Source: a virus (Duplodnaviria; Heunggongvirae; Uroviricota; Caudoviricetes). Taken from it: a stretch of DNA of 58,959 nucleotides. Positions 1 through 58,959 of the stretch are shown here, piece by piece; the first letter of the stretch is position 1; the number at the start of each line of letters is the position of its first letter. The notes below the pieces were generated by a model. The model had not been told where the DNA came from. It ran no database searches and was given only the letters and a program-made list of their open reading frames with translations. The stretch is taken from the IMG/VR virus record IMGVR_UViG_2541047708_000006. The stretch is one strand, 5' to 3'. The translations under genes and the position numbers were made by a program.

Positions 1-483
1 ATGACGAAGAAAAAAGCACATAAACCTGGTTCAGCGACCATCGCGCTTAACAAGCGCGCCCGTCACGAATACTTTATCGAAGAAGAGTTCGAAGCGGGAC
101 TTGCCCTGCAAGGCTGGGAGGTTAAATCCCTGCGCGCAGGAAAAGCCAATATCAGCGACAGCTATGTCCTTCTGCGCGACGGAGAGGCATTTCTGTTTGG
201 CGCTAACATCACGCCAATGGCTGTGGCCTCCACGCATGTGGTGTGCGATCCTACCCGTACCCGCAAGTTACTTCTCAACCAGCGCGAACTGGACTCATTG
301 TACGGTCGCGTCAATCGAGAAGGCTATACCGTAGTGGCGCTCTCCCTGTACTGGAAAAATGCCTGGTGCAAAGTGAAAATCGGCGTCGCCAAAGGTAAGA
401 AACAGCACGATAAACGTTCAGATATCAAAGAACGCGAATGGCAGGTGGATAAAGAGCGTATCATGAAAAATGCCCACCGTTAA
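1..483 (+). CDS. smpB: SsrA-binding protein SmpB
   Basis: 160 aa ORF; translation matches recalled E. coli SmpB; immediately upstream of tmRNA gene. Confidence 0.97.
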
Positions 484-697
484 ACCTATATAAGCGATAC
501 TAATCAAATCCTCACCGCGCCTCCCTATCCGGTGGCGCGAATGAACATCTTATCGACTGTCAAATCTGACACAGATGTAGCCATCCCATTGCTTAATCGA
601 AAAAAAATCATACTATGCAGGCGCTAATTCCAGGATGATAACGCCTTTTGGGCTAGTCATGCTGCTCATAAATCTGGTATACTTACCGTTACACATT

Positions 698-1060
698 GGG
701 GCTGATTCTGGATTCGACGGGATTTGCGAAACCCAAGGTGCATGCCGAGGGGCGGTTGGCCTCGTAAAAAGCCGCAAAAAATAGTCGCAAACGACGAAAA
801 CTACGCTTTAGCAGCTTAATAACCTGCTTAGAGCCCTCTCTCCCTAGCCTCCGCTCTTAGGACGGGGATCAAGAGAGGTCAAACCCAAAAGAGATCGCGT
901 GGAAGCCCTGCCTGGGGTTGAAGCGTTAAAACTTAATCAGGCTAGTTTGTTAGTGGCGTGTCCGTCCGCAGCTGGCAAGCGAATGTAAAGACTGACTAAG
1001 CATGTAGTACCGAGGATGTAGGAATTTCGGACGCGGGTTCAACTCCCGCCAGCTCCACCA
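698..1060 (+). ncRNA. ssrA: tmRNA (transfer-messenger RNA)
   Basis: Starts GGGGCTGATTCTGGATTCGACGGG, contains tag-reading-frame region, ends GGTTCAACTCCCGCCAGCTCCACCA; matches recalled E. coli ssrA. Confidence 0.95.
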
Positions 1061-1215
1061 ATCATGATTGGACGGTGTAAGGACAACACCAACAAAAACA
1101 GGATGTTAGCAGTCTCAGCAGGACACCGACCAGACGGTGAGGGGACAAAAAAGGATACGCAAAGGAGCCGCGGCTCTTTAGTTACATGAAAGCCCGCTAA
1201 TGCGGGCTTTTTTTA
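1034..1215 (+). repeat. Left copy of ~180 bp imperfect direct repeat (ssrA 3' end plus downstream terminator region); prophage attL
   Basis: Same sequence with scattered mismatches recurs at 57273-57451; about 90 percent identity by eye. Confidence 0.8.
1189..1215 (+). terminator. Rho-independent terminator downstream of ssrA
   Basis: Hairpin AAGCCCGC-TAA-TGCGGGCTT followed by T-run. Confidence 0.7.
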
Positions 1216-1228
1216 TGGGATAAGACAT

Positions 1229-2149
1229 ATGAACCAACTGCAAGAAATCATTCAGATACTAAGTACTGGTGATGAAGGCACAACAAATGCTCTCATAAAA
1301 ACGAAGATCCTTCTTTTCTCTATCGGGAAAAAGGAGCTTGCTGCATGGGTAAATCATGAGATAAACGGTTATCCTGATTCAGTTTCCCTTCCAGATTATA
1401 GAATTGTTGGCACAAGAATTCTTGCAGATCTGAATAACGGCGTTCGCCTATATAGAGCTTTTCCGTTACCGATTGGTTATCTAAGTGAAGATGACTATGA
1501 AGATGCTACAACCAGTAATGTGAGGCTTTCAATCAGTCAAATCGAAGAACTAGTGACCAATGCTGGTGATAGCCATGCTCTTCAGCAGCCAATTCCTTTA
1601 GATTACGCGTTAGTTAAGTACTGCAAAGGTATCGATAAAGGCTATGAGTTAACACGCTGTTATAAAGAGATCGCACTACATAACTTTACTTCCATCTTAA
1701 CTCAGGTCAGGTCACGGCTACTTGATTTTATACTTGAACTTTCTGATCAAGTTTCTGAAATACCAGATGAGAAAAACATGACAGAAAAACTTAAAAATAT
1801 CGACACGTCTTCATTATTCCATAACTCAATTTTTGGAGACAATACTGTCATAAACTTCGGAAATGAAAACTCATTTTCTGTGAATAACCACGTCGTAAAA
1901 AACGACACTGAGTCATTAAAAGAGTTTCTCTCAGCTCAGGGGTTCCCTAAATCTGATGTTAACGATTTAGAAATTGCTATTGGTGAAGATGGCCCGATAG
2001 CTAACAAACGTGGTGAATATGGTCAATCTGTTAGTAAATGGTTGGCAAATATTGCGAGTAAAGCAGCCCATGGTACTTTGGGCATAGGAATAGCTGCTGC
2101 AACTCAAGCAGCTACAGCGGCTCTGAAAAAATACTACGGTCTATCATAA
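1229..2149 (+). CDS. Hypothetical AT-rich cargo protein (306 aa), possibly abortive-infection-like
   Basis: Long ORF with ATG 14 bp after terminator; AT-rich codon usage unlike core genes; no motif I can assign firmly. Confidence 0.7.
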   Translation: MNQLQEIIQILSTGDEGTTNALIKTKILLFSIGKKELAAWVNHEINGYPDSVSLPDYRIVGTRILADLNNGVRLYRAFPLPIGYLSEDDYEDATTSNVRLSISQIEELVTNAGDSHALQQPIPLDYALVKYCKGIDKGYELTRCYKEIALHNFTSILTQVRSRLLDFILELSDQVSEIPDEKNMTEKLKNIDTSSLFHNSIFGDNTVINFGNENSFSVNNHVVKNDTESLKEFLSAQGFPKSDVNDLEIAIGEDGPIANKRGEYGQSVSKWLANIASKAAHGTLGIGIAAATQAATAALKKYYGLS

Positions 2150-2152
2150 CCA

Positions 2153-2197
2153 TCATGGGGTGTCGGGGGTCGGAGGTTCAAATCCTCTCGTGCCGAC
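2153..2197 (+). other. tRNA-Pro 3' fragment (anticodon-stem/T-arm/acceptor 3' strand), likely att remnant
   Basis: TCATGGGGTGTCGGGGGTCGGAGGTTCAAATCCTCTCGTGCCGAC matches recalled 3' part of E. coli proL tRNA; 5' half absent, CCA absent. Confidence 0.55.
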
Positions 2198-2212
2198 AAA
2201 AAATCCCTTAAG

Positions 2213-2240
2213 AACCAGCCTATTATGGCTGGTTTTTTTA
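2213..2240 (+). terminator. Rho-independent terminator
   Basis: AACCAGCC-TATTAT-GGCTGGTT hairpin followed by T7. Confidence 0.65.
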
Positions 2241-2407
2241 TGATTGTTTTTTATGCGGAGAAATACCGGGGAATAATTGGGGTAAAACACCTTTAGGCTA
2301 TTCACTTAGCCTACCACCATCAAAATCTTTCCGAATGTATCCATCTCTTTTTTCTTATGCAGCTAAAACGAAGTCTTGATACTGTTTATTTACACAGATA
2401 AGAATAA

Positions 2408-2427
2408 TACTGTCTACAAACGCAGTA
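2408..2427 (+). promoter_or_regulatory. Putative LexA (SOS) box
   Basis: TACTGTCTACAAACGCAGTA fits TACTG-N10-CAGTA; 14 bp upstream of dinI-like ATG at 2441. Confidence 0.55.
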
Positions 2428-2440
2428 CAAAAGAAGTGTT

Positions 2441-2688
2441 ATGCGTATTGAGATCTCCATAGCCAAAGACAAAATGACCAAATGCCAAACGGTGCTGTGG
2501 ATGCGTTAAAGGAAGAATTAACTCGACGCATCAGTAAGCGTTATGACGATGTAGAGGTGATCGTAAAAGCCACCAGCAACGATGGCCTTTCTGTTACGCG
2601 CACCGCCGATAAAGATTCAGCTAAAACTTTTGTTCAGGAAACTCTGAAAGATACCTGGGAGTCTGCTGACGAGTGGTTTGTTCACTAA
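2441..2688 (+). pseudogene. dinI-like gene with apparent -1 frameshift after codon 14 (ORF track shows only 2482-2688)
   Basis: ATG at 2441 encodes [14 protein letters not shown] (DinI N-terminus) then stops; the rest of the DinI-like protein (PNGAVDAL...[10 protein letters not shown]) continues in another frame from 2482; shift lies in an A-run. Confidence 0.55.
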
Positions 2689-3296
2689 TTAACACGTAAA
2701 ATCGGTAACGGCTGGAAATCATTCAATACTCGCACTATCGGAAGTTCACCAGCCAACCGCAGCACGTTCTTGCATACGACGTGTCTGCGGTTTTTCAACC
2801 ATTTAGATACAGCACTCTCATCGCATTCATTCTTCCGCATTAAAGTATATATGACCATATCACCTTAATATTTTTCTTCTTCAGATAAAAATTGTTATCT
2901 ATGTATACTTTTAAACCGAATCCGTGTAGAGTCTCTACCTAAGTTAGTTCACAGTTACCCCTTCAGTTTGCGCCATTAACCTCCTGACTTTTGCCGCTAT
3001 CTGTAAGCATTCCTGTATACCTGAAACTACAGGGGTCATCTACGAACTTTAAGAACACCCAGGATAAAAATTGTCAACTATATTATATATAACACCATAC
3101 TAATTCGAGGTTATATGAACAGCATACTGATAATCACTTCACTACTTATCATATTCAGCATTTTTGGTCATGCTCTAATAAAATTAGGGATTGGCATATC
3201 CAATAACCCGGACAAAACCGATGTATAAGTCAACATATCCTTAATCAGACATACAATATTGCAATGAAAACCAATAATATTTTAAGGAATATCTTC

Positions 3297-3530
3297 ATGA
3301 AATCAAAAGACACCCTAAAGTGGTTCCCTGCGCAGCTTCCTGAAGTCAGAATTATCCTGGGAGATGCTGTCGTGGAAGTAGCAAAACAGGGAAGACCTAT
3401 CAATACCAGAACATTGCTTGATTACATTGAAGGAAACATAAAGAAAAAGTCATGGCTGGATAACAAAGAATTATTACAAACAGCGATATCAGTTCTTAAA
3501 GACAACCAAAATTTAAATGGTAAAGTGTAA
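3297..3530 (+). CDS. YdfK/YnaE-like small protein
   Basis: MKSKDTLKWFPAQLPEVRIILGDAVVEV... resembles recalled prophage proteins YdfK/YnaE that sit next to pin in Qin/Rac; RBS AAGGAA before ATG 3297. Confidence 0.7.
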   Translation: MKSKDTLKWFPAQLPEVRIILGDAVVEVAKQGRPINTRTLLDYIEGNIKKKSWLDNKELLQTAISVLKDNQNLNGKV

Positions 3531-3904
3531 CCCCCCTGAAAAATAATTTTTTAATGCATTAAAAAATATCAACAACTACGTTATCCCTCAACAACCTACT
3601 TTTTTACCATTTTTCCACTTTAACAACATTTTGCTCCACTTTTCCACGACCAAACAACTTGAAATCTGGTTAAAATAACATACAACACTATTATTCGTCT
3701 TCCTCGAGTCCGCCCGGATTTCGAAAAACAAACCGAGTTAAAGCCATTTTTCAAAAAATCGATTTTGGGTTACACCAAAATTACGGGACTGCATCCGAAT
3801 TCGTTTATTTTCGAACGTATACATACAAATATGTACAATAATAAGCGAAATAATTTTTGGATATGCATTATGATATGTACACCAATTTCGTATAGAGTCT
3901 CACT

Positions 3905-4495
3905 ATGTCTCGAATTTTTGCTTACTGTCGGATATCAACTCTGGATCAGACCACCGAAAATCAACGCCGGGAAATCGAAAGTGCAGGTTTTAAAATCAAA
4001 CCTCAGCAAATAATCGAAGAACACATTAGCGGCTCAGCAGCAACCAGTGAGCGTCCTGGTTTTAACCGGTTGCTTGCTCGCCTGAAATGTGGTGATCAAT
4101 TGATTGTGACAAAACTGGATCGCCTTGGTTGTAATGCAATGGATATCAGGAAAACAGTGGAACAACTGACCGAAACAGGTATCAGAGTGCATTGCTTAGC
4201 ATTGGGGGGCATTGACCTGACCAGTCCAACAGGAAAAATGATGATGCAAGTAATTTCAGCAGTCGCTGAATTTGAACGAGACCTTTTACTTGAACGCACT
4301 CATTCCGGGATAGTAAGAGCCCGGGGCGCAGGGAAACGTTTTGGTCGACCACCTGTGTTAAATGAAGAACAGAAACAGGTGGTATTCGAACGAATTAAGT
4401 CAGGTGTAAGTATAAGTGCCATTGCCCGGGAATTCAAAACCTCGCGGCAAACCATTTTAAGAGCCAAAGCAAAACTTCAGACACCTGACATATAA
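3905..4495 (+). CDS. pin: Serine recombinase, DNA invertase (Pin/Gin/Hin family)
   Basis: 196 aa; N-terminal catalytic serine motif YCRISTLDQ; C-terminal HTH; adjacent to tail fibre genes. Confidence 0.9.
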
Positions 4496-4722
4496 AAAAT
4501 AATCTCGGTGTGAGATGCTTTACGTCTTCCAAGCCCCCTTCCTTGCCGTAAATGGAAAGATACATCTAATTATAGAATTTATATGTTTTACCCTACGGCA
4601 GTGCTGGCCATTCAATATCCTGTGCAGTTGACGTATCAACACGGTTCAGCAACACCCGATACTTTTTCCAGGCTTCCAGCAACGGGGTTTCTTCCTCCGT
4701 TGCATATACAGCTCACCTTTTT

Positions 4723-5016
4723 TCACCCACGATTAACCAACAGCCAGACCAGCAGACACGCCACCACCGGCACAGCAAAATCCATCAGGCTTGCCACATC
4801 CCAAGCACGCGGATCAAAACCGCCCCACCACGGCATATTCATTCGCTTGCCATGCCCGAACATTTCAATCCAGCGATATTCTGCCTGGGTATGTTCACGC
4901 GCAATGAAGAACGTACAACCGGCTATCGCTCCGTAAGCCCAGTTTCCGGTAAAAAGACCAACCAGTATCTGCGCAGCCACAGCACAAAGTGCATGAAGTA
5001 AGGGGCTTATATCCAT
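4723..5016 (-). CDS. Small putative membrane protein
   Basis: 97 aa with two hydrophobic segments; downstream of tail fibre operon. Confidence 0.5.
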   Translation of the reverse strand: MDISPLLHALCAVAAQILVGLFTGNWAYGAIAGCTFFIAREHTQAEYRWIEMFGHGKRMNMPWWGGFDPRAWDVASLMDFAVPVVACLLVWLLVNRG

Positions 5017-5028
5017 TATTTCCTCCTT

Positions 5029-5307
5029 TCAGCTCCATTCCCGAAGCGGTGTTTCCAGCTCCACGACATAATCAGAGAATACAGAAACATCAAACAAGTC
5101 ATCAAGAATGCGAATGTTGACAAAATAACCATCATTCCGGATACAGACAGGTTCTCCCTCTTCTGTTACCCCTGTTTCTGTGTAGGTGAAACCAATTTCA
5201 TCAACTAACAGTTTATTCTGGAGGTCTTCATCTTCCGCCCAGCCAAGAGATGACAGGAAGGCCTTAAACTGCAGTTTGTCATAAAACTTCAAAGTTAAAT
5301 CTTTCAT
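5029..5307 (-). CDS. Small protein downstream of tail fibre gene (possible fibre chaperone)
   Basis: 92 aa ORF overlapping the stf stop by 4 nt (coupled); not a canonical Tfa. Confidence 0.5.
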   Translation of the reverse strand: MKDLTLKFYDKLQFKAFLSSLGWAEDEDLQNKLLVDEIGFTYTETGVTEEGEPVCIRNDGYFVNIRILDDLFDVSVFSDYVVELETPLREWS

Positions 5308-7370
5308 ACGACCTCTTTTAATTGCCTGTCATTTAATTCTTTATGCCATATGCGGAAATTGCGAATATGGCCAAACAGATGTCGTTCTCCAGTATTCGTC
5401 TGCCCTCCAAATCGGATATTTTTATCAGCGGTCACGCCATTATATTCACAATAAACTTCATTAACCGCTTTACCATTTGTCACCACATGAAAGTGACCAT
5501 CAGCTTTTGCAATACATCCAAATGTGGTTTTCTCTGCAAATACATCTGTCGCTGCGCTATTAACATACGAGCCTGAAGGGTTTGACAGACTCATATATAA
5601 CTTACCACTACCTCTGTTGATTGCTGCAATTGCTGATTGCCCGGTATTGGCTGCTGCTATATCCCACACGCGGGGTGCGGCGTTTGGTGCAATATCCCAG
5701 TTTTTATGAATCTCAAGTAAAAAAGTAAATGGTAACTTATAAAGATTATTTCTGGTGGGGATACTAACCAAATCACTGGCTCTTGTCGTTGCGCTGCCTC
5801 CTGAAATAATAAATGATGATACACACGGCCCATTCTCTACTTGTGGGGTGGCAAGATAAATATAGTCACCAGATACTGTTGCCCCACCCTGCTCAGGAGA
5901 ATACTGTATCTGAGAGCCTATTTTTAACTCACCATCAATTGCCTGAATCGTTGCCTCTGCAAAAATCCAGCCTGTGGTCTTATCCTTCCTGACTCGTGCC
6001 GTAATTCTGCCGGCAGCACCACCTGTCATATTAATTTCAAGCGTTTGCGTATCAATGTACGCATCGCCAAGAAAAGTTGTTGCACTACCATCATACTTAT
6101 CAAACCGTATACGTAACCTTACCTGTCGTTCTGTTTTAAAACGGCATGAGGTTGTCACGTACTTGTTATCGCCTGAGACATCAACTGACTTTGTTGCAGC
6201 AATTGATGCCATATTAATAGCCGAAGTTTGCCCAACCAGAGAATCGTTGCAGACAAACTTTCCATAAGTAAAACCAAAACTATCCGTCCCGGTTTCGGGC
6301 ACATCCATGTTTGATGACTTCCCCCAGCTGGCTGGACTTTCCGAATTGAGCATGTAGTTCGTTCTTTGTCCCTCAATAAGCAGGCCATCACACTCAAATC
6401 GCGGCTCATTAATTTCCGCCGTTTTCAGTTCGCCAGATTTGTTGATATATGTTGCCGTTGATGCGCGACTGAAATTAACCTGTTTATCACTGGCGACCTG
6501 AACCACATCGTCACCAATAGCTATTTTTTTATAGCCCGGAGAAAAACCCGCAATCATATCCAGTGAATCGTTAAACGGTATCCACACATCAGGCAGCGGC
6601 GGCACTATATTCGCATAGGGCTCTGCAGTCACTTCCGCTGCGACTTCTGCGCGGTCTGCCGCCTTTTCAGCCCGTGTCGCTGCCGACAGAGCCTCATCCT
6701 TTTTCTGCCCGGCCTTTGTTGCGTCTGCTGCGGCCTCCCGCGCTTTTGTGGTGGCGACTCCGGCATTTTCAGCGGCTGACTCTGCATTACGGCGGGAAGC
6801 CTCTTCACTGTCTGCGGAGGCTTCTTCTGACGCACGGGCATTTGTCTCTGAACGTTCTGCCGCTGTTGCTGCGTTTTGTGCGGCTGTTTTTGAAGAAGCT
6901 GCCGCTTTCGCGCTGTTACCTGCATTCGTCTCTGATGTTTTCGCCGCATTCCTGGACGATGCCGCTGCTGTTTCTGATTTCTTTGCTGCCGCTGCGCTCT
7001 GAGAGGCGGCTTCAGCGTTGCGTGCCACCTCTTCCACCATCTTTTCAAAACGATACAGTGCCTCCGGACGAACATCATCTTCTGTTGCAGCGCCCAGAAA
7101 ATCATTCAATGTCCCCGGCTTAGAATCCTCATACACGGTGATAGCCCCGGCATGTGAAGGCGGAAAACCTTCAACCAGCAGGATAACGCTGTACTGGCCA
7201 TACTCGACATCCATGCTGTAACGTCCGGCTTCATCCGGATTTTCTGAGGCCACCGTGTTCACCACAACCGTGGTGCTGTTACGTTTTGCTTTGAGCTGAA
7301 TGGTGCAGTTCTGTATCGGTTTTCCTGCACCGTCTTTCAGCACGCCTGAAATCTGTACTGCCATATTCAC
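5304..7370 (-). CDS. stf: Side tail fibre protein (lambda Stf-like N-terminus, Ala/Ser-rich shaft, divergent C-terminal domain)
   Basis: N-terminus MAVQISGVLKDGAGKPIQNCTIQLKA... matches recalled lambda Stf; low-complexity Ala-rich middle. Confidence 0.9.
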   Translation of the reverse strand: MNMAVQISGVLKDGAGKPIQNCTIQLKAKRNSTTVVVNTVASENPDEAGRYSMDVEYGQYSVILLVEGFPPSHAGAITVYEDSKPGTLNDFLGAATEDDVRPEALYRFEKMVEEVARNAEAASQSAAAAKKSETAAASSRNAAKTSETNAGNSAKAAASSKTAAQNAATAAERSETNARASEEASADSEEASRRNAESAAENAGVATTKAREAAADATKAGQKKDEALSAATRAEKAADRAEVAAEVTAEPYANIVPPLPDVWIPFNDSLDMIAGFSPGYKKIAIGDDVVQVASDKQVNFSRASTATYINKSGELKTAEINEPRFECDGLLIEGQRTNYMLNSESPASWGKSSNMDVPETGTDSFGFTYGKFVCNDSLVGQTSAINMASIAATKSVDVSGDNKYVTTSCRFKTERQVRLRIRFDKYDGSATTFLGDAYIDTQTLEINMTGGAAGRITARVRKDKTTGWIFAEATIQAIDGELKIGSQIQYSPEQGGATVSGDYIYLATPQVENGPCVSSFIISGGSATTRASDLVSIPTRNNLYKLPFTFLLEIHKNWDIAPNAAPRVWDIAAANTGQSAIAAINRGSGKLYMSLSNPSGSYVNSAATDVFAEKTTFGCIAKADGHFHVVTNGKAVNEVYCEYNGVTADKNIRFGGQTNTGERHLFGHIRNFRIWHKELNDRQLKEVV

Positions 7371-7422
7371 TCCACAAATAAAAAAGGCGCCATTTCTGGC
7401 GCCCGTATCTGGGTTATAAAAT

Positions 7423-10400
7423 TCAACTGATACTGATACCGGCTGTAGATTTCTTCATCACAACAACAAGAAGGTCGCTGATACTGGTCGTTGGCGTCCA
7501 GTTATTAGCACCATATGAAGAAACATTGAAAGTCAGGGTGACATGGCCGTGTCCGGCAGGCATATCAATGACTGATGAAAATACCCTGCTGACATCCGTC
7601 GCGGGTTGCTGAAAGATTTCCTGTCCGTTCTTCAGTACCTGCAGCTTACAGGTTGAATACCAGTATGACTGTTGGTTGTTGCTGTTGAAGTTTTCATGCT
7701 TACCCCCACGAAACAGAACGGGGGGGACTACTATCTGACGGTCAAAAGCCTGGTCATCGTACACAGTGACCGTTATTGTACCGCTGGCATAACTGCCATT
7801 TCTCGGAAAGGCTTTTCCCACCGTTTTGACAATATCACCTTCAATCTGGTTAGCTGACAGTTTTCCCAGAATCCGACAGTTCTGATTAATCGTGACGTTG
7901 TTGAGCGTCCCGGAGTTCGCGTTCACGTTACCGCTGATATCCGCATTTTTCGCAGAAAGTCGACCATCAGGTGTCAGTGAAAACGTTGGGGGATTGCCAC
8001 CGCTGGTAATGGTGGGAGCCGTCAGATATTTCAGGAACACTTCGTTCATGAATATCTGATCGCCCTGCCCAACAAACATCGGCTTTGTGTTGCCATTCGC
8101 AGGATTAATCATCGCAATCCTGTCCGCCGCCAGCAGCACCTGACTCTGCATACCGTCAGGAGTATTCTCAATACCGGCACCAATACCCGCGATATAAAGG
8201 CGTCCGTCCTGCATCTGCTGCAGCTTCACAGCCCACATGCTGTTCAGGTTATTATTTGTATCAACCTGAACCTTCTGTATCTGCTGGATCGCTGCACTCT
8301 GGTCTTCCAGTTTCTTATTGACGGTCTGCGTGATTTCATTGCTGACACCCGTAATGGACGTCCTGATTTCAGCCAGGTCAGGCGCAAGCTGACCGTTATC
8401 AATCTGCGTCCACAACTCCTGAGCCAGATGGGTTTTCCCTATCTCTCCTTTGAAAAAATTCAGATAGCCGGATGCATCATCACTCGGCTGGCCAACAGCC
8501 TCCACAAATGCCGATTTGCCAACGGTGTTCACACTGCGGATGTAAAAATAATAATCATGGCCCGGTTTGATATTGATACTGGCGGCTATCCAGTACAGCG
8601 CCGTGCCAAGATAGCGTGCTGTGGTTTCAACCTGCCTGATATCCGCAATCCGCTTTTCCGAGAACCAGAACTCAAACTGTACCGTCGGATCATAAACCGC
8701 AAGATGCGGCGTGGCGGTTATCTGAAAATACCCCGGTGTCAGCTCAATCTGCGACGGCGCTGCCGGTGCGGCAATCCGGAACGATACCGATGCCGGATCG
8801 CCCTGCTGCCCCCACGCATTTACTGCCCGGACTGTCAGCCTGTAGTTCCCCAGCGCCAGTTGTGTGAAGCGGTATGTGGTTTCCGCCGTCCGGGCTGTGC
8901 TGACCAGCCGCTCACTGCCGTCATCCGCTGCCACGGTCAGGCGAAGCATGAAACTCACGCCCTTCACCACCTTCGGCGTGTCCCAGCGGGCCAGTACCTG
9001 ATACTCCCCGCTGTCTGCGGTGACTTCGGCAGTCAGGTGCTGCACTGCTGGCGGCGTGACACCATTCACCGTGCCGCTCTGGTCGCCGTCAAAGTGCGCC
9101 CCGTTATCCACGATGGCTTCTTTTTCCGGTACATGCTGCACGGCGGTGATGGCATACGTGCCGTCGTCGTTCTCACGGATACTCACGCAGCGGAACAGGC
9201 GCTGGCGCAGCGTCGGCAGCTTCAGCCCCCACACGCTGTATCCGGCAACGCCGTCAGGAACACGGCTAACTTTCACCTTCACGCCGTCGGTGACGGACTG
9301 GACCTCCACGCTGACCGGATTGCCATTTCCGTCAACCAGGCTTATCAGCGTGGTGCCGGAGGATGGCAGCATGATTTCACGGTCGAGCGTCAGTGTCCGC
9401 GCCTGGCTGTTCACCGCCAGCACGCGCCCGCCGATGCTGATACCCGCATAGTCATCATCGCAGATTTCAATGACATCGCCCGGTACATGGCGAAGCCCTT
9501 CTGCGCCCACGCTGAAGTCCACGGTCTGCGTTTCCAGCAGCTCCGTTTTAATCAGCCACAGCCCGGCGCGGTGTGCCTGCCCCCGACTGGTACAGCCAAA
9601 GGCATCCATCTTCGTGACGTTACGACCGTAACGGGCAATGGCCTGCGTGTCCTCCACAAGCTCTGTCGCCGTCTCCCAGCCGTTATCCGGGTCAATCCAG
9701 TTCACCTCAACGGCATTATGGCGGTCTTTCAGGGCGCTGAAGCTGTAGCGGAACGGCGCACCATCATCCGGCATCACCACATTACTGCAGTTATAGGTCC
9801 ACACCTTATCCGATGGTCGGTCCTGCACGAATGTCAGCGTCTGTCCGTTCCATACCGGCATACAGCGCATCGCCGAGCAGAAATCACTGAGCACATCCCA
9901 CGCCTTACGCTGTGTGGTCAGCCAGGCATTACAGGTGATGCGCGGCTCCGTGCCACCAAAGCCATCCGGCACCGACTGGTCGCAATTCTGGCCGATGACA
10001 TACAGCGCCCATTTGTCCACATCCGCCGCACCGAGACGTTTCCCCATGCCGTAGCGCGGATGGGTCAGCATATCCCACAGACACCAGGCCATGTTGTTGC
10101 TGTATGCTGGCTTAAACGTTCCGTCCCAGATACCGCTGTATTGCCGCGTCTGCGGGTTATAGTTCGACGGCACCTGCAGAATGCGCCCGCGAAGATGATA
10201 ATTACGGCTCACCTGCTGACTGCCGAACTGTTCCGAGTCCACCTGCACGCCGACCAGTGCCGTGTTCGGGTAGCACTGTTTCACATCGATGATTTCGGTG
10301 TATGACGACCAGAGCGTTTTGTTCTGCAGCTGGTCTGTGGTGCTGTCCGGCGTCATCCTGCGCATCCGGATATTAAACGGGCGCGGCGGCAGGTTACCCA

Positions 10401-10905
10401 CCACCACCGAGGCCAGATACTGCGAGGTGGTTTTGCCCTTAATGGTGATGTCTTTTTCCGTCACCCAGCCACCGTTACGCTGTATCTGAACCAGCAGGCG
10501 GACTTCCGACGGATTCCTGTCCCCCTTTGAGGTGGTTTCCACCAGTGTCTGCACGCCGAAAGTAAAACGCAGACGGTCAATGTTTGCCGACGTGATGGTC
10601 CGGGTGATCGGCGTGTCATATTTCACTTCTGTACCGAGCACCGTCTCGGAACCGGAGGATTCAAACCCCTCCGGCGGAGTCTGCTCCTGCTCACCTGCCC
10701 GGAACACCACCGTGACACCGGATATGTTGGTATTCCCCTCAGTGTCCAGCACCGGCGTACTGTTCAGCAGCACGCTTTTTAATCCATCCACCGGACCTTC
10801 AACCGGCCCTTCGCTGATGGCATCGATCACACTCAGCAACTGCGTGGACTTCAGGTTGTCCTTCGCTTCGCGCGGGGTATGCCCCTTACTGCTGCCTTTA
10901 CCCAT
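7423..10905 (-). CDS. J: Tail tip host-specificity protein J
   Basis: 1160 aa; lambda J-like over most of length; C-terminal receptor-binding region differs from my recollection of lambda. Confidence 0.95.
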
Positions 10906-10965
10906 TCCTCACGCTCCGTAAACGACAAAACCGCCCGCAGGCGGTTTCACATAAAACATTTTGCA

Positions 10966-11637
10966 TCAGCGACCAATCACCACAACCTGACCACCGTCCC
11001 CTTCGTCTGCCGTGCTGATCTCCTGAGAAACCACGCGTGACCCCACGCGCATTTCACCGTACAGAACGGGCAGAACATTGCCCTGGGCAACCATGTTATC
11101 CAGTGAGGAGAAATAGGTGTTCTGTTTGCCGTTATCCGTTGTCTGTGTACGGGGAGTTCTGGCTTTCGGTGCCAGCATCTGCGCCACACCACCGAGCACC
11201 ATACTGGCACCGAGAGAAAACAGGATGCCGGTCATACCACCGGCCCCAATGGCTGCCCCCCATGCTGCAAGGGTGGCTCCGGCGGTAAAGAATGATCCGG
11301 CAATGGCGGCAGCCCCCAGGACAATCTGGAATACGCCACCTGACTTGGCCCCGGCGACTCTGGGAACAATATGAATCACAGCGCCATCAGGCAGAGTCTC
11401 ATGTAACTGCGCCGTTAACCCGGACGTGCTGACGTCCCGCCCGGCAATCCGTACCTGATACCAGCCGTCGCTCAGTTTCTGACGAAACACCGGGAGCTGT
11501 GTGGCCAGTGCGCGGATGGCTTCAGCCCCCGTTTTCACACGAAGGTCGATGCGGCGGCCAAATCGTTGCAAATCCCCGTAAAGGCAGATGCGCGCCATGC
11601 CCGGTGACGCCAGAGGGAGTGTGTGCGTCGCTGCCAT
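10966..11637 (-). CDS. I: Tail assembly protein I
   Basis: 223 aa, position and sequence like lambda I. Confidence 0.9.
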   Translation of the reverse strand: MAATHTLPLASPGMARICLYGDLQRFGRRIDLRVKTGAEAIRALATQLPVFRQKLSDGWYQVRIAGRDVSTSGLTAQLHETLPDGAVIHIVPRVAGAKSGGVFQIVLGAAAIAGSFFTAGATLAAWGAAIGAGGMTGILFSLGASMVLGGVAQMLAPKARTPRTQTTDNGKQNTYFSSLDNMVAQGNVLPVLYGEMRVGSRVVSQEISTADEGDGGQVVVIGR

Positions 11638-12278
11638 TTGTCGGTATACCTCTCTCGTTTGCTCAGTTGTTCAGGAATATGGTGCAGCAGCTCGCCATCA
11701 CCACAGTAAATGGCGGCATGATTCGGCACCGATGAACCAAAACAGCACAGCAGCACATCGCCCGGTTGTGCTGATGACAACGGCACCTGATACAGCCCTG
11801 TGGCCTCCAGATTATCCAGATAGAGATTCTGACCGTGACGCCACCAGTCATCCTCGCGATGAAAATCCGGCATCTCAATCCCCGCCAGATGATAAGCATC
11901 CCGGAACAGCGTGTAACAGTCCGTCACCCCGTGCTCAAAGCGCCGCCCGGTGAGATGCGGCACACAGCGGAACTTATGAATCGCCCCCCGGCAGACCAGC
12001 CACCACGGCAAATCACTCTGCACCTGCAGCCGCCGGTCGGCCTCACTCAGCCAGGGCAGACCACCGGGGTGACTGTGGACCAGCGCCACAATCTCACCCT
12101 GCATTTCTGCCTGCAGCCAGTCTTCCGGCGACATACGGAAATACGCCTCCGGCTCACCGGAGATATTCACGCAGGGGAAATATCTTTCCCCCTCCGGCGT
12201 GCTTACCACGAAGCCGCACGACTCCGCTGGCGCACATCGCCGGGCGTGCGCCAGAATCGCTGATTCTGTCTGTGTCAT
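11535..12278 (-). CDS. K: Tail tip assembly protein K (NlpC/P60-like)
   Basis: MTQTESAILAHARRCAPAESCGFVV...; ORF overlaps I start by about 100 nt. Confidence 0.9.
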   Translation of the reverse strand: MTQTESAILAHARRCAPAESCGFVVSTPEGERYFPCVNISGEPEAYFRMSPEDWLQAEMQGEIVALVHSHPGGLPWLSEADRRLQVQSDLPWWLVCRGAIHKFRCVPHLTGRRFEHGVTDCYTLFRDAYHLAGIEMPDFHREDDWWRHGQNLYLDNLEATGLYQVPLSSAQPGDVLLCCFGSSVPNHAAIYCGDGELLHHIPEQLSKRERYTDKWQRRTHSLWRHRAWRASAFTGICNDLAAASTFV

Positions 12279-12283
12279 GGGAT

Positions 12284-12982
12284 TTACTGCGAAAGTTTGT
12301 TAATGGAAAGGAAGCCGCCAAAGTTGCCGACGTTATTGCGAAACTTACAGCCACTCAGGCATTTGCTGCATTTATCCTTCGTGATATCGGACGTCGGCTG
12401 GTCATATTCATCCGCGACCGCCGGACCGCTATAACCGCACTCATCACCGCGATAGGTCCAGGTGCAGGTGTTGGCCAGCATGATGCGCCCCGGAAAAACA
12501 GCACCATCCGTTTCCGTCGGCGTGGACAGTACAAAAGAGGCACTCACCGCGCTCAGTTCGCTGCACTGCTCAATGCGCCAGCGGCTGATCACCTCCTGCT
12601 CCGGATCGGCGTCACTGTTTCCGTTGACGAAGTTCACCGCATCCAGAAAACGGGCGTAAACCTTACGCCTGACCACCGTTCCGCCGACCAGACTCTGCAG
12701 ATCTTCCGCCATCCCGGTGACCATACCGTACAGGTTAGAAACCGTCAGCGTGGGGCGCGTACTGGTGCCTTTGCCATTCAGTTCAAAACCACTCCCCTGA
12801 ATGGGATACGGCTGATACTGTCGCCCCTGCCAGGTGACCGGCTCACCTTTTTCGTTCTGCTCATTACAGAAAAAATAACGTTCTCCACCGACCTCTGTCA
12901 GATCGATTTCCCAGAGCACCACGCTGGCCGACTGCTCCGCACGGGTGCATTCATTCAGTGTTTCCTGCCGGATATCCTGCAT
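12284..12982 (-). CDS. L: Minor tail protein L
   Basis: 232 aa, lambda L-like, Cys cluster near C-terminus. Confidence 0.9.
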   Translation of the reverse strand: MQDIRQETLNECTRAEQSASVVLWEIDLTEVGGERYFFCNEQNEKGEPVTWQGRQYQPYPIQGSGFELNGKGTSTRPTLTVSNLYGMVTGMAEDLQSLVGGTVVRRKVYARFLDAVNFVNGNSDADPEQEVISRWRIEQCSELSAVSASFVLSTPTETDGAVFPGRIMLANTCTWTYRGDECGYSGPAVADEYDQPTSDITKDKCSKCLSGCKFRNNVGNFGGFLSINKLSQ

Positions 12983-13311
12983 CAGATCACCACCTGTTCA
13001 AACTCTGCGCTGAACTCAACACGCAGCATACTGACCCGCGACGACCATTTTGCGCAGGTCACCTTTATCTGCCGCCACTCATAAGGCGGCGTCCACAGAA
13101 AGGCTTTCCAGCCCCCGTGCTCAGCCAGAAACGACTCCAGCGCCGTGGCCTCCCAACGGGGAACAGAAAGCGTCACGCTGTACGTTTTCAGGTCGGCATT
13201 CAGCCCGGCAGGCGCTCGCTGGGAATAGCCATCACCAAAGCGCACTTTCCTGACGGAAGGGGCCGAAGCCACATCCATACCGGGTTTCACTTTCCAGCGG
13301 AAGGTCTTCAT
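12982..13311 (-). CDS. M: Minor tail protein M
   Basis: 109 aa, lambda M-like. Confidence 0.9.
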   Translation of the reverse strand: MKTFRWKVKPGMDVASAPSVRKVRFGDGYSQRAPAGLNADLKTYSVTLSVPRWEATALESFLAEHGGWKAFLWTPPYEWRQIKVTCAKWSSRVSMLRVEFSAEFEQVVI

Positions 13312-15875
13312 CGTCCACCTCCGGAGAACAGACCACCATCGCGCATCTGTGCCTGAATTTCATCACGGGCACCCTTGCGGGCCATGTCATACACTGCCTT
13401 CAGCATCTGTGGACCTGGCAGACCATTCGTACCGTCGTTCTGAATCACCACGTTGTTGTTCTGCTCAAATCTGATACCCTCTGAACGCCGCATTTGCGCC
13501 GGACTTCCGGTGCCACCGACATAACCACCGGTGGCATAGCCGCGCATCAGCCGGTAAAGATTTCCTACGCCAATCCGGCTGGTTGCCTCCTTCGTGAAGA
13601 CAAATTCACCACGGTGAACAATCCCCGCTGGCTCATATTTGCCGCCGGTTCCCGTAAATCCTCCGGTCGCAAAATGGAATTTCGCCGCAGCTGCCTGAAT
13701 GGCTGTAACGCCTGACGCTGATGCGCCGCCGCCAATGGCGCTGCCGATACTTCCGACAATCCCCACCATTGCCTGCTTAAGCAGAATTTCTGTCATCATG
13801 GACAGCACGGAACGGGTGAAGCTGCGCCAGTTCTGCTCACTGCCGGTCAGCATCGCCGCCATATTCTGTGCAATGCCATCAAAGGTCTGCGTGGCAGCAC
13901 TTTTTACCCGCGACATACTGTCCGTGGTGCTCTCTTCCCACTCACTCCAGCCGGACTTCAGGCCTGCCATCCAGCTCCCGCGAAGCTGGTCTTCAGCCGC
14001 CCAGGTCTTTTTCTGCTCTGACATGACGTTATTCAGCGCCAGAGAATTATCGCCATACTGTTCCTTCAGGCGCTGTTCCGTGGCTTCCCGCGCTGCCTGC
14101 CGGTCAGTCAGCCCCCGGTTTTTTGCATCAATGGCGGCCCGTTTTGCCCGTTGCTGCTGTGCGAATTTATCCGCCTGCTGTGCCAGCGCGTTCAGGTGCT
14201 CCTGATAGGTGACCTTGTCGCCAAGTGCAGCCAGCTGGCGTTTGTACTCCAGCGTCTCATCTTTATGCGCCAGCAGGGATTTCTCCTGTGCAGACAGCTG
14301 GCGACGTTGCGCCGCTTCCTTCAGTACCGCGAACTGACTCTCCGCCTTCCACAAATCCCGGCGCTGCTGGCTGATTTTCTCATTCGCTCCGGCATGCTTC
14401 TCCAGCGTCCGGAGTTCTGCCTGAAGCGTCAGCAGGGCGGCATGAGCACTGTCTTCCTGACGCTCTCCTGCAGACACCTTCACGCCGGACTGCTTCGGCT
14501 TTTTCAGTGTCGCTTCATAGTCCTTTTTCGCCGCCGCCATCAGCGTGTTGTAATCTGTCTGCAGGATTTTTCCGTCTTTCAGGGCCTTATTCAGTTCTTC
14601 CTGACGGGCGGTATATTTCTCCAGCGGCGTCTGCAGGCGTTCATAAGCCTTCTGCGCCTCTTCGGTATATTTCAGCCGTGATGCCTCAGACTCGGCCCAG
14701 TCCTTTGCTGCCATCTCTCTGGCCTTTTCAAGATCGGCCTGCAACGTGGCGGCTGAAAGCCCAAGTTGCGCATTCGCTCTGTCCTCCCATGCTCCCCGGA
14801 GATTAGCAAGAAATGCGGATGTTTTACCGCGCCGGTGGCTCCGGCTCTGATACCACTGCCATTTTTTGTCCGCCTCATCAAAAGCCTTTTCTGCTTTCTC
14901 CAGCATTTCCCGGGCAGTGTCCGGGCGACCAATATCCAGCACCGAATCCCACATGGATTTGAATGCCCGCGCTGTCCTGTCTGCCCAGGTCTCCAGCGTG
15001 CCCATGTTCTCTTTCAGGCGGCGGGTCTGGTCATCAAACCCTTTCGTTGCGGCCTCGTTCGCCGCCTGCAATGCCCCGGCTTCATCTCCGGAACGCTGCA
15101 ACTGAGCAACATACGCAATCTGCTCCGCCGTCACGTTATGGAACTGACGTGCCATCGCTGTCAGTCCCGACGTCGGGTCTGTGGTCAGCTTCCCGAAGGC
15201 TTCAGCGACCTTGTCCACCTCCACGCCGGATGCAGAGGAGAAACGCGCCACACTCTGGCTGATCGCCTCAAACTGCTCACCACCACGCACACCTGCATTC
15301 ACCAGCGCCGTCAGTGACTCGCTGGTCTGGTTAAACGTCAGCCCTGCCGCCTGCCCGGCTCTGGACAGGACCAGCATACGATCTGCCGTCAGTCCTGCCT
15401 GATTACCGGAAAGGACCAGCGTTTTATTGAAACTGGACAGGGTTGAGTCCCCCTGATACCAGGCATACGCCAGCGCACCGGTCGCCACCGCCAGCGAGGT
15501 GGCCCCGACCATCGGCAGGGTGATCGCACCGGCAAGCCCCCTGAACATGGGGATCATCCCGCCGAAGGAGTCCTTCACCTGACCACCCTGTTGCAGCAGG
15601 ATCAGCCACGGACTTTGCCCGCCTGCAAGCTGCGTGGCCACGTCGGTGAACTGCGCAGGCAGCATACGCATGGCAGCTTTATACTGCCCGACGGAAATCC
15701 CCGCTTTCTGTGCAGCCAGTGCCTGTCGGCTCAGCGACTGTTCAACGACTGCCGCTGTTTTTTTCGCATCACTTTCCGTACCGGAAAAATGACGCCTGAC
15801 TCTGGCCATCTGCTCGTCAAATCTGGCCGCATCCAGACTTAAATCAACGACCAGATCGCCTACCGGTTCAGCCAT
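13308..15875 (-). CDS. H: Tail tape measure protein H
   Basis: 855 aa, coiled-coil rich, lambda H-like. Confidence 0.95.
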   Translation of the reverse strand: MAEPVGDLVVDLSLDAARFDEQMARVRRHFSGTESDAKKTAAVVEQSLSRQALAAQKAGISVGQYKAAMRMLPAQFTDVATQLAGGQSPWLILLQQGGQVKDSFGGMIPMFRGLAGAITLPMVGATSLAVATGALAYAWYQGDSTLSSFNKTLVLSGNQAGLTADRMLVLSRAGQAAGLTFNQTSESLTALVNAGVRGGEQFEAISQSVARFSSASGVEVDKVAEAFGKLTTDPTSGLTAMARQFHNVTAEQIAYVAQLQRSGDEAGALQAANEAATKGFDDQTRRLKENMGTLETWADRTARAFKSMWDSVLDIGRPDTAREMLEKAEKAFDEADKKWQWYQSRSHRRGKTSAFLANLRGAWEDRANAQLGLSAATLQADLEKAREMAAKDWAESEASRLKYTEEAQKAYERLQTPLEKYTARQEELNKALKDGKILQTDYNTLMAAAKKDYEATLKKPKQSGVKVSAGERQEDSAHAALLTLQAELRTLEKHAGANEKISQQRRDLWKAESQFAVLKEAAQRRQLSAQEKSLLAHKDETLEYKRQLAALGDKVTYQEHLNALAQQADKFAQQQRAKRAAIDAKNRGLTDRQAAREATEQRLKEQYGDNSLALNNVMSEQKKTWAAEDQLRGSWMAGLKSGWSEWEESTTDSMSRVKSAATQTFDGIAQNMAAMLTGSEQNWRSFTRSVLSMMTEILLKQAMVGIVGSIGSAIGGGASASGVTAIQAAAAKFHFATGGFTGTGGKYEPAGIVHRGEFVFTKEATSRIGVGNLYRLMRGYATGGYVGGTGSPAQMRRSEGIRFEQNNNVVIQNDGTNGLPGPQMLKAVYDMARKGARDEIQAQMRDGGLFSGGGR

Positions 15876-16302
15876 ACCGGACTCCTCCTGCGATCCCTTC
15901 TGATACTGTCATCAGCATTACGTCATCCTCCGTCATGTCCGCCACATCCGGGGAAACGGGGATAACTTCATTCACATCCGGGCCAAAGCGGACGCCTCCG
16001 GCAAGCCCTGCCGCTTTCTGCATCAGCACATCATCTTCAGGCTCTTCGTCAGCCTCACGCCGGTTCAGCAAACTGAAATCCAGCGGATGCATCTCCGGAT
16101 CGCTGAAAAACAGGCTGAGCACGGTGTACGTCAGCCCGGAAAAGTGCATATCCAGCAGAACATCATGAAAATAATGGGTACTGTAAAAGCGGTGCCAGTC
16201 GGCATACTCCGTGGATGACATCCCGGCAAGCATGGCGCGCCAGTCGGGTCGCCCCATCTCACGCGCCAGTTTCAGGGCAAAACTCAGCTCACCGTCGAAC
16301 AC
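15868..16302 (-). CDS. T: T portion of tail assembly chaperone G-T (expressed by -1 frameshift from G)
   Basis: ORF in -1 frame relative to G, begins at slippery site. Confidence 0.8.
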   Translation of the reverse strand: MFDGELSFALKLAREMGRPDWRAMLAGMSSTEYADWHRFYSTHYFHDVLLDMHFSGLTYTVLSLFFSDPEMHPLDFSLLNRREADEEPEDDVLMQKAAGLAGGVRFGPDVNEVIPVSPDVADMTEDDVMLMTVSEGIAGGVRYG

Positions 16303-16706
16303 TTTCCCGCAGAAACAGGCTCTGCAGGCCCGACGTCCTCTGCCTGTTCAGGGGCATCATTCATCACAAACTCATACATACCGGACAGCCGGTACACCAC
16401 GTTTTCAGCATGAGAAATTGCCTCTGTGGGCCAGGTGGTAAGCACTTCCTGCTCAATCTGTTTAACGGCTTCATTCATGGACGGCTGCTTTGTCTTCTGT
16501 GGATGGTTATGCCACAGGGACATCGCCACCACAAAAGCACCGGTTCTGATGGCGTCTTCCACAGTAAACTTCCGGTTGCTGTCTGACTCCGCCTGTTCTG
16601 CCTGCCGTTTCATCAGGGCGAGATGCTCAATACGCTGCAGGGCTGACAGTTCAGAAAGCGTGACGGTCACGCCGTTATGTTCAAATGATTCGGTTTTCAG
16701 GAACAT
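16284..16706 (-). CDS. G: Tail assembly chaperone G
   Basis: 140 aa, lambda G-like. Confidence 0.9.
   Translation of the reverse strand: MFLKTESFEHNGVTVTLSELSALQRIEHLALMKRQAEQAESDSNRKFTVEDAIRTGAFVVAMSLWHNHPQKTKQPSMNEAVKQIEQEVLTTWPTEAISHAENVVYRLSGMYEFVMNDAPEQAEDVGPAEPVSAGKCSTVS
16302..16308 (-). promoter_or_regulatory. Programmed -1 ribosomal frameshift slippery heptamer GGGAAAG (G to G-T)
   Basis: Reverse complement of CTTTCCC at 16302-16308; located at the G/T overlap as in lambda. Confidence 0.6.
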
Positions 16707-16721
16707 CGCTGATTCTCCGGA

Positions 16722-17492
16722 TTAACTGGCGGTGACGTTGATTTCTGCAACCGCAGCAAACTCACCATTACCGGATACGACCGGAATGTTGACCTTGCCT
16801 GCAGCAACACCTTTCACGGTGATGGTCATACCACTGACCGACACGGTGGCTTTTGTTTTATCCGCAGACACCGCACGGAAGCTCTTGTCGGTTGCGCCTT
16901 CCGGCTGGAATGCCACGGTCAGCGTCGTGCTCTGCCCTTTAACCACCGAGGTGCTGGCAGGCGTCACGGTCATGCCGGTTGCCGCTGTTACCGTGCTGCG
17001 ATCTTCTGCCATTGACGGACGGCCCACATTGGTGACCTTCACCGTACGGGTGATCACTTCCTTCGCTGTCACCGCCTTACCGATGCTGCTGACCCAGCCG
17101 CGGAACACATCGACCGTGCCGTTCGGGAAGCGGATTTTATAGGCACGGGTATCACCTTCATTAAACCACGCCAGCAGCGCCTGCTGCCCCTGCTCTCCGG
17201 GCATCCACGCCAGCGTGAAGCTGGTATCTCCGGCTGATTTCTGCCCCTGTCCGGTCGCAGTCCAGTCCGCATCTTCATCATCGAGATAGCTGTCGTCATA
17301 GGACTCAGCGGTCAGTTCGCCGGGCGTCAGGTCTTTAACCTTTGCCAGACGCGACCAGTCAACGTCTGAAAGCGGGTTTGCGTAAGGGTCGCCGCTCCCG
17401 TTATAAACCCACAGTGTGGTCCCGGCCCCTTTCACCGGTGCCAGAGGATTTGGTGTTGGCATATCGTCCTCACATTTCATAGGTAATGACAT
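16722..17492 (-). CDS. V: Major tail tube protein V
   Basis: 256 aa; C-terminal Ig-like region; lambda V-like. Confidence 0.9.
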
Positions 17493-17865
17493 AAGTCAGA
17501 TCGGCTGAACTCCACAGGCCCGCATCATCGTCGCGCCGGTAGTCATAGCCACTGGCCACCATACTGGTGATCAAATCTGACAGTGCCGGGATATCGCTCA
17601 TCACCGGATAAATCCGGGACTCCATCCACGCATCCAGCTCTGAATCCGGCACATGAGCAGGCAGGAAAACTTCGATATGCAGCTCAGCCTGCCAGGTATC
17701 GCTGTCCAGCTCTTCGCCCGTGTATTCAGCGCCGGTGAGATAAACGGCAACTGCCGGAAAATCCGCCTCATCAAAAACAGCGGGGCGACCATCAAAAAGC
17801 GTCGCCCCGGTGTCATGTTTTTCCAGTGCATCCAGTACGGCTGCACGGAGTTCTGTATGTTTCAT
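17470..17865 (-). CDS. U: Tail terminator protein U
   Basis: 131 aa, lambda U-like. Confidence 0.9.
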
Positions 17866-18440
17866 CGCTTTATTACCATCCTCAGTTGATGCTGCAGCGC
17901 ATAGCCCAGCTCTTTCGGAAGACGTTCACGCCGTATCCGCTCAATATTCTGTTTAAACGCCGTGGTCAGCGGCACTGCCATCGGGATTTTCACCACATCA
18001 ATGGGGTAACGGTTTTTCCCGGCCACACGCTGCATGACATGCCACCGGCCATTTTTCAGTTGCTGAATAAACGCGCCGGGAATACGACGGTTTCCCACCA
18101 CAAGCACGCTGCCGCCACCTTTCAGGGATGAACGCTGCCCCTTTTTACGACGCCTGCGTCGGGACAGGACAACCCGCGCGTTACCCAGCTTTATTACGGG
18201 CAAATCCCCCCGGTTAACCTTGATTCTGGCCTGCGGATTTTTGACCGTGGCCCTTTTCAGCCTGGCCCTTTCCTTTACCAGTTTCCGGCGTACCTTTGTC
18301 TCACGGGCAACCTGTGACGCCGACTGCGATATCGCGGATGAAGCAACGCGGTTAATGGCCATTGCGGCGGCACCGGGCACCGCCGTTCTGCTGATACGGC
18401 TGAGGTTTTCAACGGCCTGCTCAAGACCTTTTATGGCCAT
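17862..18440 (-). CDS. Z: Tail completion protein Z
   Basis: 192 aa, lambda Z-like. Confidence 0.9.
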   Translation of the reverse strand: MAIKGLEQAVENLSRISRTAVPGAAAMAINRVASSAISQSASQVARETKVRRKLVKERARLKRATVKNPQARIKVNRGDLPVIKLGNARVVLSRRRRRKKGQRSSLKGGGSVLVVGNRRIPGAFIQQLKNGRWHVMQRVAGKNRYPIDVVKIPMAVPLTTAFKQNIERIRRERLPKELGYALQHQLRMVIKR

Positions 18441-18451
18441 ACATCCCCCTT

Positions 18452-18805
18452 TCAGCGGCGACGGTTAACGGCAGGCGGTACGCCCCGACCAAGCCAGAGA
18501 TGACAGCTTCCGCCATCATCCGGCGAAATCCGGTCTATCCAGAAGTTTTCCTCACCGATGATCAGCGTGTCGCCGCGCCGCAGCTGCCGCACATCATCAG
18601 TCCGGACAAACAGGGACGGGCTGGAGCCTTCAACGCGCACGCCCTGTCCGGCATAGCTGATATTTTCAGGGTCATCAAAAACACCACGTATCACAGCACC
18701 GGACTGCTCACCAGATGTCATGGTGGCTGACGTTCCCATGTACCCGCGTATCGTTTCATCGGCGCAGGCAATGGCAGCATCGAACAGGTTATCGAAATCA
18801 GCCAC
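18452..18805 (-). CDS. FII: Head-tail joining protein FII
   Basis: 117 aa, lambda FII-like. Confidence 0.85.
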   Translation of the reverse strand: MADFDNLFDAAIACADETIRGYMGTSATMTSGEQSGAVIRGVFDDPENISYAGQGVRVEGSSPSLFVRTDDVRQLRRGDTLIIGEENFWIDRISPDDGGSCHLWLGRGVPPAVNRRR

Positions 18806-18816
18806 AGCGCCTCCCG

Positions 18817-19212
18817 TTATTGCATTCTGGCCAGGCCGCGCTCTGTCATTTCAGCTGCCACACCGACAGAGACACGGAACGCCGTTCCCGGCAGCACAAA
18901 TGCCACAGCCTCATCCCGCGTGGCGTGAAGTGCATCAGTATGCAGCGTCACCAGTGCCACAACCGTGACCAGTTCAGCCGTATCAGTCACGGTATCCGGC
19001 TGCGCTGATACAACCTCATTTTCATGTCCGGTCAGCGCATTTTCCGGGCTGACAGATGTGTCCTGACCGGCAGCGTCATCCGTGTCATCAAGCTCCTCTT
19101 CCAGCTCTGCCACACGGAGTGCCAGTTCTTCTTTCGTCCCCGTCAGGCTGACATCACGGTTCAGTTGCTCACCCAGCACCTGAAGACGGGCAATCAGTTC
19201 ATCTTTCGTCAT
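18817..19212 (-). CDS. FI: DNA packaging protein FI
   Basis: Start placed at MTKDELIARL (codon 14 of the ORF) giving about 131 aa like lambda FI. Confidence 0.8.
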   Translation of the reverse strand: MTKDELIARLQVLGEQLNRDVSLTGTKEELALRVAELEEELDDTDDAAGQDTSVSPENALTGHENEVVSAQPDTVTDTAELVTVVALVTLHTDALHATRDEAVAFVLPGTAFRVSVGVAAEMTERGLARMQ

Positions 19213-19253
19213 GGACTCCTCCACAGAGAGAAAATGGCCCCGAAGGGCCATGA

Positions 19254-20033
19254 TTACGCCAGTTGTACGGACACGAACGCATCAGGGTCAGCCAGCAGCA
19301 TCAGCGGTGCTGACTGAATCATGGTGAACTCACGCGCCGGATCGCCGGTGGTCACCCAGTTTTTCGGGTAGCGGGCAGAGGCGTTAATACCTTCGCGCTG
19401 TGCGTCCGCATCCTGAATGCAGCCATAGGTGCGCAGACCGCGTGCCTGAGTGTTCCCCAGCACCATCGTGTTGTCCGGCAGGAAGTTCTTTTTGACGTCG
19501 TTTTCCACGTACTGTCCGGAATACACGACGATCGCCGTATCGCCATACATCCCCTTATAGGACACCGCTTCGCCCAGGTCTTTTACCGCTGTCTCCAGCT
19601 CGGAATTAGAGCCGCGACGGGTATCCAGCTTCTCCTTGACGGCTTTGAAGGAACGGAACAGCGCCCAGCCTTTCGGATCAAACACGATGATATTCACCAC
19701 GCCGCTGGCGTTCAGCGCGTAGGCTTCGATATCGTCGGTCGGGTCATACGTGGACTTGTCACGCTTGCTCCACTCCGTACCACCGGACTGTGTGATGTTG
19801 TTCGCCGCACTGCGGCCCATATCCACTTCAACCGGATCGAAGGCTTCACCGGTCATGGTGTATTTGCCCTTAAGCACGGCAGAAACTGCCTGCATCTCTT
19901 CGACCTGAGCAATGGCCAGCTCTTCGTCTCGCATGTTCTGCATGATGATGCGACGGCGGCGGTAAGCCGGGTCCGCCAGATTCTGTGGATCTTCATCCGG
20001 CAGGCGACGCAGGGTCATCTGCGGATTCACCTC
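19254..20033 (-). pseudogene. E: Major capsid protein E, 3' portion (codons 83-341) separated from its 5' portion by the inserted satellite
   Basis: Translation EVNPQMTLRRLPDEDPQNLADPAYRRRRIIMQNMRDEE... matches recalled lambda gpE from residue 83; no upstream start; stop codon 3 codons upstream of junction. Confidence 0.9.
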
Positions 20034-20034
20034 A

Positions 20035-20044
20035 TGCTTGGGTT
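20035..20044 (+). repeat. Satellite att core, left copy (TGCTTGGGTT)
   Basis: Identical 10-mer at 30768-30777; lies exactly at the break in gene E. Confidence 0.8.
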
Positions 20045-20203
20045 ACATGAGTCAATGGTGTAAGTATGTGAATGATATAAGAGGAAAAATAGAGCATAAT
20101 CTCTACCTGAATGGCTATGTTGCAATACACACTGCAATACACAGAAATCAATGTACAAACCATTCAATTATCAACCCACAAATGAAGTGAATAAAGATTT
20201 GTT

Positions 20204-20965
20204 ATGAATATTATAGATACCCTTCAAAATGACCTAGAGCGCGCAGTAGCGCTTCAAAACATACTAATTGCAAGAGCTACAGGAGCCCAGGATGAAGCTA
20301 ATAATGATTATTTGCTTCTAAGAACATATTTCTTACAAAATCCTCCTTTACATCAGCTATTACCAGAGTTTGTGAGAACTAATCGCTCACTAAAAGAATT
20401 TTGGGGATTTATAAAAAAGACTGAAAAGTATGCCCCCCGGAGAGATTTGATTTATAAGGCATTTCAGCCGATGCTGGACTATCTAGAAGGGAAAAATAAA
20501 GCTCCAGCGGATGAAGACATATCTGATGTATTAAGAAAGTTTAACGAGGATGGAGTCCACGCCGTTTGGATAAAAGCACTTGAACGGCGCCATACAGATC
20601 CGGATGGTGCGATAACCTCCGCAAGAACACTTCTTGAAACAGTTTGCAAACACATTCTTGATGATATGGGCATTCAGTATAATAATAAAAATATTGAAAT
20701 GTCAGAGCTTTATAAAACTCTTTCAAAAGAACTTAACCTATCTGCCGACCAACATACTGAAAATATCTTCAAACAAATTCTCGGCGGTTGTTCTGCAGTT
20801 GTAAATGGGTTAGGTACTCTTCGTAATAAACTCGGTGATGCACATGGAACGAACAGCTCATCAATTAAGCCATCCCCAAGGCATGCCGAACTTGCAGTAA
20901 ATTTATCAGGCTCAATGGCTCTTTTTTTAATTAACACTTGGTTAAACCTTAAAGATGGGAAATAA
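20204..20965 (+). CDS. HEPN-type Abi_C-like (abortive infection C-terminal domain) protein
   Basis: 253 aa, AT-rich; C-terminal motif LRNKLGDAHG (R-x6-H) typical of HEPN/Abi_C. Confidence 0.7.
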   Translation: MNIIDTLQNDLERAVALQNILIARATGAQDEANNDYLLLRTYFLQNPPLHQLLPEFVRTNRSLKEFWGFIKKTEKYAPRRDLIYKAFQPMLDYLEGKNKAPADEDISDVLRKFNEDGVHAVWIKALERRHTDPDGAITSARTLLETVCKHILDDMGIQYNNKNIEMSELYKTLSKELNLSADQHTENIFKQILGGCSAVVNGLGTLRNKLGDAHGTNSSSIKPSPRHAELAVNLSGSMALFLINTWLNLKDGK

Positions 20966-21187
20966 CGTATAATGAAGTAACACGAGCAATTAGTTAATCA
21001 TTATACTCAGTCGATTAATTTATTTTGACGACTCGTAAGCAATTTTTCGATGAGGGCGGAACTCCGCCCTCGGTGCTAACCTATGAGAAACGATATCTCT
21101 TCCACCGATACCATAATATTAGGTATCGCGAAGAAGCCCCAAAATCAGTGTGTTGCTTTTACTACCCAAACTACCTGTAGTTTCATA

Positions 21188-21213
21188 GTCGAGTTGCAAA
21201 TTTGCAATTCGAC
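21188..21213. promoter_or_regulatory. 26 bp near-perfect palindrome (candidate operator)
   Basis: GTCGAGTTGCAAATTTGCAATTCGAC; one symmetric mismatch pair. Confidence 0.4.
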
Positions 21214-21367
21214 TACCAGCCACAAGGCGTAAATTTGCGTCGTCAGGAATATCAACGAGTTAGCATATGAATAGGCCAAACGGCCACAAACCTCACTTTT
21301 GAGGCTTGCTCATTTATTAGCTGGCTATGGTAAGGCCCATTTTGGGGCCGTCGAGAAAATCAAAGAG

Positions 21368-21643
21368 TTATCGCCGCAGTCTGTCAGGCTTCTTCCACTG
21401 GTACGATGCAACGTTCTGGCGTTGTCCCTGCCTCCGCCTAGCTGCCAGTATAGCCAGCACTTTGGTGCGGATGACTAAGCAATCCTGTCCGTTCAGTTCT
21501 ATACCGTCACGCCACATAACCTCAGCAACCACACGAGCGTAATTTTCAGCGGTGACACTGCCCGGCTGCGTGGCCTGTTCGTCATGCTGGTGGCTGACTC
21601 CACCAGCATGGCAGATTACTTTCAGTAGTTCGGATTCAGTCAT
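21368..21643 (-). CDS. Hypothetical protein downstream of satellite TerS
   Basis: 91 aa ORF 12 bp downstream of TerS on the same strand. Confidence 0.4.
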   Translation of the reverse strand: MTESELLKVICHAGGVSHQHDEQATQPGSVTAENYARVVAEVMWRDGIELNGQDCLVIRTKVLAILAARRRQGQRQNVASYQWKKPDRLRR

Positions 21644-21654
21644 AGCGTACTACG

Positions 21655-22182
21655 TTACTTATCCTTATTCAGCTGCAACTTATCCGGTACGTTTCCTGTA
21701 CTTTCCATCAGATAATCAGCCAGTATCTGTGGGAGGTTGTCAGCAACGCCGGCACTGGCATTACAGGCTTTAGCCACTTCCTTTTTAAGTCCATCCAGCA
21801 TAGCCGGAGTCATCTGTGGGAAGCGCCTTTGCATGGTAAGCGGCAGGCTGTCCATGATAGATGAAATCTGACTCGCCAGTTTGGAAAGAACATACATACA
21901 AAACTCTGTATCAATAACGTCGCCGCGTTCGCGCTCGTTTTTAAGCTCCTGCGCCTCTGCCTGTGCTGTCAGTAATCTGATCCTGACGCGTAAAAGTTCA
22001 TCGTCATCAATATCGCCCGTTTCGTTTGTAATCTGGCTGATTGCATTGTTAACCCGATTATCTATTACACTGGCAACATCATAGAACGCCTCACGGCCCT
22101 TACGCTCGACGGGAATCACTCCCCACTTATCGAACGCAGTGGCGCTTACACGGCAACTTTTTGCCATGTTTTTTTTGTTCAT
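21655..22182 (-). CDS. Satellite small terminase subunit, divergent Nu1 homologue
   Basis: Aligns by eye with helper Nu1 (36411-36956) including C-terminal region ...LPLTMQRRFPQM...; start placed at MNKKNMAK. Confidence 0.8.
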   Translation of the reverse strand: MNKKNMAKSCRVSATAFDKWGVIPVERKGREAFYDVASVIDNRVNNAISQITNETGDIDDDELLRVRIRLLTAQAEAQELKNERERGDVIDTEFCMYVLSKLASQISSIMDSLPLTMQRRFPQMTPAMLDGLKKEVAKACNASAGVADNLPQILADYLMESTGNVPDKLQLNKDK

Positions 22183-22309
22183 CAGGTGTAATTTCATTGA
22201 TACCACAACTTAATTACTGTTTCAGGTTGGTGTATTGATTGTATTTTTCTCTTATTATTCATACAGATATAGCGAACAACAAAACCACCACCAGTCCCCT
22301 TAAAATGCT

Positions 22310-22370
22310 CATAAATAGCGAAAACCCGCGCGCCTGACGCCCCGTAGCCTGTCAGATCGCCGGAAAGGAC
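22310..22370 (-). promoter_or_regulatory. Satellite cos site (lambda-like cosN flanks, different 12-nt core)
   Basis: CATAAATAGCGAAAACCCGCG-CGCCTGACGCCC-CGTAGCCTGTCAGATCGCCGGAAAGGACCCG parallels helper cos at 37110-37175, differing mainly in the cohesive-end core. Confidence 0.7.
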
Positions 22371-22398
22371 CCGCCAGCCAGAGCAGGCCCTAATTTCA

Positions 22399-22782
22399 TC
22401 AACCAATCAGCTTATAGCGACCATCCCGTGCATTGCGGCGTACACGCTCAATCTTGAGGCATAGCGCCGCATCTGGCTTTTTTGGGACAGGTACGCGGCA
22501 ATATTCAGAAGCGCGAGGAATATTATTTATCCAGTCGATCACTTCACTTAAATACCAGGCCTTACGCCCTTCCGTAACCTGCACACGCTCCGGGAACTCT
22601 CCACTAGCCTCAAGGTTTAGCAGTGTACGACGACTCAGGGTTGTAATTTCCATCACCTGATTCATATCAACAAGGCGCTCGCTTAAACACATTTTGTCAG
22701 CGATAGCTTTTAATTCCTCTACAGCTTGATTCGGGTACATCATTTCGGCAATTGGCTTAAGGTCATTGTAATCATTCTGCAT
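22399..22782 (-). CDS. AlpA/excisionase-family HTH DNA-binding protein
   Basis: C-terminal half MEITTLSRRTLLNLEASGEFPERVQVTEGRKAWYLSEVIDWINN is an AlpA-like motif; start uncertain. Confidence 0.6.
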   Translation of the reverse strand: MQNDYNDLKPIAEMMYPNQAVEELKAIADKMCLSERLVDMNQVMEITTLSRRTLLNLEASGEFPERVQVTEGRKAWYLSEVIDWINNIPRASEYCRVPVPKKPDAALCLKIERVRRNARDGRYKLIG

Positions 22783-22793
22783 TGTATCCCCCT

Positions 22794-23135
22794 TTACACA
22801 CGAGCCAGCGGCTGAACAGAAATACCTGAGCCAACAAACGCTGCAACCTTTACTGACAGTTCTTTAACAGACTCAGGCCAGTTCAGAGCATCAACATTTA
22901 AGACACCTGTCTTATAGACCTGAGCCTGTGTTTTTTTCGCGGTGTCGATTTGTACAGCGGAAACATAAACCGCTTTACCTACGCTCGAACCATCCCATAC
23001 TACCAGTGCACCTGTTGCATCTTCCTGCATCAGTGGCGTAAATGCAGGAATTACCCCTTTATTAGCTGAAAATATCCCCAGCGTAGTCACCAGTGCTTCA
23101 GTGCCAGCCATGAGTTCAGTGTAATGAGTAGCCAT
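22794..23135 (-). CDS. Head decoration protein, divergent gpD homologue
   Basis: 113 aa; shares TPLM, LVxWDG, AxVGxxAV, LxWP, AFxG blocks with helper gpD (31068-31400). Confidence 0.7.
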   Translation of the reverse strand: MATHYTELMAGTEALVTTLGIFSANKGVIPAFTPLMQEDATGALVVWDGSSVGKAVYVSAVQIDTAKKTQAQVYKTGVLNVDALNWPESVKELSVKVAAFVGSGISVQPLARV

Positions 23136-23144
23136 TGCTCCCCC

Positions 23145-24191
23145 TTAGCCAATGCGAACGGTAACAAAACGATTGATGCGGGCCGGTATTGGCTGTGGTG
23201 CTGAATGTGTCTGCACATATTCAATAGCCGGATCACCAGGCACAATATAGTTTTTCGGTGCAAGTTCGGCTTTAGTCAGCCCCATTCGGATTAGCTCCGG
23301 ATCCTGAATACCGCCATAGGCGACAATCCCCTGAAGAGCCGTATTGCCAAGCACCATCAAATCAGGATCAAGGAAATGTTTTTCTGTTCCGTCCTCGTCG
23401 GTATAACGCCCGCTGTAAACAACAATCGCAACATCGCCCATATACCCTTTAAAACTCACCGAATCACCAAGGTCTTTAAGGGCCGTTTCCAGTTCGGAAT
23501 TAGAACCACGACGGGTATCCAGAGCCTCTTTTATCGCTCTGAATGAACGGTATTTCTTCCATACATTACCGCCCATAATGATAATATTAGTGACGCCCTC
23601 ACTAAATTCTGCGTAGCTCTCAATATCATCATTTGGATCAAAAGTTTCTTTATCCTTACCTGACCACTCAGCACCGCCAGACTGAGTGATGATATTTTGT
23701 GGTTTAATATTCCAGTCCAGCTCATAACGTTCAATACCATCGCCCTCAATGATATTTTTCCCCGTTGTGATTGCCTGAACGGCAAGCCATTCAATACGTG
23801 CACGAATAGCTTTAGCCTGATTTACAATCGCCTGTTTAACTTTAATATTACGCGCTCCAAAAGCATTGTATTGCTCAGGTGATACACCAACAGGGCGCAC
23901 AGCTAACTTATTTGGATCAATGCTGCTTTTCGGCTTCATATAGCCTGGACGAATTGTTTTTGATTCGTACCCTTCGTCACGTGAAACTTTACTACCCACC
24001 ATAGGAGAACAAAACGCTGCAATTGGGATATTTGGATCGTCGATTGTATCAAGAATAATATCGCGCGATTCAAACATTACCGAGCGAGTAAAAAACAAAC
24101 TGGTAAACAACGCATTTAGTTGTTTTTGTACATCTACAGCATTAACCACCTGTACAAGCTGGGTAGGCGAATATAAATCAACCATACGCAT
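23145..24191 (-). CDS. Major capsid protein, divergent gpE homologue
   Basis: Start placed at MRMVDLYSPTQL; C-terminal two thirds align with gpE (ITQSGGAEWSGKDKETFDPNDDIESYA..., LDTRRGSNSELETALKDLG...). Confidence 0.8.
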   Translation of the reverse strand: MRMVDLYSPTQLVQVVNAVDVQKQLNALFTSLFFTRSVMFESRDIILDTIDDPNIPIAAFCSPMVGSKVSRDEGYESKTIRPGYMKPKSSIDPNKLAVRPVGVSPEQYNAFGARNIKVKQAIVNQAKAIRARIEWLAVQAITTGKNIIEGDGIERYELDWNIKPQNIITQSGGAEWSGKDKETFDPNDDIESYAEFSEGVTNIIIMGGNVWKKYRSFRAIKEALDTRRGSNSELETALKDLGDSVSFKGYMGDVAIVVYSGRYTDEDGTEKHFLDPDLMVLGNTALQGIVAYGGIQDPELIRMGLTKAELAPKNYIVPGDPAIEYVQTHSAPQPIPARINRFVTVRIG

Positions 24192-24402
24192 CCTCTTTGC
24201 ATTCATTAAAAATAATTGTGGATATATGCTATCACCGATATTTGTCATGCGAATACATGCAACCGAGTGCAATGTTGTATAAAGTTTTGGGATAACAACT
24301 TCAGCGCGGATAATTAGTGTTAATATCTTCACTCCCTTTGGTCGGGATTTATGTAGCATGCCGGAAAATTTATTTTTTTCCGGCCTTTTTTATTGGCAAT
24401 AT

Positions 24403-24852
24403 TTAAAACGGAATATCATCTCCCCATTGTTCATTATCTCCCACTGGTGGATGGCTTCCTTGCTGATCTGCCTGTTGTTTTGCTCTGTTCAGTGCGTCAG
24501 TAGCCTGACCCTGTTGACCTTTTTTGCCGCCCGGTCGCACCGTTCGCGCACTGATTACGCTGTCTGCGATAACCTGCCAGCCCTGCCGCGTTTCACCGTT
24601 CTGTCCAGTCCACTGGCTCACCTGCATATTACCCGCCACGCTCAGGAGTTCGCCTTTGTGATGCTTTGCCAGCGCGTCGGCTTGTCTGCCAAACGCCAGG
24701 ACAGATAACCACATCGTCGCCTGACCGTCATCCGACTGACTGCAGGGCAGTGATACCGCCATACGCGCCAGCGTCATGGGGGTGCCCTTGCTGGTCTGTT
24801 TTGTCTGCGGGTCGTCCACCAACCGCCCGTAAACTGATATTTGCGCCGTCAT
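24403..24852 (-). CDS. ssb: Single-stranded DNA-binding protein
   Basis: OB-fold-like N-terminal region, Gly/Gln-rich linker and acidic C-terminal tail ending DDIPF. Confidence 0.85.
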   Translation of the reverse strand: MTAQISVYGRLVDDPQTKQTSKGTPMTLARMAVSLPCSQSDDGQATMWLSVLAFGRQADALAKHHKGELLSVAGNMQVSQWTGQNGETRQGWQVIADSVISARTVRPGGKKGQQGQATDALNRAKQQADQQGSHPPVGDNEQWGDDIPF

Positions 24853-25094
24853 GCTGCCTGCTCTCCGGACTTAATATTGATTGTTGCCACTTCCTCCGCT
24901 TCAGCAATCTCCCGTTCGGTCAGAGTGGCAAAGTTTGCAGCCGCCGTTGTCATGAATGCGCTAATCAGTTCGGGATGTGCTTTCGCGTATCCTTCCCCGG
25001 CGTTGCGGTCGATGATTTTTATCGACACCCTTAACCAGTGTTCCGTCAAATCAAGGGCGTGCGATTGTGATTTTTTTGTGTGCTTCGCTGTCAT
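24849..25094 (-). CDS. Hypothetical protein
   Basis: 81 aa ORF between iterons and ssb, overlaps ssb start by 4 nt. Confidence 0.4.
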   Translation of the reverse strand: MTAKHTKKSQSHALDLTEHWLRVSIKIIDRNAGEGYAKAHPELISAFMTTAAANFATLTEREIAEAEEVATINIKSGEQAA

Positions 25095-25146
25095 AGGCTT
25101 TATCTCACAGCAGTAAATTAAAATTTTTGCGTTTTAACCCTTCACC

Positions 25147-25368
25147 TGTTCACCTTTTGATATTTTCTCTTTTAATTCATAATGTTAATGGGTGAACAGT
25201 TTCACAAAAACTATTCACCAACTGTTCACCACTGTTCACCCTTGAAGCTCAATAAACAATCAAAAAGGTGAACAGTGAATAGTTTGGTGAACAGTTCATA
25301 AATAACTGTTCACCCTATAATATACTGATATAAAAGATATTTATGACAGGGTGAACAGTGGTGAACAG
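25147..25368. repeat. Satellite replication origin iterons (GGTGAACAG / CTGTTCACC, about 9 copies, both orientations)
   Basis: Repeated octamer TGTTCACC, the motif bound by phage P4 alpha protein at ori/crr; immediately downstream of the primase gene. Confidence 0.8.
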
Positions 25369-25381
25369 TTATTCCATAAGT

Positions 25382-27202
25382 TTAATTTTTGCTATCGTCA
25401 TTAGTGACCGATACACATGATGGCATCCAGTCTTCTGATTCCTCCGTCAGTGTCACGTTTGAACGCAAACCGTGCTTCGTTTTCCGTTTCATATACTCCC
25501 TGCCATATTCCGCCATTGCCCCCGGCATATCTTTACCGAAGCGCGTCAGTGTTACAGGTTTACCAAACCCATGTGCCCTCATATAAGCCAGATAGGCATG
25601 ATAGAGATACCTGCGTGGGCTGAATGGCACAATTTCAGCATTACCCACTAACAGGCCATCACACATTACCGATGCCATGAGATAGCCGCAGAAGTCCACC
25701 AGCGAATCCCCCTCTCGCTTTATCGCCAGTGCTTCTTCAGATTTCTGCTGCTCATATAACAGGCGTCTGGCTTCGTCCTGATCAGCAAACCGTGTAAGCA
25801 GATGGCGAATCACTACCGCCAGCTCACCTTCTATTTTTTCCGCCAGCATCGAATCGCGTTCGTTCTCCGGTACAACTTCCGAAAAATTGAATATCACCCG
25901 ACGACGTGAGATCCCCCCGCTGCGGTCACTGAATGACATGGCGTTATTGTTAACCGCCAGCACTACTGCCGGAATACGCGTTGAATAGGGGGCTTTGTGT
26001 TTCGGGTCAATTGCCACCTTGTCACCGCCTGTAATGGCCTTAATCCCTGCCCCATCACCAGCGTAGCGGGTCATATCCGGCATGATAATCAGCGAAAAGC
26101 CAACCACTAACGCACGTTCCCTTGCATCTTCCAGCGCCTTCATGCTTGCTGATACTGTATTCGCCTTACCCGCCAGCATGGTGCAAATCTCCGCCATCAC
26201 ACTTTTACCACTTCCCCCCGGCCCTGTTACCTCAATGAATAACTGCCAGTCGTACCGGTTCGCCAGCACCATGAATAATGCCGCCAGTACGCGATCTGCC
26301 TTGCGGTCATTCTCAGCCACCGAACGGCGCAACCACTTCCAGAAATTCGGCGCATGTGTTGCCAGCGTTTCCCCCTCTGCTGGTGGGCTGAAAGGTAATT
26401 CACTGGCAATTAACAACCAGTCGTTTTTGTTATGCTCCCGAAAATTACCAGTTCTGGTATCAAATACCCCGTTACTGAATCCAATCAGGTTACGGGCTGT
26501 ATTCCCCATTACAGGCAAACTTAACTTCATGGTATCTACCGCCGATTTAATGGCGTTCTGCGAATAGCTGATCTCCGCATCAATGAAAATCTGCGCCATA
26601 GCACGCTGTAACTCTTTATCCTGAACCGGCTCCCATACAACGCCGTTGTAATGATGAACGGTGTCAGAGTCGGCATTGATTGCCAGTTCGCCGCCGTAAT
26701 GTGCAAGGAGAACTTCACCGCGCTGGCTGGCCCCCATCTGATTCAACGCCAAAGATGAAGCACGCTCGTCATTTTTGCGCTCTGCCTTCTTCACTGGCAG
26801 TTCAATCACCAGACTTTCCCCATGCTCCGCTTCAGCTTTTAGGCCGACAAGGCGCGGAGTCCAGTCTTCAGGCTCTCGATCAACAAAGCTACGGTAACAA
26901 CGTGCTTCCTTTACGCCTGCAATAGCAAGTAATGTCGCAACCTTCGTCAGACTTTTCTCTGCAATCTTTCCGGCACGATAAACACGCACATAATGACGGC
27001 CTTCATCGATAATTTGCATATCATCCAGGTTTTCCAGTTGTTCCGTACCCAGAATGACTGGTGGTGTATCATCTGCTGCAATATGCTTACCTGCCCATTC
27101 ATTCCATTCTTTTGCATGGCTCCAGGCATCACTGCCAGCAAAAATGATGACTTCCGTCATTTTGTCGCGCGGTTGGTATTTTAAGTTCGGAGCACGTTTC
27201 AT
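25382..27202 (-). CDS. P4 alpha-like primase-helicase
   Basis: 606 aa; Walker A GPGGSGKS in the central region; position next to TGTTCACC iterons. Confidence 0.85.
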   Translation of the reverse strand: MKRAPNLKYQPRDKMTEVIIFAGSDAWSHAKEWNEWAGKHIAADDTPPVILGTEQLENLDDMQIIDEGRHYVRVYRAGKIAEKSLTKVATLLAIAGVKEARCYRSFVDREPEDWTPRLVGLKAEAEHGESLVIELPVKKAERKNDERASSLALNQMGASQRGEVLLAHYGGELAINADSDTVHHYNGVVWEPVQDKELQRAMAQIFIDAEISYSQNAIKSAVDTMKLSLPVMGNTARNLIGFSNGVFDTRTGNFREHNKNDWLLIASELPFSPPAEGETLATHAPNFWKWLRRSVAENDRKADRVLAALFMVLANRYDWQLFIEVTGPGGSGKSVMAEICTMLAGKANTVSASMKALEDARERALVVGFSLIIMPDMTRYAGDGAGIKAITGGDKVAIDPKHKAPYSTRIPAVVLAVNNNAMSFSDRSGGISRRRVIFNFSEVVPENERDSMLAEKIEGELAVVIRHLLTRFADQDEARRLLYEQQKSEEALAIKREGDSLVDFCGYLMASVMCDGLLVGNAEIVPFSPRRYLYHAYLAYMRAHGFGKPVTLTRFGKDMPGAMAEYGREYMKRKTKHGLRSNVTLTEESEDWMPSCVSVTNDDSKN

Positions 27203-27486
27203 TTGTTACCTCCGGCAACTAACATTGCCCGAATTTTACGGATATAGCCTGCGGCACGCCTCTGATTATCTGTCTTGCAATTTTTTACCAGAATGAAATC
27301 TCTTTCGAACTGCTGACGCGGCATAACACATTCAAAATCATAACCATCACGCAAATAAGAGACACGACGATCATCAACCGAAATAATCTTTACCCGATAG
27401 CCATAGCTATCTTTGAAAATATCCCCAAGGCTGATTTTTGAATGAGTTTGACCGCTGGCAATAAAGCCAGAAAATTTATTTTTCAT
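27199..27486 (-). CDS. Hypothetical protein
   Basis: 95 aa, overlaps primase start by 4 nt. Confidence 0.5.
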   Translation of the reverse strand: MKNKFSGFIASGQTHSKISLGDIFKDSYGYRVKIISVDDRRVSYLRDGYDFECVMPRQQFERDFILVKNCKTDNQRRAAGYIRKIRAMLVAGGNK

Positions 27487-27489
27487 TTT

Positions 27490-27714
27490 TTATTCTCCGG
27501 TATAGCTCTGGTCGTGTATTTTTATAGCTTCATCCAGCTCTTTGATGACAGGATCAAGTAACGTAATTAACGCTCCAGCTAAATTAGCATCCCGTTCATC
27601 GTGTTCCGCATTTGTTGTCCCATCAAGCCAGGTTGATAAGATTTCTCGCATATTTTTGCCACAAACGAGCGCGTTTTCAGCATGTGTCAGCACTTTAAAA
27701 TAAAGATCATTCAT
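27490..27714 (-). CDS. Hypothetical protein
   Basis: 74 aa, acidic; tightly packed in operon. Confidence 0.5.
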   Translation of the reverse strand: MNDLYFKVLTHAENALVCGKNMREILSTWLDGTTNAEHDERDANLAGALITLLDPVIKELDEAIKIHDQSYTGE

Positions 27715-28072
27715 GGCACACCTCCTGACGAATACGGGCGGCGAACATCATCACGCAGCCAGTTGGGGATTGCTGGCGGGCTTCCTGTTCGCTGGTGGCC
27801 TCGATGGTAATCACGCGCGGTTGTGCCGTACTCAGGGCGATAAAACGCCAGATGAAATTGTTTTCACATTTCTGAATAAACAGCGTGTTTTCTTCCCGCC
27901 CTTTCCAGAAAGCCGCAGTATAGCCCATCTCCTTAACCATCTTGCGCGCATCAACCAGCGTGTCAGCGGCTACATGTACCGTAGTTGCTCCATCTGCTAT
28001 GCGATCGCGATGTAGCGCCAGAAAGATGTATATAAATTTAGGGTGAGTTTGGGTATGCTGTGTTCCAGCCAT
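27707..28072 (-). CDS. Hypothetical protein
   Basis: 121 aa; first gene of leftward satellite operon. Confidence 0.5.
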   Translation of the reverse strand: MAGTQHTQTHPKFIYIFLALHRDRIADGATTVHVAADTLVDARKMVKEMGYTAAFWKGREENTLFIQKCENNFIWRFIALSTAQPRVITIEATSEQEARQQSPTGCVMMFAARIRQEVCHE

Positions 28073-28103
28073 AGTCGTTACTCCAGTTAACGGTTTGTGG
28101 TTA

Positions 28104-28208
28104 GACGCCCTAGGTGTGTTGCGAGCACCCTAGGGCGTTGTTTATAGGTATAACATCATGTTAATGTGTGTACCTATTCAACACTGATGCTAAGCAATAG
28201 GTACACAC
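28104..28208. promoter_or_regulatory. Divergent promoter/operator region with two inverted repeats
   Basis: GACGCCCTAGGTG...CACCCTAGGGCG and GTGTGTACCTATT...AATAGGTACACAC; the second abuts the ATG at 28209. Confidence 0.4.
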
Positions 28209-28403
28209 ATGTCAACTACAATTCAAAGAGATAAGCAGCCAAAAGGAGCCGGCAAAGCCCCTGCGTTTCAGATCCGAATCAATCCTGAACTCAAAGAACA
28301 GATGGCTGAATCAGCAGCTCAGGAAGGAATGAGCTTGGCCAATTGGATTAAAGAATTAGTTCGTGCTGAGCTTCGCCGTAAAGGTATAGAACCTAAAGGC
28401 TAA
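28209..28403 (+). CDS. Ribbon-helix-helix (Arc/CopG-like) small DNA-binding protein
   Basis: 64 aa; FQIRINPELKEQMAESAAQEGMSLANWIKELVRAEL fits beta-strand/helix/helix pattern. Confidence 0.6.
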   Translation: MSTTIQRDKQPKGAGKAPAFQIRINPELKEQMAESAAQEGMSLANWIKELVRAELRRKGIEPKG

Positions 28404-28435
28404 TTTTTTTAATTTTTATTGAATAGGATATTCAA

Positions 28436-29119
28436 ATGACTCCAACTCCTGACGATGCTGTATTCACTGCATCAAACATTATAAATTTCTTCGTGGCACT
28501 CGGGACTTGCACAGCAGTGTTAGTTGCATTAATTGCTAAAAAGCAATCATCTTTTGAATCAACATTTTCTCTCATGTTATCTCAACATAACAATGCTCTA
28601 AATGATCTTAGAAAAAAATCAAATTACTCAGAGTTAATTAATAAAATGATGAATGGATTGGTTTCTTTAAAAGACACTAATACACTGATGCACAATCATG
28701 ATGCTGTTTTTGGAAGCTACTTCAGAATATTATATCATCTATTGAAGTTCATTGATGAAAATGCTGGATACCATCCCTTTGATCTAGATCGTAAAAAAAC
28801 CTATACAAGCCTTGTCCGTGCACATCTAGATAATGAAATAACGTATTTACTTGCAATAAACTGTGCACATGCTAACAGTGAAAATCAATATCATTTTTAT
28901 AAAACATTGATTGAGCGCTATGCCATGTTAGAACATTTAATCTTGGATAAATCAACGCTATTGGACTATACCCCTCCAGATTTAAATGAATATCAAAAAG
29001 ATTTGCGCGTAGCAACAATAGTGGTTACCGATGATATAAAAACTATTTTTAACGAGATTGCAACAGTATATTATAAGAGCGCATTTGGAAAAAACCCTGA
29101 TTTAAAAAATTTCCTGTAA
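28436..29119 (+). CDS. Membrane-anchored protein of unknown function (candidate abortive-infection effector)
   Basis: 227 aa, AT-rich; one N-terminal TM helix (IINFFVALGTCTAVLVALIA); 33 bp downstream of the RHH gene. Confidence 0.65.
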   Translation: MTPTPDDAVFTASNIINFFVALGTCTAVLVALIAKKQSSFESTFSLMLSQHNNALNDLRKKSNYSELINKMMNGLVSLKDTNTLMHNHDAVFGSYFRILYHLLKFIDENAGYHPFDLDRKKTYTSLVRAHLDNEITYLLAINCAHANSENQYHFYKTLIERYAMLEHLILDKSTLLDYTPPDLNEYQKDLRVATIVVTDDIKTIFNEIATVYYKSAFGKNPDLKNFL

Positions 29120-29145
29120 GATATAGGGAGGAATACCTCCCTAAC

Positions 29146-29367
29146 TTACCATTCACCTCTTATCCAAGCTTGAATCTCAGAGAGTCTATAAGCCACCGCC
29201 GTAGATCCGATTTTGATTCGCTTGGGGAATTTCCCCTCCTTTTCAAGCTTCCAGCGTGTGCTGTTCGCAAGAGTGGTTAGCTCCCGACATTCTTTCTCAC
29301 GGATCATTCGGTCAATGTTAGGAATGTACTCCAGCCCCTTTTTATCAACAATTGCCATTTTTTTCAT
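29146..29367 (-). CDS. alpA: AlpA-family transcriptional regulator/excisionase
   Basis: 73 aa, typical AlpA pattern, directly downstream of integrase. Confidence 0.8.
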   Translation of the reverse strand: MKKMAIVDKKGLEYIPNIDRMIREKECRELTTLANSTRWKLEKEGKFPKRIKIGSTAVAYRLSEIQAWIRGEW

Positions 29368-29368
29368 G

Positions 29369-30604
29369 CTAACCAGCCTTTTGTTTGAGGATTGTCACTT
29401 TTGAATCAGCAGCTGCGATGCTATTGAGATATGTAGTCCAGAGTTCCAGAGCATCCAGTTTTTTAGCCATAAACTTACTCCGGTTGTAAACACCTGCCAC
29501 GCCAGGTAGCGCATGGCCTAACAGTTGTTCTACTACATAAAATTCAACACCGAGATCACTTAGATGAGTAGATAGCGTTCTTCTAAGGTCGTGTAGTGAC
29601 CATTGTTTTTCATGGCCCAAACGTTTACCGATTTTCCCCCCAATCTTGCTTACGCTTTCTCTAATTCGCAGACTTCCCAGCACATAACCAGTATGTTTTG
29701 TCTCTTCGTGAACATCCGTTACCCACTGCCGTAGAATTTCAGGTACTGGCCTGACAATTTCAACACCAGTTTTTGAGTGATCTTTCGGTACAGTCCAAAC
29801 CCAACTTTCTAGATCCCATTCGCTCCATTCTGATAATCGGGCTTCACTCATTCGACATCCAAATACTGTACAAAGCACAAACATTTTTCGCGTGTATTCA
29901 GACATTAGTTTTAAATCAGGCTCGACAAAAATTGCCTTCCAGAGCTGGCCCAGTTCGGCTTCATCCAGAACCCGATCCCGCTTACCTGCAATCTGCCCCA
30001 CATCACTCATGCGCAAATCCTTTAAAGCATCACACGTCGCGTACTGGCGTACCCGACAAAAACGAAGAGCTAATTTAGTGTCAGAAAAAACATACGCCGC
30101 CATAACTGGTGCATTACGTTTAATTCGGTCAAAACAGTCCAGCCATTCATATAGGTGAGTGTCATTTACGGGCAAATGACCGATATAGGGAAAGATATGC
30201 TTTCGAAATCTGCCAAGCGTTACAGCATGAGTTTTACGACGCACCTTACAGTAATTTTCATACCAGTAATTTAGTGCATCCTCCACTGTGACCGGCTTTA
30301 AGCGTTCTTCAGCCTGAATCTTAATCTGAATACGCGGATCACGTTTGTCAGCCAACCAACCACGGCACTCGTCGCGCTTTTCCCTTGCCTGTTTGAGTGA
30401 CATATCAGGATATTTACCCAACGTTAGCCAGACCGGAGCAGCCCGGCCACCTGCTAACCTGTAGAAGAAAACAAAGCTCACAGCCCCCTTGGTACTCACA
30501 CGAATAGAAAGCCCCTTTCCATCAGCAATGGTGATCTGCTTTTCTCTAGGTTTCCCCAGATATCCTTTAAGTGCTTTGTCGCTCAGTTTGTTCTCGCCAG
30601 CCAT
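29369..30604 (-). CDS. int: Tyrosine integrase (P4-like)
   Basis: Start placed at MAGENKLSDKALK (ORF track extends 44 codons further upstream); C-terminal HDLRRT...GH...Y catalytic signature; adjacent to att core. Confidence 0.9.
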   Translation of the reverse strand: MAGENKLSDKALKGYLGKPREKQITIADGKGLSIRVSTKGAVSFVFFYRLAGGRAAPVWLTLGKYPDMSLKQAREKRDECRGWLADKRDPRIQIKIQAEERLKPVTVEDALNYWYENYCKVRRKTHAVTLGRFRKHIFPYIGHLPVNDTHLYEWLDCFDRIKRNAPVMAAYVFSDTKLALRFCRVRQYATCDALKDLRMSDVGQIAGKRDRVLDEAELGQLWKAIFVEPDLKLMSEYTRKMFVLCTVFGCRMSEARLSEWSEWDLESWVWTVPKDHSKTGVEIVRPVPEILRQWVTDVHEETKHTGYVLGSLRIRESVSKIGGKIGKRLGHEKQWSLHDLRRTLSTHLSDLGVEFYVVEQLLGHALPGVAGVYNRSKFMAKKLDALELWTTYLNSIAAADSKVTILKQKAG

Positions 30605-30766
30605 TTTTAGCCCCAAAAAGCAATACAAGCTGCAATACAGAGATGATTGCAACACACAGATAACGAGGAAAATCCAGTGAAAGCGCCAGATAAACTTACT
30701 CTTTATTATCAAAAGATTAAGTGTAAAAACCAGCAACTACACGAAAGCCTCAGAAAGCCATGCTAA

Positions 30767-31012
30767 GTGCTTGGGTTTGACATATCCCGGTGTAAATTCA
30801 GAGGTGGAGCCGCCACGGGATCGGATAACCTCACCGGAAACAATCGGCGAAACGTACAGCGCCATGTTTACCAGTCCCGGAATTTGTGAGAGATAGACTT
30901 TCTCCGTGGTGAAGGGATAGCTCTCACGGAAAAAGAGACGCAGAAACAGCGGATCAAACTTAAATTTCTTCTCATTTGCCGCCAGCAGCTGGGCGGTTGT
31001 GTACATCGACAT
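30767..31012 (-). pseudogene. E: Major capsid protein E, 5' portion (codons 1-82), reads into satellite and stops after 9 foreign codons
   Basis: MSMYTTAQLLAANEKKFKFDPLF...GYVKPKH matches recalled gpE N-terminus, then LAWLSEAFV-stop. Confidence 0.9.
30768..30777 (+). repeat. Satellite att core, right copy (TGCTTGGGTT)
   Basis: Identical to 20035-20044. Confidence 0.8.
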
Positions 31013-31067
31013 AAAAAAATCCCGTAAAAAAAGCCGCACAGGCGGCCTTTAGTGATGAAGGGTAAGG

Positions 31068-31400
31068 TTAAACGATGCTGATTGCCGTTCCGGCAAACGC
31101 GGTCCGTTTTTTCGTCTCGTCGCTGGCAGCCTTCGGCCAGAGCACATCCTCATAACGGAACGTGCCGGACTTGTAGAACGTCAGCGTGGTGCTGGTCTGG
31201 TCAGCTGCAACCGCCAGAATGCCAACGGCAGCACCGTCGGTGGTGCCATCCCACGCAACCAGCTTACGGGTGGCGGTGTCCAGCATCAGCGGGGTCATTG
31301 CAGGCGCTTTCGCACTCAATCCGCCGGGCGCGGTTGCGGTATGAGCCGGGTCACTGTTGCCCAGCGGCTGGTAATGGGTAAAGGTTTCTTTGCTCGTCAT
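31068..31400 (-). CDS. D: Head decoration protein D
   Basis: [27 protein letters not shown]... matches recalled lambda gpD. Confidence 0.95.
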
Positions 31401-31409
31401 AAACATCCC

Positions 31410-32709
31410 TTACACTGGTGTGTTCAGCAAATCGTTAACGGCATCAGATGCCGGGTTACCTGCAGCCAGCGGTGCCGGGGCACCCTGCATCAGACGATCC
31501 AGCGCAGTGTCACTGCGCGCCTGTGCACTCTGTGGTGCTGCGGCCAGAATGCGGCGGGCCGTTTCCACGGTCATACCGGGGGTTTCAGCCAGCACGCGTG
31601 CCTGTTCTTCGCGTCCGTGAGCCTCCTCACAGTTGAGGATCCCCATAATGCGGCTGTTTTCTGCCGCAACCGCTGCGGTGATCTGCGCGTTCACGTCCGG
31701 CTGCGCCGCGCTGGCGTTTTCGCCCTCCGTCGCTGGCACCACGTCAGTAACGTCAGCCTGCGAAGCAGTGGCTGAAACAGTTGTTGATTGAGTCTCTTTG
31801 GTCATTCGCCCTCCTGAGAGACGGGATTTACGTGCATCCAGTGCATCACGCATGACGGTGATCGCATCGGTGCTGTTAACAAGTTCATCAGCCAGTCCGG
31901 CATCAATGGCCTCCTGACCGCTGTACACTGCAGCCTCGGTATCCAGCACAGCCTGCACGGACAGGCCGGTATATGCCGACACCTTCTGCGCAAATATCCG
32001 ACGGGTTGCATCCATCCGGGACTGCAGTGTCTCCCGGACGTCATCCGGAAGATGGCTGTAGGGGTTGCCATCCACCTTATGGCTGCCGCTGTAAATCAGC
32101 GTGATTTCCACGCCCTGTTTCTCCAGCGCAGCACCGTAATTACTGTGAGCCATCATGACGCCGATGGAGCCTGTCCGGGCGGTCTGCGTGACCAGACGCC
32201 GGGAAGCGGCGCTGGCAAGCAGCTGACCTGCACTGCAGTTCATGTCGTTGGCCAGCGCCCATACCGGTTTTATGTCACGCACACGGGCGATGATGTCAGC
32301 GCAGTCAAATGCCCCCGCCACCATCCCGCCGGGCGTGTCCATATCGAGCAGAATGCCGTCCACCATCGGATCGCTGGCAGCCTGTTGCAGACGGGCGATA
32401 ATGCCGTTGTAACCGGTCATTCCCGAATACGGCTGCAGCGCCCGCGTCCGGCTGACCAGCGTGCCGGACACCGGCAGCACGGCGATGCCGTTCATGACCT
32501 GATAACTGCGGGCCTGTCGTGGTCCGTCATCATTAACGGATAACGCCAGCGCCGCGGGTGCCTCTCCGGCAGTCAGGCTGTCGCCGGATACTGCATCCGT
32601 CAGGCGGCTGATCCCAAGCTGGCCTGCAAGCGCACAAAAGAAAACCCGCGCATAGGCGGGTTCAAGCATCAGCGGCTCATTAAAAGCCATGCTGGCAATA
32701 TGCGGGAGA

Positions 32710-32729
<20 letters not shown>
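31410..32729 (-). CDS. C: Head maturation protease C (with nested scaffold Nu3 frame)
   Basis: GTG start giving (M)TAELRNLPHIASMAFNEPLM...; lambda gpC-like throughout. Confidence 0.9.
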
Positions 32730-36410
<3,681 letters not shown>

Positions 36411-36436
<26 letters not shown>

Positions 36437-36956
36437 TCAGCAACCCCGGTATCAGTTCATCCAGCGCGGCTGCTTTGTTCATGGCTTTGATGATATCCCG
36501 TTTCAGGAAATCAATATGCCGGTTATCCAGCTCAGGAAAACGCCGCTGCACCGACAGGGGGATCCCGTCGAGAATACTGGCAATTTCACCTGCGATCCGC
36601 GACAGCACGAAAGTACAGAATGCGGTTTCCACTACTTCAGCGGAGTCTCTGGCATTTTTCAGCTCCTGTGCGTCGGCCTGCGCACGCGTAAGTCGATGGC
36701 GTTCGTACTCAATAGTCCCAGGCTGGAGATCTGCCTCGCTGGCAGCCCTGTAATCCTCAACCTCTTTACGGAGTTTTTCATTTTCGATATCAGCTTCCCT
36801 CTGCGCATACCACTGAATTGCCATGGCGGTATCAAATACAGATTCAACGCCCTTACTACCTCCGGAGACGCAAGGGAGTCCCTGAGACTGCCAGCGTTCA
36901 ATCGTTCGCGGATCCACGTTGAAAATTTCGGCAAGTTTCTTTTTATTAACCTTCAT
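36411..36956 (-). CDS. Nu1: Terminase small subunit Nu1
   Basis: [23 protein letters not shown]...; lambda Nu1-like; about 190 bp from cosN as in lambda. Confidence 0.95.
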
Positions 36957-37098
36957 GAAACAGTCTCACAATAAATACAGGGTCCGACATGAAAGTGCCC
37001 GAAAATGACTTTTTTAGGCGTTTTCATGTCGGACCTTTTACGGATTCGATATTAGAAAAAACAAATAGTTATGTTCGAGAAGTACCGACATGATTTTC

Positions 37099-37180
37099 CC
37101 CGGAAAAATTTCATAAATAGCGAAAACCCGCGAGGTCGCCGCCCCGTAACCTGTCGGATCGCCGGAAAGGACCCGAAAAA
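37099..37180 (-). promoter_or_regulatory. Helper prophage cos site (cosN core about 37133-37144, cohesive end GGGCGGCGACCT on minus strand)
   Basis: Reverse complement reads GGGCGGCGACCTCGCGGGTTTTCGCTATTTATGAAA..., the lambda left end; preceded by ...CCGACAGGTTACG as at the lambda right end. Confidence 0.85.
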
Positions 37181-37343
37181 TGATAATAATTATCATCTAC
37201 ATATCACAACGTGCGTGTACGCCATCAAACCACGTCAAATAATCAATTATGACGCAGGTATCGTATTAATTGATCCGCATCAACTTAACGTAAAAACAAC
37301 TTCAGACAATACAAATCAGCAACACAGAATACGGGACAACCTC

Positions 37344-37538
37344 ATGTCAACGAAGAACAGAACCCGCAGAACAACAACCCGCAACATCCGCTTTCCTAAC
37401 CAAATGATTGAACAAATTAACATCGCTCTTGATCAAAAAGGGTCCGGGAATTTCTCAGCCTGGGTCATTGAAGCCTGCCGTCGGAGACTAACGTCAGAAA
37501 AGAGAGCATATACATCAATCAAAAGTGATGAAGAATGA
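37344..37538 (+). CDS. Small hypothetical protein (possible RHH fold)
   Basis: 64 aa from internal ATG of a longer ORF; weak. Confidence 0.35.
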   Translation: MSTKNRTRRTTTRNIRFPNQMIEQINIALDQKGSGNFSAWVIEACRRRLTSEKRAYTSIKSDEE

Positions 37539-37788
37539 ATATCCCGGTTTCTTTACCTCCCCTCCCACCCCGCACAGGACTGGCGAGCGTGTGGGACAAA
37601 TATGTGAGTCATAAACGCCTTATCCTCAGAAATGCAGTTGGCATCCGAACAGGACGATATTGTAAATTCACCTAATTACGAGGCATTGCAGTAGTTGAAT
37701 TGTAGTTCTGTATTAGCCTGACAGTGACAGAATGCGATATTGACTCTGTCACAGGTGAAATAGTTTGAATGGTTAGCAGTTATGGTGA

Positions 37789-37995
37789 TCAGTCAACCAC
37801 CAAGGAATAATCCTTCGAATTCTTATCGTGCTTCACCAACGCTGCCTCAATTGCCCTGAATGCTTCCAGAGACACTTGATGTTCTATACATGCAATTACA
37901 ACATCCGGGTAACCCATCGAAATGGTGCTATTAAGCATAGTTTTTACACGAACCTGCTCCTGGGAGGGGGCATCAGTGTATTGATCTTTATGCAT
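37789..37995 (-). CDS. Hypothetical protein
   Basis: 68 aa ORF. Confidence 0.4.
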
Positions 37996-38290
37996 TTTGT
38001 CGCTCCATGCGTTTGCTCTTCACTTGCGGCTAAAAATATAACGTCAAATCACTCAGCATGAAAGAGTGAAAGTTTCAGCGCGTTTCCCTTACATAATCTG
38101 TCATTTGTATTCTCTTCAGGTATACCGGAAAGACTAGGTATTGTCACACAACCAATACCATCGACAATCGAGATTTATATCTATTCGGTAATGTTTAAAT
38201 ATAACAAAACCCCGTAAAAACGAGGTTTATGGGTAATTTGTATTGTTGAATAGCATCTGATGAGAAATTGATGCTAATACTATAAACATA

Positions 38291-38464
38291 CTAGATTAAA
38301 TCAATCTTGATATCATAGCTTTCAAGACCAGTCATTTTTTCCCGTGCAGTAAACTGGATACTGGTAACTTCTTTCCCGGTCTTTTTCTTAAGCTCAATGA
38401 TTTTTTTTGTTATATATTCAGAAATATCTGCTTCTGTTTTTGTTTTTAACTCTTCAATGTTCAT
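38291..38464 (-). CDS. GnsA/GnsB-family small protein
   Basis: MNIEELKTKTEADISEYITKKIIELKKKTGKEVTSIQFTAREKMTGLESYDIKIDLI resembles recalled GnsB. Confidence 0.6.
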   Translation of the reverse strand: MNIEELKTKTEADISEYITKKIIELKKKTGKEVTSIQFTAREKMTGLESYDIKIDLI

Positions 38465-38636
38465 CATTTCCTCTTTTAGTCTGTTATGACTGTCCTGGTA
38501 CACAGTAGTGTCAATTATATGGAGCAAACGTATAAAAGATAAGATGAAACATCGCAATAATCAACATACGACGGTCTAAATTTCACACAAACAGATAAAG
38601 ATGATTATCATTTATTATCAATGCATTAGAATCAAA

Positions 38637-38906
38637 TCAATTCAAGAGTCTCATTGCTGCTTCCAGAATTTCTTCTGAAGTTACATGTCGATCCGCTGCT
38701 ACATAAATGACTTTATGATCTCCGGTCAGAGATGGAAACCCTGCAGCCATTACAGTGAGGTGTGTTGTTTCGCCATTTGGATATTCACGCATGATGGTGT
38801 TAACTCCGGTCATCACTGGCACTACCATTGCTGGTTCAGAGTTAAAAAAAACTATTATTTTTTTCATAATGTTACCGTAATATGTGAGTATCCATCGACT
38901 AGACAC
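38637..38906 (-). CDS. Hypothetical protein
   Basis: 89 aa ORF with terminator-like sequence downstream. Confidence 0.5.
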   Translation of the reverse strand: MSSRWILTYYGNIMKKIIVFFNSEPAMVVPVMTGVNTIMREYPNGETTHLTVMAAGFPSLTGDHKVIYVAADRHVTSEEILEAAMRLLN

Positions 38907-39138
38907 TAAGCAAAAAAGCTCCCGAAGGAGCCTTCATTTTCACTTTCTTAAATCTAACGACAGATGGCTAACATTTAAGTATTGTGAAATATTATCAAAT
39001 GTAATCATCATTGATTTACAAAAGATACATTTTGCCCCGAAAGGATTTCTGTCAGAAACATCAAAAGATGATGTTCTATACTGAGAACCATGGCAACACG
39101 GGCATCTAAAGTGAATATGGTTTGTAATATTTTCTACC

Positions 39139-39351
39139 TCAAAGTGCCACTACATGAACAGCTGCAGGGCCTTTAGGTCCGTTCTCAATACCAAATTCGA
39201 CTTCCTGATTCTCAGTTAACGTTTTGAAATCGTTGCTCTGAATAGCTGAGAAATGCACAAACACATCTTTGCTACCATCTTTCGGCGTGATGAAACCAAA
39301 ACCTTTTTCAGGGTTAAACCATTTCACTAAACCAGTCATTTTGTTAGACAT
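39139..39351 (-). CDS. Cold-shock protein (CspA family)
   Basis: [19 protein letters not shown]...[11 protein letters not shown] motifs. Confidence 0.9.
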
Positions 39352-39714
39352 CATTATTACCTTTTGAAGAAGTTAGCCCTTGGGCAGAATGGTCCGAAAA
39401 AAAATATCAGAGAGAAAAACCAACAAGAAAATCTCAAGAGGTACAAATAATAAAATTATAACAATGACTGCTTCAGATAATTTTGTAACAAACCAGAACA
39501 CCATTAACGCATGATTAACCAACCATAGCAAGGATTACTTTTGTAAAGAAAAACACACGAATGAAACAATAGCTTTATTTATTAATAAAACGTGTCATTC
39601 TGTCTAATGACCTTTTATCTTACCCTTAAGATTTCAAGGATTTTGACTCATGGAAGAGTCCTTTTTATTTAAATTTCACATTCAGCGCTAAAAATAATCC
39701 GATTTAATATTAAT

Positions 39715-40742
<1,028 letters not shown>

Positions 40743-40849
40743 GGATATTTATCAGGATTTATCGGCTTCAAATCCCCGGATATGTTAAATCTTACCTCAC
40801 CAGTGATGGGCACTGGCGGGAGGAGGATGTCAATCTGATAAACACAGAG

Positions 40850-41116
40850 GTGACTATGGATTACACAAATCTACCAAAACAAACTTTTGCTGATTTAATC
40901 GCACTCAGGCAAGCAGTCGTAGCTCTAATCAACTTGTTGCCGGAGAAGGAAAAGGAATTAGTTAAAGCGCTTCTTAACAGAACTGCCGCCGATTTTTCAT
41001 CATATCCACTGACAGATGACCTTGCGGACCTTCCTGAATTAATTGCAGCGTCCGCCATTAAGCTTACTGAAGAGATTTACCCTCCTCAAAAATCTTCACA
41101 AAATTCCTGCGAGTAA
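40850..41116 (+). CDS. Hypothetical protein on opposite strand in lysis cassette
   Basis: 88 aa ORF preceded by GAGGTG RBS; overlaps end of neighbour. Confidence 0.35.
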   Translation: MTMDYTNLPKQTFADLIALRQAVVALINLLPEKEKELVKALLNRTAADFSSYPLTDDLADLPELIAASAIKLTEEIYPPQKSSQNSCE

Positions 41117-41636
41117 CTTCAATGCAATAATCGTAAAACGCCGCAAACTGCTCATCGCGGCGTTTTTTTTCATCTTCAGAAGGGATCAGCACCGACAATT
41201 TTTTATTCAGATCAGCGACGCTGCCCTCCAGTTTTTCAATGGGCGATTCAATATCATCTTTTTCTGACCGCAATGCCGTCGGTGGCGTCTTCAGAGAACC
41301 AGTAATTCTTCCCGGTAGCTTTCCTTTGTAGGTTATCCACACATTCTGCGCCTCTAAAATTATGGGGCGCTTTTCCGGCGACTGCTCATCCCCTACACAT
41401 AACCCGGCAGCAACATCCAGGAATACCTGTCTGATTCTCATTCTGGCTGCTGCCTCATAAAACTCCAGCGCGGCACCTTCAACACGGTCCAGCGAGATGT
41501 CCAGGTCAAAAATTTCACCGTCAAAGCGTTTTTTGTCCCGTAAGGCTACAGTTACCGCCACTTTATTCTCAAAATTGCGGACTCCTTTCACAACCAGTTC
41601 ATAGTCTTGTGTCATTGGATTACTCTCTTCTCGCAA
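41064..41636 (-). CDS. Hypothetical protein between holin and endolysin
   Basis: 190 aa ORF translationally coupled to holin. Confidence 0.6.
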
Positions 41637-41835
41637 CCTTACGCCTGTCTTCTTTAATCTTGAAATAAAGGTTTGTCAGATACGTCAGCAGGCCAAAAAC
41701 CAGACTACCCAGCACACCGATTGCAGCCCACTGTGACGGAGTTACTTTATCGAGTAACTGCAATGCCCAGAAACCAGCATTACCAGCCGATGTGCCATAG
41801 GCGATACCTGTTGTTAACTTATCCATTGATTTCAT
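41620..41835 (-). CDS. S: Holin
   Basis: 71 aa, two hydrophobic helices and charged C-terminus; first gene of lysis cassette. Confidence 0.8.
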
Positions 41836-42053
41836 ATCCTCACCCCGATGTACACAGATGGTGCAATATGTTTGAAAAGATCGGAGTCTATGGGTTAGTT
41901 TTTATAGCAAACGTTGTTCTCAACGGCGCTAAAAAACAGACACATTAAAAATGTGGGTAATTATTTTAAAAGAAAATCATATATTAAATAATAATACGAG
42001 ATATGTTTTCATATTTAGTGTACTGTATACGGCCATTTATACAGGAAAAGCCT

Positions 42054-42224
42054 ATGTCAGAACGTAAAGACTCAAAATCACGCCGTAATTATCTCGTTAA
42101 ATGTTCCTGCCCAAACTGCACCCAAGAGTCAGAACACAGTTTTTCAAGAGTACAAAAAGGTGCCCTTTTGATCTGCCCTCATTGCAACAAAGTATTCCAG
42201 ACAAATCTTAAAGCTGTAGCTTGA
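42054..42224 (+). CDS. Small zinc-ribbon protein
   Basis: Two CxxC pairs (CPNC...CPHC); RBS before ATG 42054. Confidence 0.5.
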   Translation: MSERKDSKSRRNYLVKCSCPNCTQESEHSFSRVQKGALLICPHCNKVFQTNLKAVA

Positions 42225-42286
42225 TTGATTTTATTCGTAACAAGTATTTTTTATATTTTAATAACATATTTAAAGCAGATAATAAA

Positions 42287-42312
42287 AAACCCGCCTGAGC
42301 GGGTTTAATATT
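42287..42312. terminator. Bidirectional rho-independent terminator
   Basis: AAACCCGC-CTGA-GCGGGTTT flanked by A-run and T-run. Confidence 0.6.
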
Positions 42313-42587
42313 GTGGTACTTTTTGTGGGAGTCATCCACTTACGCACTTTGTTTTGCTATGCCAGCAGTTAGCTTCTGCTGTAAAACTATTCATGCAGCA
42401 AACCTGCACTTCACCACAATGGTTAGCATACTTTTCCTGATTAAGTTATTGCCAAATATGCTGGCCATTGTTTCATGTATTGGACCTCCTTACTATTTAT
42501 TAAAGAGATCCAATATTCACCACTCTGTCTGTATCTCCACTCAGGCATCAGCCTTCTTCGTTATCGTATACAGACAAACTATGAATT

Positions 42588-42803
42588 TTAATCAGTAATT
42601 ATGACATTTGCTGCTGCAGGACCTTTAGCACCACTCTCTACAGAGAAGGTAACCTTTTGACCTTCAAATAAGGTTCGAAAATTATCATTCTGAATCGCAG
42701 AAAAATGCACAAACACATCTTTACTACCATCAACAGGAGAAATAAAGCCAAAACCTTTATCAGCGTTAAACCATTTTACTAAACCAGTCATTTTATTTGA
42801 CAT
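42588..42803 (-). CDS. Cold-shock protein (CspA family)
   Basis: [21 protein letters not shown]... Confidence 0.9.
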
Positions 42804-43103
42804 TCTACATTCCTTAACTTGAGCCTTTCGGCATAAATGGCTTGTATAACAGAAACGACTTCGTACTTAATTGGAGAGACTCAAAGAAGGAATAAGTGAA
42901 TAACACCTGAAATGAGAACTGCTTTAGTAAACTACTTCGTATATCGTCTGTTCTTCAAACCGACGCAATCATTAACGCATAGTTGAACATATGAAGCAAT
43001 GTTTATTTTAGACATCCAGCCATCTTCAACCCCATCAAAAAACTATAGCTTTCTTCAGGAACGTGTGTATAGTGCGCCCAGTTATCAGTATTAAGGAATT
43101 TTT

Positions 43104-43316
43104 TTGTCCCGTAAAATGACAGGAATTGTCAAAACCTTTGACGGCAAAAGCGGCAAGGGTCTTATCACCCCATCCGATGGTCGTATCGATGTCCAGCTTC
43201 ATGTTTCAGCGCTCAATCTCCGCGATGCAGAAGAAATTACCACCGGATTACGCGTGGAATTTTGCCGGATAAATGGTCTGCGTGGCCCTTCAGCTGCCAA
43301 TGTTTACCTTTCATGA
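43104..43316 (+). CDS. Cold-shock-domain protein (divergent)
   Basis: [23 protein letters not shown]...; CSD-like but lacks canonical RNP motifs. Confidence 0.85.
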
Positions 43317-43599
43317 GCTATATTAAAGCTTTAATTTCAGGCCCCATCGAATCAAACATGGAGAGTTTTCATGAATAACCCCGTCTGTCTTGATGACTGG
43401 TTGATTGGCTTTAAAAGCTTATGCTGTACTTTGACCGTAATAGCTCTGCTAATAATGTAATATGCAGACTCATTGTATCTAGGGACATAGTACTGGAAGA
43501 AAACATTTTAAACATCAGGCAAAGTCACCCGATAAATAATAAGTAAACAAACATGAATCCCGGAATGAGATTCAACATCTCTATTACCCTATTTAAAGC

Positions 43600-43630
43600 A
43601 CAAAAACCCGCTCATCAGCGGGTTTTCTAC
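43600..43630 (-). terminator. Candidate tR' terminator downstream of late promoter
   Basis: AAACCCGCTGATGAGCGGGTTT plus T-run on minus strand, about 40 nt after candidate pR'. Confidence 0.55.
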
Positions 43631-43661
43631 TTTTTCTTAACGTCGGGTATATAAAGCCCAT

Positions 43662-43690
43662 CGTTGAAAAAATTTTATCCATATTTTTTG
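43662..43690 (-). promoter_or_regulatory. Candidate late promoter pR' (-35 TTGCAT, 17 bp spacer, -10 TAAAAT)
   Basis: Read on minus strand immediately downstream of Q. Confidence 0.5.
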
Positions 43691-43731
43691 AAAAATGCAA
43701 GCATTACGTCGCCATCTTCGGCGAAAATCAT

Positions 43732-44526
43732 TTATCTCGTCACTTTTCTTAATTGCACCTCAGCATATGCTTCTTCCTGCCAGCACTTTGTAACCAGTTT
43801 ATCAATGACATCTGCATATCCTTTGTACCACTGATAATCAGTCAGGTCTGGTACCAGCTTCTGGACATGACACCGCGCCAGTGTCGTTGGTAAACGACTA
43901 AACCGGTTTCCATTGCAACGCCCACAAATCTTATAAACAGGCGCGCCATGAAGCCGGGTCCTTTTTTCATCCAGGACAATACCTTTACCCTTACACCCTC
44001 TGCACGCTGTGCTGACTTCTCCCTTACCATGACAATGCTGACATAGTTCCTTCACCCACTCTTCCTTGATAACAGACTCCCCGCTTCTGGAGTATTCCAC
44101 CACTTCGCGCAATACATTATGAAATCCAGTACCAGCACAAGGCTCACAGCGAGCCTTACTTGCCGCAGACCTGGAATAATCAGCAAAGGCAAAACTCACA
44201 AGGTAAGGGATGATCTGTAACCGGATTTCTTCACTCAATTTGTTCAATGTCGGGTTATCCAGTGCCATCGCGTAATTGAGCAGACCTTCAATCGCAAACT
44301 GAGGATCCTGAACGCCAGCTTTTGCCAGGAATAAGGCAAACCCAAGCGGTGCTTTCGACTGCACCATCCCCTGCGCAGCCATCACATCCGTAATCGTTAA
44401 ACCACCTGAGCCTGTCGCCGGTGCGGCATCACTCAATTTTGGAGATTTTGGGGAGTAATATTTTGGTAAGGCTTCAAGGTTCATGCTCGTTCTCCACTTA
44501 CGCCAGTACGCCAATTGCCAGCGCAC
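43732..44526 (-). CDS. Q: Late-gene antiterminator Q (zinc-finger type)
   Basis: 264 aa with Cys clusters (CEPCAGTG..., CQHCHGKG..., CRGCKGKG, CGRCNG); precedes pR' and lysis genes. Confidence 0.85.
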   Translation of the reverse strand: MRWQLAYWRKWRTSMNLEALPKYYSPKSPKLSDAAPATGSGGLTITDVMAAQGMVQSKAPLGFALFLAKAGVQDPQFAIEGLLNYAMALDNPTLNKLSEEIRLQIIPYLVSFAFADYSRSAASKARCEPCAGTGFHNVLREVVEYSRSGESVIKEEWVKELCQHCHGKGEVSTACRGCKGKGIVLDEKRTRLHGAPVYKICGRCNGNRFSRLPTTLARCHVQKLVPDLTDYQWYKGYADVIDKLVTKCWQEEAYAEVQLRKVTR

Positions 44527-45493
44527 GATCGATAAAACGAAATATCAGCTCCAGTTGGGAGCCATACTTCTCTTCAAATGTCACGGTATCCGCATGCAGC
44601 TCGTCGTGATGCTTTCTGCACAAAGGCAACACAAAGAGATCATGCGCTTTTGTACCCATTCCACCCTGACCGTGGCCTATCAGGTGGTGGGGATCATCAG
44701 CTGGCTTTCCACAACATGCGCACGGCTGCGTCTTAACCCAGCGCGTGTACTTTTCATTAACCCAGCGGCGACGTTTGGGGCGTAACATAAAAAACTCCGG
44801 CGACTCCGGATCCACTTTCAGCGCCAGCACCTTTTTCGCTTTATCCTGGATGATGCTGGTGGCAGGAACCGAAGGCACAAGGTCACTTTCCCGGGTGACA
44901 GATGGCACAACAGGCTTCGGTAATCTCAGTGCCTTACGGGCTGCACTTTCCGGTAAGGCATCCGCCAAATCATTACGAACCAGCCACCAGCACAGTTCCG
45001 GCATTGTCACAACGTGACTGTCATCAAAACCGAGATCCCGACGCACGACAGACAACACCCAGCGGGCACAGTTATCCGTTGCCATTGATTCCAGCCGTTC
45101 CGTGAACTGGTCACGCAGCTGGTTATCGCAGTGCCAGCACAGACGAATTGCTCCCGGAGCGTGCCGCATTGTGGTCATGTTCTCGCTGTGCCAGTCGGAA
45201 TGAGGCCACTGACAGCCCTTTTCACGAAGTAACCAGCTTTCAAGACATTCCACGCCACCAGCACGACGGATCACTGCCTCATTGCGGAACACGGCCCGAA
45301 CGGCAGGATCATCCGCCAGCGGTTGTGATGCCGCCGGAACGGCACCACTGGCGAAAGATGAATAACGTTCCGGCTCAGGCTCCAGCAGGACACGCCCCTG
45401 CATAAACAGGGGCATCAGCTCTGAACCTGGCCTGAACAATACAATCCCCATACGCGGGGCAATTTCAGGGGTCAGTAGTGCTCTCACGGTCAC
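44498..45493 (-). CDS. DUF968-like protein with C-terminal HNH-like Cys/His motif
   Basis: CACCGKPADDPHHL...CRKHHDELH at C-terminus. Confidence 0.7.
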   Translation of the reverse strand: MTVRALLTPEIAPRMGIVLFRPGSELMPLFMQGRVLLEPEPERYSSFASGAVPAASQPLADDPAVRAVFRNEAVIRRAGGVECLESWLLREKGCQWPHSDWHSENMTTMRHAPGAIRLCWHCDNQLRDQFTERLESMATDNCARWVLSVVRRDLGFDDSHVVTMPELCWWLVRNDLADALPESAARKALRLPKPVVPSVTRESDLVPSVPATSIIQDKAKKVLALKVDPESPEFFMLRPKRRRWVNEKYTRWVKTQPCACCGKPADDPHHLIGHGQGGMGTKAHDLFVLPLCRKHHDELHADTVTFEEKYGSQLELIFRFIDRALAIGVLA

Positions 45494-45494
45494 C

Positions 45495-46292
45495 TCAATG
45501 AACGGTATCGAGCAGCTTTAACAGCTCAGGGAATCGGGATTCGAAGAAATGCGGCTGCGTCTCGCGCGGATTTGCGGGACTGGTGATGTTCTTGCCGAAC
45601 ATGCAACCTTTCGCTGTCAGCGACCAGAATTTTTTGATGTTGTTAATCGCGGTACGGCTGTATCGTTCGCGCTGCTCGACGATCCCCGGTTTCACCATCT
45701 GGTGATATGCCTGATTAGCCGTCAGGCGGATACCATACTGTTTCAGCAGTGCACTCAGTGACAGTGTCGGGCGACTTGAGCCATCGTGTGCATCAGCAGG
45801 AGCATCAATGGCATAGCGCGGTGCCAGATTCGGTAAGCCAACAGCCTCCTGGAGTTTCTGACAGGCACCAAGCACTGATGAGTTAGACAGGTTTAATTCC
45901 CGGCGCATAAAGTCCAGCAGGATCACGCCAGCCTGCATCTTGTCAGCAGCCTGCCCGGATAATTTTTCCGGTGTGCTGGTTACCATATCGAAAGTACGGA
46001 TCACCTTCAGATGGAATGACGGGCTGATCCACATTGCATAGGCATACACCAGTTCTTTGCAGACATACGTCCCCTGGTTATTTCCGCCACGAATAACGTT
46101 AACTGGCTCTATATTGACCGAGTTGCAAATCTGCAACTCGCTTATTAAACGTTCAGTTTGCTCATTGCGGAGCCAGAATGCAGGCTTATGCTTATCCAGA
46201 GAACCGGCAGCCCTGTGCAGATCGTTCAGGCTGTAACGCCCATAAGCATCACGACGAACTTCAATACCATCAATAACCATCAGATTATTCAT
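45495..46292 (-). CDS. KilA-N domain protein (antirepressor-like)
   Basis: N-terminal ...YGRYSLNDLHRAAG... KilA-N-like. Confidence 0.7.
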   Translation of the reverse strand: MNNLMVIDGIEVRRDAYGRYSLNDLHRAAGSLDKHKPAFWLRNEQTERLISELQICNSVNIEPVNVIRGGNNQGTYVCKELVYAYAMWISPSFHLKVIRTFDMVTSTPEKLSGQAADKMQAGVILLDFMRRELNLSNSSVLGACQKLQEAVGLPNLAPRYAIDAPADAHDGSSRPTLSLSALLKQYGIRLTANQAYHQMVKPGIVEQRERYSRTAINNIKKFWSLTAKGCMFGKNITSPANPRETQPHFFESRFPELLKLLDTVH

Positions 46293-46311
46293 ACTTCGTT
46301 TCTCCTCTTAA

Positions 46312-46701
46312 TCAGGCGGCTGCACCCGCCGGTTTCTCATACTTACTGATAGTGATCTCGACCTTCCCTTCCGGGATAACCGGTCCCCACTCCACCAGCA
46401 TTCTTTTCACCTGACTGTCGTCTTCCCACACACCCACGTGGGTCAGGGCGTCAAACAGCGCCTTGTTATAGTTGTCCAGATCGCGGATCCGGTTATCCGG
46501 AGGAAACAACACGATCTCCACTGAAGCAGGTGCCGACGTTGGTTTCGGCAGACGACGTAACTGCTCAACTATTGCTGCGCACGCCGCGCTCTGGAATTTT
46601 CGCCCCGCCGCGCTTATCAGGCTCTTACCAGCAAACGCCCCTTTGTTAGGGTGTCGCCAGTACGTGTTCACGCTGGGCGGAAAAGGCAGGATCAGCTTCA
46701 T
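46312..46701 (-). CDS. rusA: Holliday junction resolvase RusA
   Basis: 129 aa; conserved IRDLDNYNKALFDAL acidic motif. Confidence 0.85.
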   Translation of the reverse strand: MKLILPFPPSVNTYWRHPNKGAFAGKSLISAAGRKFQSAACAAIVEQLRRLPKPTSAPASVEIVLFPPDNRIRDLDNYNKALFDALTHVGVWEDDSQVKRMLVEWGPVIPEGKVEITISKYEKPAGAAA

Positions 46702-47057
46702 ACTTTCAGGCCCCTCTCATGTAACCAGTGGGCTGCACGCAGCCTGGCGTTTTCCTCACCGGCAAGCAGTGCGCAGATAATCCCGACCGCCTCGCTGTCG
46801 TCGTCCTTCACAGCGGTATGAAGCGTTATCCCCCGTGCCACGCCACGCTTTATCGTGATGACGCCTTTTTTCTCCAGTGCGCGAAGATGCTCCACCGCTG
46901 CATTCACCGAACGGTATCCCAGCATGGTTGCCACCTCCTGATTGGTTGGCGGAAAGCCACGCTCTTTCTGATAAGAAATCAGCATATCCAGCACCTGCTG
47001 CTGGCATTGAGTTAACGTCGTCATTACGCCCCCACGTAATTCCCTGACAGATACCAC
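46698..47057 (-). CDS. LexA-N-terminal-like winged-helix DNA-binding protein
   Basis: ...LTQCQQQVLDMLISYQKERGFPPTNQEVATMLGYRSVNAAVEHLRALEKKGVI... resembles LexA DNA-binding domain; no protease domain. Confidence 0.55.
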   Translation of the reverse strand: MVSVRELRGGVMTTLTQCQQQVLDMLISYQKERGFPPTNQEVATMLGYRSVNAAVEHLRALEKKGVITIKRGVARGITLHTAVKDDDSEAVGIICALLAGEENARLRAAHWLHERGLKV

Positions 47058-47518
47058 TCTTCACCCGATGCAGCGCGCTTGCTGCTTTTCTGTAAGCACT
47101 GCTCACGACGCGCCAGAAAATTGTTTCGTTCTGGCTGGGAGTGGCTTTCACGGAATGCCGCCATCCACACGGTTGCAGCACGACGGTATAAGCCCCTTGA
47201 CTCCAGTTCTTCAGCCTGGCGGGTCAGGCACAAAATCACCCGGGGATCGTTAGTGCCGACATAGAAATTGCGCACAGGTCTGGTTTCACGAACTGGTTGT
47301 GGTTCCGGCTCCTGCGCTCTCTCAGTCAGGCGCGGGAAATGTCTGCGTGTATCTCCTTCACAACGGTGAGCCACACGCCCACTCTGACGTAACTTGCTTG
47401 CAGACTGCAGAACGCGCTGCCGTGAGTAACCTGCAAAAGCATCCGCAATGTCTCCGGAAGTACACCCAGGATGGGCTTCAATGAATTTCTGAACGTCATT
47501 TAACAGACTCATGATCAC
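47024..47518 (-). CDS. Hypothetical replication-region protein (P-like position)
   Basis: 164 aa ORF directly downstream of O-like gene. Confidence 0.5.
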   Translation of the reverse strand: MIMSLLNDVQKFIEAHPGCTSGDIADAFAGYSRQRVLQSASKLRQSGRVAHRCEGDTRRHFPRLTERAQEPEPQPVRETRPVRNFYVGTNDPRVILCLTRQAEELESRGLYRRAATVWMAAFRESHSQPERNNFLARREQCLQKSSKRAASGEEWYLSGNYVGA

Positions 47519-48441
47519 CCCCTGAATCCTGCCGGGATCTGGCTGTAGTCCACGTTGTCGTAACTGGATTTGAAGTACGGGTCTTCGCGTTTTTCGGTGT
47601 ACGTGCTGACGGACGGCGATAAGCGCAGGGAAAGCTCATCCCATTTTTCCCGCAGCTTCGACGGGCTGAGCACGTTACGGCACCAGAACGGATCGCGACT
47701 GACGCGGCTGTACATCTCGCAGATTTGTTTATGATTACGACCATCCTGCACACACATCAGGCGAATTTCGTTTGCCCAGGCTGTCCAGTTCGGTTCTTTG
47801 GGACGAACCACCTCGCCGTCACATTCGGCGGCCTGCTCGTACAGGGCGATGATTTTTTTCCAGAGCCACTGTGCGCAGGTCAAATCATCCTGCGTTCCCC
47901 ACTGGCGCTTTTTAGGGCTGAATACAACCGCATCAGGATGACGAGTTAAAAAATCCTGTTCAGCCGTCTTCGTGTCCGGTTGCGGAGCGTCCGGACGAGA
48001 AGGTTTTTTATCTGACGGATCATGTTTTGATTTTACTGACGGATCCCCGCCAGATTCTGACGGGTGAAAACCCGCTTTTTTGCCAGATTTCGACGCATCA
48101 AATTTTGACGGGTCAGATTTTGACGGGTCAGAATCTGACAGTTGAGAAAATGCCGCTGCCTGAAGCTTCGCAACGTTAAGCTGATAAACATTCGACGCAT
48201 TGCGGTTACCCTGGCGACGCGCCTTACGCGTTAACCAGCCTTCTGCTTCCAGCCGTGCGATAGCCGTTCTGACGGTACTCATCCCTGCGCCAATCTGACG
48301 GGCAATGGTTTCAATTGATGGCCAGCACACACCTTCGTCATTACTGAAATCAGCCAGGCGGGCCATAATTGCCACGCTGGATAACTTCATGCCTGATGCA
48401 GCGCAACCATCCCATACATAGCCGGTTAATTTAGTGCTCAT
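47515..48441 (-). CDS. Replication initiator (O-like, N-terminal HTH) containing internal ori iterons
   Basis: 308 aa; N-terminal HTH; central repetitive DPSK linker encoded by DNA iterons. Confidence 0.75.
   Translation of the reverse strand: MSTKLTGYVWDGCAASGMKLSSVAIMARLADFSNDEGVCWPSIETIARQIGAGMSTVRTAIARLEAEGWLTRKARRQGNRNASNVYQLNVAKLQAAAFSQLSDSDPSKSDPSKFDASKSGKKAGFHPSESGGDPSVKSKHDPSDKKPSRPDAPQPDTKTAEQDFLTRHPDAVVFSPKKRQWGTQDDLTCAQWLWKKIIALYEQAAECDGEVVRPKEPNWTAWANEIRLMCVQDGRNHKQICEMYSRVSRDPFWCRNVLSPSKLREKWDELSLRLSPSVSTYTEKREDPYFKSSYDNVDYSQIPAGFRG
48010..48140. repeat. Iterons within O-like gene (CTGACGG(A/G)TC repeats), candidate prophage origin
   Basis: At least 6 copies of TGACGG-containing repeat in about 130 bp. 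Confidence 0.6.
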
Positions 48442-48450
48442 GACCGACCT

Positions 48451-48789
48451 CTATTTCCCTGAATTTACGACGAAACTGTTCGAGCGGACTGAAGCATTCA
48501 TGCTCATAACCTTCGCGGAGGTAGATAACCCGTTGTGTTTCCGGCTCCCAACGAATGACTCTGACGGGCACTCCGTAGTGATCTTTGAACCAGCGGTTAA
48601 CTTGTCGCAAAGGACTGTCTCCTTCTGCCGGTTGAAATCACCCACAGCCCACTCTGCAAAGCTGTGGGTTACAATTTCCCTGTCACCTGGTACATTCACT
48701 GCATAGCAATATTCCACCTTCGCTTTTCCACCCGGTACAGGAAGCGCAATCAGTTGCGAGCGACGGTAGTGTGTTGTTAAACTGTTCAT
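48451..48789 (-). CDS. Hypothetical protein
   Basis: 112 aa ORF in early-right operon. Confidence 0.5.
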
Positions 48790-49043
48790 GCGTTAGTTTC
48801 TCCACAACCAGAAGCAATCGACGCCACGACGCCCGGAGCTGCACACTCGCGGGCGTCATTACTTTCTGAAATGCAAAAAATTTTGTAGACAAGTGCTGCA
48901 TGCTCCTGCAGCTTCGAAATTGAGAGATACAGCTCGTCGTTAATTGCTGTCTTCTCATGCGGTTCCACTACACCGTCTTCGATTGCTGAACGAATCTGTT
49001 TTGAATAACTGCCGATCTCTACTTTCCAGTGATGCTTACCCAC
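48786..49043 (-). CDS. Hypothetical protein (cII position)
   Basis: 85 aa ORF directly downstream of cro-like gene. Confidence 0.5.
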
Positions 49044-49046
49044 GGT

Positions 49047-49295
49047 TCACCTCCTGTTCCTGTGGTTTAAACCCATTCTGGTTTTGGCTAGATTGAAAAC
49101 GTGCCGGATAAAGAATTTGCATTTCGCTGACTTCACCATTAAAAAATTGGCTAAACGTTCTGCAAGCTCGATAGATGGAATCTGCTCCAGCCTCTCAATA
49201 CGACTCAATGTCGCTGGATTGACTTGAACACCCGCAGCAACATGCTGCAAAGTGAAACCATGCGCCTTACGCACATTTCGTAATGGTGATTGCAT
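49047..49295 (-). CDS. cro: Cro-like HTH regulator
   Basis: 82 aa XRE-type HTH (GFTLQHVAAGVQVNPATLSRIE), divergent from CI gene. Confidence 0.75.
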   Translation of the reverse strand: MQSPLRNVRKAHGFTLQHVAAGVQVNPATLSRIERLEQIPSIELAERLANFLMVKSAKCKFFIRHVFNLAKTRMGLNHRNRR

Positions 49296-49392
49296 ATACC
49301 CTCCAAATATTGCGCGTTATGCATGTTATTTCACGCAATTATTTTGCGCAAGTTGATTTGCTTATCACGCAATAAAGAAATGTAATAAACGC
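49296..49392. promoter_or_regulatory. Divergent CI/Cro operator-promoter region (oR-like)
   Basis: 97 bp AT-rich intergenic with repeated TTGCGC/GCGCAA half-sites. Confidence 0.5.
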
Positions 49393-50085
49393 ATGAACAT
49401 AGGAAACCGAGTCAGACAACTTCGCCAAGCGAAGAACATGAAAATCGCCGATCTCGCTGAAGCAATAGGAGTAGATGCGGCGAACATCTCGCGCTTAGAA
49501 ACGGGTAAGCAAAAACAATTTACCGAACAAACACTGAGTAATATTGCCAAGAGCTTAGGTGTTGATATTGCTGATCTCTTTACCTCTGCCCTCAAAAGTA
49601 ATACTGTATATAAAAACAGTAATAATGAGGATGTTGCGCAGGTGAAGGATGTGTTCCGTATTGAAATGCTGGATATCAGTGCCAGTGCGGGAAATGGCCT
49701 TATCCAGGGCGGTGATGTCATTGATGTGATTCATGCCATCGAATACAGAACTGATAATGCTGTATCAATGTTCGGCGGACGACCGGCCAATCACATCAAA
49801 GTTATCAACGTTCGTGGGGACAGTATGTGTCCAACCATTGAGCCAGGAGATCTCATCTTCGTTGATGTCAGCATCAATCAGTTTGATGGTGATGGTATAT
49901 ATGTCTTTGGTTTTGATGACAAAATATACGTTAAAAGACTTCAAATGATTCCTGACAAACTGCTGGTGATTTCTGATAACCAGATTTACCGTGAATGGGG
50001 AATTACTAGCGAAAACGAACACCGATTCATGGTCTTTGGAAAGGTCTTAATCAGTCAGTCGCAAACCCTTAAGAGACATAATTAA
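49393..50085 (+). CDS. cI: CI-type repressor (HTH plus S24/LexA-like peptidase domain)
   Basis: N-terminal HTH; C-terminal VRGDSM serine motif and later Lys; 230 aa. Confidence 0.9.
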   Translation: MNIGNRVRQLRQAKNMKIADLAEAIGVDAANISRLETGKQKQFTEQTLSNIAKSLGVDIADLFTSALKSNTVYKNSNNEDVAQVKDVFRIEMLDISASAGNGLIQGGDVIDVIHAIEYRTDNAVSMFGGRPANHIKVINVRGDSMCPTIEPGDLIFVDVSINQFDGDGIYVFGFDDKIYVKRLQMIPDKLLVISDNQIYREWGITSENEHRFMVFGKVLISQSQTLKRHN

Positions 50086-50104
50086 CCTCAATATCCCATC
50101 CATC

Positions 50105-50127
50105 GGCCACTGAAAGGTGGCTTTTTA
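50105..50127 (+). terminator. Terminator after cI
   Basis: GCCAC-TGAAAG-GTGGC then T5. Confidence 0.6.
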
Positions 50128-50149
50128 TTACCCATCATTTTGCATATTT

Positions 50150-50186
50150 CGCAAATGCCACTTGCATATCTCGCAATTTAATTTTA
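50150..50186. promoter_or_regulatory. Operator-like direct repeats (TTGCATATTTCGCAA / TTGCATATCTCGCAA), candidate oL
   Basis: Two 15 bp near-identical units with TTGC...GCAA ends. Confidence 0.45.
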
Positions 50187-50351
50187 TCTTTTGTTCCAGA
50201 CCAACTACAGGATTACAACAAAATCTGGTTGCAACACGGTGCACGGTGCATGTGTCGTAAGCGGTCAGTAAATGTCAAAAACGAACAGGCAGGACGCCCA
50301 CGAAGTAGCCGCCTGGGGCATATGAAGTCCAGGATGATTCGTTAGCAACAA

Positions 50352-50385
50352 AAAAGCGCCCTATAGGACGCTTCGCTCTTTAACA
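50352..50385 (-). terminator. Terminator for minus-strand moron
   Basis: Imperfect palindrome AGCGTCCTATAGGGCGCT followed by T-run on minus strand. Confidence 0.55.
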
Positions 50386-50399
50386 ATCTGGATGACTTA

Positions 50400-50912
50400 T
50401 TACTCAGATTTGAACTTTGGTTCTGGCAAAAGAGGAGGAGTTGAGTCCTCGAATCGTAGCCAGTGCTCCCAGATATCGTGGGATTGTAATTCCAGAAGAC
50501 CAATTTGACGTGATGCAACTGCAGTGCCAGCTATAGTTCCTCCTACATAATCAACCTGGACGGACTTTGACGCTTTCTCAATTAATTCTGTCCAAGCTTC
50601 ACTTTCCGCGTTAAAAGAAGCAGTTAATTCCTGCAGACGCTGTGGATCATCCTTGTTGTCTTGTTTCAAACGATTCAGGGCGGCCACCGAATACTTATTC
50701 TTAACCCAACTAACCTGAGCTAACTGAACTCTCTGACAAGCGTCCATATCAGTAGTTGTTTCCTGAGGCATATCAAAGCAGGAAATAAAAAAAGTCTCAA
50801 CACCATCATTTAGACTACTGCTCGGCTGGTTCAAAGCATCAGAAGCATTGGATGCTATCGGTATTATCAGTGCTACCGACAGAATCAAACGTTTAACATA
50901 AATCGCTCCCAT
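50400..50912 (-). CDS. Secreted/periplasmic protein of unknown function (moron)
   Basis: 170 aa with N-terminal signal peptide (LILSVALIIPIASNASDA); opposite strand to surrounding operon; own terminator. Confidence 0.6.
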   Translation of the reverse strand: MGAIYVKRLILSVALIIPIASNASDALNQPSSSLNDGVETFFISCFDMPQETTTDMDACQRVQLAQVSWVKNKYSVAALNRLKQDNKDDPQRLQELTASFNAESEAWTELIEKASKSVQVDYVGGTIAGTAVASRQIGLLELQSHDIWEHWLRFEDSTPPLLPEPKFKSE

Positions 50913-51379
50913 TTAATTATCCCCTCTAAGAACAGAGTCATCCAGATTAGCCGAATCCTTGTTGTTGGGGAATAACCAGGCCCACCTCGCCTGATGTGGC
51001 TAAAAGCAGGCACATAACAGCTAAGTATTTTCAACCAGAGAGAATCCTTAGCGTTGTGGTGAATGCGGCTCAGCGCACGCGGGTTAAGGTTGAGGCTGAC
51101 AGTCGACCTTCTGTGGATACCCACCCGCCTGGTGTGCAACCTTCGCCAGGCACCGGGAGGCCCCGGCACCACAACTTTATGCTGTGTGTAGTCCTGGCGG
51201 TACCAGCTTGTACCCTTGCTTCCGGCTGGTACCGCTCTTTTTACAAAACAGAGAAGAGCATCACCGGACGACGGGCTCATAACCCAATCCACCCGGGCGG
51301 CTGCCACCGCAGGTGTTCTTCTCTGTTTTGTGGAGAAACCAACCGACCTTGCAGGGTCGATATGATGAGGAGCAGCAAA

Positions 51380-51742
51380 ATGGCTAGCGAACGCAGTACC
51401 AACGTGCAGGAATTTATCGGGGAGCTGGACGGCGGCGTATTTGAAACCAAAATCGGCGCAGTTCTCAGTGAAGTCGCTTCCGGTGTGATGAACACGAAAA
51501 CCAAAGGTAAGGTCTCGCTCAACCTGGAAATCGAACCGTTTGATGAGAACCGTGTGAAAATAAAACACAAACTCTCATATGTTCGTCCGACTAACCGCGG
51601 GAAAATTTCCGAAGAAGACACCACCGAAACGCCGATGTATGTCAATCGCGGTGGTCGCCTGACTATTCTGCAGGAAGACCAGGGACAATTACTGACTCTT
51701 GCCGGTGAACCTGACGGAAAACTCCGCGCAGCAGGTCATTAA
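51380..51742 (+). CDS. YfdP-like protein
   Basis: Start placed at MASERSTNVQEF; upstream part of the long ORF has junk-like composition; similarity to CPS-53 YfdP is recalled, not searched. Confidence 0.6.
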   Translation: MASERSTNVQEFIGELDGGVFETKIGAVLSEVASGVMNTKTKGKVSLNLEIEPFDENRVKIKHKLSYVRPTNRGKISEEDTTETPMYVNRGGRLTILQEDQGQLLTLAGEPDGKLRAAGH

Positions 51743-51807
51743 TATCGTTCTTAATTAACTGATTATTTATCTCATCACTGAATATCTTTATATAGTGAGG
51801 ACTTATT

Positions 51808-52632
51808 ATGTCTCAGAACTTAGACGCAACCGCAATTAATCAAATCCATGCCCTTATTTCTGCTCAGGGTGTTAATGAAATTATCAGTAAGATTGGTGCC
51901 GACGCAGTGGCATTACCTGAAAATTTCCGCATTCATGATCTGGAAAAATTTAATTTAAATCGCTTCCGTTTCCGTGGTGCGCTTTCCACTGCCAGCATCG
52001 ATGACTTTACCCGTTATTCTAAAGATCTTGCGGATGAAGGCACCCGCTGCTTTATCGATGCCGATAATATGCGTGCCGTCAGTGTGCTTAACCTGGGTAC
52101 TATTGATGAGTCTGGTCACGCAGATAACACCGCCACTCTCAAACTGAAAAAGACAGCACCGTTCTCTGCTCTGTTGTCTGTTAACGGCGAGCGTAACTCC
52201 CAGAAGTCACTGGCAGAATGGATTGAAGACTGGGCCGACTACCTTGTGGGCTTTGATGCTAATGGTGATGCCATTCAGGCAACAAAAGCGGCTGCGGCAG
52301 TCCGTAAAATCACGATTGAAGCAAACCAGACCGCTGATTTTGAAGACAATGACTTCAGCGGCAAACGCTCCCTGATGGAGTCTGTCGAAGCGAAGACCAA
52401 AGATATTATGCCAGTGGCATTTGAATTTAAATGCGTTCCGTTTGAAGGCCTGAAAGAACGTCCGTTTAAATTACGCCTCAGCATTATCACTGGCGATCGT
52501 CCTGTACTGGTTCTGCGCATTATTCAGCTGGAAGCAGTGCAGGAAGAAATGGCTAACGAATTTCGTGATCTGCTTGTTGAGAAATTCAAGGACAGCAAAG
52601 TAGAAACCTTTATTGGTACTTTTACCGCCTGA
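51808..52632 (+). CDS. YfdQ-like (DUF2303-like) protein
   Basis: 274 aa ORF with RBS; family assignment from recall. Confidence 0.65.
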
Positions 52633-52759
52633 TTTCATTACTGCAAATGCCCCTGCGGGGGCATTTATGGAAACGTAATTGACTCAATAATCGCCGGATG
52701 GTGAGGGCTTTCTTTTACCAGAATTCAGCGCGGTGCAGCGCATATACGTGGAGAACAAA

Positions 52760-53284
52760 ATGTCATTTATTAAAACTTTTTCCGGGAAGCATTTTTATTA
52801 TGACAGGATAAATAAAGACGACATCGTTATTAACGATATCGCGGTTTCTCTTTCAAATATCTGTCGCTTTGCAGGACATCTTTCACATTTCTACAGCGTC
52901 GCCCAACATGCGGTGCTTTGCAGCCAACTGGTACCGCAGGAATTTGCTTTTGAAGCGTTAATGCATGATGCAACAGAAGCGCATTGCCAGGACATCCCGG
53001 CGCCACTGAAACGCCTTCTTCCTGACTATAAACGGATGGAAGAAAAAATAGACGCCGTAATCCGTGAGAAATACGGGTTACCCCCGGTTATGAGTACGCC
53101 CGTGAAATATGCCGATCTCATCATGCTGGCAACCGAACGCCGCGATCTCGGGCTTGATGATGGCTCTTTCTGGCCCGTACTGGAAGGTATCCCGGCAACA
53201 GAGATGTTCAAAGTTATTCCACTGTCGCCAGGCCATACCTATGGGATGTTTATGGAACGCTTTAAAGAGTTAACTGAGTCGTAA
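52760..53284 (+). CDS. HD-domain protein (YfdR-like 5'-deoxynucleotidase)
   Basis: H...H and HD motifs (AGHLSHFYSVAQHAV, LMHDATEAH); RBS GGAG before ATG 52760. Confidence 0.7.
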   Translation: MSFIKTFSGKHFYYDRINKDDIVINDIAVSLSNICRFAGHLSHFYSVAQHAVLCSQLVPQEFAFEALMHDATEAHCQDIPAPLKRLLPDYKRMEEKIDAVIREKYGLPPVMSTPVKYADLIMLATERRDLGLDDGSFWPVLEGIPATEMFKVIPLSPGHTYGMFMERFKELTES

Positions 53285-53392
53285 AAATCAGCACGTACGA
53301 ATTCAAACTCTGCCATAAAAGAACATATAAGTAATTTATTAACATATAGATATAGGTTATATTACAAATTGAAAAATTATTGGAGAGCAACA

Positions 53393-54259
53393 ATGAATCA
53401 AAATCCATTCTCATTCTATGACTTTCTTGGATATTTAATACCAGGTGGTTTTTTTATCCTATTAATGTATTTCTGTGGTTTGACATTCGATCTAGATATT
53501 GTTATTGACTTAAGTGAATTGCTCAGAGGTCAAAGTCAAATCTTTGGCATTTTGAACTACGCTTCAATAGTTATTATATCTTATATAGCTGGACATTTTA
53601 TTTCTATCACATCAGCATTTTTTATCGAAAAATACATGAATAAAGAATTAGGATATCCTTCCAAATATCTATTTAAAAAATTGATAGATACCTCAGAAAG
53701 CATTTGTAGCCCATCATGCGATGAGAGAAGCGCTGATAAAAAAACAAAAATAAAGAATCGCATAATCAAATGCGTATTATGTCCAATAATACTATGGGAT
53801 TTTATAACACAAAAACTATGTTATTCTCAATCTCTACCATTTCATTTAGCTAATACAACATGGTTAATGATCAAAGAAGGTTATGAGAAAAAGTTCATAA
53901 CAAATCGCCAATTATTACAAGATAAAAACGGACTTGATGATGATCTCTTCAGATTGGCATATCATTATGTTTATGAGTTTTCAAAACAACATCAAACAAA
54001 AATTCAAAACTATGTTGCATTATATGGTTTTTGCAGAAACATATGTTTAATCTTTATAATTTCATTTTGGGTATCAGTTCCAACCTTTATTTATCGATTA
54101 TGTACTCATAGTGATTATCTTTATAGTTTACTTTCAATAATGCTTAGCTTTTTCTTCGTCTATGTTTTCTATGTTGGTTTTGTTAAATTTTATAGAAGAT
54201 ATACTTTAGAAGTATTAATGGCATTTGCTGTACTTCAAAGTAACGACACTATTCGTTAA
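53393..54259 (+). CDS. AT-rich multi-pass membrane protein of unknown function
   Basis: Hydrophobic helices at both ends; GGAGAG RBS 5 nt before ATG 53393; low GC. Confidence 0.65.
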   Translation: MNQNPFSFYDFLGYLIPGGFFILLMYFCGLTFDLDIVIDLSELLRGQSQIFGILNYASIVIISYIAGHFISITSAFFIEKYMNKELGYPSKYLFKKLIDTSESICSPSCDERSADKKTKIKNRIIKCVLCPIILWDFITQKLCYSQSLPFHLANTTWLMIKEGYEKKFITNRQLLQDKNGLDDDLFRLAYHYVYEFSKQHQTKIQNYVALYGFCRNICLIFIISFWVSVPTFIYRLCTHSDYLYSLLSIMLSFFFVYVFYVGFVKFYRRYTLEVLMAFAVLQSNDTIR

Positions 54260-54261
54260 TA

Positions 54262-54507
54262 ATGTTGCTCCCGTGTGCAGACGGGATAATGGAGAAACGT
54301 ATGCTGAACCTCGATTGTGTTCCTATCTCAACTTATTGCAAAGAAACTGGCGAAACTCCTGAAGCAATAAACAAACGTGTACAGCGCGGTGTTTGGCGTG
54401 AAGGTGTTCAGGTTTTAAAGGTTGAAGGCGTTAAGGAGAGGTGGATTGATCTTAGTGAGGTTGCAAAATGGGCCAGACAAAACTGCTCAAACTACCGCGC
54501 GGCGTAA
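54262..54507 (+). CDS. xis: Putative excisionase
   Basis: 81 aa ORF overlapping int start; position upstream of int; weak motif. Confidence 0.45.
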   Translation: MLLPCADGIMEKRMLNLDCVPISTYCKETGETPEAINKRVQRGVWREGVQVLKVEGVKERWIDLSEVAKWARQNCSNYRAA

Positions 54508-55640
54508 CAATCAGGAAACACCACCAGGGAGAAACGATCAATATAACTTTCACCTACAAAGGAGTTAGATGTCGTGAGCCGCTTTCCAATCTGGAAGTAA
54601 CACCAAAGAACATTAAATACGCCGAGCGTACACTCGGCGAAATCCATAATAAGATCGAAAGGGGAACATTCATTTATGCAGAATATTTTCCCCGTTCTGC
54701 TCGTTTGAAAATTTTTGGTAATGCTGCTGCAAGCAAAACGGTAAAGATGTACCTAGACGAATATCTTGAAATCTGCGAAACAAGAAAACTTTCACCCTCT
54801 ACGATTGGTGGCTATAAAAAATGCCGTAGTGCGTTAGCCTCACTTCACATTTGCCCTGCAAGTGAATTAACACCAGCAACCCTGAAAGCGTGGATTCAAA
54901 GCCAGAAAACAACCTTAAAAACCATTCGCAACCAGTTATCTTTCCTACGGTCAGCACTTGATGAAGCCGTGACCGATGGGGTACTTCAAATTAACCCCGT
55001 ATCGTTAGTAACAGCTTCGCGCTACCAAAGTGATAAGTCAGAAGCAGAAAGCAGCTATGTGGTTGATCCGCTATCACCAGCAGAAGTTGATGCATTACTA
55101 GCAGCAGCCGGAAACAAACAATGGGAAAATCTGTTCCGGTTCGCCATACATACAGGCCTGCGTAGTTCTGAATTATGTGCCCTACGATGGCATGATATCG
55201 ACTTTGTTGGAAAAACAGCCCATGTTCAGAGCGCAAGTGTTGTCGGAGTTATCAAAGGAACAAAGACAAAAGCCGGTACCCGTAAAGTTGAACTGACTGA
55301 AGAAGCAATGTTGGCGTTGATAAACCAGAAGCCATTTACATTCATGAAGGATGCTACTGTCTTTGAAGATCCAAAGACCAATAAACCCTGGGCAAGTGCT
55401 GATGCAATCAGGAAAAAAGCATGGGTGCCAACATTGCGAAAAGCAGGTATTCGTTACAGAAATCCATATCAAACTAGGCATACATTCGCCACCCGCCATA
55501 TCAGCCGGGGAGCAAACCTGTTTTGGCTTGCAGCTCAAATGGGGCATAAAGGGCCGGAAATGTTATTTCGTCATTATGGTTCATATTTAAAGGAATATGA
55601 CGGTAATACGACCAGCAATATCACAAAAAAAGCCACTTAA
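54468..55640 (+). CDS. int: Prophage tyrosine integrase
   Basis: 390 aa; C-terminal RHTFATRH...GH...FRHYGSY catalytic motifs. Confidence 0.9.
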   Translation: MGQTKLLKLPRGVTIRKHHQGETINITFTYKGVRCREPLSNLEVTPKNIKYAERTLGEIHNKIERGTFIYAEYFPRSARLKIFGNAAASKTVKMYLDEYLEICETRKLSPSTIGGYKKCRSALASLHICPASELTPATLKAWIQSQKTTLKTIRNQLSFLRSALDEAVTDGVLQINPVSLVTASRYQSDKSEAESSYVVDPLSPAEVDALLAAAGNKQWENLFRFAIHTGLRSSELCALRWHDIDFVGKTAHVQSASVVGVIKGTKTKAGTRKVELTEEAMLALINQKPFTFMKDATVFEDPKTNKPWASADAIRKKAWVPTLRKAGIRYRNPYQTRHTFATRHISRGANLFWLAAQMGHKGPEMLFRHYGSYLKEYDGNTTSNITKKAT

Positions 55641-55650
55641 GTGGCTTTAT
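55624..55650. terminator. Bidirectional terminator between int and downstream operon
   Basis: AAGCCACTT-AAGTGGCTT palindrome flanked by A-run and T-run. Confidence 0.6.
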
Positions 55651-55653
55651 CAA

Positions 55654-56043
55654 TTAGGAGGCTCTCGATTTAAGCATTTCCGTACACTTAGCAAAGAGCC
55701 TCTCAGTTGTTAGAATCGCAACTTCAGACTGTTTAGAAGTGACCGATTGATCAAGTCGATAGTCTGCAACAATCCTCTGAGCTTTAAGTTGACTCAGGAT
55801 AAAACTAATCCCTTTTAGATATCTAGCTTCATATACTTCACTTCCTCTTGAAGCATCACCCTGCAAATAATTGATTAGCCCCTGATGACTGTCTTTCGGC
55901 CCGTTTACCATACAAGGCAAGACATGATGGTAAGCGCCATAGTAGGATCTTGCTATAGCATTTCGATAGCCGATTTCGTCATTACGTTGATGACAGTCTT
56001 TTGCAAAACCGAGAAAATCTTGACTATTAACCGGCATGTGCAA
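55654..56043 (-). CDS. Hypothetical protein, possible HEPN-like fold (second gene of two-gene operon)
   Basis: 129 aa; helical; RSYYGAYHH segment; overlaps upstream gene by 17 nt. Confidence 0.6.
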   Translation of the reverse strand: MHMPVNSQDFLGFAKDCHQRNDEIGYRNAIARSYYGAYHHVLPCMVNGPKDSHQGLINYLQGDASRGSEVYEARYLKGISFILSQLKAQRIVADYRLDQSVTSKQSEVAILTTERLFAKCTEMLKSRAS

Positions 56044-56842
56044 CCCTCCGGGTAATCAGACCTAATTCGGAGATAGCATTCTGCTCAATATGAGTGTCTT
56101 TACATTCAAACCAAACAGTAAAATCTTTACCGACTAAACAATCGTGCTCAGCCATTGAAAAAGCAAGCTCAATATTCATATCAGCGATTTGTTCAGCATC
56201 AGAAGACTTTGTCATGAATACAATCGCATTCACTTTCTCTTCCGAAATATTATAAAAACGCATTCCCGAAAGATGAACCTTCTGAGAATCCATGACATTG
56301 GCTACATTATTGAAAATAAGTTCATATTCTAAACCAGAAAGATCGGCACGTTGCTTAAAGGATTCGACCTGGGAAACAACTTCATCAAAATTGTTGTCCA
56401 TTTTTTCAGGCTCCTTATCTCCGAACAATTTAGAGTATGACTGGAAATACTTCTCCGCCAACGCCATTTTCCCCATAAAGAGGGAGTTTTCATAAGCTTG
56501 AAGATAAATAAACGGGGATACGAAGCTTTCAGCAAGCTTAATGCTTGTTTCAAAGCTTTTCTTCAACGTACCGTAATCTGACAAGAAAACAAGAAAATTC
56601 TTTGCAACAACCTTATTATGGCATACCTGCAAGGAACGCTCAAAGAAGCCTATCGCCTCATTCACTTGACCATGTGCACCATAGACCAACGCTAAAAGAT
56701 AGTCCTCAGAGACAGGATCTCTAATTGCTTCAATCTCACGTAACATCCTTCTAAAGTTAAAGTCATCAATCCTCACTCCATCTTTGAGGTATTTAGTTAG
56801 CCCCGCGCTAATAACTGATGCTTTTTTTGCTGGCTGCAACAT
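56027..56842 (-). CDS. Hypothetical protein (first gene of two-gene operon between int and attR)
   Basis: 271 aa ORF, AT-rich, AT-rich promoter region upstream (56843-57270). Confidence 0.6.
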   Translation of the reverse strand: MLQPAKKASVISAGLTKYLKDGVRIDDFNFRRMLREIEAIRDPVSEDYLLALVYGAHGQVNEAIGFFERSLQVCHNKVVAKNFLVFLSDYGTLKKSFETSIKLAESFVSPFIYLQAYENSLFMGKMALAEKYFQSYSKLFGDKEPEKMDNNFDEVVSQVESFKQRADLSGLEYELIFNNVANVMDSQKVHLSGMRFYNISEEKVNAIVFMTKSSDAEQIADMNIELAFSMAEHDCLVGKDFTVWFECKDTHIEQNAISELGLITRRVAHAG

Positions 56843-57272
56843 TAAAAACCTTATCTTACAAATAGTTGGTAATGATGTTGAATTATTTTTTGTTCTTTAT
56901 GGCTAATAAGATTACATGAAGGGACAACTTCTGGCCACCTTAGAAAACACTCACTTTAGTAACAAGAGTCAATAATATTGTTGACAAATCACAAAAAAAC
57001 AAACTTATCCAAAACAATCTGGTTTATTACAAAGCCTCTGTGCATAAATCTGTGTATAACATCATTTTTACACACATTTTTATAAAAATATTTTTTAGCA
57101 AAAAATGCTATCTATCTCCGAAACTGCAACCACAAACCATTAATTCCAAATGAAACTATTTTAAAATAAATAGTAAGACAGTAACAGGACGGAAAAAGTT
57201 CCGCAAAAGAGCCGCGTGTAAAATCAACAATATTTGGCTATTTAAATTCAATGAATTACATAACTATGGACA

Positions 57273-57451
57273 CGGGTTCAACTCCCGCCAGCTCCACCAA
57301 TCATGATTGGACGGTGTAAGGACTACACCAACAAAAACAGGAAGTTATAAGTCTCAGCAGGACACCGACCAGACGGTGAGGAGACAAAAAAGGATACGCA
57401 ACGGAGTCGCGACTCCCTATGACATTAAAGCCCGCTGATGCGGGCTTTTTT
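57273..57451 (+). repeat. Right copy of direct repeat: partial ssrA 3' end (57273-57299) plus downstream region; prophage attR
   Basis: CGGGTTCAACTCCCGCCAGCTCCACCA then sequence paralleling 1061-1215 with scattered mismatches. Confidence 0.8.
57427..57451 (+). terminator. Rho-independent terminator (duplicate of ssrA terminator)
   Basis: AAGCCCGC-TGA-TGCGGGCTT plus T-run. Confidence 0.6.
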
Positions 57452-57882
57452 ATTGGTCCTGACCCGCCCTGAATAGAATTCATCCAATTACAGTCCAGAC
57501 ATATACAGTATCCCTCAGCTCAGTATCAGCTTCTCGACAAATGGTCACTGTTATTTACCCGTTGCCAGAAAGAGAATAATTTGCCCCCATAGCCAGCCTT
57601 CCTGGAATCTGTATATTCATTAATATTGTTATCGATTCCATCAAGTAACATAGGTTGGATGCGATTGATCTTACTCACATTAGTCGACACGGAACTCAGT
57701 AAGTTGAACTCTGAAAAAGCAGTTTAAATAGCATTTAAACAAATGCCACCAGTTCGAAAAAGAGTATAAGCACACTTAATATATTGTTTTAATTATTCAT
57801 TTCCTTTCAACCCAATTCTTATCCCTCACATTATTTGTTATTAATTTGTTGTTTTTGATCACAATAAGAAAACAATATGTAA

Positions 57883-58959
<1,077 letters not shown>

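Follow-up and report, generated by a model that had tools for sequence, protein, structure and literature searches.

The 306-amino-acid protein described here is a solo member of the AbiTii family that carries an unclassified, widespread C-terminal module in place of an RNase, and its gene lies in a delimited slot of an Escherichia coli prophage. This combination is what is new; the protein itself was already known as a member of AbiTii, a phage-defense family that is still poorly understood. We lean towards the view that the gene encodes a putative stand-alone, prophage-borne anti-phage defense of the abortive-infection type. Family membership favors a predicted defense role over anti-defense.

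The window, by which we mean the whole stretch of 58,959 nucleotides that was analyzed, comes from E. coli CFT073, where it covers the smpB-ssrA region, and is 100% identical to CFT073 assemblies by megablast. The positions of its relevant features are collected in the table below. The 28-nt core at the 3' end of ssrA that constitutes attL recurs near the far end of the window with a single mismatch, for a chance expectation of 0, and the repeat extends past the att core (1029-1218 against 57268-57456) by approximately 150 further nucleotides that include the terminator. Because the two copies of the ssrA core delimit the element and a tyrosine integrase gene lies close to the distal copy, the 306-aa gene is, by this arrangement, the first gene of a prophage of approximately 56 kb. 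This element is the ssrA island that appears under the name Ecoc48X in PMC10107115, which cites Williams 2003.

Table. Features of the window that bear on the 306-aa gene and its prophage slot
Feature	Position	Strand	Evidence
smpB	1-483
ssrA (tmRNA gene), integration target	698..1060	+	ARAGORN; Rfam RF00023, 295.8 bits
attL: 28-nt ssrA 3' core, left copy of the att direct repeat	1033..1060	+
Prophage-borne arm mimicking the native ssrA trailer, with intrinsic terminator	1061..1228	+
AbiTii-family gene, 306 aa, ATG start, TAA stop at 2147-2149	1229-2149	+
Predicted N-terminal AbiTii alpha+beta domain, residues 1-183	1229..1777	+	PF18864, PADLOC, AF2
Linker, residues ~184-222, motif LFxxxIFGDNxxIxxGxxNxQxVxN; start of the mobile C-terminal module	1778..1894	+
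Predicted four-helix C-terminal part (residues ~223-306) and stop codon	1895..2149	+
Fossil proL-type att arm: 3' 45-48 nt of tRNA-Pro(GGG) (2150-2197) and proL-like terminator	2150..2245	+
Conserved right flank: LexA box CTGT-N8-ACAG (2382-2397) and DinI-like gene (2482-2688)	2382..2688	+	PF06183, E=7e-20
Tyrosine integrase, far end of the prophage	54468..55640	+	ORF list
attR: second ssrA core copy (57272-57299), then displaced native ssrA trailer and terminator	57272..57456	+

The sequence that now separates ssrA from the gene is not native to the bacterial chromosome. In K-12 and E. coli C, the native ssrA-distal flank adjoins ypjA at the far end of the ssrA island; in CFT073 it has been displaced to 57300-57456, and the left flank (1061-1213) shares only about 91% identity with it. 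On account of this divergence and displacement, the flank that adjoins ssrA in CFT073 is, as far as these alignments indicate, the phage's own copy of the ssrA trailer and terminator. The intrinsic terminator within it consists of a hairpin at 1188-1211 followed by a U-tract to 1214, and its predicted folding energy of -19.3 kcal/mol (z -4.05) was equaled by none of 200 shuffled sequences. A sequence-only reading of this DNA had placed the gene directly behind the ssrA terminator. That position stands, with the ATG of the gene lying 14 nt past the T-tract, and what has to be revised is the identity of the terminator, which is the prophage-borne copy and not the native one.

On its other side, the gene is followed 1-4 nt past its TAA stop codon by a fragment of a tRNA-Pro gene. 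Positions 2153-2197, which cover the anticodon loop through the acceptor stem, are identical to the K-12 proL tRNA-Pro(GGG), with a mutated CCA end, and a terminator scan places a proL-like terminator with a T-run at 2210-2237, so that the earlier description of a tRNA-Pro 3' fragment within 4 bp of the gene and of a terminator behind it is borne out. The fragment matches tRNA-Pro in 5,422 genomes by megablast; it is too short to give a match to the Rfam tRNA model, and its identity is taken from megablast and alignment. Since the same block adjoins the genuine proL gene in strain VTB96926v, the right border in CFT073 is, by homology, a fossil proL-type att arm. The complete right border, composed of the tRNA-Pro arm, the terminator and the DinI-like gene, occurs in 247 genomes. 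DinI-like neighbors are pseudogenes in several strains, and YnaM and YdfK are other genes of the lysogenic-conversion type that lie near the gene. As for the possibility that 1061-2793 is a separate small element placed ahead of an older prophage, the adjoining region (2794-3300) is lambdoid mosaic of a generic kind, shared by 2,803 genomes.

Between these two borders, the content of the prophage varies. In alignments of sister ssrA prophages, homology is lost at 1212/1213 and returns at 2149/2150, and comparisons with L005 and L006 give inserts of 876 bp, 936 bp and 2,737 bp between the breakpoints. The slot holds the AbiTii gene in CFT073, c1-17 and strain 3985, two unknown genes in E. coli HS, and, in N54, an ORF of 97 aa together with the genes for a REase-domain protein of the DpnII/MboI type and for PD-T4-3. 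The last of these is a full-length PADLOC match (E=7e-137), and PD-T4-3 defense is experimentally active, its native host included (bioRxiv 10.1101/2024.12.20.629700). No other ORF of at least 60 aa is present between ssrA and the gene or between the gene and the downstream terminator. Two suggestions of the sequence-only reading, namely that remnants of attachment sites bracket the gene as a cassette and that the attL-proximal position is a slot for defense or anti-defense cargo, are thus supported by the breakpoints and by the strain-to-strain differences in content, the second, as regards defense, by way of PD-T4-3 in N54. Judged from these comparisons, the gene is single-gene cargo in a swappable, attL-adjacent slot of the ssrA prophage.

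The left border travels with the cargo. The unit of flank plus gene heads at least three different prophage backbones, and the left arm accompanies the gene in L002, L007, L016 and L026; in L002, the same 28-nt core precedes the cassette at a location away from ssrA. Strains 25-07338 and 2013C-4991 carry the core, flank and gene as an unrecombined attP-like junction within a lambdoid prophage at another site, surrounded by SMEK, AAA-ATPase/S8-peptidase and helicase genes. A comparable order is found in Citrobacter, Pseudescherichia and Yersinia (49% amino acid identity), where tmRNA is followed by a flank of approximately 170 nt with a terminator and then, 14-20 nt later, by the ATG.

We considered whether the ORF is a functional gene at all. 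It has no internal stop codon, and its composition (GC 38.7%, GC3 30.6%) sets it apart from the window (48.3%) and from smpB (51%), confirming the earlier remark that the gene is AT-rich and atypical. The DinI-like pseudogenes and the att fossils that surround the slot could be taken as signs of a gene in decay or of a chance reading frame in AT-rich junk, an idea that we regard as barely conceivable given the constraint on the protein. Purifying selection acts on the gene: the dN/dS ratio is 0.14 between two E. coli alleles that share 93% nucleotide identity and ranges from 0.06 to 0.14; more than 300 homologs are full length (302-306 aa) and align end to end; the gene is intact and of the same length from Escherichia through Chloroflexota; and the AlphaFold2 (AF2) model assigns high confidence to each of the two folded parts. 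By these measures of selection and conservation, the ORF is a functional gene and not a decaying remnant.

The family is broad and its distribution is patchy. A scan of one genome per species yielded at least 184 species-level relatives in Proteobacteria, Bacteroidota, Chloroflexota, Planctomycetota, Acidobacteriota, Nitrospirota and other phyla, and the gene is rare in E. coli, being carried by 28 of the 5,426 complete genomes. In IMG/VR, 32 proviral contigs carry it, about 21 of them within 3 kb of the contig end, and a tblastn search of 50,697 records of sequenced phages found no relatives. All of the enterobacterial copies examined lie at prophage ends, and the Vibrio cholerae homolog is a superintegron cassette. 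Distant homologs (approximately 38% identity) occupy loci with no mobile signature, as in Amphritea, where one lies between two GNAT genes; many others have housekeeping-looking genes around them and neither a tRNA nor an integrase gene close by, and many come from metagenome-assembled genomes. Occurrence of the gene at non-mobile loci, which the sequence-only reading had counted as a point against its proposal, is therefore seen for the distant homologs and not for the enterobacterial copies.

These distant neighborhoods bear on the possibility that the protein has a housekeeping or regulatory function and was acquired by prophages fortuitously. Such neighborhoods in Amphritea and in many metagenome-assembled genomes speak for it, as do database records from Kangiella, Pseudoalteromonas, Moritella and Nevskia that label homologs as 'response regulator receiver protein'. 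We nonetheless consider it very unlikely, because searches of the protein against Pfam and NCBIfam detected no domain other than AbiTii, Response_reg included, and because presence in so small a fraction of E. coli genomes, patchy spread and atypical composition fit poorly with a housekeeping role.

The statement that the gene could be assigned to no characterized family does not survive domain searches. Residues 4-192 match the Pfam AbiTii family (PF18864) with a score of 116.1 bits against a gathering cutoff of 27.6 bits (E=3e-33), the match covering positions 3-184 of the 189-position profile, and the protein likewise matches the PADLOC AbiTii model (PDLC02334; E=4.5e-33). Its newer RefSeq name is 'AbiTii domain-containing protein'. 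These profile matches identify the N-terminal ~180 residues as an AbiTii domain. The mean pLDDT of the AF2 model is 79 for the whole protein and 76-91 in the N-terminal domain, which is modeled as an alpha+beta fold with three helices, six strands and a long helix. Alignments of homologs identify K26, E44, Y48, Y57, R58, R163, D166 and E170 as invariant, and E44 and E170 remain so across 40 diverse homologs. The conservation of K24-T25-K26, E44, Y57-R58 and the helix QVRSRLLDFxLE suggests that these elements may form a surface for a ligand or nucleic acid. Anantharaman et al. (2013, PMC3710099) described AbiTii as an alpha+beta domain, new at the time, in which a glutamate is conserved, and proposed that it serves for sensing or targeting. 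In line with this proposal, the AbiTii domain of the prophage protein would be its sensor or regulatory part and would sense or bind a phage cue. A homology search with this domain alone returned only proteins of the same architecture. We found no paper in a search of the literature for PF18864, and among the three publications found to mention AbiTii there was no experimental work on the architecture in which it is joined to this C-terminal module.

The remainder of the protein forms a separate module. Residues 184-306 match only phrog_16090, a family whose function is not known (E=2e-75). This part begins with a linker whose motif, listed in the table, is conserved in both alignments A1 and A6; its pLDDT is 34-43, so the beta-hairpin modeled there is of low confidence. 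The four-helix part that follows is modeled with a pLDDT of 85-90 and ends in a hydrophobic, Gly/Ala/Ser-rich helix and a C-terminal YYG. A profile of the module collects 1,779 clusters at 50% identity, the majority of which are the same AbiTii fusion of approximately 300 aa. The module is also present on unrelated N-termini (P0153, P0218, P0227, P0238 and P0141), and in profile comparisons the similarity to proteins with unrelated N-termini is confined to columns 187-306. For these two reasons the C-terminal ~115 aa are, by profile analysis, a separate, conserved and mobile domain.

Comparison of the module with known folds gave little purchase. Sequence and profile searches of the PDB produced matches at chance level and no specific fold match. 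We rule out a HEPN identity for the C-terminus, since it has no HMM match and the alignment contains no invariant His or Arg. Hydropathy stays below the transmembrane threshold, with no clear transmembrane segment predicted; it gives no support to a transmembrane effector, which we retain as a low-confidence guess. The first two C-terminal helices of P0218 have a weak phmmer match to the death-effector domain of PEA-15 (E=0.018). We do not accept a death-effector-domain identity, as this match is not reproduced with the family profiles A1 and A6, and profile searches with the C-terminal module found no similarity to DED, CARD or Death domains.

Because the module occupies the position that is taken in relatives by AbiTi or HEPN effectors, it is probably the effector of the protein. 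As to how it might act, the lack of a catalytic signature, the beta-prone conserved linker and the small-residue-rich terminal helix lead us to guess, tentatively, at a non-enzymatic effector that would work through oligomerization and/or membrane perturbation. A more far-reaching proposal, which we put forward as doubtful, is that the module is a new, widespread non-enzymatic immune effector whose oligomerization is triggered by the sensor and which kills or arrests the cell, for example by membrane damage, and that in enterobacterial prophages its expression is tied directly to the ssrA transcript and is thereby constitutive and low. Read as such an immune effector, the module would comprise at least 1,779 clusters on at least four unrelated N-terminal domains, with a beta-prone FGDN..I..G..N.Q.V.N segment and a four-helix bundle. 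The likeness of such an effector to HeLo/Bell or CC-type cell-death domains would be one of logic and not of ancestry.

Expression from the ssrA transcript is suggested by the absence of a promoter close to the gene. In a consensus-based scan, the sole promoter-like site on the + strand upstream of the gene is the ssrA promoter at 654-683, and no sigma-70-like promoter was found on the + strand between 684 and 2375, although weak promoters could escape such a scan. The distance of 14-20 nt between the terminator and the ATG is maintained in Escherichia, Citrobacter and Yersinia. Given that there is no promoter-like site before the ATG and that its spacing from the terminator is conserved across genera, expression in the lysogen would probably occur by low-level read-through from the very strong ssrA promoter.

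Neighboring genes were examined for a partner. The AbiTi partner is absent from the roughly 80 contexts that we inspected, and no flanking gene has a PADLOC AbiTi match. When the nearest upstream and downstream ORFs at 70 species-level loci were scanned (135 proteins), no Pfam or PADLOC family recurred at more than 2 of the 70. There is no conserved partner at the Escherichia, Citrobacter, Yersinia, Vibrio, Kangiella and Amphritea loci, where the neighbors all differ. Some of the neighbors of homologs elsewhere are pAgo/SIR2, DpdF, OloA, PsyrT, mad2 and PD-lambda-2. These observations weigh on an alternative in which the protein is a sensor or adaptor only, its C-terminal module acting as an adaptor or through homotypic interaction, in the manner of a Death-fold or effector-associated domain, and recruiting an effector or host factor encoded elsewhere, so that the gene would not be self-sufficient. 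A small, helical, non-catalytic module that is common to proteins with different N-termini would suit such a role, as would the PEA-15 match of P0218, and lactococcal AbiTii requires a second protein. We think this alternative unlikely, because the PEA-15 similarity vanishes at the level of family profiles, the 70 loci provide no recurrent neighbor, and the movement of the gene by itself, both within an integron cassette and within a terminator-flanked prophage slot, argues for autonomy.

Three observations count against the defense reading itself. A defense phenotype is documented only for the two-gene lactococcal AbiT, the AbiTi partner of which is absent here; many distant homologs occupy loci that lack mobile or defense signatures; and the tblastn search of sequenced phages found no relative. 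The gene might instead serve the prophage in some way other than anti-phage defense, such as anti-defense, which the sequence-only reading named as an option, a part in regulating induction or lysis, or an effect on host physiology or on virulence in UPEC. Its att-proximal location, adjoining the lysogenic-conversion-type genes DinI-like, YnaM and YdfK, is compatible with this, as is its absence from sequenced virulent phages. Such a role is nevertheless quite unlikely in our estimation: the family is defined by an abortive-infection protein, the equivalent slot of a sister prophage holds PD-T4-3 and a REase-domain protein, and a family that is widespread in non-prophage chromosomes and in an integron fits poorly with a function in the phage life cycle. 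Abortive-infection defense continues to be the reading that we prefer.

AbiT is among the least understood of the classical abortive-infection systems. A one-gene version in E. coli, a tractable host, offers an entry to what AbiTii senses and to what the C-terminal module does. Were the protein merely another Abi protein, the result would be a useful annotation and no surprise; here, the RNase partner has been replaced by a compact, widespread and uncharacterized module.

Among known systems, single-protein Abi systems of the AbiZ or RexB type, whose effector is non-enzymatic and acts on the membrane, serve as a working analogy only, in that they suggest a sensor combined with a small, helical, partly hydrophobic and non-catalytic C-terminal part; no sequence or fold relationship was detected, and the protein described here has no clear transmembrane segment. 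The AbiTii-HEPN fusions of other bacteria, in which AbiTii is followed by a HEPN RNase domain of the c2405 or Ymh family (PMC3710099), are closer in plan. They too are single chains that open with an AbiTii domain and place a C-terminal module in the position of an effector, and they too stand alone and are scattered in bacteria. The difference lies in the module, since c2405 has a conserved His and Ymh an Rx4-6H motif, whereas the module here has neither a HEPN match nor an invariant His or Arg.

Lactococcal AbiT consists of AbiTi, a predicted endoribonuclease, and AbiTii (PMC13064643). Phage mutations that escape lactococcal AbiT lie in early genes and in the gene for the major capsid protein. 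The N-terminal 180 residues of the prophage protein belong to the same Pfam and PADLOC family as the AbiTii of this plasmid-borne, two-gene Lactococcus lactis system, and both are AT-rich cargo of mobile elements with a presumed role in abortive infection. They differ in that the AbiTi partner is absent here and at every homologous locus inspected, in that the protein here has an additional C-terminal module of approximately 115 aa that lies outside the 189-position Pfam AbiTii model, and in that the L. lactis system is carried by a lactococcal plasmid whereas the gene here is on the prophage of a Gram-negative host.

With respect to its location, the gene resembles the occupants of prophage hotspots and morons, such as the P2/P4 hotspots and the lambdoid b-region cargo exemplified by PD-T4-3, which adjoin att or tail-fiber genes and share with it a variable slot at the end of the element, conserved flanks, terminators, atypical composition and swappable occupants. 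A classical moron has its own promoter and terminator; the gene here is flanked by terminators on both sides and appears from the consensus scan to lack a promoter. The slot differs further in that its flanks are att-site mimics, the left one a phage-supplied copy of the ssrA trailer with its terminator and the right one the fossil 3' half of proL, likewise followed by a terminator, and a slot with borders of this kind helps to explain how cargo is exchanged between unrelated prophage backbones.

A stretch of 98 nt located 3' of the DinI-like gene of the prophage (window 2696-2800) is approximately 89% identical to a stretch at L002 7882-8000 and at L137, in strains 25-07338 and 2013C-4991. 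In both strains, the matching stretch lies immediately 5' of an unrecombined ssrA core (the att repeat), which is followed by the flank (the prophage-borne ssrA trailer) and the AbiTii gene, as in an attP-like junction of the form P-O-P'. The approximately 89%-identical stretch of the window is followed by the degenerate core-like sequence GCGGTTTTTCAAC. Window 2696-2800 may thereby preserve the fossil of a second att junction, in which case 1061-2793 was formerly a separate element.

In the STEC-type prophage, the far side of the attP-like junction (L002 1817-7585 and L137) has a SMEK-domain gene and a pair encoding an AAA-ATPase and an S8 peptidase. A helicase pair of the STM2766/STM2767 type lies 3' of the AbiTii gene. 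The genes flanking the phage att site in these two loci are a dense candidate defence island.

Coordinates of features in the AbiTii gene and elsewhere in the prophage
Feature	Window (nt)	Strand	Remarks
FGDNxxIxxGxxNxQxVxN segment	1832-1888		residues about 202-220
LexA box (CTGT-N8-ACAG)	2382-2397		5' of DinI-like gene
DinI-like gene	2482-2688
Hin/Pin-type serine invertase	3905-4495		within 3905-5310 region
296-aa hydrophobic protein	53369-54259	+	shortly 5' of excisionase/integrase region
Two overlapping genes	55654-56842	-	between integrase and attR

Annotators of the older CFT073 record, and of several other strains, marked the DinI-like gene as a pseudogene with a frameshift. A LexA box and DinI-like arrangement is likewise found 3' of the AbiTii gene in Yersinia proxima (L016 8125-8145). 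Farther downstream, the invertase adjoins tail-fibre-assembly fragments and a tail-fibre gene, and window 3905-5310 is a host-range inversion switch of the tail fibre. The AbiTii gene of the Citrobacter locus has this same invertase and tail-fibre neighbourhood downstream.

Within the AbiTii protein, the FGDN segment ranks among the best conserved stretches of the family. Despite this conservation, its pLDDT is below 45 in both monomer AF2 models, and the segment may fold only upon oligomerisation or partner binding.

At the opposite end of the prophage, the overlapping genes encode a 129-aa product with a weak match to HEPN_IX (PADLOC, E about 1e-3) and a 271-aa product with a weak TPR match, and they could represent a second cargo or toxin-like pair. 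The 296-aa protein weakly matches Csx27 (PADLOC, E 1.4e-5).

The slot that the AbiTii gene occupies in CFT073, between the ssrA terminator and the proL fragment, has other occupants elsewhere. In E. coli HS (L005 4101-4933), it holds two adjacent genes, encoding proteins of 153 and 122 aa, neither of which has a match in Pfam or PADLOC. These two genes are a candidate unknown defence pair. The slot of E. coli N54 (L006 2635-4788) contains a DpnII/MboI REase-domain protein, which also matches the PADLOC Aga_Helical-REase models, together with a 97-aa ORF and PD-T4-3.

Follow-up and report, generated by a model that had tools for sequence, protein, structure and literature searches.

The fragment of the tRNA-Pro(GGG) gene proL at positions 2149–2207 of the window is, with a probability of roughly 0.8, the fossil core of an attachment site (attP) of a proL-integrating phage. 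It survives, together with its P' arm, in a mosaic prophage whose integration site is now ssrA and whose integrase is unrelated to those of proL phages. The window is the whole stretch of DNA that was analysed (58,959 nt). It showed 100% identity to assemblies of uropathogenic E. coli CFT073 and corresponds to the smpB-ssrA region of this strain.

The window and its resident prophage

The following features were recognized in the window.

1–483: smpB
698–1060, + strand: ssrA (tmRNA) gene, called by ARAGORN and matched by Rfam RF00023 (295.8 bits); its 3' end is the attL core
1029–1218, + strand: prophage attL, made of the ssrA 3' end (core) and a phage-borne P' arm of about 155 nt; direct repeat with 57268–57455
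1229–2149, + strand: ORF of 306 aa with an AbiTii domain (Pfam PF18864, 3e-33; PADLOC AbiTii, 4.5e-33)
2149–2207, + strand: orphan proL' core of tRNA-Pro(GGG), positions 27–77 plus 8 nt downstream, 57/59 identical
2208–2793, + strand: rest of the proL-type P' arm module, including a frameshifted DinI-like gene (ORF 2482–2688; Pfam DinI, 6.9e-20)
2210–2243, + strand: terminator-like hairpin and T-run (terminator scan: 11 pairs, 5 of them G-C; the hairpin itself occupies 2210–2237)
3905–4495: serine recombinase, a small invertase-type protein (Resolvase + HTH_7) beside tail fibre genes
54468–55640, + strand: tyrosine integrase of the prophage, ssrA-type (Pfam Arm-DNA-bind_2 + Phage_integrase)
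57268–57455, + strand: attR, an orphan ssrA 3' fragment followed by the native ssrA downstream region and then csiD

Repeats of the ssrA 3' end were found at both ends of the phage gene set, with the ssrA-type integrase next to attR. The direct repeat is about 190 nt long (1029–1218 versus 57268–57455) and contains an exact run of 51 nt from position 1034. It spans the T-arm, the acceptor end and about 155 nt downstream of ssrA, including a hairpin and a T-run; the final 25 nt of ssrA were found once more in the window, at 57275–57299. Minus-strand tail fibre and host-specificity genes, an invertase and a tyrosine integrase lie between the repeats. Since these repeats flank a phage gene set of about 56 kb with an integrase, a lambdoid prophage of this size sits in ssrA, with the complete ssrA gene adjoining its tail end and the orphan ssrA fragment its integrase end. 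Phage LLS, in which attP is annotated in a 'tmRNA pseudogene', offers a comparison: its attP region shows 89.6% identity to positions 1022–1213, and its integrase shares 86% identity with the integrase of the window.

The P' arm of attL imitates the sequence downstream of ssrA, down to a hairpin and T-run at about 1189–1216. The att repeat is unusually long: the sequence duplicated beyond the ssrA 3' end shows about 93% identity and includes the terminator-like hairpin. The phage therefore carries a mimic of the region downstream of ssrA, as proL phages mimic the proL terminator.

Extent and limits of the proL' fragment

Positions 2153–2197 were compared without gaps with proL of strains K-12, E3 and CFT073, all three of which are identical, and matched proL positions 31–75 at 45 of 45 nucleotides. 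The original prediction had placed about 45 nt of a proL-type tRNA-Pro here, from the anticodon region through the acceptor 3' strand with the T-loop GGTTCAAATCC; both coordinates and description were accurate. It had proposed a tRNA scan and an alignment with genomic proL as checks, and the match was neither shorter nor weaker than it had appeared by eye. The longer fragment (2149–2207) runs from the anticodon-stem 5' strand to 8 nt past CCA; it departs from proL only at 2152 (G30A) and at 2198 (C76A), where CCA becomes CAA. A chance match was ruled out by the 45/45 identity and by a 23-mer of the fragment that occurs once in the window and in none of 100 shuffles. A BLAST search of 5,426 complete E. 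coli genomes placed positions 2149–2241 on the proL locus of nearly every one, at 87–90% identity.

The tRNA 5' half upstream of position 27 is absent, as had been predicted: the sequence there is the 3' end of the AbiTii ORF and agrees with the tRNA at 6 of 26 positions, which is the chance level. No tRNA was called at the fragment by ARAGORN, and the Rfam tRNA model gave only a sub-threshold match to the T-arm (12.3 bits, against a threshold of 29 bits). The missing 5' half, the lack of an ARAGORN call and the sub-threshold Rfam score rule out a complete or degenerate tRNA gene at 2149–2207. The 3' part is identical to host proL, and a complete cloverleaf, with acceptor 5' strand, D arm and anticodon stem 5' strand, was not found. 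The location inside the prophage was also correctly foreseen; the fragment lies 1.1 kb from attL.

The hairpin that follows resembles the one after chromosomal proL and is of the phage type (CCAGCC...GGCTGG), not of the native proL type (CCAACC...GGTTGG). RNA folding of 2147–2250 gave −39.5 kcal/mol (z = −4.4). The hairpin at 2210–2237 is likely the terminator of the AbiTii transcript, judging from its sequence and position, and it is also well placed to insulate the LexA-box promoter of the DinI-like gene. Two good LexA-box-like sequences, at 2380–2399 and 2408–2427 (TACTGTTTATTTACACAG, TACTGTCTACAAACGCAGTA), precede this gene. Compared with full-length DinI, its ORF has a frameshift near the start, and the gene is marked as frameshifted in RefSeq. 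Rightward of 2376, the sequence is common to many lambdoid prophages.

Comparison with attachment sites of proL-integrating phages

In the Campbell model, for tRNA att sites of the anticodon-loop class, attP carries the tRNA sequence from the anticodon loop to the 3' end. The fragment of the window has this form: a block from the anticodon loop to the tRNA 3' end is followed by a phage-type terminator and a P' arm. By blastn, positions 2149–2793 were 91% identical overall to strains E3 and O18, and 98.8–99.4% identical over the first 332 nt. In E3, a complete proL at yejM runs straight into an arm that is 98.8% identical to 2149–2480 and homologous up to 2793. Sixteen kb further on, at the far end, come a proL-type integrase and an orphan proL' attR (...GGTGA|CATGGGGTGTC...CCA), followed by the native proL downstream sequence and then yejO/narP. 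This is a standard attL/attR pair, from which it follows that identity in this phage family begins in the region of the anticodon loop and that the arm in the window is a P' arm.

The free phages Eeyore and Flotzy have the same layout: an integrase, 132–139 nt, the same core, a phage-type hairpin, a UmuD-like gene and DinI. Right of UmuD/DinI, Eeyore carries an invertase and tail fibre genes and Flotzy a tail fibre gene, in the order seen right of the fragment in the window. The block of core and arm was present in both at 81–82% identity, and in many IMG/VR loci. When IMG/VR was scanned for the exact 46-nt core, at least 120 loci were found. Among the matches listed, about 45 had a proL-type integrase (71–100% identical to the E3/Eeyore family) 110–1,900 nt left of the exact core; the proL-type integrases are 76–99% identical to each other. 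The original prediction, which read the fragment as the footprint of a tRNA-integrating attP and proposed a search for the same junction in proL-integrated elements, is borne out by the E3 proL-prophage junction and by the layout of Eeyore and Flotzy. Its further claim, that this end of the prophage recombined with a proL-integrating element or captured a module from one, is also supported: a proL-type core and P' arm are present, yet the prophage uses the ssrA site and an unrelated integrase.

No match to the E3, Eeyore and Flotzy integrases was obtained in the whole window (tblastn, E ≤ 0.01), so that a second integrase cognate to proL was rejected. The sole integrase of the window is of the ssrA type and showed no significant similarity to these proL-type integrases. 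Because no proL-type integrase is encoded in the window, the fragment is an orphan att core without its cognate recombinase. To the left of the core lies sequence that codes for AbiTii and does not resemble the P arms of E3, Eeyore and Flotzy; given the order integrase-AbiTii-core in the metagenomic element L029/L170, a coding left arm is conceivable in principle. The relic, as the fragment is called below, is bordered by ssrA and AbiTii to its left and by phage genes (DinI, tail) to its right, where an attL or attR at proL would have yejM or yejO/narP on one side.

A short segment left of the crossover separates the relics from the sampled phage sites. The 5 nt at this position are CCATC in CFT073, O18 and other relics, CCGTC in native proL, and GTGAC, GTGTC or GCGTC in attPs adjacent to an integrase. 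The relic may thus descend from an attL or an attB-like site, and not from any of the sampled attPs. In summary of this comparison, the relic and the proL attP (Eeyore, Flotzy, the E3 remnant) share the same 46-nt segment of tRNA-Pro(GGG) from anticodon loop to CCA, the same phage-type hairpin and the gene order to the right (DinI, invertase, tail fibres), with the E3 attL arm at 98.8% over 332 nt. They differ in that the relic has AbiTii and an ssrA-type attP to its left instead of a cognate integrase or P arm, CCATC instead of GTGAC left of the crossover, and CCA mutated to CAA.

Recurrence of the layout and the cargo slot

CFT073 is not alone in having the relic: more than 100 E. coli genomes and many IMG/VR prophages show the order ssrA', cargo, proL'. 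The CFT073-type junction was found in 13 complete E. coli genomes. The O18-type junction was found in 108 genomes; here ssrA and the same arm of about 155 nt are followed by 2.7 kb of different genes and then by the relic and the DinI arm at 99% identity. The AR436 type (23–25 genomes) has a 93.5%-identical AbiTii gene, followed in the same register by decayed copies of core, hairpin and arm; like the L151-type copies, these share about 75% identity with the copy in CFT073. Among the IMG/VR matches listed, about 54 loci had an exact core and a phage-type right arm, with no callable tRNA and no proL-type integrase to the left, and six were true attL junctions with a complete tRNA. In several of these IMG/VR loci, a tmRNA gene or an ssrA 3' end lies 1–2 kb to the left. 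The relic was not detected in the free ssrA-type phage LLS within 8 kb around attP, so not all phages of this type carry it.

Since the layout recurs with different genes between conserved borders, the segment bounded by the end of the ssrA arm (1213) and the first base of the relic (2149) acts like a cargo slot. Three other genes occupy it in the O18 type, one matching the PD-T4-3 defence model (7e-137) and another the Aga_Helical-REase model. Just past the DinI-like gene of O18 lies a DUF262 protein with a full-length match to the model of a type IV methyl-directed restriction enzyme. With the slot genes on the left and this protein on the right (L005 5690–7843 and 8895–10784 in the ssrA prophage of O18), defence-type genes cluster on both sides of the relic.

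The AbiTii gene beside the relic

In the window, AbiTii is the sole gene between the active ssrA att site and the relic, and its stop codon (2147–2149) abuts the relic. Loci were also sampled by means of the AbiTii protein and not of the core, which gave 24 enterobacterial homologues with 43–100% amino acid identity; a search of the genome contigs gave 4 loci. A recognizable proL' core was found in 22 of the 24, starting 7–10 nt after the last sense codon, except for a later start in the two copies with the strongest decay (AR436-type L156 and L163). An ssrA 3' end lay about 190 nt upstream in at least 14 of these loci. Most cores had at most 1 mismatch in 46, including loci with AbiTii identities of 61–63% and 43%. 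Four loci had 2–4 mismatches, six were clearly decayed, and the core was absent from two (L167, L168).

The element L029/L170 combines an integrase of another family, AbiTii (43% identity), the core and an arm with three ATGGTGAAA repeats, and is an integrase-adjacent version of the AbiTii-core junction. Because the core follows AbiTii in divergent homologues and in this element, AbiTii may predate the joining of the ssrA module as the companion of the core, with which it may have travelled before. The original prediction is refined accordingly: the relic is part of the recurrent ssrA', cargo, proL' layout, and AbiTii is an old neighbour of the core.

The Pfam AbiTii domain covers residues 4–192 only. 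Residues from about 193 to 306 (window 1805–2149) have no domain match, and this C-terminal third ends in a glycine/alanine-rich hydrophobic stretch (GTLGIGIAAATQAATAAL). In published AbiTii fusions of other bacteria, HEPN RNase domains occupy the C-terminal position (PMC3710099).

The core as a recombination junction

The core is a recurrent recombination junction and is near-perfect in most loci while its neighbours diverge. CFT073, O18 and E3 have the right side in common at 99% and three unrelated left sides (AbiTii, PD-T4-3-type cargo and bacterial proL, respectively). Loci L158 and L159, in turn, are 99.8% identical over 900 nt left of the core; to its right, they agree at 90% over 93 nt, beyond which the two are unrelated. 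Relative to CFT073, the divergence at four-fold sites of AbiTii was 12% in L151, 17.5% in AR436 and 72% in L158, and the difference over the 141 nt downstream of AbiTii was 25%, 25% and 14%, respectively. As these two measures do not track each other, the left and right sides have uncoupled histories; for the same reason, a molecular clock based on AbiTii and the downstream region gave no date. A perfect core beside a saturated AbiTii cannot be an undisturbed neutral fossil.

The simplest reading of the perfect cores is that they are refreshed by recombination. Active proL phages would keep the 3' part of the tRNA perfect because integration must rebuild proL. Phages bearing the relic would repeatedly swap their tail-side arms with the pool of proL phages; the core, as the leftmost shared sequence, would be the leftmost site of crossover. 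In lineages that ceased to exchange, the core would decay.

Many relics have a conserved, non-functional pseudo-5' half left of the core, which resembles the proL 5' half (consensus CTGGCACATAGCAGCC...GGTAGC.C.CCGT). In IMG/VR it was found in loci L014, L016, L017, L021, L030, L050, L061, L068, L083, L098 and L107. The family is about 50 nt long (CTGGCACATAGCAGCC..TT.AGA.GGTAGC.C.CCGT) and has the appearance of a degenerate proL 5' half with an enlarged D-loop region; no tRNA was called. A captured host proL and an old attP left half are candidate origins. Homology of the left flank of the relic to the yejM-proL intergenic leader was considered and dropped, the TTAGCA-type resemblance being weak and not convincing.

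Proposed history and alternative explanations

If the fragment is a fossil attachment site, its history may be proposed as follows. In an active proL phage, attP would supply the tRNA part and the terminator, and integration would rebuild a working proL. In the CFT073 lineage, the side with the proL-type integrase would have been replaced by an ssrA-type module of integrase and attP, so that leftward from the relic the circular phage map would now read AbiTii, ssrA' attP, two ORFs and the ssrA-type integrase. Homologous, illegitimate and integrase-mediated recombination are all candidate routes for this join. Lacking a cognate integrase, the relic could presumably no longer direct integration. 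It would persist as the right-hand border of a short cargo slot (1214–2148) with a defence-type gene, and probably as the transcription terminator of AbiTii. Being a patch common to every proL-type phage, it would be kept fresh in some lineages by repeated module exchange and would decay in others. Two findings sit badly with the simplest form of this history. In most AbiTii-sampled loci the core shows no more than 1 mismatch in 46, although drift would be expected of a dead relic, so that refreshment or constraint is required; and the conserved pseudo-5' half of several relics is not predicted if only the 3' part of an attP was inherited. CCATC and the pseudo-5' half would be in keeping with descent from a site like attL or attB, and with exchange by integrases at the anticodon loop. 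One may go further, tentatively and with the odds against it, and regard the proL' core as a maintained site rather than a passive fossil. Together with the ssrA' arm it would frame a conserved defence-gene slot at the ends of enterobacterial lambdoid prophages, and it would be kept perfect through repeated crossover, by proL-type integrases using a secondary attB or by short-homology recombination, with swapping of tail/DinI arms and cargo.

It is unlikely that the relic is a still-usable landing pad for proL-type phages ('attB-in-prophage'), such that the present structure is the attL of a phage integrated into an older relic, the duplicated part having since been lost when guest and host prophage recombined. 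In favour of this are a nearly intact anticodon stem-loop (CCATC-ATGGGGT-GTCGG, versus CCGTC-ATGGGGT-GTCGG in attB) and, left of the crossover, bases that are closer to attB than to the sampled attPs. Conservation also shifts sharply at the anticodon loop, the left sides being old or variable and the right sides perfect with diverse P' arms, and attBs that lie at lambdoid prophage ends beside cargo loci and are used by other phages have been documented (PMC8112680). Against this, the partner junction (P arm of a proL phage, core and the present P' arm) was not found in 5,426 genomes, where two synthetic composite queries for such a prophage-in-prophage signature, covering two P-arm types (E3 and Eeyore), gave no full-length match. 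CFT073 and O18 each have just the relic and the native proL, and homologous exchange within the 46–54 nt of identity would yield the same pattern.

A role at the RNA level, with the tRNA-like 3' half kept because it serves the AbiTii mRNA as 3' UTR or processing element, or acts as a decoy or sensor of the tRNA-half kind tied to the defence gene, is far less probable still. It would account for the 7–10 nt spacing between core and stop of AbiTii homologues at 43 to 100% identity, and for a core far better conserved than AbiTii synonymous sites. The stable fold of 2147–2250 (z = −4.4) could be cited for it, but the predicted stability comes largely from the terminator hairpin; the fusion of AbiTii domains to HEPN RNase domains in other bacteria (PMC3710099) also points this way. 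Yet perfect cores lie behind unrelated cargo as well (the O18 slot, many IMG/VR loci) and in active attPs without AbiTii, while close AbiTii alleles tolerate decayed cores (AR436, L151/L152, L161–L163, L165) and L167 and L168 have none; no Rfam family matched. Two different tRNA-type att sequences 1.1 kb apart might also suggest a rearrangement of the CFT073 chromosome (an inversion or translocation involving ssrA and proL prophages), or the attR of a small element between ssrA and 2153. These deserve hardly any credence. A rearrangement between the ssrA and proL loci was ruled out because proL of CFT073 is intact and unoccupied between yejM and a yejO remnant, with no prophage there, and the same layout is found in over 100 unrelated genomes and viral contigs. 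As for a small element, 1061–2148 is not flanked by matching repeats; and the orientation and the phage-type right flank have the geometry of attL or attP, not of attR.

Relation to known systems

Temperate phages and satellites reportedly carry defence-gene hotspots at fixed positions, as described for P2 and P4 by Rousset and colleagues in 2022. The slot beside the relic is similar in being short, with conserved borders and different anti-phage genes (AbiTii in CFT073; PD-T4-3 and an Aga_Helical-REase-like ORF in O18). It is unlike these hotspots in that tRNA-like sequences derived from att sites form both of its borders (ssrA' plus P' arm on one side, the proL' core on the other) and that the defence role is putative. 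A sublocation scheme for tRNA att sites is said to have been set out by Williams in 2002, with orphan 3' tRNA fragments at the distal junction (attR) of islands and prophages. Such fragments resemble the relic, since they too are tRNA segments from anticodon loop to 3' end duplicated by site-specific integration, and the E3 attR is a direct example. An attR fragment, though, has native bacterial DNA after it and the integrase end before it, whereas the relic has phage DNA after it and cargo before it and lies at a different locus, ssrA.

An attB inside a prophage permits integration of one prophage into another (Nakamura et al., 2021, PMC8112680). Like the relic, the sites of that study are host-like att sequences at the very end of a lambda-like prophage, by an exchangeable cargo locus and beside the att site actually used. 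The relic differs in having a phage-type P' arm, which makes it attP- or attL-like and not a bare attB with chromosomal flanks; in the lack of an integrated phage in the 5,426 genomes (E3- and Eeyore-type P arms); and in its cargo, a defence-type gene and not T3SS effectors (PMC8112680). A literature search on att relics of proL or ssrA returned nothing specific, and the AbiTii papers gave domain context only.

An orphan att relic is a known kind of feature, and the recurrent layout with defence cargo between ssrA' and proL', together with the junction behaviour of the core, is a modestly interesting addition. For CFT073, an unannotated tRNA-like fragment is thereby explained, and the ssrA prophage is seen to be a hybrid whose tail-side arm was drawn from the proL-integrating phages. 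In general terms, an old attachment site can outlast the switch of a phage to another integration site. Relics that mark fixed borders of small anti-phage cargo slots may help to delimit prophage modules and to predict defence hotspots. They could also mislead programs that call prophage boundaries from tRNA or att sequences; PGAP calls the comparable E3 attR fragment a tRNA-Pro. If the core is indeed actively used for crossover, it would be a concrete example of att sequences anchoring recombination in phage mosaicism.

Additional observations

In E3, the orphan fragment annotated by PGAP (attR at proL, L007 27523–27600) is 78 nt long, and ARAGORN made no call there. The P-arm side of the E3 phage (CGGCGCG...) is complementary to the acceptor 3' strand, so that its attP looks like a full-length tRNA-like sequence.

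In strain 25-07338 (L004 1–5000), an S8 peptidase, an AAA ATPase and a SMEK-domain gene, not ssrA, precede an ssrA' fragment, AbiTii and a decayed relic. The arrangement points to a tandem insertion of a second element at ssrA; the 98 nt ahead of the ssrA' fragment are similar to positions 2696–2793 of the window. In the IMG/VR locus L114 (1–3300), a 5' portion of dusA is followed by an integrase, a Bro-N-like ORF and an exact proL' core with a hairpin of the CCAACC...GGTTGG type; from this order, proL' fragments occur also in elements apparently integrated at dusA.

Two minus-strand ORFs lie between the integrase and attR of the window, at 55654–56043 (129 aa) and 56027–56842 (271 aa), in what is a second cargo position across the att site. 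Neither had a Pfam or PADLOC match. E3 and phage LLS have unrelated ORFs at the same position, and no relatedness was found in comparisons of the ORFs between integrase and attR or of ssrA- with proL-type integrases. Finally, Rfam matched two cspA thermoregulators on the minus strand inside the prophage, at 39093–39509 (107.5 bits) and 42525–42964 (156.5 bits); the prophage thus carries cold-shock-protein genes with 5' UTR thermosensors.

Follow-up and report, generated by a model that had tools for sequence, protein, structure and literature searches.

Positions 2376-2688 of the window (the whole stretch of DNA analyzed, 58,959 nucleotides) hold a dinI-like gene that lies behind predicted LexA boxes and whose reading frame is broken within a short run of A residues. 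Can this gene still make a DinI-like protein, or has it been lost, and if so, how did the rest of its coding sequence come to look so well preserved? The original prediction allowed three readings of the break: a pseudogene, a sequencing error or a slippage-prone site. We address these readings through the structure of the gene and its promoter, its distribution among sequenced genomes and its position in the prophage that carries it.

A dinI-like gene split over two reading frames

The dinI-like pseudogene occupies positions 2441-2688 on the plus strand and carries the RefSeq label 'DinI-like family protein, frameshifted' in C 237-04 (N7L43_RS06815), CFT073 (C_RS14945) and EC190759. The ancestral start codon, ATG 2441, opens a truncated ORF of 22 codons on the plus strand (2441-2509), which encodes 14 DinI residues followed by eight out-of-frame codons and ends at a TAA (2507-2509). 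The other part of the gene, 68 codons that correspond to Met15 to His82 of the intact protein, is in the -1 frame of the same strand (2482-2688), ends at a TAA at 2686-2688 and matches the Pfam DinI family. This is the arrangement that had been proposed, with a DinI N-terminus running into a stop and the rest of the protein continuing from 2482 in another frame.

We aligned the window with four intact alleles, from the prophage at ssrA in EDL933, the MFDS1006657 prophage beside prfC, and phages cdtI and mEp460, all of which are annotated as genes of 249 nt encoding 82 aa. The intact alleles read AAA GA(N) AAA ATG ACT AAA ATG CCA AAC GGT (N-terminus MRIEICIAK(E/K)KMTKMPNGAV), whereas the window reads GAC AAA ATG ACC AAA TGC CAA ACG G. 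At the lesion itself, ACT AAA ATG CCA in the intact alleles corresponds to ACC AAA TGC C here: one A is gone, leaving a run of three A residues (A3; 2480-2482, plus strand) where the intact alleles have four (A4), and a T>C change adjoins the deleted base (ACTAAAATG to ACC-AAATG). The break thus does fall within the A-run, as had been thought, and because of the missing A the frame that starts at ATG 2441 runs into a stop after codon 22, and the following part of the gene falls into the -1 frame. ATG 2482 encodes the native Met15, and the 68-codon ORF is therefore nothing more than the rest of the gene.

The same comparison locates the genuine start. Intact homologues are 82 aa long, start at the upstream ATG behind a GAGG Shine-Dalgarno sequence and begin with MRIE. 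Chromosomal DinI (PDB 1GHH) aligns from residue 1 (MRIEVTIAK), and both the NCBIfam and the PHROG profiles include this N-terminal segment, so the MRIE start of the original prediction is real. In addition to the lost A, the window allele has a degraded Shine-Dalgarno sequence: the energy of pairing with the anti-Shine-Dalgarno sequence is -6.0 to -6.3 kcal/mol for the GAGG of the intact single-ORF genes and -1.6 kcal/mol for the AAGAAG of the frameshift lineage. ATG 2482 has no Shine-Dalgarno sequence (-0.9 kcal/mol), and the values for this internal ATG range from -0.9 to -2.9 kcal/mol across alleles.

Membership of the DinI family is clear from profile searches. Against Pfam DinI (PF06183), the 68-aa ORF scores 71.6 bits, above the cutoff of 24.2, and covers the profile from position 1 to 63 of 63. 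Its match to PHROG 189 ('RecA filament binding protein DinI') has an E-value of 3.6e-25, and that of the frame-repaired protein is 2.5e-30. Chromosomal DinI (1GHH; RecA-DinI complex, 7YWA) aligns with the window protein over residues 1-79 (E = 5e-13), and an N-terminal MRIE(V/I)xIAK is common to chromosomal DinI and the repaired protein. Against the equivalog model NCBIfam NF007893, which has a cutoff of 111 bits, the 82-aa protein obtained by repairing the frame reaches 73.1 bits and the 68-aa ORF 58.8 bits; at 73.1 bits, below the cutoff, the gene is a paralogue of chromosomal dinI, not its orthologue. Both genes are LexA-regulated (the window gene by predicted boxes); unlike chromosomal dinI, the window gene is prophage-borne and inactivated. 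A single ORF of about 80 aa opening with MRIExxIAK is absent from the locus, where frame 0 covers 2441-2509 and frame -1 covers 2482-2688. As the gene is split over two frames, we class it as a DinI-like family pseudogene and not as a functional member.

The codons that remain in the -1 frame include those expected to matter for RecA binding. In DinI, L13, L21, W71, W77 and F78 form the pocket for F203 of RecA, and E24, E69 and D76 make electrostatic contacts with RecA (Gao et al., PMC9926225). In the alignment with 1GHH, L21, E24, W71, W77 and F78 are identical in the window protein, and the replacements of L13 by M, E69 by D and D76 by E are conservative; the counterparts of L13, L21 and E24 are M15, L23 and E26. 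Judged from this alignment, all residues that correspond to the RecA contacts of DinI are encoded within 2482-2688.

Upstream of the gene, a consensus scan detected a sole promoter-like site, a predicted sigma-70 promoter on the plus strand at 2376-2405 (TTGATA at 2376-2381, an 18-nt spacer and AAGAAT at 2400-2405); the annotation of phage mEp460 has a promoter at the homologous position. Two LexA boxes, graded by their mismatches to the consensus, accompany it on the same strand. LexA box 1, TACTGTTTATTTACACAGAT (2380-2399), which had escaped the original prediction, has an exact CTGT-N8-ACAG core, occupies the promoter spacer and is invariant in its CTGT and ACAG columns across 10 alleles. 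LexA box 2, TACTGTCTACAAACGCAGTA (2408-2427), is the box that had been noticed ahead of ATG 2441. It matches TACTG-N10-CAGTA, is conserved across alleles, begins 3 nt after the -10 element and ends 13 nt before the ATG. This pattern occurs twice in the 59-kb window against 0.02 occurrences expected by chance, and box 2 is therefore not a chance match. Relative to the box of the intact lambdoid alleles, TACTGTATACAAACACAGTA, it has two substitutions that are specific to the frameshift lineage and keep CTG-N10-CAG. Overall, LexA boxes of the CTG(T) type overlap the predicted promoter, and their core columns are invariant among the 10 alleles, as expected of a gene of the SOS regulon.

Distribution and decay of the frameshift haplotype

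We searched for the lesion in complete E. coli genomes. A 40-mer spanning it (2452-2491) was found at 100% identity in 239 of 5,426 genomes, with one copy in each; carriers include four CFT073 assemblies, UTI89, S88, APEC IMT5155, BEN2908 and the type strain ATCC 11775. The deletion is linked to a distinctive haplotype, consisting of the adjacent T>C change, Ser6 in place of Cys6, AAGAAG in place of GAGG and the two substitutions in LexA box 2, and this linkage is incompatible with a random base-calling error. The promoter haplotype was present in 248 genomes, and searching for it also found APEC O1 and HS. Nine of the 248 have the promoter haplotype without the frameshift 40-mer; the one of these that was fetched has an IS3 inside the gene. 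Every promoter-haplotype copy that was fetched is inactivated, and PGAP annotates the gene as 'frameshifted' in every fetched carrier where it is still annotated.

No intact ancestor or revertant of this haplotype was found in the 5,426 E. coli genomes, and a variable-gap pattern scan of 185,579 species representatives also gave no match to one. A query with A4 restored (ACCAAAATG) recovered the same 239 genomes, all at 97.6% identity, which corresponds to the gap, and none with the A in place; thus, no member of the haplotype has an 'ON' tract length. When the 185,579 species representatives were scanned at the protein level, just four loci came up, each of them in frame and from Escherichia or Shigella. 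The full 321-nt query matched 3,521 places in 1,884 genomes; most of 60 evenly spaced matches span one base more than the query, which indicates the extra A, and all eight fetched alleles from outside the lineage are uninterrupted and in frame. In the phage collection, the frameshift 40-mer matched no record, and the best matches are intact alleles with at most 94% identity. The haplotype, together with a stop at Trp79, was also observed on a 44.6-kb circular plasmid record, pZ1323HEC0010-3, which could be a phage-plasmid or an excised prophage.

Downstream of the lesion, the frameshift haplotype is paired with at least five different 3' states. In the type to which the window and CFT073 belong (six records), the 3' part is identical to that of an intact allele. 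In the proL-site type (for example, EC23-1020 and 51008369SK1), it has six synonymous and no non-synonymous differences. The UTI89 type, found in 174 genomes, differs by 14 synonymous and 14 non-synonymous changes and carries two TGA codons in frame (Ser to stop and Trp73 to stop). Further replacements and a Trp79 to TGA change are seen in E. coli HS and pZ1323HEC0010-3, which are given as examples, and the red-fox isolate NZ_LR883965.1, a single example, has an IS3 after codon 5. This IS3-family element (locus ~470-866) struck an allele that was already dead and counts as a second, independent hit. Two TGA stops thus interrupt the downstream (-1) frame in 174 of the 239 carriers, and the presence of secondary lesions in most carriers indicates that this frame is not maintained by selection. 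The frameshift is the shared founding lesion, and most of its descendants have gained independent secondary lesions.

The preserved 3' part of the window allele has a different history from the part that precedes the lesion. Positions 2482-2700 are nucleotide-identical to the intact MFDS1006657 allele (WP_001217539.1), with neither synonymous nor non-synonymous differences. MFDS1006657 also shares the next 2 kb, which carries ynaM/ynfT, ydfK and a pin-type recombinase gene, and is 97.9% identical to the window over 2376-4704. On the 5' side of the lesion, the window matches the ends of proL-type prophages back to a tRNA-Pro fragment at 2150-2198. Two synonymous variants just past the lesion, GGC and GAC (C125 and C134), occur only in the frameshift lineage (222 genomes) and are absent from the window; they may predate the deletion. 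The simplest reading of these patterns is a recombination joint between 2482 and 2493, which would have joined an inactive 5' module to the 3' portion of a functional allele. This recombination history is drawn from a handful of fetched alleles and k-mer counts. Continued selection on the downstream frame, to which the six synonymous and no non-synonymous differences of the proL-site type might point, was considered and rejected, as the 3' identity points to recombination, the lineage-confined variants may predate the deletion and most carriers have nonsense codons. On this reading of the 3' part of the window allele, the synonymous-only pattern is not evidence of function, and we attribute it to divergence predating the deletion.

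Prophage setting and relation to known systems

The dinI-like cassette (2376-2688) sits at the left end of a lambdoid prophage in an ssrA island of an E. coli chromosome. An ARAGORN and Rfam scan of the window places ssrA (tmRNA) at 698-1060, and the 26-nt 3' end of this gene (1035-1060) is repeated exactly, in direct orientation, at 57274-57299; the interval between the two copies is thus an ssrA-bounded island. This composite island measures ~56 kb. By homology to the CFT073 annotation, it contains a Qin/lambda-like prophage with tail, head, lysis, Q, replication, cro/cI and int genes. The cassette adjoins tail-fibre and pin genes, and the genes annotated 3' of it are ynaM/ynfT, ydfK and the pin-type recombinase gene. 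Over the 4,921 nt around the gene, C 237-04 has no mismatches to the window, EC190759 has 25 and CFT073 has hundreds. Positions 2380-2700 are 100% identical in six records: the four CFT073 assemblies, C 237-04 (O2:K2:H1) and EC190759. The prophage interior is mosaic relative to CFT073, and its immunity region (~49018-50280) has been replaced.

Between ssrA and the dinI promoter lie several further elements. The 3' half of a tRNA-Pro gene (proL), with ACCA changed to ACAA, was recognized on the plus strand at 2150-2198 by alignment with the ends of proL-integrated prophages. ARAGORN called no tRNA at these positions, and an exact 26-mer derived from proL has a single match in the window. The fragment sits directly after the stop codon of an AbiTii-family ORF, 180 nt 5' of the dinI promoter. 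In strains with a related prophage at proL, the same sequence is the true proL 3' end; in UTI89, the fragment stands alone behind a different gene. Going by these alignments, it is a putative remnant of an attachment core of the proL type that accompanies the frameshifted dinI haplotype, and it looks like the relic attP of a proL-type phage that now resides at ssrA. A terminator-like hairpin followed by a T-run, detected by consensus scan on the plus strand at 2210-2237, lies 5' of the dinI promoter and is kept in all frameshift-lineage alleles. The AbiTii-family ORF itself (1229-2149, plus strand) lies between ssrA and the prophage end, encodes 306 aa with a match to an abortive-infection family (PF18864, 116 bits) and is a 'hypothetical protein' in RefSeq. 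In EDL933, this gene is absent and the dinI cassette begins only ~270 nt after ssrA.

An Rfam scan of the whole window gave no match at the dinI locus; its only matches were tmRNA and two cspA thermoregulators (RF01766). The latter are full-length, on the minus strand at 39093-39509 and 42525-42964 (107 and 156 bits), and both precede prophage cold-shock genes, which is usual in Qin-like prophages. A perfect consensus LexA box, TACTGTATATAAAAACAGTA, was observed at 49602-49621, inside the plus-strand ORF 49393-50085 that encodes a CI-like S24 repressor, in the linker between the helix-turn-helix and the Ala-Gly cleavage site. This cI allele belongs to the phage SfII type (99.4%). mEp460 and Stx2a_WGPS2 (93%) as well as Salmonella phage F1055 (77%) have kept the box; its flanks vary, with a 3-nt indel directly after the box in F1055. 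A simple scan found no consensus promoter at the cI-internal box, and an in-frame GTG preceded by GAGGA lies ~20 nt downstream of it.

Many lambdoid prophages of E. coli have such a cassette, in intact form, at their att-proximal (tail-fibre) end; these intact versions share with the window this position as well as the promoter and two LexA boxes. The window cassette is 92-95% identical at the nucleotide level to those of phage cdtI (gp30, YP_001272543.1), mEp460 (gp21, YP_007112095.1) and EDL933 (WP_001217542.1), and its 68 C-terminal codons are identical or nearly identical to those of intact lambdoid phage genes.

The dinI homologues of Gifsy-1, -2 and -3 in Salmonella likewise follow immediately on a LexA box and a terminator-like hairpin. 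The Gifsy homologue comes first in a LexA-controlled operon that encodes an antirepressor as well; its LexA control and SOS induction have been demonstrated experimentally, and non-polar deletion of the Gifsy dinI homologues did not change induction significantly (PMC3121763; PMC8072944). Loss of such a gene is thus tolerable. Unlike in Gifsy, no antirepressor or irsA homologue is annotated 3' of the window gene, a comparison made on the annotated genes, which lie beyond the 426-nt gap at 2689-3114. Because this prophage encodes a CI-like S24 repressor, Gifsy-style antirepressor-based induction is not implied. Another relative, Tum of phage 186, is an antirepressor fused to a DinI-like C-terminal half (PMC3121763). 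In the PHROG 189 profile (151 positions), the DinI part lies at positions 71-149. Tum and the window gene both have a phage-borne, LexA-controlled DinI-like module; unlike Tum, the window gene has no N-terminal antirepressor half and is stand-alone and broken.

Origin of the split gene and its meaning

Our combined findings are best explained, with a probability of almost nine in ten (0.88), by a genuine inherited pseudogene of an SOS-controlled prophage dinI-like gene, in which a haplotype with a founding lesion spread by recombination and then decayed. An intact gene would be kept off by LexA bound at both operators that overlie the promoter, and DNA damage would derepress it through RecA-stimulated cleavage of LexA. 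The 82-aa product would be expected from homology to bind RecA filaments as DinI does and to modulate RecA-dependent cleavage; a phage-encoded RecA modulator of this kind could, speculatively, tune cleavage of the CI-like S24 repressor. In the lineage seen here, one A would have been lost from the A4 run at codons 14/15, with a T>C change at the neighbouring base, placing the 68 presumed RecA-binding codons in the -1 frame behind an ATG that has no Shine-Dalgarno sequence. The resulting haplotype, which combines the proL-att relic, a promoter with a weakened LexA box 2, a weakened Shine-Dalgarno sequence and the frameshift, would then have spread among prophages by recombination, and most of its carriers would since have acquired further inactivating mutations.

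A sequencing or assembly error, with a genome that really has A4 and an intact gene, can practically be dismissed. Single-base miscalls in homopolymers are a common artefact and the rest of the gene is flawless, but the run is just 3-4 bases long, and the lesion is tied to the adjacent T>C change and to a distinctive promoter and Shine-Dalgarno haplotype. The identical lesion in 239 complete genomes from many laboratories, among them four CFT073 assemblies, excludes such an error, and the secondary lesions downstream in most carriers show that it is old. We also see very little room for recoding or switching, in which -1 frameshifting or transcriptional slippage would restore the protein or the A-run would be phase-variable. 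The shift needed is indeed -1, the break is within the A-run, and the frames overlap over 2452-2509, bounded by the stops at 2449-2451 (-1 frame) and 2507-2509 (0 frame). Yet the codons in 2450-2509, read directly, include no zero-frame X_XXZ_ZZN or Z_ZZN (slippery motifs as defined in PMC4066793), with a C preceding every AAA codon. The RNA at 2430-2560 has a minimum free energy of -25.7 kcal/mol against a shuffle mean of -24.75 kcal/mol (z = -0.31), and thus no stimulatory structure. Nor is the shift conserved, as all eight non-lineage alleles are in frame and most sampled copies have the extra base, and the downstream stops in 174 carriers would make recoding pointless. Phase variation calls for a long homopolymer, and the tract here is A3; tracts known to slip are far longer, and an alternative tract length was found in none of the 239 copies. 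Of the three readings first offered for the break, the pseudogene therefore stands, and the sequencing error and the slippage-prone site do not.

It is somewhat harder to set aside a hypomorph, although we consider it unlikely: a 68-aa, N-terminally truncated DinI translated from ATG 2482 by internal initiation or re-initiation, which would keep the acidic C-terminal helix and bind RecA. The ORF at 2482-2688 is intact and spans the whole Pfam DinI domain (1-63 of 63), and the counterparts of L13, L21, E24, E69, W71, D76, W77 and F78 of DinI all lie inside it. The predicted LexA-controlled promoter is kept in 248 genomes, and the proL-type alleles show only synonymous differences (six against none). 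However, ATG 2482 lacks a Shine-Dalgarno sequence, and the upstream ORF runs across this start before ending 25 nt further downstream. The missing MRIExxIAK segment is part of NCBIfam (positions 1-12), PHROG 189 and 1GHH, and 174 of the 239 carriers have two stops in the frame, with a Trp79 stop or an IS3 in others. Distinctly improbable, too, is a regulatory variant, in which the conserved double-LexA promoter would fire on DNA damage and a 68-aa DinI from ATG 2482, short of the N-terminal strand but with all RecA-contact residues, would alter RecA modulation in ExPEC lineages such as CFT073, or the promoter would by now mainly drive ynaM-ydfK-pin. Under the preferred reading of an inherited pseudogene, the intact 68-codon remainder with its native Met15 might still yield a trace of truncated product.

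The lesion is correctly called but ordinary, having already been flagged by public annotation as 'frameshifted' in RefSeq, and in itself it adds no new biology. It does show that a prophage dinI-like gene can be done without: ~4% of complete E. coli genomes have lost it, among them those of the model strains CFT073, UTI89 and HS and of the type strain. The lesion also marks a prophage-end haplotype that recombines, and it illustrates that a pristine-looking ORF behind a frameshift can come from mosaic recombination and not from selection.

Follow-up and report, generated by a model that had tools for sequence, protein, structure and literature searches.

A lambda-type capsid gene split at a 10-bp repeat

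The window, a stretch of 58,959 bp, contains a composite prophage of 56,239 bp integrated at the 3' end of the tmRNA gene ssrA, a length that matches that of the published composite Eco955.56.Z. Nu1, A, W, B, C and D are found upstream of the capsid gene E; downstream of it come FI, FII, Z, U and V, then the tail genes through J. In the annotation the core genes for head, tail and lysis and gene Q are all intact, and a few pseudogenes are present (DinI-like, tail-fibre fragments, YdfR). PADLOC returned only weak matches for the open reading frames beside the helper integrase (55654-56842 and 53369-54259). The features that delimit the composite and the interrupted gene are as follows.

698-1060, ssrA tmRNA gene, with the outer att block at its 3' end
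1034..1084, plus strand, outer composite att identity block of 51 bp, 3' end of ssrA
19254..20034, minus strand, 3' fragment of the helper major capsid gene E, codon 83 to the stop codon
20035..20044, minus strand, attR copy of the 10-bp identity block AACCCAAGCA, exact block
30768..30777, minus strand, attL copy of the 10-bp identity block AACCCAAGCA, exact block
30768..31012, minus strand, 5' fragment of E, codons 1-82, core included
57273..57323, plus strand, second copy of the outer att block

Gene E lies on the minus strand in two parts (31012..30768 and 20034..19254), which are separated by an element of 10,733 bp, so that the original prediction of a lambda-like capsid gene split by a 10.7-kb satellite, with both fragments on this strand, is borne out. 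In the integrated state the 5' fragment runs on into satellite DNA and meets a stop 18 codons later, and the 3' fragment is without its first 82 codons. As in other helper-embedded phage-inducible chromosomal islands (HE-PICIs), the attP supplies no replacement gene end, and the target gene is thus truly disrupted. The direct repeat proposed for the two junctions was found at exactly the positions given above; it reads TGCTTGGGTT on the plus strand and AACCCAAGCA on the coding strand, occurs only these two times in the 58,959 bp, and is identical to the identity block aacccaagca of the HE-PICI site group E:Phage_cap_E:80. Since the bases next to it differ between the two copies (a/t at one end, c/t at the opposite end), it is exactly 10 bp long. 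The crossover falls at some point inside this block, so the split itself stands but its placement exactly between codons 82 and 83 does not; the break falls within codons 79-82, in agreement with the position at about codon 80 of the lambda late gene E cognate that defines the group. The 5' part, previously taken to start at 30767, starts at 30768.

Joining the two halves yields an open reading frame of 1026 nt (341 codons plus stop) without any indel, as had been anticipated for precise excision. Compared with the undivided E of Escherichia phage ev207 (NC_049949), the rebuilt gene shows differences at 8 of 1026 nucleotides, which amount to six synonymous and two non-synonymous codons and no indels; the two parts are collinear halves of one gene. 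Joining the left half of attL to the right half of attR gives exactly the attB of ev207. In a sequence search both fragments match the intact E of about 80 lambda-like phages, the two pieces together spanning 1026 bp. When six loci from other strains were considered along with the window, all seven split E genes could be rebuilt without stops or indels, the differences being mostly synonymous. The attL junction was found in 173 of 5426 complete E. coli genomes; in one of them, that of E. coli C 237-04 (CP109921), the split locus is 100% identical over all 11,759 bp.

The predicted junction sequence of the restored E is ...GTCAAACCCAAGCATGAGGTG... and that of the satellite circle is ...CATGTAACCCAAGCACTTAGC...

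The integration module and identity with a catalogued HE-PICI

The element carries its integration genes on the side of the E 5' fragment, where the integrase and AlpA had been placed from the outset, together with one pair of repeats near either end.

29369..30604, minus strand, tyrosine integrase with Arm-DNA-bind_3 and Phage_integrase domains
29146..29367, minus strand, AlpA-family regulator (domain match), candidate excisionase
30619..30641, minus strand, integrase-proximal doubled motif, TGTATTGC twice, starting 131.5 bp downstream of the attP centre
20121..20143, minus strand, distal doubled motif, TGTATTGC twice, ending 81.5 bp upstream of the attP centre

The TGCAATACA-like repeats noticed earlier at both junctions are real and consist, near each end, of two tandem TGTATTGC cores on the coding strand. 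Their spacing, measured on the reconstructed attP, conforms to that reported for the group, in which attP contains the doubled motif tgTGTATTGCantgTGTATTGCa at two places, one 81 +/- 2 bp upstream of the centre and the other 132 +/- 2 bp downstream (PMC10111431). The genes for integrase, AlpA and primase all lie on the minus strand and are co-oriented with the interrupted E, which is a further property of the group. The integrase is identical to that of the founder element 11capE of E. coli NRG857c at 409 of 411 residues, with two differences, an identity high enough to place it in the 11capE subclade without a tree.

Both the arrangement and this exact element at this exact site were published and catalogued in 2023 (Tommasini, Mageeney and Williams, PMC10111431); the entry is listed in the supplement of that paper and had been missed by the original prediction. 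The element is very probably an HE-PICI of site group E:Phage_cap_E:80 with the genotype of Eco955.11.E_Phage_cap_E_80, which resides in composite Eco955.56.Z and occupies KE699208.1:45250-55982. The catalogued element has the same length of 10,733 bp and the same 10-bp core, its printed attL (163 nt) and attR (154 nt) match the window base for base, and its composite of 56 kb likewise occupies the tmRNA gene with the same 51-bp att block; among the features compared (length, att sequences, core and outer site) there is no difference.

The founder of the group, Eco567.11capE in prophage 50icd of E. coli NRG857c, shares with the element in the window the E site and core, the doubled arm motif with its spacing, and the same variant cosN 12-mer. 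In the replication and capsid backbone the two elements agree at 99.4% over 5.6 kb, and in the integrase-alpA region at 96.9%. In contrast, 11capE is 11,077 bp long and its prophage is located at icd, whereas the composite in the window is at ssrA; its two cargo hot spots hold a hypothetical protein and a DUF262 plus HEPN pair; and it has a lambda-type cosB and no terS, whereas the variant in the window brings a Nu1-like terS of its own and differs in the sequence that follows cosN. The Nu1-like TerS by the variant cos and two Abi-type cargo genes are a minor addition to the description of 11capE in the paper.

Gene content and relation to other satellites

The remaining genes and the cos-like site of the satellite are given below in order from the integrase-proximal end.

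28436..29119, plus strand, putAbiC-domain cargo gene in variable hot spot 1, weak AbiC/AbiP matches in PADLOC
28209..28403, plus strand, YlcI/YnfO-type small protein with HicB/RHH-like domain
27707..28072, minus strand, Icd-like protein by RefSeq annotation, no significant Pfam match
27490..27714, minus strand, hypothetical backbone gene of 74 aa, also in 11capE
27199..27486, minus strand, DUF4222 protein (domain match)
25382..27202, minus strand, primase-helicase, the PICI pri gene (D5_N / DUF5906 / Pox_D5)
24849..25094, minus strand, hypothetical backbone gene of 81 aa (annotation)
24403..24852, minus strand, single-strand DNA-binding protein (domain match)
23145..24185, minus strand, the satellite's own Phage_cap_E capsid homologue, 42% identical to helper E, closest PDB entry 3bqw
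22794..23135, minus strand, the satellite's own lambda-D-type head decoration homologue, 38% identical to helper D
22399..22782, minus strand, second AlpA-domain helix-turn-helix protein, 127 aa (domain match)
22295..22373, minus strand, satellite cos-like site, 85% identical to helper cos over 79 bp
21655..22197, minus strand, Nu1-family small terminase subunit (TerS), 34% identical to helper Nu1, absent from 11capE
21368..21643, minus strand, hypothetical gene of 91 aa that travels with terS
20204..20965, plus strand, Abi_C / AbiJ-like abortive-infection cargo gene in variable hot spot 2 (domain match and PADLOC)

By domain content the satellite comprises integrase, AlpA, D5-type primase, SSB, capsid E, decoration D and Nu1. 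Three zones of the four-zone plan in the paper (Integration, Bro, Replication, Late) are clear in the window, namely Integration, Replication and Late; between alpA and the Icd-like gene lie the putAbiC-like and HicB-like genes, and Pfam detected no Bro-N domain in the zone where the general PICI plan puts a Bro-N protein, a point that counts against the assignment. Immunity RNAs of the C4/isrK type have been reported in some HE-PICIs (PMC10111431). An Rfam scan of the whole window for such P4-type RNAs gave none, the only matches being the tmRNA and two cspA thermoregulators. In a scan for consensus promoters and terminators across 19000-31300, counts were at or below the expectation from shuffled sequence and do not inform on read-through.

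According to the account in PMC10111431 of Gram-negative PICIs such as EcCICFT073 (Fillol-Salom et al. 2018, as cited there), these satellites are of similar size and, like the element in the window, carry integrase, alpA and primase in one direction, a cos site and a lambda-E-type capsid homologue. The capsid homologue in the window matches PDB 3bqw ('Putative capsid protein of prophage') at E = 1e-120 and lacks the 10-bp core. Classical PICIs sit in chromosomal genes and meet their helper only in trans, whereas this element lies inside a late gene of the helper itself. The arrangement also resembles regulated gene integrity and phage regulatory switches, in which a tyrosine recombinase element likewise splits a gene, brings no replacement end and restores the frame on excision; here, however, it is a gene of another mobile element, the helper phage, that is split, and the satellite, not the cell, would presumably benefit.

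Two other satellite classes were considered and rejected. Capsid-forming PICIs (cf-PICIs) are defined by a complete head module of their own, made up of portal, protease/scaffold, capsid, head-tail connectors and terminase; the 16 genes of the element include homologues only of capsid, decoration and TerS, with no portal, protease or TerL. P4-like satellites are defined by the sid/psu/delta genes for capsid size and transactivation and by a CI immunity RNA; the element shows no Pfam domain of the sid/psu/delta type and no C4/isrK match in Rfam, and has in common with this class only the integrase, an AlpA-like protein and the D5-type primase.

A variant packaging module

The satellite has packaging features that set it apart from the prophage around it. 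At the 12-nt cosN position it reads GGGCGTCAGGCG, which differs at 6 of 12 positions from the helper sequence.

37133..37144, minus strand, helper cosN 12-mer GGGCGGCGACCT, upstream of helper Nu1

Given this divergence and the 34% identity of TerS to Nu1, compatibility with the terminase of the helper is not obvious. A comparison of the satellite TerS with PDB sequences, in which it might have corresponded to a solved packaging-redirection protein, gave no match at E <= 0.01. We also considered that the terS/cos module could be peculiar to this element and rejected this, as the module is present at >=80% coverage in 128 E. coli genomes; among its carriers are an HE-PICI located in the portal gene B and, in O157:H7, a chromosomal PICI next to phoQ.

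A proposed cycle and its alternatives

The behaviour of the founder provides the experimental background. In NRG857c treated with mitomycin C, qPCR and deep sequencing showed that the 61-kb composite excises precisely and replicates, and that 11capE excises after the composite, in 42-98% of induced composites, to give the predicted attB (restored E) and attP (satellite circle) (PMC10111431). Neither virions nor plaque-forming particles were recovered from 11capE/50icd, and many embedding prophages look truncated (PMC10111431); in view of the missing virions, both the transfer of the satellite and the part of the embedding prophage as its helper are putative. The survey counted 491 HE-PICI instances, of which 201 are at the E:Phage_cap_E:80 site (PMC10111431). 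Our literature search for later experimental work on HE-PICIs gave only citing papers.

The original reading of the locus as a switch, with E interrupted until the satellite excises, agrees with the one published for the sibling 11capE (PMC10111431) and is supported; for the window we infer it. We likewise infer that the satellite excises in this strain, and the embedding prophage would act as its helper. The split E would block the supply of helper capsid protein until excision, a case of what the paper terms 'regulated gene integrity' serving the satellite (PMC10111431). Helper late transcription, antiterminated by Q, may run into the co-oriented integrase and alpA genes and so trigger excision. 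Replication of the satellite would be passive, as part of the composite, and packaging would then proceed from its own cos site, with the Nu1-like TerS probably pairing with the helper TerL (gpA), into heads and tails that come for the most part from the helper. The two Abi-type genes on the opposite strand may represent exchangeable defence cargo.

An assembly artefact or chimeric join, named in the original prediction as a possible refutation, can be set aside with a probability next to nil, given that the same junction stands in 173 independently finished genomes from unrelated studies, one of them identical over all 11,759 bp of the locus, and that the element also appears in the 2023 catalogue (PMC10111431). 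A more substantial alternative is that E is permanently inactivated and that the composite is a fixed defective island, kept for its abortive-infection-type genes and without any switching. The absence of virions from the founder pair and the truncated appearance of many embedding prophages (PMC10111431) would fit such a dead end, as would the two opposite-strand Abi-type genes and the pseudogenes in the surrounding prophage. We nevertheless consider it very unlikely: both E halves are undamaged in all seven split genes, with a synonymous excess, neither the integrase and alpA genes nor the att cores nor any of the four arm half-sites is damaged, the core genes of the helper are annotated as intact, and the near-identical 11capE did excise upon induction at the frequencies cited above (PMC10111431).

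It is also conceivable that the satellite uses the embedding prophage as no more than a landing pad and is mobilised by another lambdoid phage, one with a terminase matching its variant cos and TerS, the split E serving to cripple a resident competitor. The difference between the satellite cosN GGGCGTCAGGCG and the resident GGGCGGCGACCT, together with the low identity of TerS to the resident Nu1, speaks for this, as does the occurrence of the same module of capsid, D, HTH, cos and terS in the O157:H7 chromosomal PICI beside phoQ, which has no embedding phage. The flanks of cos are, however, conserved with the resident prophage, and the C-terminal half of the satellite TerS, which corresponds to the part of Nu1 that contacts gpA in lambda, aligns well with the resident protein. 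Moreover, the sites used by the integrase clade as a whole are late genes of lambda-like prophages, entered in co-orientation; this points to a functional link with the embedding phage, and we regard mobilisation by another phage as unlikely.

Within the favoured reading, in which excision from E serves the satellite, the additional packaging genes invite a bolder extension. The satellite capsid and decoration proteins would build the first heads on the helper portal and scaffold while E is still split, and its own TerS with the variant cosN/cosB would steer the helper TerL to satellite DNA only, giving the satellite a head start and the helper its virions only after satellite excision. We hold this to be unlikely, and the tolerated knockout of the capsid gene in another PICI (PMC10111431) argues against an essential role of the satellite capsid.

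Significance

HE-PICIs have been described, named, surveyed and partly tested experimentally since 2022-2023, and the present case serves as a positive control, in which a real, published and non-trivial architecture was recovered from raw sequence alone. If the head-start reading were true, the TerS-bearing variant would supplement the capsid-gene 'timer' with a further, autonomous level of packaging. The arrangement itself, in which the parasite of a virus would hold the capsid gene of that virus hostage and free it by excising, lets a satellite control its helper at a further level, in cis, and is a natural instance of regulated gene integrity between two mobile elements.

A satellite splits the capsid gene of its presumed helper prophage

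By ORF listing and direct reading, the late genes of the embedding prophage (the presumed helper) form a lambda-like operon on the minus strand of the window, and an insert of 10,733 bp, the satellite, divides its major capsid gene E.

Parts of the split E gene
31012..30768, minus: E 5' part (major capsid gene of lambda type), codons 1-82, ending ...TPGYVKPKH
20034..19254, minus: E 3' part, other 259 codons and stop, starting EVNPQMTL
20035-20044 and 30768-30777: core copies

The 58,959-base window has just two copies of the core (plus strand TGCTTGGGTT, coding strand AACCCAAGCA), in agreement with the direct repeat that the original prediction saw bounding the insert; their flanking bases differ, which sets the length of the identity block at exactly 10 bp. 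The crossover had been placed exactly between codons 82 and 83; it lies instead somewhere in this block, which spans codons 79-82, and the start of the 5' fragment is corrected from 30767 to 30768. As proposed, the E halves are collinear, and joining them with one core copy yields an in-frame ORF of 1026 nt (341 codons); compared with the uninterrupted E gene of Escherichia phage ev207, it has 8 nt differences (six synonymous and two non-synonymous codons). Across the site, ev207 corresponds to the left half of attL joined to the right half of attR. The suggested alignment to lambda-type E gave the same picture: in about 80 lambda-like phages of the collection searched, the two fragments matched separately and jointly covered 1026 bp. 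Some other split E genes, those of E. coli E203449 and STEC711, have AGCCGAAGCA as a variant core on the E 5' side, and the supplement of PMC10111431 also lists this variant; the integrase is therefore tolerant of changes at block positions 2 and 5.

Of 5426 complete E. coli genomes, 173 match a 250-bp query for the attL junction over its full length. About 3200 genomes match the E side alone, with matches stopping exactly at the core. Coverage of the entire 11.76-kb interval reaches 80% or more in 47 genomes, one of which, CP109921, is 100% identical. Since junction and interval recur in many genomes, an assembly artefact, which had been named as an alternative, is ruled out. The observed frequency is in line with the published estimate for helper-embedded phage-inducible chromosomal islands (HE-PICIs), which puts the share of E. 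coli genomes with such an element at about 5% (PMC10111431).

The element belongs to a published family

E. coli NRG857c carries the 11-kb PICI Eco567.11capE (11capE), which lies within the lambda-E-type capsid gene of its prophage 50icd; the site, E:Phage_cap_E:80, accounts for 201 of the 491 surveyed HE-PICIs (Tommasini, Mageeney and Williams, 2023; PMC10111431). The published core, aacccaagca, is that of the window. The integrases differ at 2 of 411 residues; identity between the elements is 96.9% for integrase and alpA and 99.4% for 5.6 kb of replication and capsid sequence. For the diagnostic doubled motif tgTGTATTGCantgTGTATTGCa, the published distances from the attP centre are 81 +/- 2 bp (upstream) and 132 +/- 2 bp (downstream) (PMC10111431), and those in the reconstructed window attP are 81.5 and 131.5 bp, respectively; the TGCAATACA-like repeats predicted near the junctions are this motif.

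In the supplement of PMC10111431, the composite Eco955.56.Z, located at the tmRNA gene, contains the entry Eco955.11.E_Phage_cap_E_80 (KE699208.1/55982-45250, 10,733 bp). The att sequences printed for this entry (attL, 163 nt; attR, 154 nt) are exactly those of the window, and the printed 51-bp outer att block of the composite is found at 1034-1084 and 57273-57323, giving a composite of 56,239 bp. An element of this genotype, at this very site, had therefore already been catalogued.

Gene content and cargo

The satellite genes share the orientation of E except for three on the plus strand, and they include the tyrosine integrase and AlpA that had been recognised from the sequence.

Genes of the satellite
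29369-30604, minus: tyrosine integrase with arm-binding domain
29146-29367, minus: AlpA
28436-29119, plus: putAbiC-domain protein
28209-28403, plus: HicB/RHH-like YlcI/YnfO protein
27707-28072, minus: Icd-like protein
27490-27714, minus: small hypothetical protein
27199-27486, minus: DUF4222 protein
25382-27202, minus: D5-type primase-helicase
24849-25094, minus: small hypothetical protein
24403-24852, minus: SSB
23145-24185, minus: Phage_cap_E capsid homologue
22794-23135, minus: lambda-D-type decoration homologue
22399-22782, minus: second AlpA-domain protein
21655-22197, minus: Nu1-family small terminase (TerS)
21368-21643, minus: small hypothetical protein
20204-20965, plus: Abi_C/AbiJ-like protein

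Judged by sequence identity to the helper (capsid/E 42%, decoration/D 38%, TerS/Nu1 34%), the satellite capsid, decoration and TerS genes are old homologues of E, D and Nu1 and not recent copies.

Cargo occupies two hot spots whose genes run counter to the backbone, and at both of them defence-type genes are exchanged among otherwise near-identical elements (window and comparison loci L002 and L007-L010). Between alpA and the Icd-like gene, the window carries putAbiC-like and HicB-like genes (28209-29119, plus), whereas the PK8275 element encodes a TIR protein and 11capE a hypothetical protein. The distal hot spot holds the AbiJ-like gene (20204-20965, plus) in the window, but DUF262 and HEPN in the NRG857c and CT265 elements. 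The E203449 element has DUF2971 there, together with an IS66 insertion that adjoins terS.

Packaging region and other helper features

A cos-like site of the satellite (22295-22373) and the helper cos (37097-37175) have flanks that are 85% identical over 79 bp, with GGGCGTCAGGCG in the satellite and GGGCGGCGACCT in the helper at the 12-nt cosN position. The cos-like site of 11capE likewise has helper-matching flanks and the same variant 12-mer; there, cosN is followed by a lambda-type cosB, whereas in the window satellite another spacer takes this place and a Nu1-like terS is present, a gene absent from 11capE (PMC10111431). This terS module suggests that packaging specificity may be supplied by the satellite. 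The module is not unique to the window element, as it is present in 128 genomes (at least 80% coverage). Among these occurrences, the combination of capsid, D, HTH, cos and terS belongs in O157:H7 to a chromosomal PICI next to phoQ, and in another case to an HE-PICI that interrupts portal gene B.

In the helper, some 290 bp (36812-37100) comprising the Nu1 start and cosB region do not align to the CP109921 prophage; outside this block, the two prophages are 99.6-99.8% identical. This suggests that the terminase-recognition region may have been swapped between near-identical helpers.

The helper prophage also contains cspI- and cspB-like cold-shock genes, each with an upstream RNA element, and further ORFs that are possible prophage moron or defence genes.

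Other features of the helper
39093-39509 and 42525-42964, minus: cspA-thermoregulator RNAs (Rfam RF01766)
53369-54259, plus: 296-aa membrane ORF, weak Csx27-like match (PADLOC)
55654-56842, minus: two ORFs between helper integrase and outer att site, one with a weak HEPN-like match

Integrity of E and excision

Such insertions might be regarded as decaying dead ends. Against this, the split E genes of the window and of six loci from other strains all (7/7) rebuild to 1026-nt ORFs with no stops or indels, including genes that diverge from the window by 1.7-6.8%, mostly through synonymous differences. In the most similar complete genome, the annotation gives the helper head, tail, lysis and Q genes as intact.

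For 11capE, att junctions were tracked by qPCR and deep sequencing after mitomycin C induction: the 61-kb composite left icd in a minority of cells and replicated. Among the excised composites, 42-98% had lost 11capE at 2 h and later, and both predicted products appeared, the attB of a restored E and the attP of the circular satellite; no plaque-forming particles were obtained (PMC10111431). The authors proposed that the satellite must depart before E is expressed, that its replication is passive and its transcription results when late transcription of the helper reads through, and that the arrangement is a case of 'regulated gene integrity' in service of the satellite (PMC10111431). By its near-identity to 11capE, the window satellite would follow this whole mechanism, with E blocked until excision, passive replication with the helper and transcription by late read-through. 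The observation of the interrupted E gene is confirmed, and its interpretation as a switch released by excision is supported. The case is a good validation that real, subtle architecture can be recovered by a first-stage reading of the sequence.

Follow-up and report, generated by a model that had tools for sequence, protein, structure and literature searches.

The window (the whole stretch of 58,959 nucleotides that was analysed) carries an intact Abi_C/HEPN family gene that starts with ATG and encodes 253 amino acids followed by a stop codon (Table 1). RefSeq names its product 'abortive infection family protein' (WP_001021158.1) in Escherichia coli O2:K2:H1 strain C 237-04 (NZ_CP109921.1), to which the window is 100% identical. 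The preliminary description had presented the gene as AT-rich cargo of a phage satellite, on the strand opposite to the satellite core genes and just inside an att site, and each of these points holds. The GC content of the gene is 0.382, as against 0.47 in the satellite core and 0.52 in the prophage to the left of the gene. The recognisable core genes are all on the minus strand and the Abi_C gene is on the plus strand, with its start codon about 160 bp inward of the 10-bp attL block.

The satellite is recognised by its integrase, AlpA-like protein, D5-type primase, SSB, lambda-E-like capsid protein, gpD-like decoration protein and Nu1-like small terminase, and the 10-bp att repeat bounds the element. 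The minus strand also encodes a small HTH protein, an Icd-like protein, a DUF4222 protein and a 90-aa protein. The element splits the lambda-E-like major capsid gene of a lambdoid helper prophage. [quoted passage not shown] The type element, 11capE, occupies the same capsid-gene site in E. coli NRG857c (Tommasini, Mageeney and Williams, 2023; PMC10111431), in a paper that counts 519 published HE-PICIs. The window satellite shares with it the lambda-E-like target, the 10-bp block, the doubled motif, an integrase gene of 98.9% nucleotide identity and, where examined, the gene order of the late zone.

The att features agree with the published ones in sequence as well as in position. The 10-bp att block described for 11capE matches that of the window. 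The published attP arms of HE-PICIs carry a unique doubled motif, tgTGTATTGCantgTGTATTGCa, located 81 bp from the crossover on one side and 132 bp on the other (PMC10111431), and the doubled motif in the window is its reverse complement, placed at the published distances of about 81 and about 132 bp from the att centre. Thus, insertion in a late gene, the 10-bp att block, two doubled TGTATTGC motifs at fixed spacing and the int-alpA-primase-late-zone organisation, by which the 11capE type is defined, are all found.

Expression signals around the Abi_C gene are faint. Its Shine-Dalgarno sequence is weak, and a terminator scan predicted none. A candidate sigma-70 promoter was found upstream, which is weak evidence because the promoter scan gave a number of sites no higher than in shuffled sequence.

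Table 1. Coordinates of the Abi_C gene, its domains, the satellite and the flanking helper gene in the window.
Feature	Coordinates	Strand	Remarks
Helper prophage major capsid gene (lambda E-like), C-terminal fragment	19254..20042	-	RefSeq pseudogene, missing N-terminus
Whole helper-embedded PICI, 11capE type	20035..30777	core genes -	about 10.7 kb
attL 10-bp identity block TGCTTGGGTT	20035..20044		left junction inside prophage gene E
Candidate sigma-70 promoter ATGATA-17-CATAAT	20072..20100	+	consensus match only
Doubled GCAATACA motif (HE-PICI attP arm)	20122..20145		left border of cargo slot, 59 bp upstream of start codon
Abi_C/HEPN family gene	20204..20965	+	ORF, Pfam Abi_C, PADLOC AbiJ C-terminal match, RefSeq annotation, more than 5700 homologs
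N-terminal helical domain, residues 1-95	20204..20488	+	AF2, phmmer, fusions to TIR/kinase effectors
C-terminal HEPN-fold domain, residues ~104-253	20513..20962	+	
Pfam Abi_C match, residues 168-243	20705-20932	+	Pfam
Predicted catalytic motif R207-N208-K-L-G-D212-A-H214 (HEPN R-x6-H)	20822..20845	+	sequence, invariance, SadR equivalent; codons of R207 at 20822-20824, of H214 at 20843-20845
Right border of cargo slot	21030..21290		non-coding, conserved with related PICIs; probable packaging/cos region
Hairpin GAGGGCGG-AACT-CCGCCCTC	21052-21071		within right-border region
Nu1-like TerS (small terminase)	21655-22197	-	
AlpA-like protein	22399-22782	-	
gpD-like decoration protein	22794-23135	-	
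Lambda-E-family major capsid protein	23145-24185	-	the satellite's own
SSB	24403-24852	-	
D5/P4-type primase-helicase	25382-27202	-	
Second antisense cargo gene, putAbiC (PF16872), 227 aa	28436..29119	+	int-proximal slot; Pfam E=2.8e-16
int (tyrosine integrase with arm-binding domain)	29369-30604	-	
Second copy of doubled arm motif	30620-30643		
Helper prophage major capsid gene (same gene), N-terminal fragment	30767..31012	-	RefSeq pseudogene, missing C-terminus
attR 10-bp identity block TGCTTGGGTT	30768-30777		

Domain organisation of the Abi_C protein

The C-terminal half of the protein is a HEPN-fold Abi_C domain with an intact predicted catalytic motif, and profile, motif and predicted fold all place the protein in Pfam Abi_C and the HEPN superfamily. 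The Pfam Abi_C profile (PF14355) scored E=1.3e-23 and 83.3 bits, against a gathering cut-off of 24, with profile positions 2-82 of 83 aligned. The PADLOC AbiJ model matched residues 129-243 (E=2e-21), the alignment covering only model positions 162-274 of 281. A full-length AbiJ ortholog was rejected because this model is matched C-terminally only and its N-terminal part finds no counterpart in the protein. Membership of the NCBIfam family STM4504/CBY_0614 (NF046078) was also rejected, with 17.3 bits against a cut-off of 150. A PDB sequence search with the whole protein gave no significant match.

Besides the Abi_C/HEPN assignment that these profile searches confirmed, the preliminary description had pointed to an R-x6-H motif, LRNKLGDAHG, in a helical context typical of HEPN domains. 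The motif is present in the translation and is the sole match to R-x(4-6)-H in the protein. By itself it is no evidence, because about one match is expected by chance at this protein size and composition; its significance derives from the Pfam Abi_C match and from the invariance of its residues among homologs. Among 46 aligned homologs (57-85% identity), R207, N208, D212, H214 and G215 were invariant, as were R128, R129, R141, E145 and K149, a block in the first HEPN helix. The helical context agrees with the fold predicted by AlphaFold2 from a homolog alignment (mean pLDDT 81): an all-helical, two-domain protein with an N-terminal bundle at residues 1-95, a low-confidence linker at 100-105 and a C-terminal bundle at 104-252 that conforms to the all-alpha HEPN fold.

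For the N-terminal part, residues 1-120 matched no family in Pfam or NCBIfam even at E<=10, the AbiJ_NTD3, AbiJ_NTD4 and AbiJ_NTD5 models included. When the N-terminal domain was modelled alone with AlphaFold2, pLDDT was 92. A phmmer search with residues 1-101 against 1.84 billion cluster representatives retrieved 693 clusters at E<=1e-3, 133 of them at E<=1e-10. Many of these matches have about 250 residues and the architecture of the window protein; a further group consists of longer proteins with a C-terminal domain of another kind. The domain is fused to TIR_2 (P0157, P0179 and P0192), to a CAP12/Pycsar-type TIR domain (P0226), to a protein kinase (Pkinase; P0213) and to regions without a Pfam model (P0143, P0166, P0186, P0261 and P0268). 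In PADLOC, the fused effector parts were related to ThsB-like TIR, bSEFIR, PD-T4-6 kinases and the candidate systems PDC-S35, S66 and S32. Pairwise identity between the N-terminal domain and its counterparts in the TIR and kinase fusions is 41-47%, and the similarity ends at around residues 96-120. Two TIR proteins carry the domain as a tandem duplication. Judged from these sequence comparisons, the fusion pattern is that of a module common to immune effectors.

A PDB search with a profile of the N-terminal domain gave nothing significant, and a fold search returned generic four-helix bundles only. The most likely task of this bundle of about 95 residues is sensing or auto-inhibition. Of these, sensing is no more than a guess, given the lack of a match to the AbiJ_NTD models and the generic nature of the fold hits; moreover, the identity of about 58-86% within the family, from Enterobacterales to Methylococcaceae, would be unusually high for a direct sensor of fast-evolving phage proteins.

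Cargo slots in helper-embedded satellites

The Abi_C gene occupies the end of the satellite opposite to int, between the doubled arm motif and the packaging-side region that starts at about 21030. In a five-way MAFFT alignment, too gapped to give exact indel borders, the stretch of about 21030-21290 was conserved with non-embedded PICIs that have no annotated gene there. This conserved stretch is probably the packaging region.

The content of the slot varies among closely related elements. For this comparison, elements with the same att site and an integrase at least 98.7% identical were used. The integrase of the window satellite is joined to an E-gene fragment in about 172 of 5426 complete E. 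coli genomes, and in 39 genomes of this set the Abi_C gene is joined to the other E fragment. A DUF2971 gene takes its place in 32 genomes (including strains Res13-Lact-PEB20-37-A, A37 and 980-2). Cassette-only queries, with genomic context checked just in the inspected genomes, found a GmrSD_N (DUF262) plus HEPN_RiboL-PSP pair resembling PD-T4-2 in 31 genomes (with the type strain NRG857C), DUF3892 plus hypothetical genes in 16 (AREA_C483), and a 57%-identical Abi_C paralog preceded by a 61-aa ORF in 4 (2015C-4136CT1). PADLOC assigned the NRG857C pair to PD-T4-2_A and _B and to NsnA, DUF2971 to the candidate system PDC-S31 and the paralog to AbiJ; the DUF3892 occupant had no defence match in PADLOC. 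When the whole elements of Res13 and A37 were inspected, their primase and DUF4222 proteins were identical to those of the window, and so was the integrase protein of Res13.

The cargo is antisense to the core genes in all five variants. In the alignment of the five left ends, the E fragment, the att block and the doubled motif are kept, and the sequences diverge directly past the motif. The proposal that the gene sits at a cargo position is thus borne out by other defence-type genes in the same slot and orientation, on backbones whose integrase is identical or at least 98.7% identical. The premise that satellite ends carry defence genes also agrees with the literature (PMC11364771; bioRxiv 10.1101/2024.07.02.601686): PICIs have immune systems at their 5' or 3' ends (He et al., 2024, citing Fillol-Salom et al., 2022; PMC11364771), and Abi_C or AbiJ_NTD proteins occur in Klebsiella PICIs according to the bioRxiv preprint. 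With its position at the satellite end, its variable content and its known or candidate defence occupants, the slot is a defence-cargo hotspot of the satellite.

A second variable slot lies next to int. In the window it is filled by the putAbiC gene, which is also antisense to the core genes, has a GC content of 0.323 and gave weak PADLOC matches to AbiC and AbiP. A DUF2971 element whose int, primase and DUF4222 proteins are those of the window has, in place of putAbiC, a SWIM protein and a 272-aa protein.

The Abi_C slot can be set beside the immune regions of PICIs and the defence hotspots of P4 satellites (Rousset et al., 2022; PMC9122126), which are likewise variable satellite ends with diverse defence genes transcribed independently of the core. 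[quoted passage not shown] The HE-PICI paper does not mention defence or abortive-infection cargo (PMC10111431), nor was any found for HE-PICIs in the later accessible literature.

The Abi_C gene is also found outside this slot. More than 5700 proteins match at E<=1e-3. The best 120 of these, ranging from Enterobacterales to a Methylococcaceae MAG, are all Abi_C proteins, nearly all of about 250 residues with at least 94% query cover and 58-86% identity; two are truncated partial sequences. A homolog from Klebsiella oxytoca (P0005, 70% identical) occupies the equivalent, att-proximal end of fis-integrated PICIs and is likewise antisense to their core genes. One from Klebsiella pneumoniae (P0002, 86% identical) is chromosomal, with a SIR2_2 protein and an IS fragment next to it, and P0078 (60% identical) is in a small islet amid housekeeping genes. 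No conserved neighbour gene was found across the E. coli, Klebsiella and metagenomic contexts examined, and when the E. coli and K. pneumoniae copies are compared, their DNA similarity reaches no further than about 20 bp beyond either end of the ORF. The mobile unit is therefore the single gene. A tblastn search against phage genomes gave four partial matches only. PHROG 23253, a group of unknown function, matches the protein over its full length, which probably reflects copies embedded in prophages.

Proposed function and alternative readings

The closest characterised relative is SadR of Staphylococcus aureus (Kondo et al., Nat Commun 2026; PMC13590631), a 266-aa Abi_C protein with the motif RNEYGDAH. 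In the presence of Mg2+, SadR breaks down both ssRNA and total RNA, but neither DNA nor dsRNA; on native PAGE it migrates at about 66 kDa. Several phages plate 10- to 10,000-fold less efficiently on cells with SadR, even when only one copy of the gene is present. Both its RNase activity and defence are lost in mutants R225A, N226A and H232A, and an escape mutant of phage 80-alpha maps to a single-strand annealing protein (SSAP) (PMC13590631). Like the window protein (253 residues, RNKLGDAH), SadR is a single-gene product with a C-terminal Abi_C domain, it has no recognised N-terminal Pfam domain, so that the window protein would join the 'no NTD' class of that paper, and its gene is next to or on mobile elements. 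It differs in coming from another phylum and in its locus, rlmH/SCCmec as against a helper-embedded PICI. RNase activity and restriction of phage and plasmid have been demonstrated for SadR alone.

Lactococcal AbiJ (Abi-859, L. lactis; the 'AbiJ' of PADLOC and DefenseFinder) also combines a C-terminal Abi_C/HEPN domain with a single-gene, abortive-infection-type organisation. The C-terminal domain is all it has in common with the window protein, the N-terminal halves being unrelated. Its escape mutants map to SSAP genes and its mechanism is otherwise uncharacterised (PMC13064643). Taranis, from a Vibrio cholerae superintegron cassette, is an Abi_C protein listed among newly discovered anti-phage systems in a preprint (bioRxiv 10.1101/2024.07.02.601686). 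Like the window gene it forms a small mobile cassette; according to the same preprint, its N-terminus is distantly related to AbiJ_NTD5, whereas the window protein has no such match. The literature search found no experimental data on the window protein or on homologs of more than 50% identity.

Because its catalytic domain is homologous to that of these characterised relatives, we propose, with a probability of roughly 0.75, that the gene encodes a single-gene, infection-activated anti-phage HEPN RNase that is carried as satellite cargo. The observations of the preliminary description stand, and its interpretation as satellite-borne Abi_C defence cargo is supported. By analogy with the relatives, the C-terminal domain of this stand-alone, two-domain protein would be a metal-dependent ssRNA endoribonuclease with R207, N208 and H214 as catalytic residues, and its activity and anti-phage effect would depend on the motif. 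Since HEPN domains act as dimers with a composite active site, the protein is expected to dimerise.

As cargo, the gene would be exchangeable, its place being the accessory slot at the 3' (int-distal) end of the HE-PICI. Its transcription would start at a promoter of its own and run antisense to the late genes of satellite and helper, so that it could be expressed in a lysogen in which the late genes are silent. Infection by a foreign phage, rather than its own helper, would activate the protein; RNA would be degraded, phage development would stop, and the clone that carries satellite and helper prophage would be protected, although the infected cell itself would probably stop growing or die. 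The escape mutants of AbiJ and SadR suggest by analogy that the trigger may be linked to single-strand-annealing or recombination functions of the phage, an idea drawn from relatives that may have N-terminal domains unlike that of the window protein. In a scan, not exhaustive, of eight proteins of the helper early region, no recognisable SSAP of the Redbeta, RecT or Erf type was found. Two observations bear weakly on the relation to the helper: this negative scan, and the placement of the gene behind the att-arm sites in an orientation opposed to helper late transcription.

A HEPN gene on a mobile element, adjoining an att site, could also be the toxin of a TA or addiction module that stabilises the satellite or the composite prophage by post-segregational killing, with defence as an incidental effect. 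HEPN RNases are common as TA toxins, as in HEPN-MNT modules (type II/VII), and AbiV belongs to a type III TA system (review PMC13064643). Such modules have an adjacent MNT antitoxin or a repeated antitoxin RNA, and neither accompanies the gene: no conserved partner ORF adjoins it, here or in other contexts, and SadR acts as a single gene. An Rfam scan of the satellite found no RNA and the sole tandem repeat nearby is the att-arm motif, common to elements with other cargo, so a type III antitoxin RNA was rejected. We regard an addiction role as improbable.

A role in the satellite life cycle is rated as similarly improbable. In such a role the protein would act on the helper, for instance through cleavage of its late transcripts, which would bias packaging to the satellite, and would have no part in defence against other phages. 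Interference of satellites with their helpers is common, the element is in the helper late operon and the gene is beside the probable packaging region (PMC10111431). However, the occupant of the slot differs between elements that agree in integrase and att site and even, in one case, in their int, primase and DUF4222 proteins; what the slot holds is therefore no core satellite function. The alternative occupants are recognised or candidate defence genes, and close homologs exist outside satellites, beside a SIR2 gene in a locus like a defence island and in small chromosomal islets. That the gene is an inert passenger, coding for a decaying or purely nucleotide-binding HEPN protein without a current role, appears remote. 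It would fit the weak Shine-Dalgarno sequence and the lack of a convincing promoter or terminator, but the ORF is full length and 99.5-100% identical in all 39 genomes, the catalytic-motif residues are all invariant in the family, and the size of the family, with its uniform length and coverage among the best 120 homologs, argues for purifying selection. The reading as an infection-activated RNase defence is thus preferred.

A further proposal concerns how such a defence would be switched on. The N-terminal domain might be an undescribed, widespread sensor or switch that links a single conserved cue of infection to a choice of effectors, here a HEPN RNase and elsewhere TIR NADases or a Ser/Thr kinase. 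In HE-PICIs, cargo that is antisense to the helper late operon and located just behind the arm sites for integrase or AlpA may in addition be silenced when the helper itself is induced, which would spare the helper. Taken jointly, these two ideas are speculative and rather unlikely to be correct in full. If true, antisense placement would let the satellite spare its helper by a cis-acting route and still kill competitor phages.

Implications for satellites and Abi_C proteins

The Abi_C/HEPN family, the 11capE group of HE-PICIs and defence cargo on satellites are known already, and none of the findings overturns current understanding. Two aspects that were not found in the accessible literature add modestly to it: the two defined defence-cargo slots of HE-PICIs, one of them bordered by the arm motif, and the unmodelled N-terminal domain that a large Abi_C subfamily has in common with TIR and kinase effectors.

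The HE-PICI cargo slot is sharply delimited, with a second one near int; the remaining 50 or so of the 172 E. coli elements could be mined there for new systems. Defining the N-terminal domain as a family would improve the detection of defence systems. The locus offers a clean, testable example of satellites that ferry interchangeable anti-phage genes and of Abi_C/HEPN proteins as RNase-based defences. Since the subfamily is large and highly conserved, a positive test of one member would annotate thousands of genes.

Capsid genes and helper backbone

[quoted passage not shown] Despite this insertion into a capsid gene, the satellite contains its own E-family capsid gene and a gpD-like decoration gene. 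Over 135 nt (19522-19656 vs 23416-23550), the capsid gene of the helper is 72% identical to that of the satellite. The published HE-PICI 11capE has the same configuration. The backbone of the helper prophage (about 35300-58959) is mosaic and Qin/CPS-53-like, with yfdP/Q/R, an XRE repressor, the ydfT antiterminator, the lysis genes essQ/rrrQ and cspB/F/I. Eight early-region proteins of the helper were scanned, and none was recognisable as an annealing protein of the Redbeta, RecT or Erf type.

Non-coding sites of the satellite

According to the PICI literature, the replication origin is located downstream of pri, and the repeat cluster next to the satellite primase gene is probably such an origin. 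The non-coding region 21030-21290, which is kept in related PICIs, contains a hairpin; it also contains motifs such as AATTTGCG...ATATCAACGAGTTA, which recur many times in one relative (L002). This region is probably a cos or TerS-binding region.

Features of the satellite and of a related element
Feature	Position	Strand	Context
putAbiC (PF16872) cargo gene, 227 aa	28436-29119	+ (antisense)	adjoins int and a small HTH gene
GGTGAACAGT-containing direct and inverted repeat cluster	25191-25379		just downstream of primase gene; repeat families D2, D5, D9
Hairpin GAGGGCGG-AACT-CCGCCCTC	21052-21071		inside the non-coding region
GmrSD_N (DUF262) + HEPN_RiboL-PSP two-gene cassette	L008 2037-3753		E. 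coli NRG857C, type HE-PICI 11capE, same slot as the Abi_C gene

Cargo slots and their contents

The putAbiC gene, the second antisense cargo gene of the satellite, is very AT-rich (32% GC), and its product gave weak AbiC/AbiP matches in PADLOC. In its place, a SWIM zinc-finger protein and a 272-aa unknown protein are encoded by elements whose primase and DUF4222 proteins are the same as here. This makes two cargo slots in the satellite.

The slot holding the Abi_C gene is occupied in NRG857C by the two-gene cassette, which matched PD-T4-2_A/B and NsnA in PADLOC and is not mentioned in the paper describing 11capE. In the HE-PICI of E. coli 2015C-4136CT1 (L011 4096-4784), tail assembly and tail protein fragments are found at the position of TerS in the others. 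For the PICI late zone, capture of helper late genes has been proposed, and the tail fragments are consistent with it.

In K. pneumoniae GCA_024703305.1 (L012 4912-10352), an 86%-identical Abi_C homolog lies between a 672-aa protein and a 645-aa SIR2_2 protein. The former is unannotated and encoded on the same strand, 70 bp upstream of the homolog. There is also an IS fragment next to the homolog, and the locus resembles a defence island that includes uncharacterised members.

The N-terminal helical domain of the Abi_C protein (about 95 aa; residues 1-101, 20204-20506), for which Pfam and NCBIfam have no model, recurs at 41-47% identity in other proteins, fused to TIR_2, a CAP12-type TIR, a Ser/Thr kinase or unknown C-terminal regions. 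Two TIR proteins carry it in tandem duplicate. The domain looks like a module common to single-protein immune systems.

Follow-up and report, generated by a model that had tools for sequence, protein, structure and literature searches.

Organization of the locus

The window analysed here is a 58,959-nucleotide stretch of DNA (IMG/VR record IMGVR_UViG_2541047708_000006), identical to NZ_CP109921.1, the source of the annotation. It carries a lambdoid prophage of roughly 44-45 kb integrated at ssrA, hereafter the helper, and, inside helper gene E, a co-oriented satellite element (Table 1). All core satellite genes share the strand of the helper late genes, and fragments of helper E flank the element on both sides. 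Their order on the minus strand is int, HTH/AlpA, accessory, Icd-like, DUF4222, primase, SSB, capsid, decoration, AlpA-like, cos, TerS, orf91 and accessory. An AlpA-type regulator thus adjoins the integrase and a second one separates decoration gene and cos, and the replication module consists of a 606-aa primase (D5_N/DUF5906/Pox_D5 in Pfam) and an SSB.

Table 1. Positions of the satellite and helper features in the window
Feature	Position	Strand	Evidence or remark
Helper gene E, C-terminal fragment	19254..20044	(-)	Pfam Phage_cap_E 1.5e-49, profile positions 94-328; RefSeq pseudogene
Satellite (probable helper-embedded PICI)	20035..30767	(-)	10,733 bp including one att core copy
att core copy, E C-terminal side	20035..20044	(-)	AACCCAAGCA on the gene strand
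Conserved ORF after TerS (orf91), 91 aa	21368..21643	(-)	phrog_1561 8.8e-46
Satellite small terminase TerS (Nu1 family), 180 aa	21655..22197	(-)	Pfam Phage_Nu1 1.1e-24
Satellite cos	22275..22395	(-)	cosQ-like left flank, cosN 12-mer, satellite-specific cosB
Satellite-specific cosB	22275-22292		GGTGGTGGTTTTGTTGTT
Satellite cosN 12-mer	22331-22342		GGGCGTCAGGCG
Second AlpA-family regulator, 127 aa	22399..22782	(-)	Between D and cos; Pfam Phage_AlpA 7.5e-9; PDB 8C3T AlpA 2.2e-9
Satellite head-decoration protein (gpD/SHP family), 113 aa	22794..23135	(-)	Pfam HDPD 4.5e-15
Satellite major capsid protein (lambda gpE family, HK97 fold), 346 aa	23145..24185	(-)	Pfam Phage_cap_E 8.3e-41
Tyrosine integrase, 411 aa	29369-30604	(-)	phrog_1 7e-64 and annotation; at one end
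att core copy, E N-terminal side	30768..30777	(-)	10-bp direct repeat partner
Helper gene E, N-terminal fragment	30768..31012	(-)	Joined to the C fragment gives 341-aa E
Helper head/packaging genes D, C/Nu3 (S49 peptidase), B (portal), W, A (TerL), Nu1	31068..36956	(-)	Annotation; proposed to be used by the satellite
Helper cosN, exact lambda 12-mer GGGCGGCGACCT	37133..37144	(-)	Sequence match

The att core is present at both satellite ends and covers codons 79-82 of helper E, which is split in the lysogen, as the first-pass annotation had assumed. In-silico excision at this 10-bp repeat joins the two fragments and regains an intact helper E. The satellite capsid gene lacks the core, with 5/10 matches at the equivalent position, so the satellite cannot integrate into itself. 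The features of the integration site named E:Phage_cap_E:80 are all found here: a 10-bp identity block at about codon 80, no replacement sequence and a restored gene. The gene content likewise agrees with the description of Gram-negative PICIs (phage-inducible chromosomal islands) that we drew from de Sousa 2023 and Fillol-Salom 2018, namely a capsid-morphogenesis gene and a small terminase, without further structural or lysis genes, in an element of ~10-15 kb.

None of the 16 annotated satellite genes encodes a portal, protease or large terminase, in agreement with the first-pass annotation, and tblastn searches of the satellite for homologues of helper A, B, C/Nu3, W, FI and FII gave a best E-value of 0.12, against 8e-29, 9e-15 and 1e-65 for helper Nu1, D and E in the same search. 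P4-like immunity RNAs (C4, isrK) were searched for across the satellite with Rfam, and none matched at E <= 0.1. Scanning the late module for promoters and terminators yielded sites not above those of shuffled sequence and no strong minus-strand terminator, a result that is consistent with a single operon yet is not evidence for one.

The satellite is 100% identical in five complete E. coli genomes, and at least 80% of its length is covered in 40. Integrases 89-100% identical to that of the satellite, a grouping by identity rather than by formal phylogeny, occur in 68 IMG/VR loci, and the integrase of Eco567.11capE (hereafter 11capE) of E. coli NRG857c is annotated at the same position. In IMG/VR, none of the 16 short contigs examined for a free or circular satellite showed a terminal overlap or circular junction; all look integrated, 11 of them with detected helper-E flanks.

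Capsid and decoration proteins

The match of the satellite capsid protein to Phage_cap_E (PF03864) spans profile positions 4-327 of 329, and PHROGs assigns it to the major head proteins (2.4e-89). Its identity to helper E is 47% in the C-terminal part (239 aa) and 31% in the N-terminal part (86 aa). Its AlphaFold model (pTM 0.77) was matched by Foldseek to PDB 3BQW (TM 0.84) and lambda gpE 7SJ5 (TM 0.82), the matches to gpE structures ranging from TM 0.64 to 0.82. The decoration protein covers positions 1-111 of 116 of the HDPD profile (PF02924), belongs to the PHROGs head decoration proteins (1.3e-25), matches phage 21 SHP (1TD0, 4.7e-16) and gpD (1C5E, 1.1e-11) in the PDB by sequence, and is 38% identical to helper D; a gpD/SHP role is putative. 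These comparisons, together with those of TerS below, bear out the earlier description of the three minus-strand ORFs as real and highly diverged homologues of helper E, D and Nu1, with RefSeq starts at 24185 for the capsid and 22197 for TerS, against 24191 and 22182 in the first-pass annotation.

Among phage records, the best identity to the satellite capsid is 42%, while the homologues 51-100% identical to it all sit in satellites wherever their context was examined. Since no phage record exceeds 42% identity for the capsid or 47% for TerS, the satellite lineage of these genes appears to be old. The capsid and decoration genes are constant in 59 related loci, E and D being linked in 61/63, with dN/dS of 0.08-0.16 and 0.08-0.17, respectively. 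Purifying selection (dN/dS about 0.1) and constant linkage argue that both proteins are functional. The same E-D module is also present in satellites that do not interrupt E, namely chromosomal PICIs at roxA/phoQ and fis and an Edwardsiella element that lies within the portal gene, next to helper D-E genes that are intact.

Small terminase and cos site

TerS matches PF07471 at profile positions 34-162 of 164 and PHROGs small terminase phrog_57 (9e-53); a phmmer search against the PDB returned nothing at E <= 1. The protein can be divided into an N15-like N-terminal DNA-binding domain, a common oligomerisation core and a divergent C-terminus. Identity to helper Nu1 is 34% overall, 45% in the central region and 30% over the C-terminal 40 residues, where the pattern is retained and a 14-aa extension is added. 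The closest phage record is N15 gp1 (47% overall, 52% in the N-terminal domain). In an alignment of the satellite TerS family the DNA-binding domain is conserved and the C-termini are mosaic, with lambda-type C-termini in two members (L085 and L087), both inside lambda-type helpers. The gene is found in 692/5,426 complete E. coli genomes and has a dN/dS of 0.06-0.21; the dN/dS values of the neighbouring AlpA-like gene (against L022 and L002) were discarded for misalignment.

Two candidates for an Rpp protein were rejected: TerS shows no similarity to RppA fetched from CFT073 (E = 6.3), and the 127-aa protein has AlpA as its PDB match and no Rpp match. For a 137-aa ORF at the equivalent position in O157, no PDB relative was found.

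The satellite cos was located by the similarity of its flanks to helper cos and not by the lambda 12-mer, no copy of which occurs within 2 mismatches at the cos position. The cosQ/cosN flanks are 85% identical to those of the helper over 79 bp and cosB is unrelated. The two cosN 12-mers differ at 5/12 positions, a point against the mechanism proposed below, which assumes that the window helper's terminase would cleave the satellite cosN.

Packaging specificity across related loci

While the capsid and decoration genes are constant, the gene after the satellite cos varies across the 59 loci, a detail that is new: 19 have an N15-like TerS, 32 a lambda-type cosB without TerS, five a lambda-like Nu1 and three an Rpp-like gene. 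The N15-like TerS is accompanied by its own cosB in 19/19 loci, never by a lambda-type cosB, and this cosB is found in 0/40 of the others. Such co-occurrence supports packaging redirection by a matched TerS-cosB pair.

Where the helper is visible, all 17 satellites with a lambda-type cosB (14 without TerS, three with a lambda-like Nu1) sit in helpers with a lambda-type cosB, and the single helper with a 21-type cosB (window and L101) hosts a TerS-bearing satellite. The idea that satellites with their own TerS are restricted to helpers without a lambda-type cosB was rejected, as 11 TerS-bearing loci lie in lambda-type helpers; TerS is therefore not simply a remedy for a mismatched helper.

One satellite lineage thus uses, at one position, four packaging-specificity solutions (TerS and cosB both its own, a lambda-like Nu1, an Rpp-like gene or a copied helper cosB), a swap that offers a compact natural system for studying the evolution of cos-terminase specificity and for engineering PICI-based delivery vehicles.

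Proposed mechanism and alternative readings

As a whole, we consider it probable that the element is a helper-embedded PICI of the E:Phage_cap_E:80 class (Tommasini et al. 2023, PMC10111431) and a sister of 11capE, that its three morphogenesis genes represent the usual Gram-negative PICI late module and not recent copies of helper genes, that making up for the interrupted helper E is not the purpose of the capsid and decoration proteins, and that excision and TerS-cosB redirection lead to packaging in helper proheads. The satellite identity rests on the 10-bp att repeat with the restored 341-aa E, on the order int-AlpA-primase-SSB-capsid-D-cos-TerS, on the comparison with 11capE and on the published descriptions (PMC10111431, PMC10085698). 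The three-gene observation is accordingly correct but largely known, since this late module is standard in helper-embedded PICIs. As an idea, the strategy had been anticipated: capsid and terS already count among the core PICI components (de Sousa et al. 2023, PMC10085698), and the idea of a backup capsid copy appears in PMC10111431. Nor is the minimal three-gene set a fixed unit, with this type of TerS in only 19/59 sister elements.

In the proposed sequence of events, recombination at the 10-bp repeat would remove the satellite and restore helper E, as obtained in silico; by analogy with PICI biology, the excised satellite would then form concatemers via its own primase and SSB. The satellite TerS would recognise the satellite-specific cosB through its satellite-lineage, N15-like winged-helix domain, as their co-occurrence suggests, next to a helper-compatible cosQ/cosN, and would recruit the helper TerL (gpA) either by direct contact through its C-terminal domain or by co-oligomerising with helper Nu1. 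Satellite DNA would then fill helper-made proheads. Related elements span 10.4-11.3 kb, so that four copies amount to 42-45 kb, and the lambda packaging window would admit only four genome copies (42.9 kb here). The capsid and decoration proteins would most likely enter the shell as subunits or alter it, and the EcCICFT073 precedent suggests that transfer can probably proceed without them.

In the full form of the model from the first-pass annotation, the shell would consist of satellite E and D, assembled with the portal, scaffold and protease of the helper, while TerS would redirect gpA, both functions being required. The split helper E in the lysogen fits such a scheme, as does the co-orientation with the late operon, through which Q-dependent read-through would express E and D before excision (an idea found in PMC10111431), and the linkage and purifying selection of the two genes suggest a cognate shell-plus-cement pair. 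Excision, however, restores helper E, the E-D module resides also in satellites that leave E uninterrupted, this TerS is missing from 40/59 sister elements, and deletion of capsid and decoration genes in EcCICFT073 left transfer and interference unchanged (PMC6092414); replacement of the helper capsid is thus weakly supported, and we consider the full scheme unlikely. The same EcCICFT073 result could suggest decaying remnants of captured helper genes without current function, a very improbable reading given intact full-length ORFs in Escherichia, Serratia, Edwardsiella, Lelliottia, Cedecea and Scandinavium and the occurrence of the TerS gene in so many E. coli genomes, and one that the selection analysis effectively refutes, dN/dS lying at 0.06-0.21 for all three genes. 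Alternatively, the capsid homologue might act like SaPIbov5 Ccm, co-assembling with or replacing helper E in small capsids (roughly T=3 or T=4) with room for one or two 10.7-kb genomes but not for that of the helper. PICI capsid genes are counted among the capsid-morphogenesis genes thought to modify hijacked capsids (PMC10085698), and PmCI172, which encodes a capsid homologue, forms small capsids (PMC6092414). The narrow size range of the elements would suit a small head too (~13-14 kb for T=3 by our volume scaling from lambda), and many satellite-clade members have Tyr in place of Trp at the lambda W308 position, invariant in the aligned phage proteins. Yet we see no sequence sign of an altered T number, and in EcCICFT073 the packaged DNA was all phage-sized and interference was not relieved by capsid deletion (PMC6092414), which leaves size redirection quite doubtful.

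A further question is how TerS engages the helper terminase. In lambda, the Nu1 C-terminus binds gpA. The earlier suggestion that TerS could direct helper gpA to satellite DNA is supported as regards redirection by the satellite's own cosB and the invariable pairing of the two, whereas direct binding to helper gpA is conjectural because the C-terminus is only 30% identical and carries the 14-aa extension. TerS might instead work in an Rpp-like mode, not binding gpA itself but forming mixed oligomers with helper Nu1 through the common central domain, thereby diverting the terminase to satellite cosB and poisoning helper packaging. It stands exactly where EcCICFT073 has RppA, flanked by cos and the conserved orf91/93, its central region is closer to helper Nu1 than its C-terminus, the gpA-binding part of Nu1, and Rpp has been suggested by its discoverers to have evolved from TerS (PMC6739421). 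Against this, TerS is full length and has no detectable sequence similarity to RppA, and its C-terminal domain is retained, with its type swapped among relatives, including for a lambda type, as expected if the domain engages TerL. We regard this mode as a tentative possibility, on the unlikely side.

The role of PICI capsid and decoration genes matters: they occur in most Gram-negative PICIs and are clearly under selection, yet showed no phenotype in the one model tested. Helper-embedded elements are a natural place to seek such a phenotype, since the helper capsid gene is off until the satellite excises. It is conceivable, though in our view improbable, that the shell of transducing particles is in fact made of satellite E and D, with the helper supplying portal, scaffold and protease, and that the full-length TerS recruits TerL without helper Nu1, as the ancestral state for Rpp. 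If true, these widespread elements would stand midway, as "half capsid-forming" satellites, between classical PICIs that take everything from the helper and capsid-forming PICIs (cf-PICIs) that take its tails alone.

Comparison with known systems

The closest described relative, 11capE (PMC10111431), shares the integrase clade, the att core at about codon 80 of a lambda-like E, the gene order, the size (about 11 kb), the capsid, decoration and AlpA-like genes and the cosN 12-mer GGGCGTCAGGCG. The att core of the window matches its published 10-bp attL/attR identity block; excision upon induction was measured for this sister element, and virions could not be detected (PMC10111431). 11capE lacks a TerS, its cosB being of lambda type with a truncated Nu1 start downstream, whereas the window element has its own cosB and a full-length N15-like TerS. 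The cargo (HEPN and DUF262 versus Abi) and the prophage site of the helper (icd versus ssrA) also differ.

EcCICFT073 (Fillol-Salom 2018, 2019; PMC6092414, PMC6739421) has the same order of capsid, decoration, small ORF, cos, packaging-specificity gene and orf91/93, and, like the window element, lambdoid cos phages as helpers. Its capsid (PDB 3BQW) is homologous to that of the window element (E = 1e-120 in the sequence search; 54% identical residues in the Foldseek alignment), and orf91 is 55% identical to the ORF downstream of RppA. It is chromosomal (roxA/phoQ) and relies on RppA (144 aa), a protein dependent on the helper TerS; its cosB is of the CCACCACCAC type, and its cosN is the lambda 12-mer. 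The window element is not of this Rpp type: no Rpp protein (144-153 aa) follows cos, and its cosB belongs to a class other than the CCACCACCAC type. Other chromosomal PICIs at roxA/phoQ, in O157:H7 and other E. coli (L002-L004, L040), carry the same capsid-D-cos-TerS-orf93 module with an 89% identical TerS protein (L002; about 88% at the DNA level in O157:H7 strains), but their capsid is only 55% identical, they have another integrase, att site and replication module (AAA_25/RepA helicase), and they are not embedded.

The cf-PICI EcCIEDL933 likewise encodes its own capsid and TerS (Alqurainy et al., bioRxiv 10.1101/2022.09.08.507074). The cf-PICIs add portal, protease, head-tail connectors, HNH and TerL, form their own small capsids and steal only tails; the window element has none of these extra genes (best tblastn E = 0.12) and is not a cf-PICI. 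The pac-type SaPIs are alike in principle, in that their own TerS redirects helper TerL to satellite DNA, but the sequences are unrelated, packaging is headful and not by cos, and Ppi is added to block the phage TerS. Ccm of SaPIbov5 is a satellite-encoded capsid homologue that demonstrably makes small capsids, unrelated in sequence to the satellite capsid. N15, finally, is an autonomous phage with a different cosN 12-mer, and its gp1 has a lambda-like C-terminal half where that of the satellite TerS is divergent with a 14-aa tail; gp1 is nevertheless the closest phage TerS, with the same deletions relative to lambda Nu1, and the TTGTTGTT motif occurs in both the single-R3 cosB of N15 and the satellite cosB, offset by about 9 bp.

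The element and its genomic setting

The window matches E. coli C 237-04 (NZ_CP109921.1) with 100% identity and takes in a lambdoid prophage that sits at ssrA and measures about 55 kb when an insert is counted. This insert, a 10,733-bp element bounded by a 10-bp direct repeat, splits gene E of the helper prophage at codons 79-82 and contains the capsid, decoration and small terminase (TerS) genes. Its in-silico deletion gave a 341-aa helper E, in agreement with lambda gpE at 334 of 341 positions. At ~55 kb, the composite of helper and satellite exceeds the capacity of a lambda-size head. The helper adjoins ssrA (tmRNA) and has its integrase at the opposite end. The element reads int, HTH, accessory genes, Icd-like, DUF4222, D5-type primase and SSB, then capsid, decoration, AlpA-like, cos, TerS, orf91 and accessory genes.

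Opposite-strand accessory genes at both satellite ends look like anti-phage defence genes by sequence, one being Abi_C/AbiJ-like (Pfam 1.3e-23, PADLOC AbiJ 2.2e-21) and the other weakly AbiC/AbiP-like; since the equivalent slots of sister elements hold a TIR-domain protein or HEPN+DUF262, these slots appear to be cargo hotspots. Besides the int-adjacent HTH gene, the satellite has a second gene of the AlpA family, located after the decoration gene and before cos; its 127-aa product has an N-terminal extension. The gene recurs in a Serratia phage-inducible chromosomal island (PICI) at fis, and E. coli PICIs at roxA/phoQ carry an unrelated 137-aa ORF in its slot.

Features of the window and of loci used for comparison
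Feature	Record	Position	Strand	Remark
ssrA (tmRNA) end	window	1-1060
Direct repeat AACCCAAGCA (gene strand)	window	20035-20044 and 30768-30777
Accessory genes	window	20204-20965; 28436-29119	+
TerS C-terminal region	window	21655-21780	minus
TerS start codon, RefSeq	window	22197	minus	slightly off first-pass start
Satellite cos similarity	window	22295-22373
Satellite cohesive end GGGCGTCAGGCG	window	22331-22342	minus	12 nt
Second AlpA-family gene	window	22399-22782	minus
Capsid Y313	window	23247-23249	minus
Capsid start codon, RefSeq	window	24185	minus	slightly off first-pass start
Helper Nu1	window	36411-36956	minus
Helper cosB	window	36957-37130
Helper cos similarity	window	37097-37175
Helper cohesive end GGGCGGCGACCT	window	37133-37144	minus	12 nt, exact lambda
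Helper integrase	window	about 54468-55640
Sister accessory slots	L005; L007	10009-10884; 28537-30253
roxA/phoQ chromosomal PICIs with capsid homologue	L002-4, L040, L041			L041 = EcCICFT073
fis PICI with capsid homologue	L111			Serratia
AlpA-family gene	L111	10403-10756
fis PICI with capsid homologue	L113	9001-11752		Lelliottia
Portal-gene-embedded element with capsid homologue	L112	1-11681		Edwardsiella tarda

Capsid and decoration proteins

The first-pass annotation had described diverged homologues of helper E, D and Nu1 in an element with no portal, protease or large terminase, and this description was borne out. Minus-strand ORFs were found for all three proteins, with concordant assignments in Pfam (Phage_cap_E, 8.3e-41; HDPD, 4.5e-15; Phage_Nu1, 1.1e-24) and PHROGs (major head, 2.4e-89; head decoration, 1.3e-25; small terminase, 9e-53). 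Identity of the capsid protein to the window's helper E was 47% in the C-terminal part and 31% in the N-terminal part, and the helper D and Nu1 copies were matched at 38% and 34%. The predicted AlphaFold model of the capsid protein (pTM 0.77) resembled PDB 3BQW (TM 0.84) and lambda gpE 7SJ5 (TM 0.82), and the decoration protein matched phage 21 SHP and gpD in sequence. The element lacks homologues of helper A (TerL), B (portal), C/Nu3 (S49 peptidase), W, FI and FII (best E = 0.12).

Comparison with 50,697 phage records gave lambda E (42%) as the top match for the capsid protein and N15 gp1 (47%) for TerS. Capsid homologues were graded, from 98-99% and 85% in E. coli through 72-79% in Cedecea, Scandinavium and Serratia to a further group at 51-61%, the next step down being phage E proteins at 42%; within the 51-100% group, every locus examined had a satellite context, and the EcCICFT073 protein is PDB 3BQW itself. 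To judge from these comparisons, the satellite lineage of the three proteins is an old one, and dN/dS values (capsid 0.08-0.16, D 0.08-0.17, TerS 0.06-0.21) indicate purifying selection on all three genes.

Residue Y313 of the 346-aa capsid protein aligns with lambda gpE W308; tyrosine is shared with many satellite-clade relatives, and tryptophan is found in all aligned phage E proteins. The lambda protein in PDB 7SJ5 carries the W308A mutation and is presumably assembly-defective. The Edwardsiella element has capsid and decoration genes and no portal copy, and the Lelliottia PICI has capsid, decoration and C-like S49 protease genes, so that satellite late-gene sets vary stepwise.

Packaging cassettes across the family

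Satellite cos is flanked by the AlpA-like gene on one side and TerS on the other. Over 79 bp, which take in the cosN flanks and the flank proximal to cosQ, it is 85% identical to helper cos, and the satellite cosB downstream of this stretch is unrelated to helper cosB. The satellite and helper cohesive ends differ at 5 positions, with conserved flanks. Across the window, L043-L110, L010, L030 and L038, the satellite 12-mer was unlike the helper 12-mer in 27 of 33 composites; further variants were GGGCGGAAGGCG, GGGCGTCGACCT and GGGCGGCAGACT. Ordinary lambdoid prophages, too, can carry the satellite 12-mer.

We surveyed 68 IMG/VR loci with integrases 89-100% identical. Element sizes were 10.4-11.3 kb, and E and D occurred together in 61 of 63 loci in which their region is visible. 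Satellite cos was followed by a lambda-type cosB (R3 motif) without TerS, as in the sister element Eco567.11capE (11capE), in 32 of 59 loci, by an 'own' cosB with an N15-like TerS (57-100% identity) in 19, by a lambda-type cosB and a lambda-like Nu1 (72-73% identical to lambda-type Nu1) in five, and by a CCACCACCAC-type cosB and an Rpp-like gene in three. The 'own' cosB was found in 19/19 loci with the N15-like TerS and 0/40 without. All TerS-less satellites with a visible helper (14/14) lay in lambda-type-cosB helpers, and 11 lambda-type helpers hosted TerS-bearing satellites; the only helper whose Nu1 N-terminus and cosB are phage-21-type (window, L101) carries a TerS-bearing satellite.

The N-terminal DNA-binding domain of TerS is 52% identical to N15 gp1, with which it shares deletions, and 27% to the helper; the central region is 44-46% identical to all lambdoid TerS proteins compared, and the last 40 residues, followed by a 14-aa tail, are 30% identical to the helper's. 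The family combines a conserved DNA-binding domain with a mosaic C-terminal third. At least three C-terminal types (window, L085, L087, L091, L092, L099) were seen: the E. coli type with tail TGNVPDKLQLNKDK, a lambda-like type and a third. The lambda-type C-termini (L085, L087) belong to satellites inside lambda-type helpers, and the variety looks like domain swapping to suit different helper large terminases. The TerS gene is present in 692 of 5,426 complete E. coli genomes, O157:H7 chromosomal PICIs among them. Helper Nu1 is itself a naturally occurring chimera: the first ~85 residues are phage-21-type and the remainder is lambda-type. These ~85 residues and the helper cosB resemble CFT073 prophage-4 (phage-21-type) TerS.

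Packaging redirection and capsid function

The proposal that the satellite TerS directs helper gpA to satellite DNA is supported in its general form by the TerS-cosB co-occurrence. The satellite-lineage TerS would read a satellite-specific cosB, placed beside a helper-compatible cosQ/cosN, and helper TerL would cut and translocate satellite DNA. The swapped C-termini suggest direct recruitment of TerL by the satellite TerS; alternatively, by analogy with Rpp, TerL might be reached through mixed oligomers of satellite TerS with helper Nu1. The lambda packaging window is roughly 38-51 kb, and only four element copies (42.9 kb here) match it. This fit agrees with the phage-sized packaged DNA of EcCICFT073 (PMC6092414). 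Element size cannot separate the models, because a T=3 head would, by volume scaling, hold one copy too.

That satellite capsid replaces helper capsid, the other half of the first-pass interpretation, is not well supported. Excision restores E, and reached 42-98% by 2-3 h in 11capE (PMC10111431). The E-D module is older than the embedded lifestyle and is also present outside it; in the portal-embedded Edwardsiella satellite, it coexists with an intact helper D-E. Deletion of the EcCICFT073 capsid or decoration gene left transfer and interference unchanged (PMC6092414). Strict E-D linkage and strong purifying selection imply that these proteins do something; no later paper resolving PICI capsid/decoration function was found, and their role is where the remaining value of the finding lies.

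Relation to known satellites

All sequence-testable traits were those of Gram-negative PICIs and of the E:Phage_cap_E:80 class of helper-embedded PICIs (HE-PICIs). On this basis, the element is an HE-PICI of Tommasini, Mageeney and Williams (10.1101/2022.07.18.500453; PMC10111431), in which 201 elements mapped to this site. The 10-bp block is shared by Eco567.11capE, which is stated to be without terS, and a 'backup capsid copy' had already been proposed (PMC10111431); comparison with 11capE of NRG857c showed that it shares the window element's architecture. The element is not a capsid-forming PICI, being without portal, protease and TerL, and does not match Rpp-type PICIs, RppA having no detectable similarity to TerS. 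In EcCICFT073, the slot after cos and ahead of a conserved 91/93-aa ORF, occupied by TerS in the window element, holds RppA. Capsid-morphogenesis and terS genes are among the five core PICI components of de Sousa et al. (PMC10085698), and terS homologues were noted in some Gram-negative PICIs by Fillol-Salom et al. The element is a TerS-bearing subtype of a known HE-PICI class, and the addition to knowledge is modest: sequence comparison points to four interchangeable packaging cassettes at one position of the lineage, strict TerS-cosB co-occurrence, a mosaic TerS C-terminus, and satellite cohesive ends that usually differ from the helper's.
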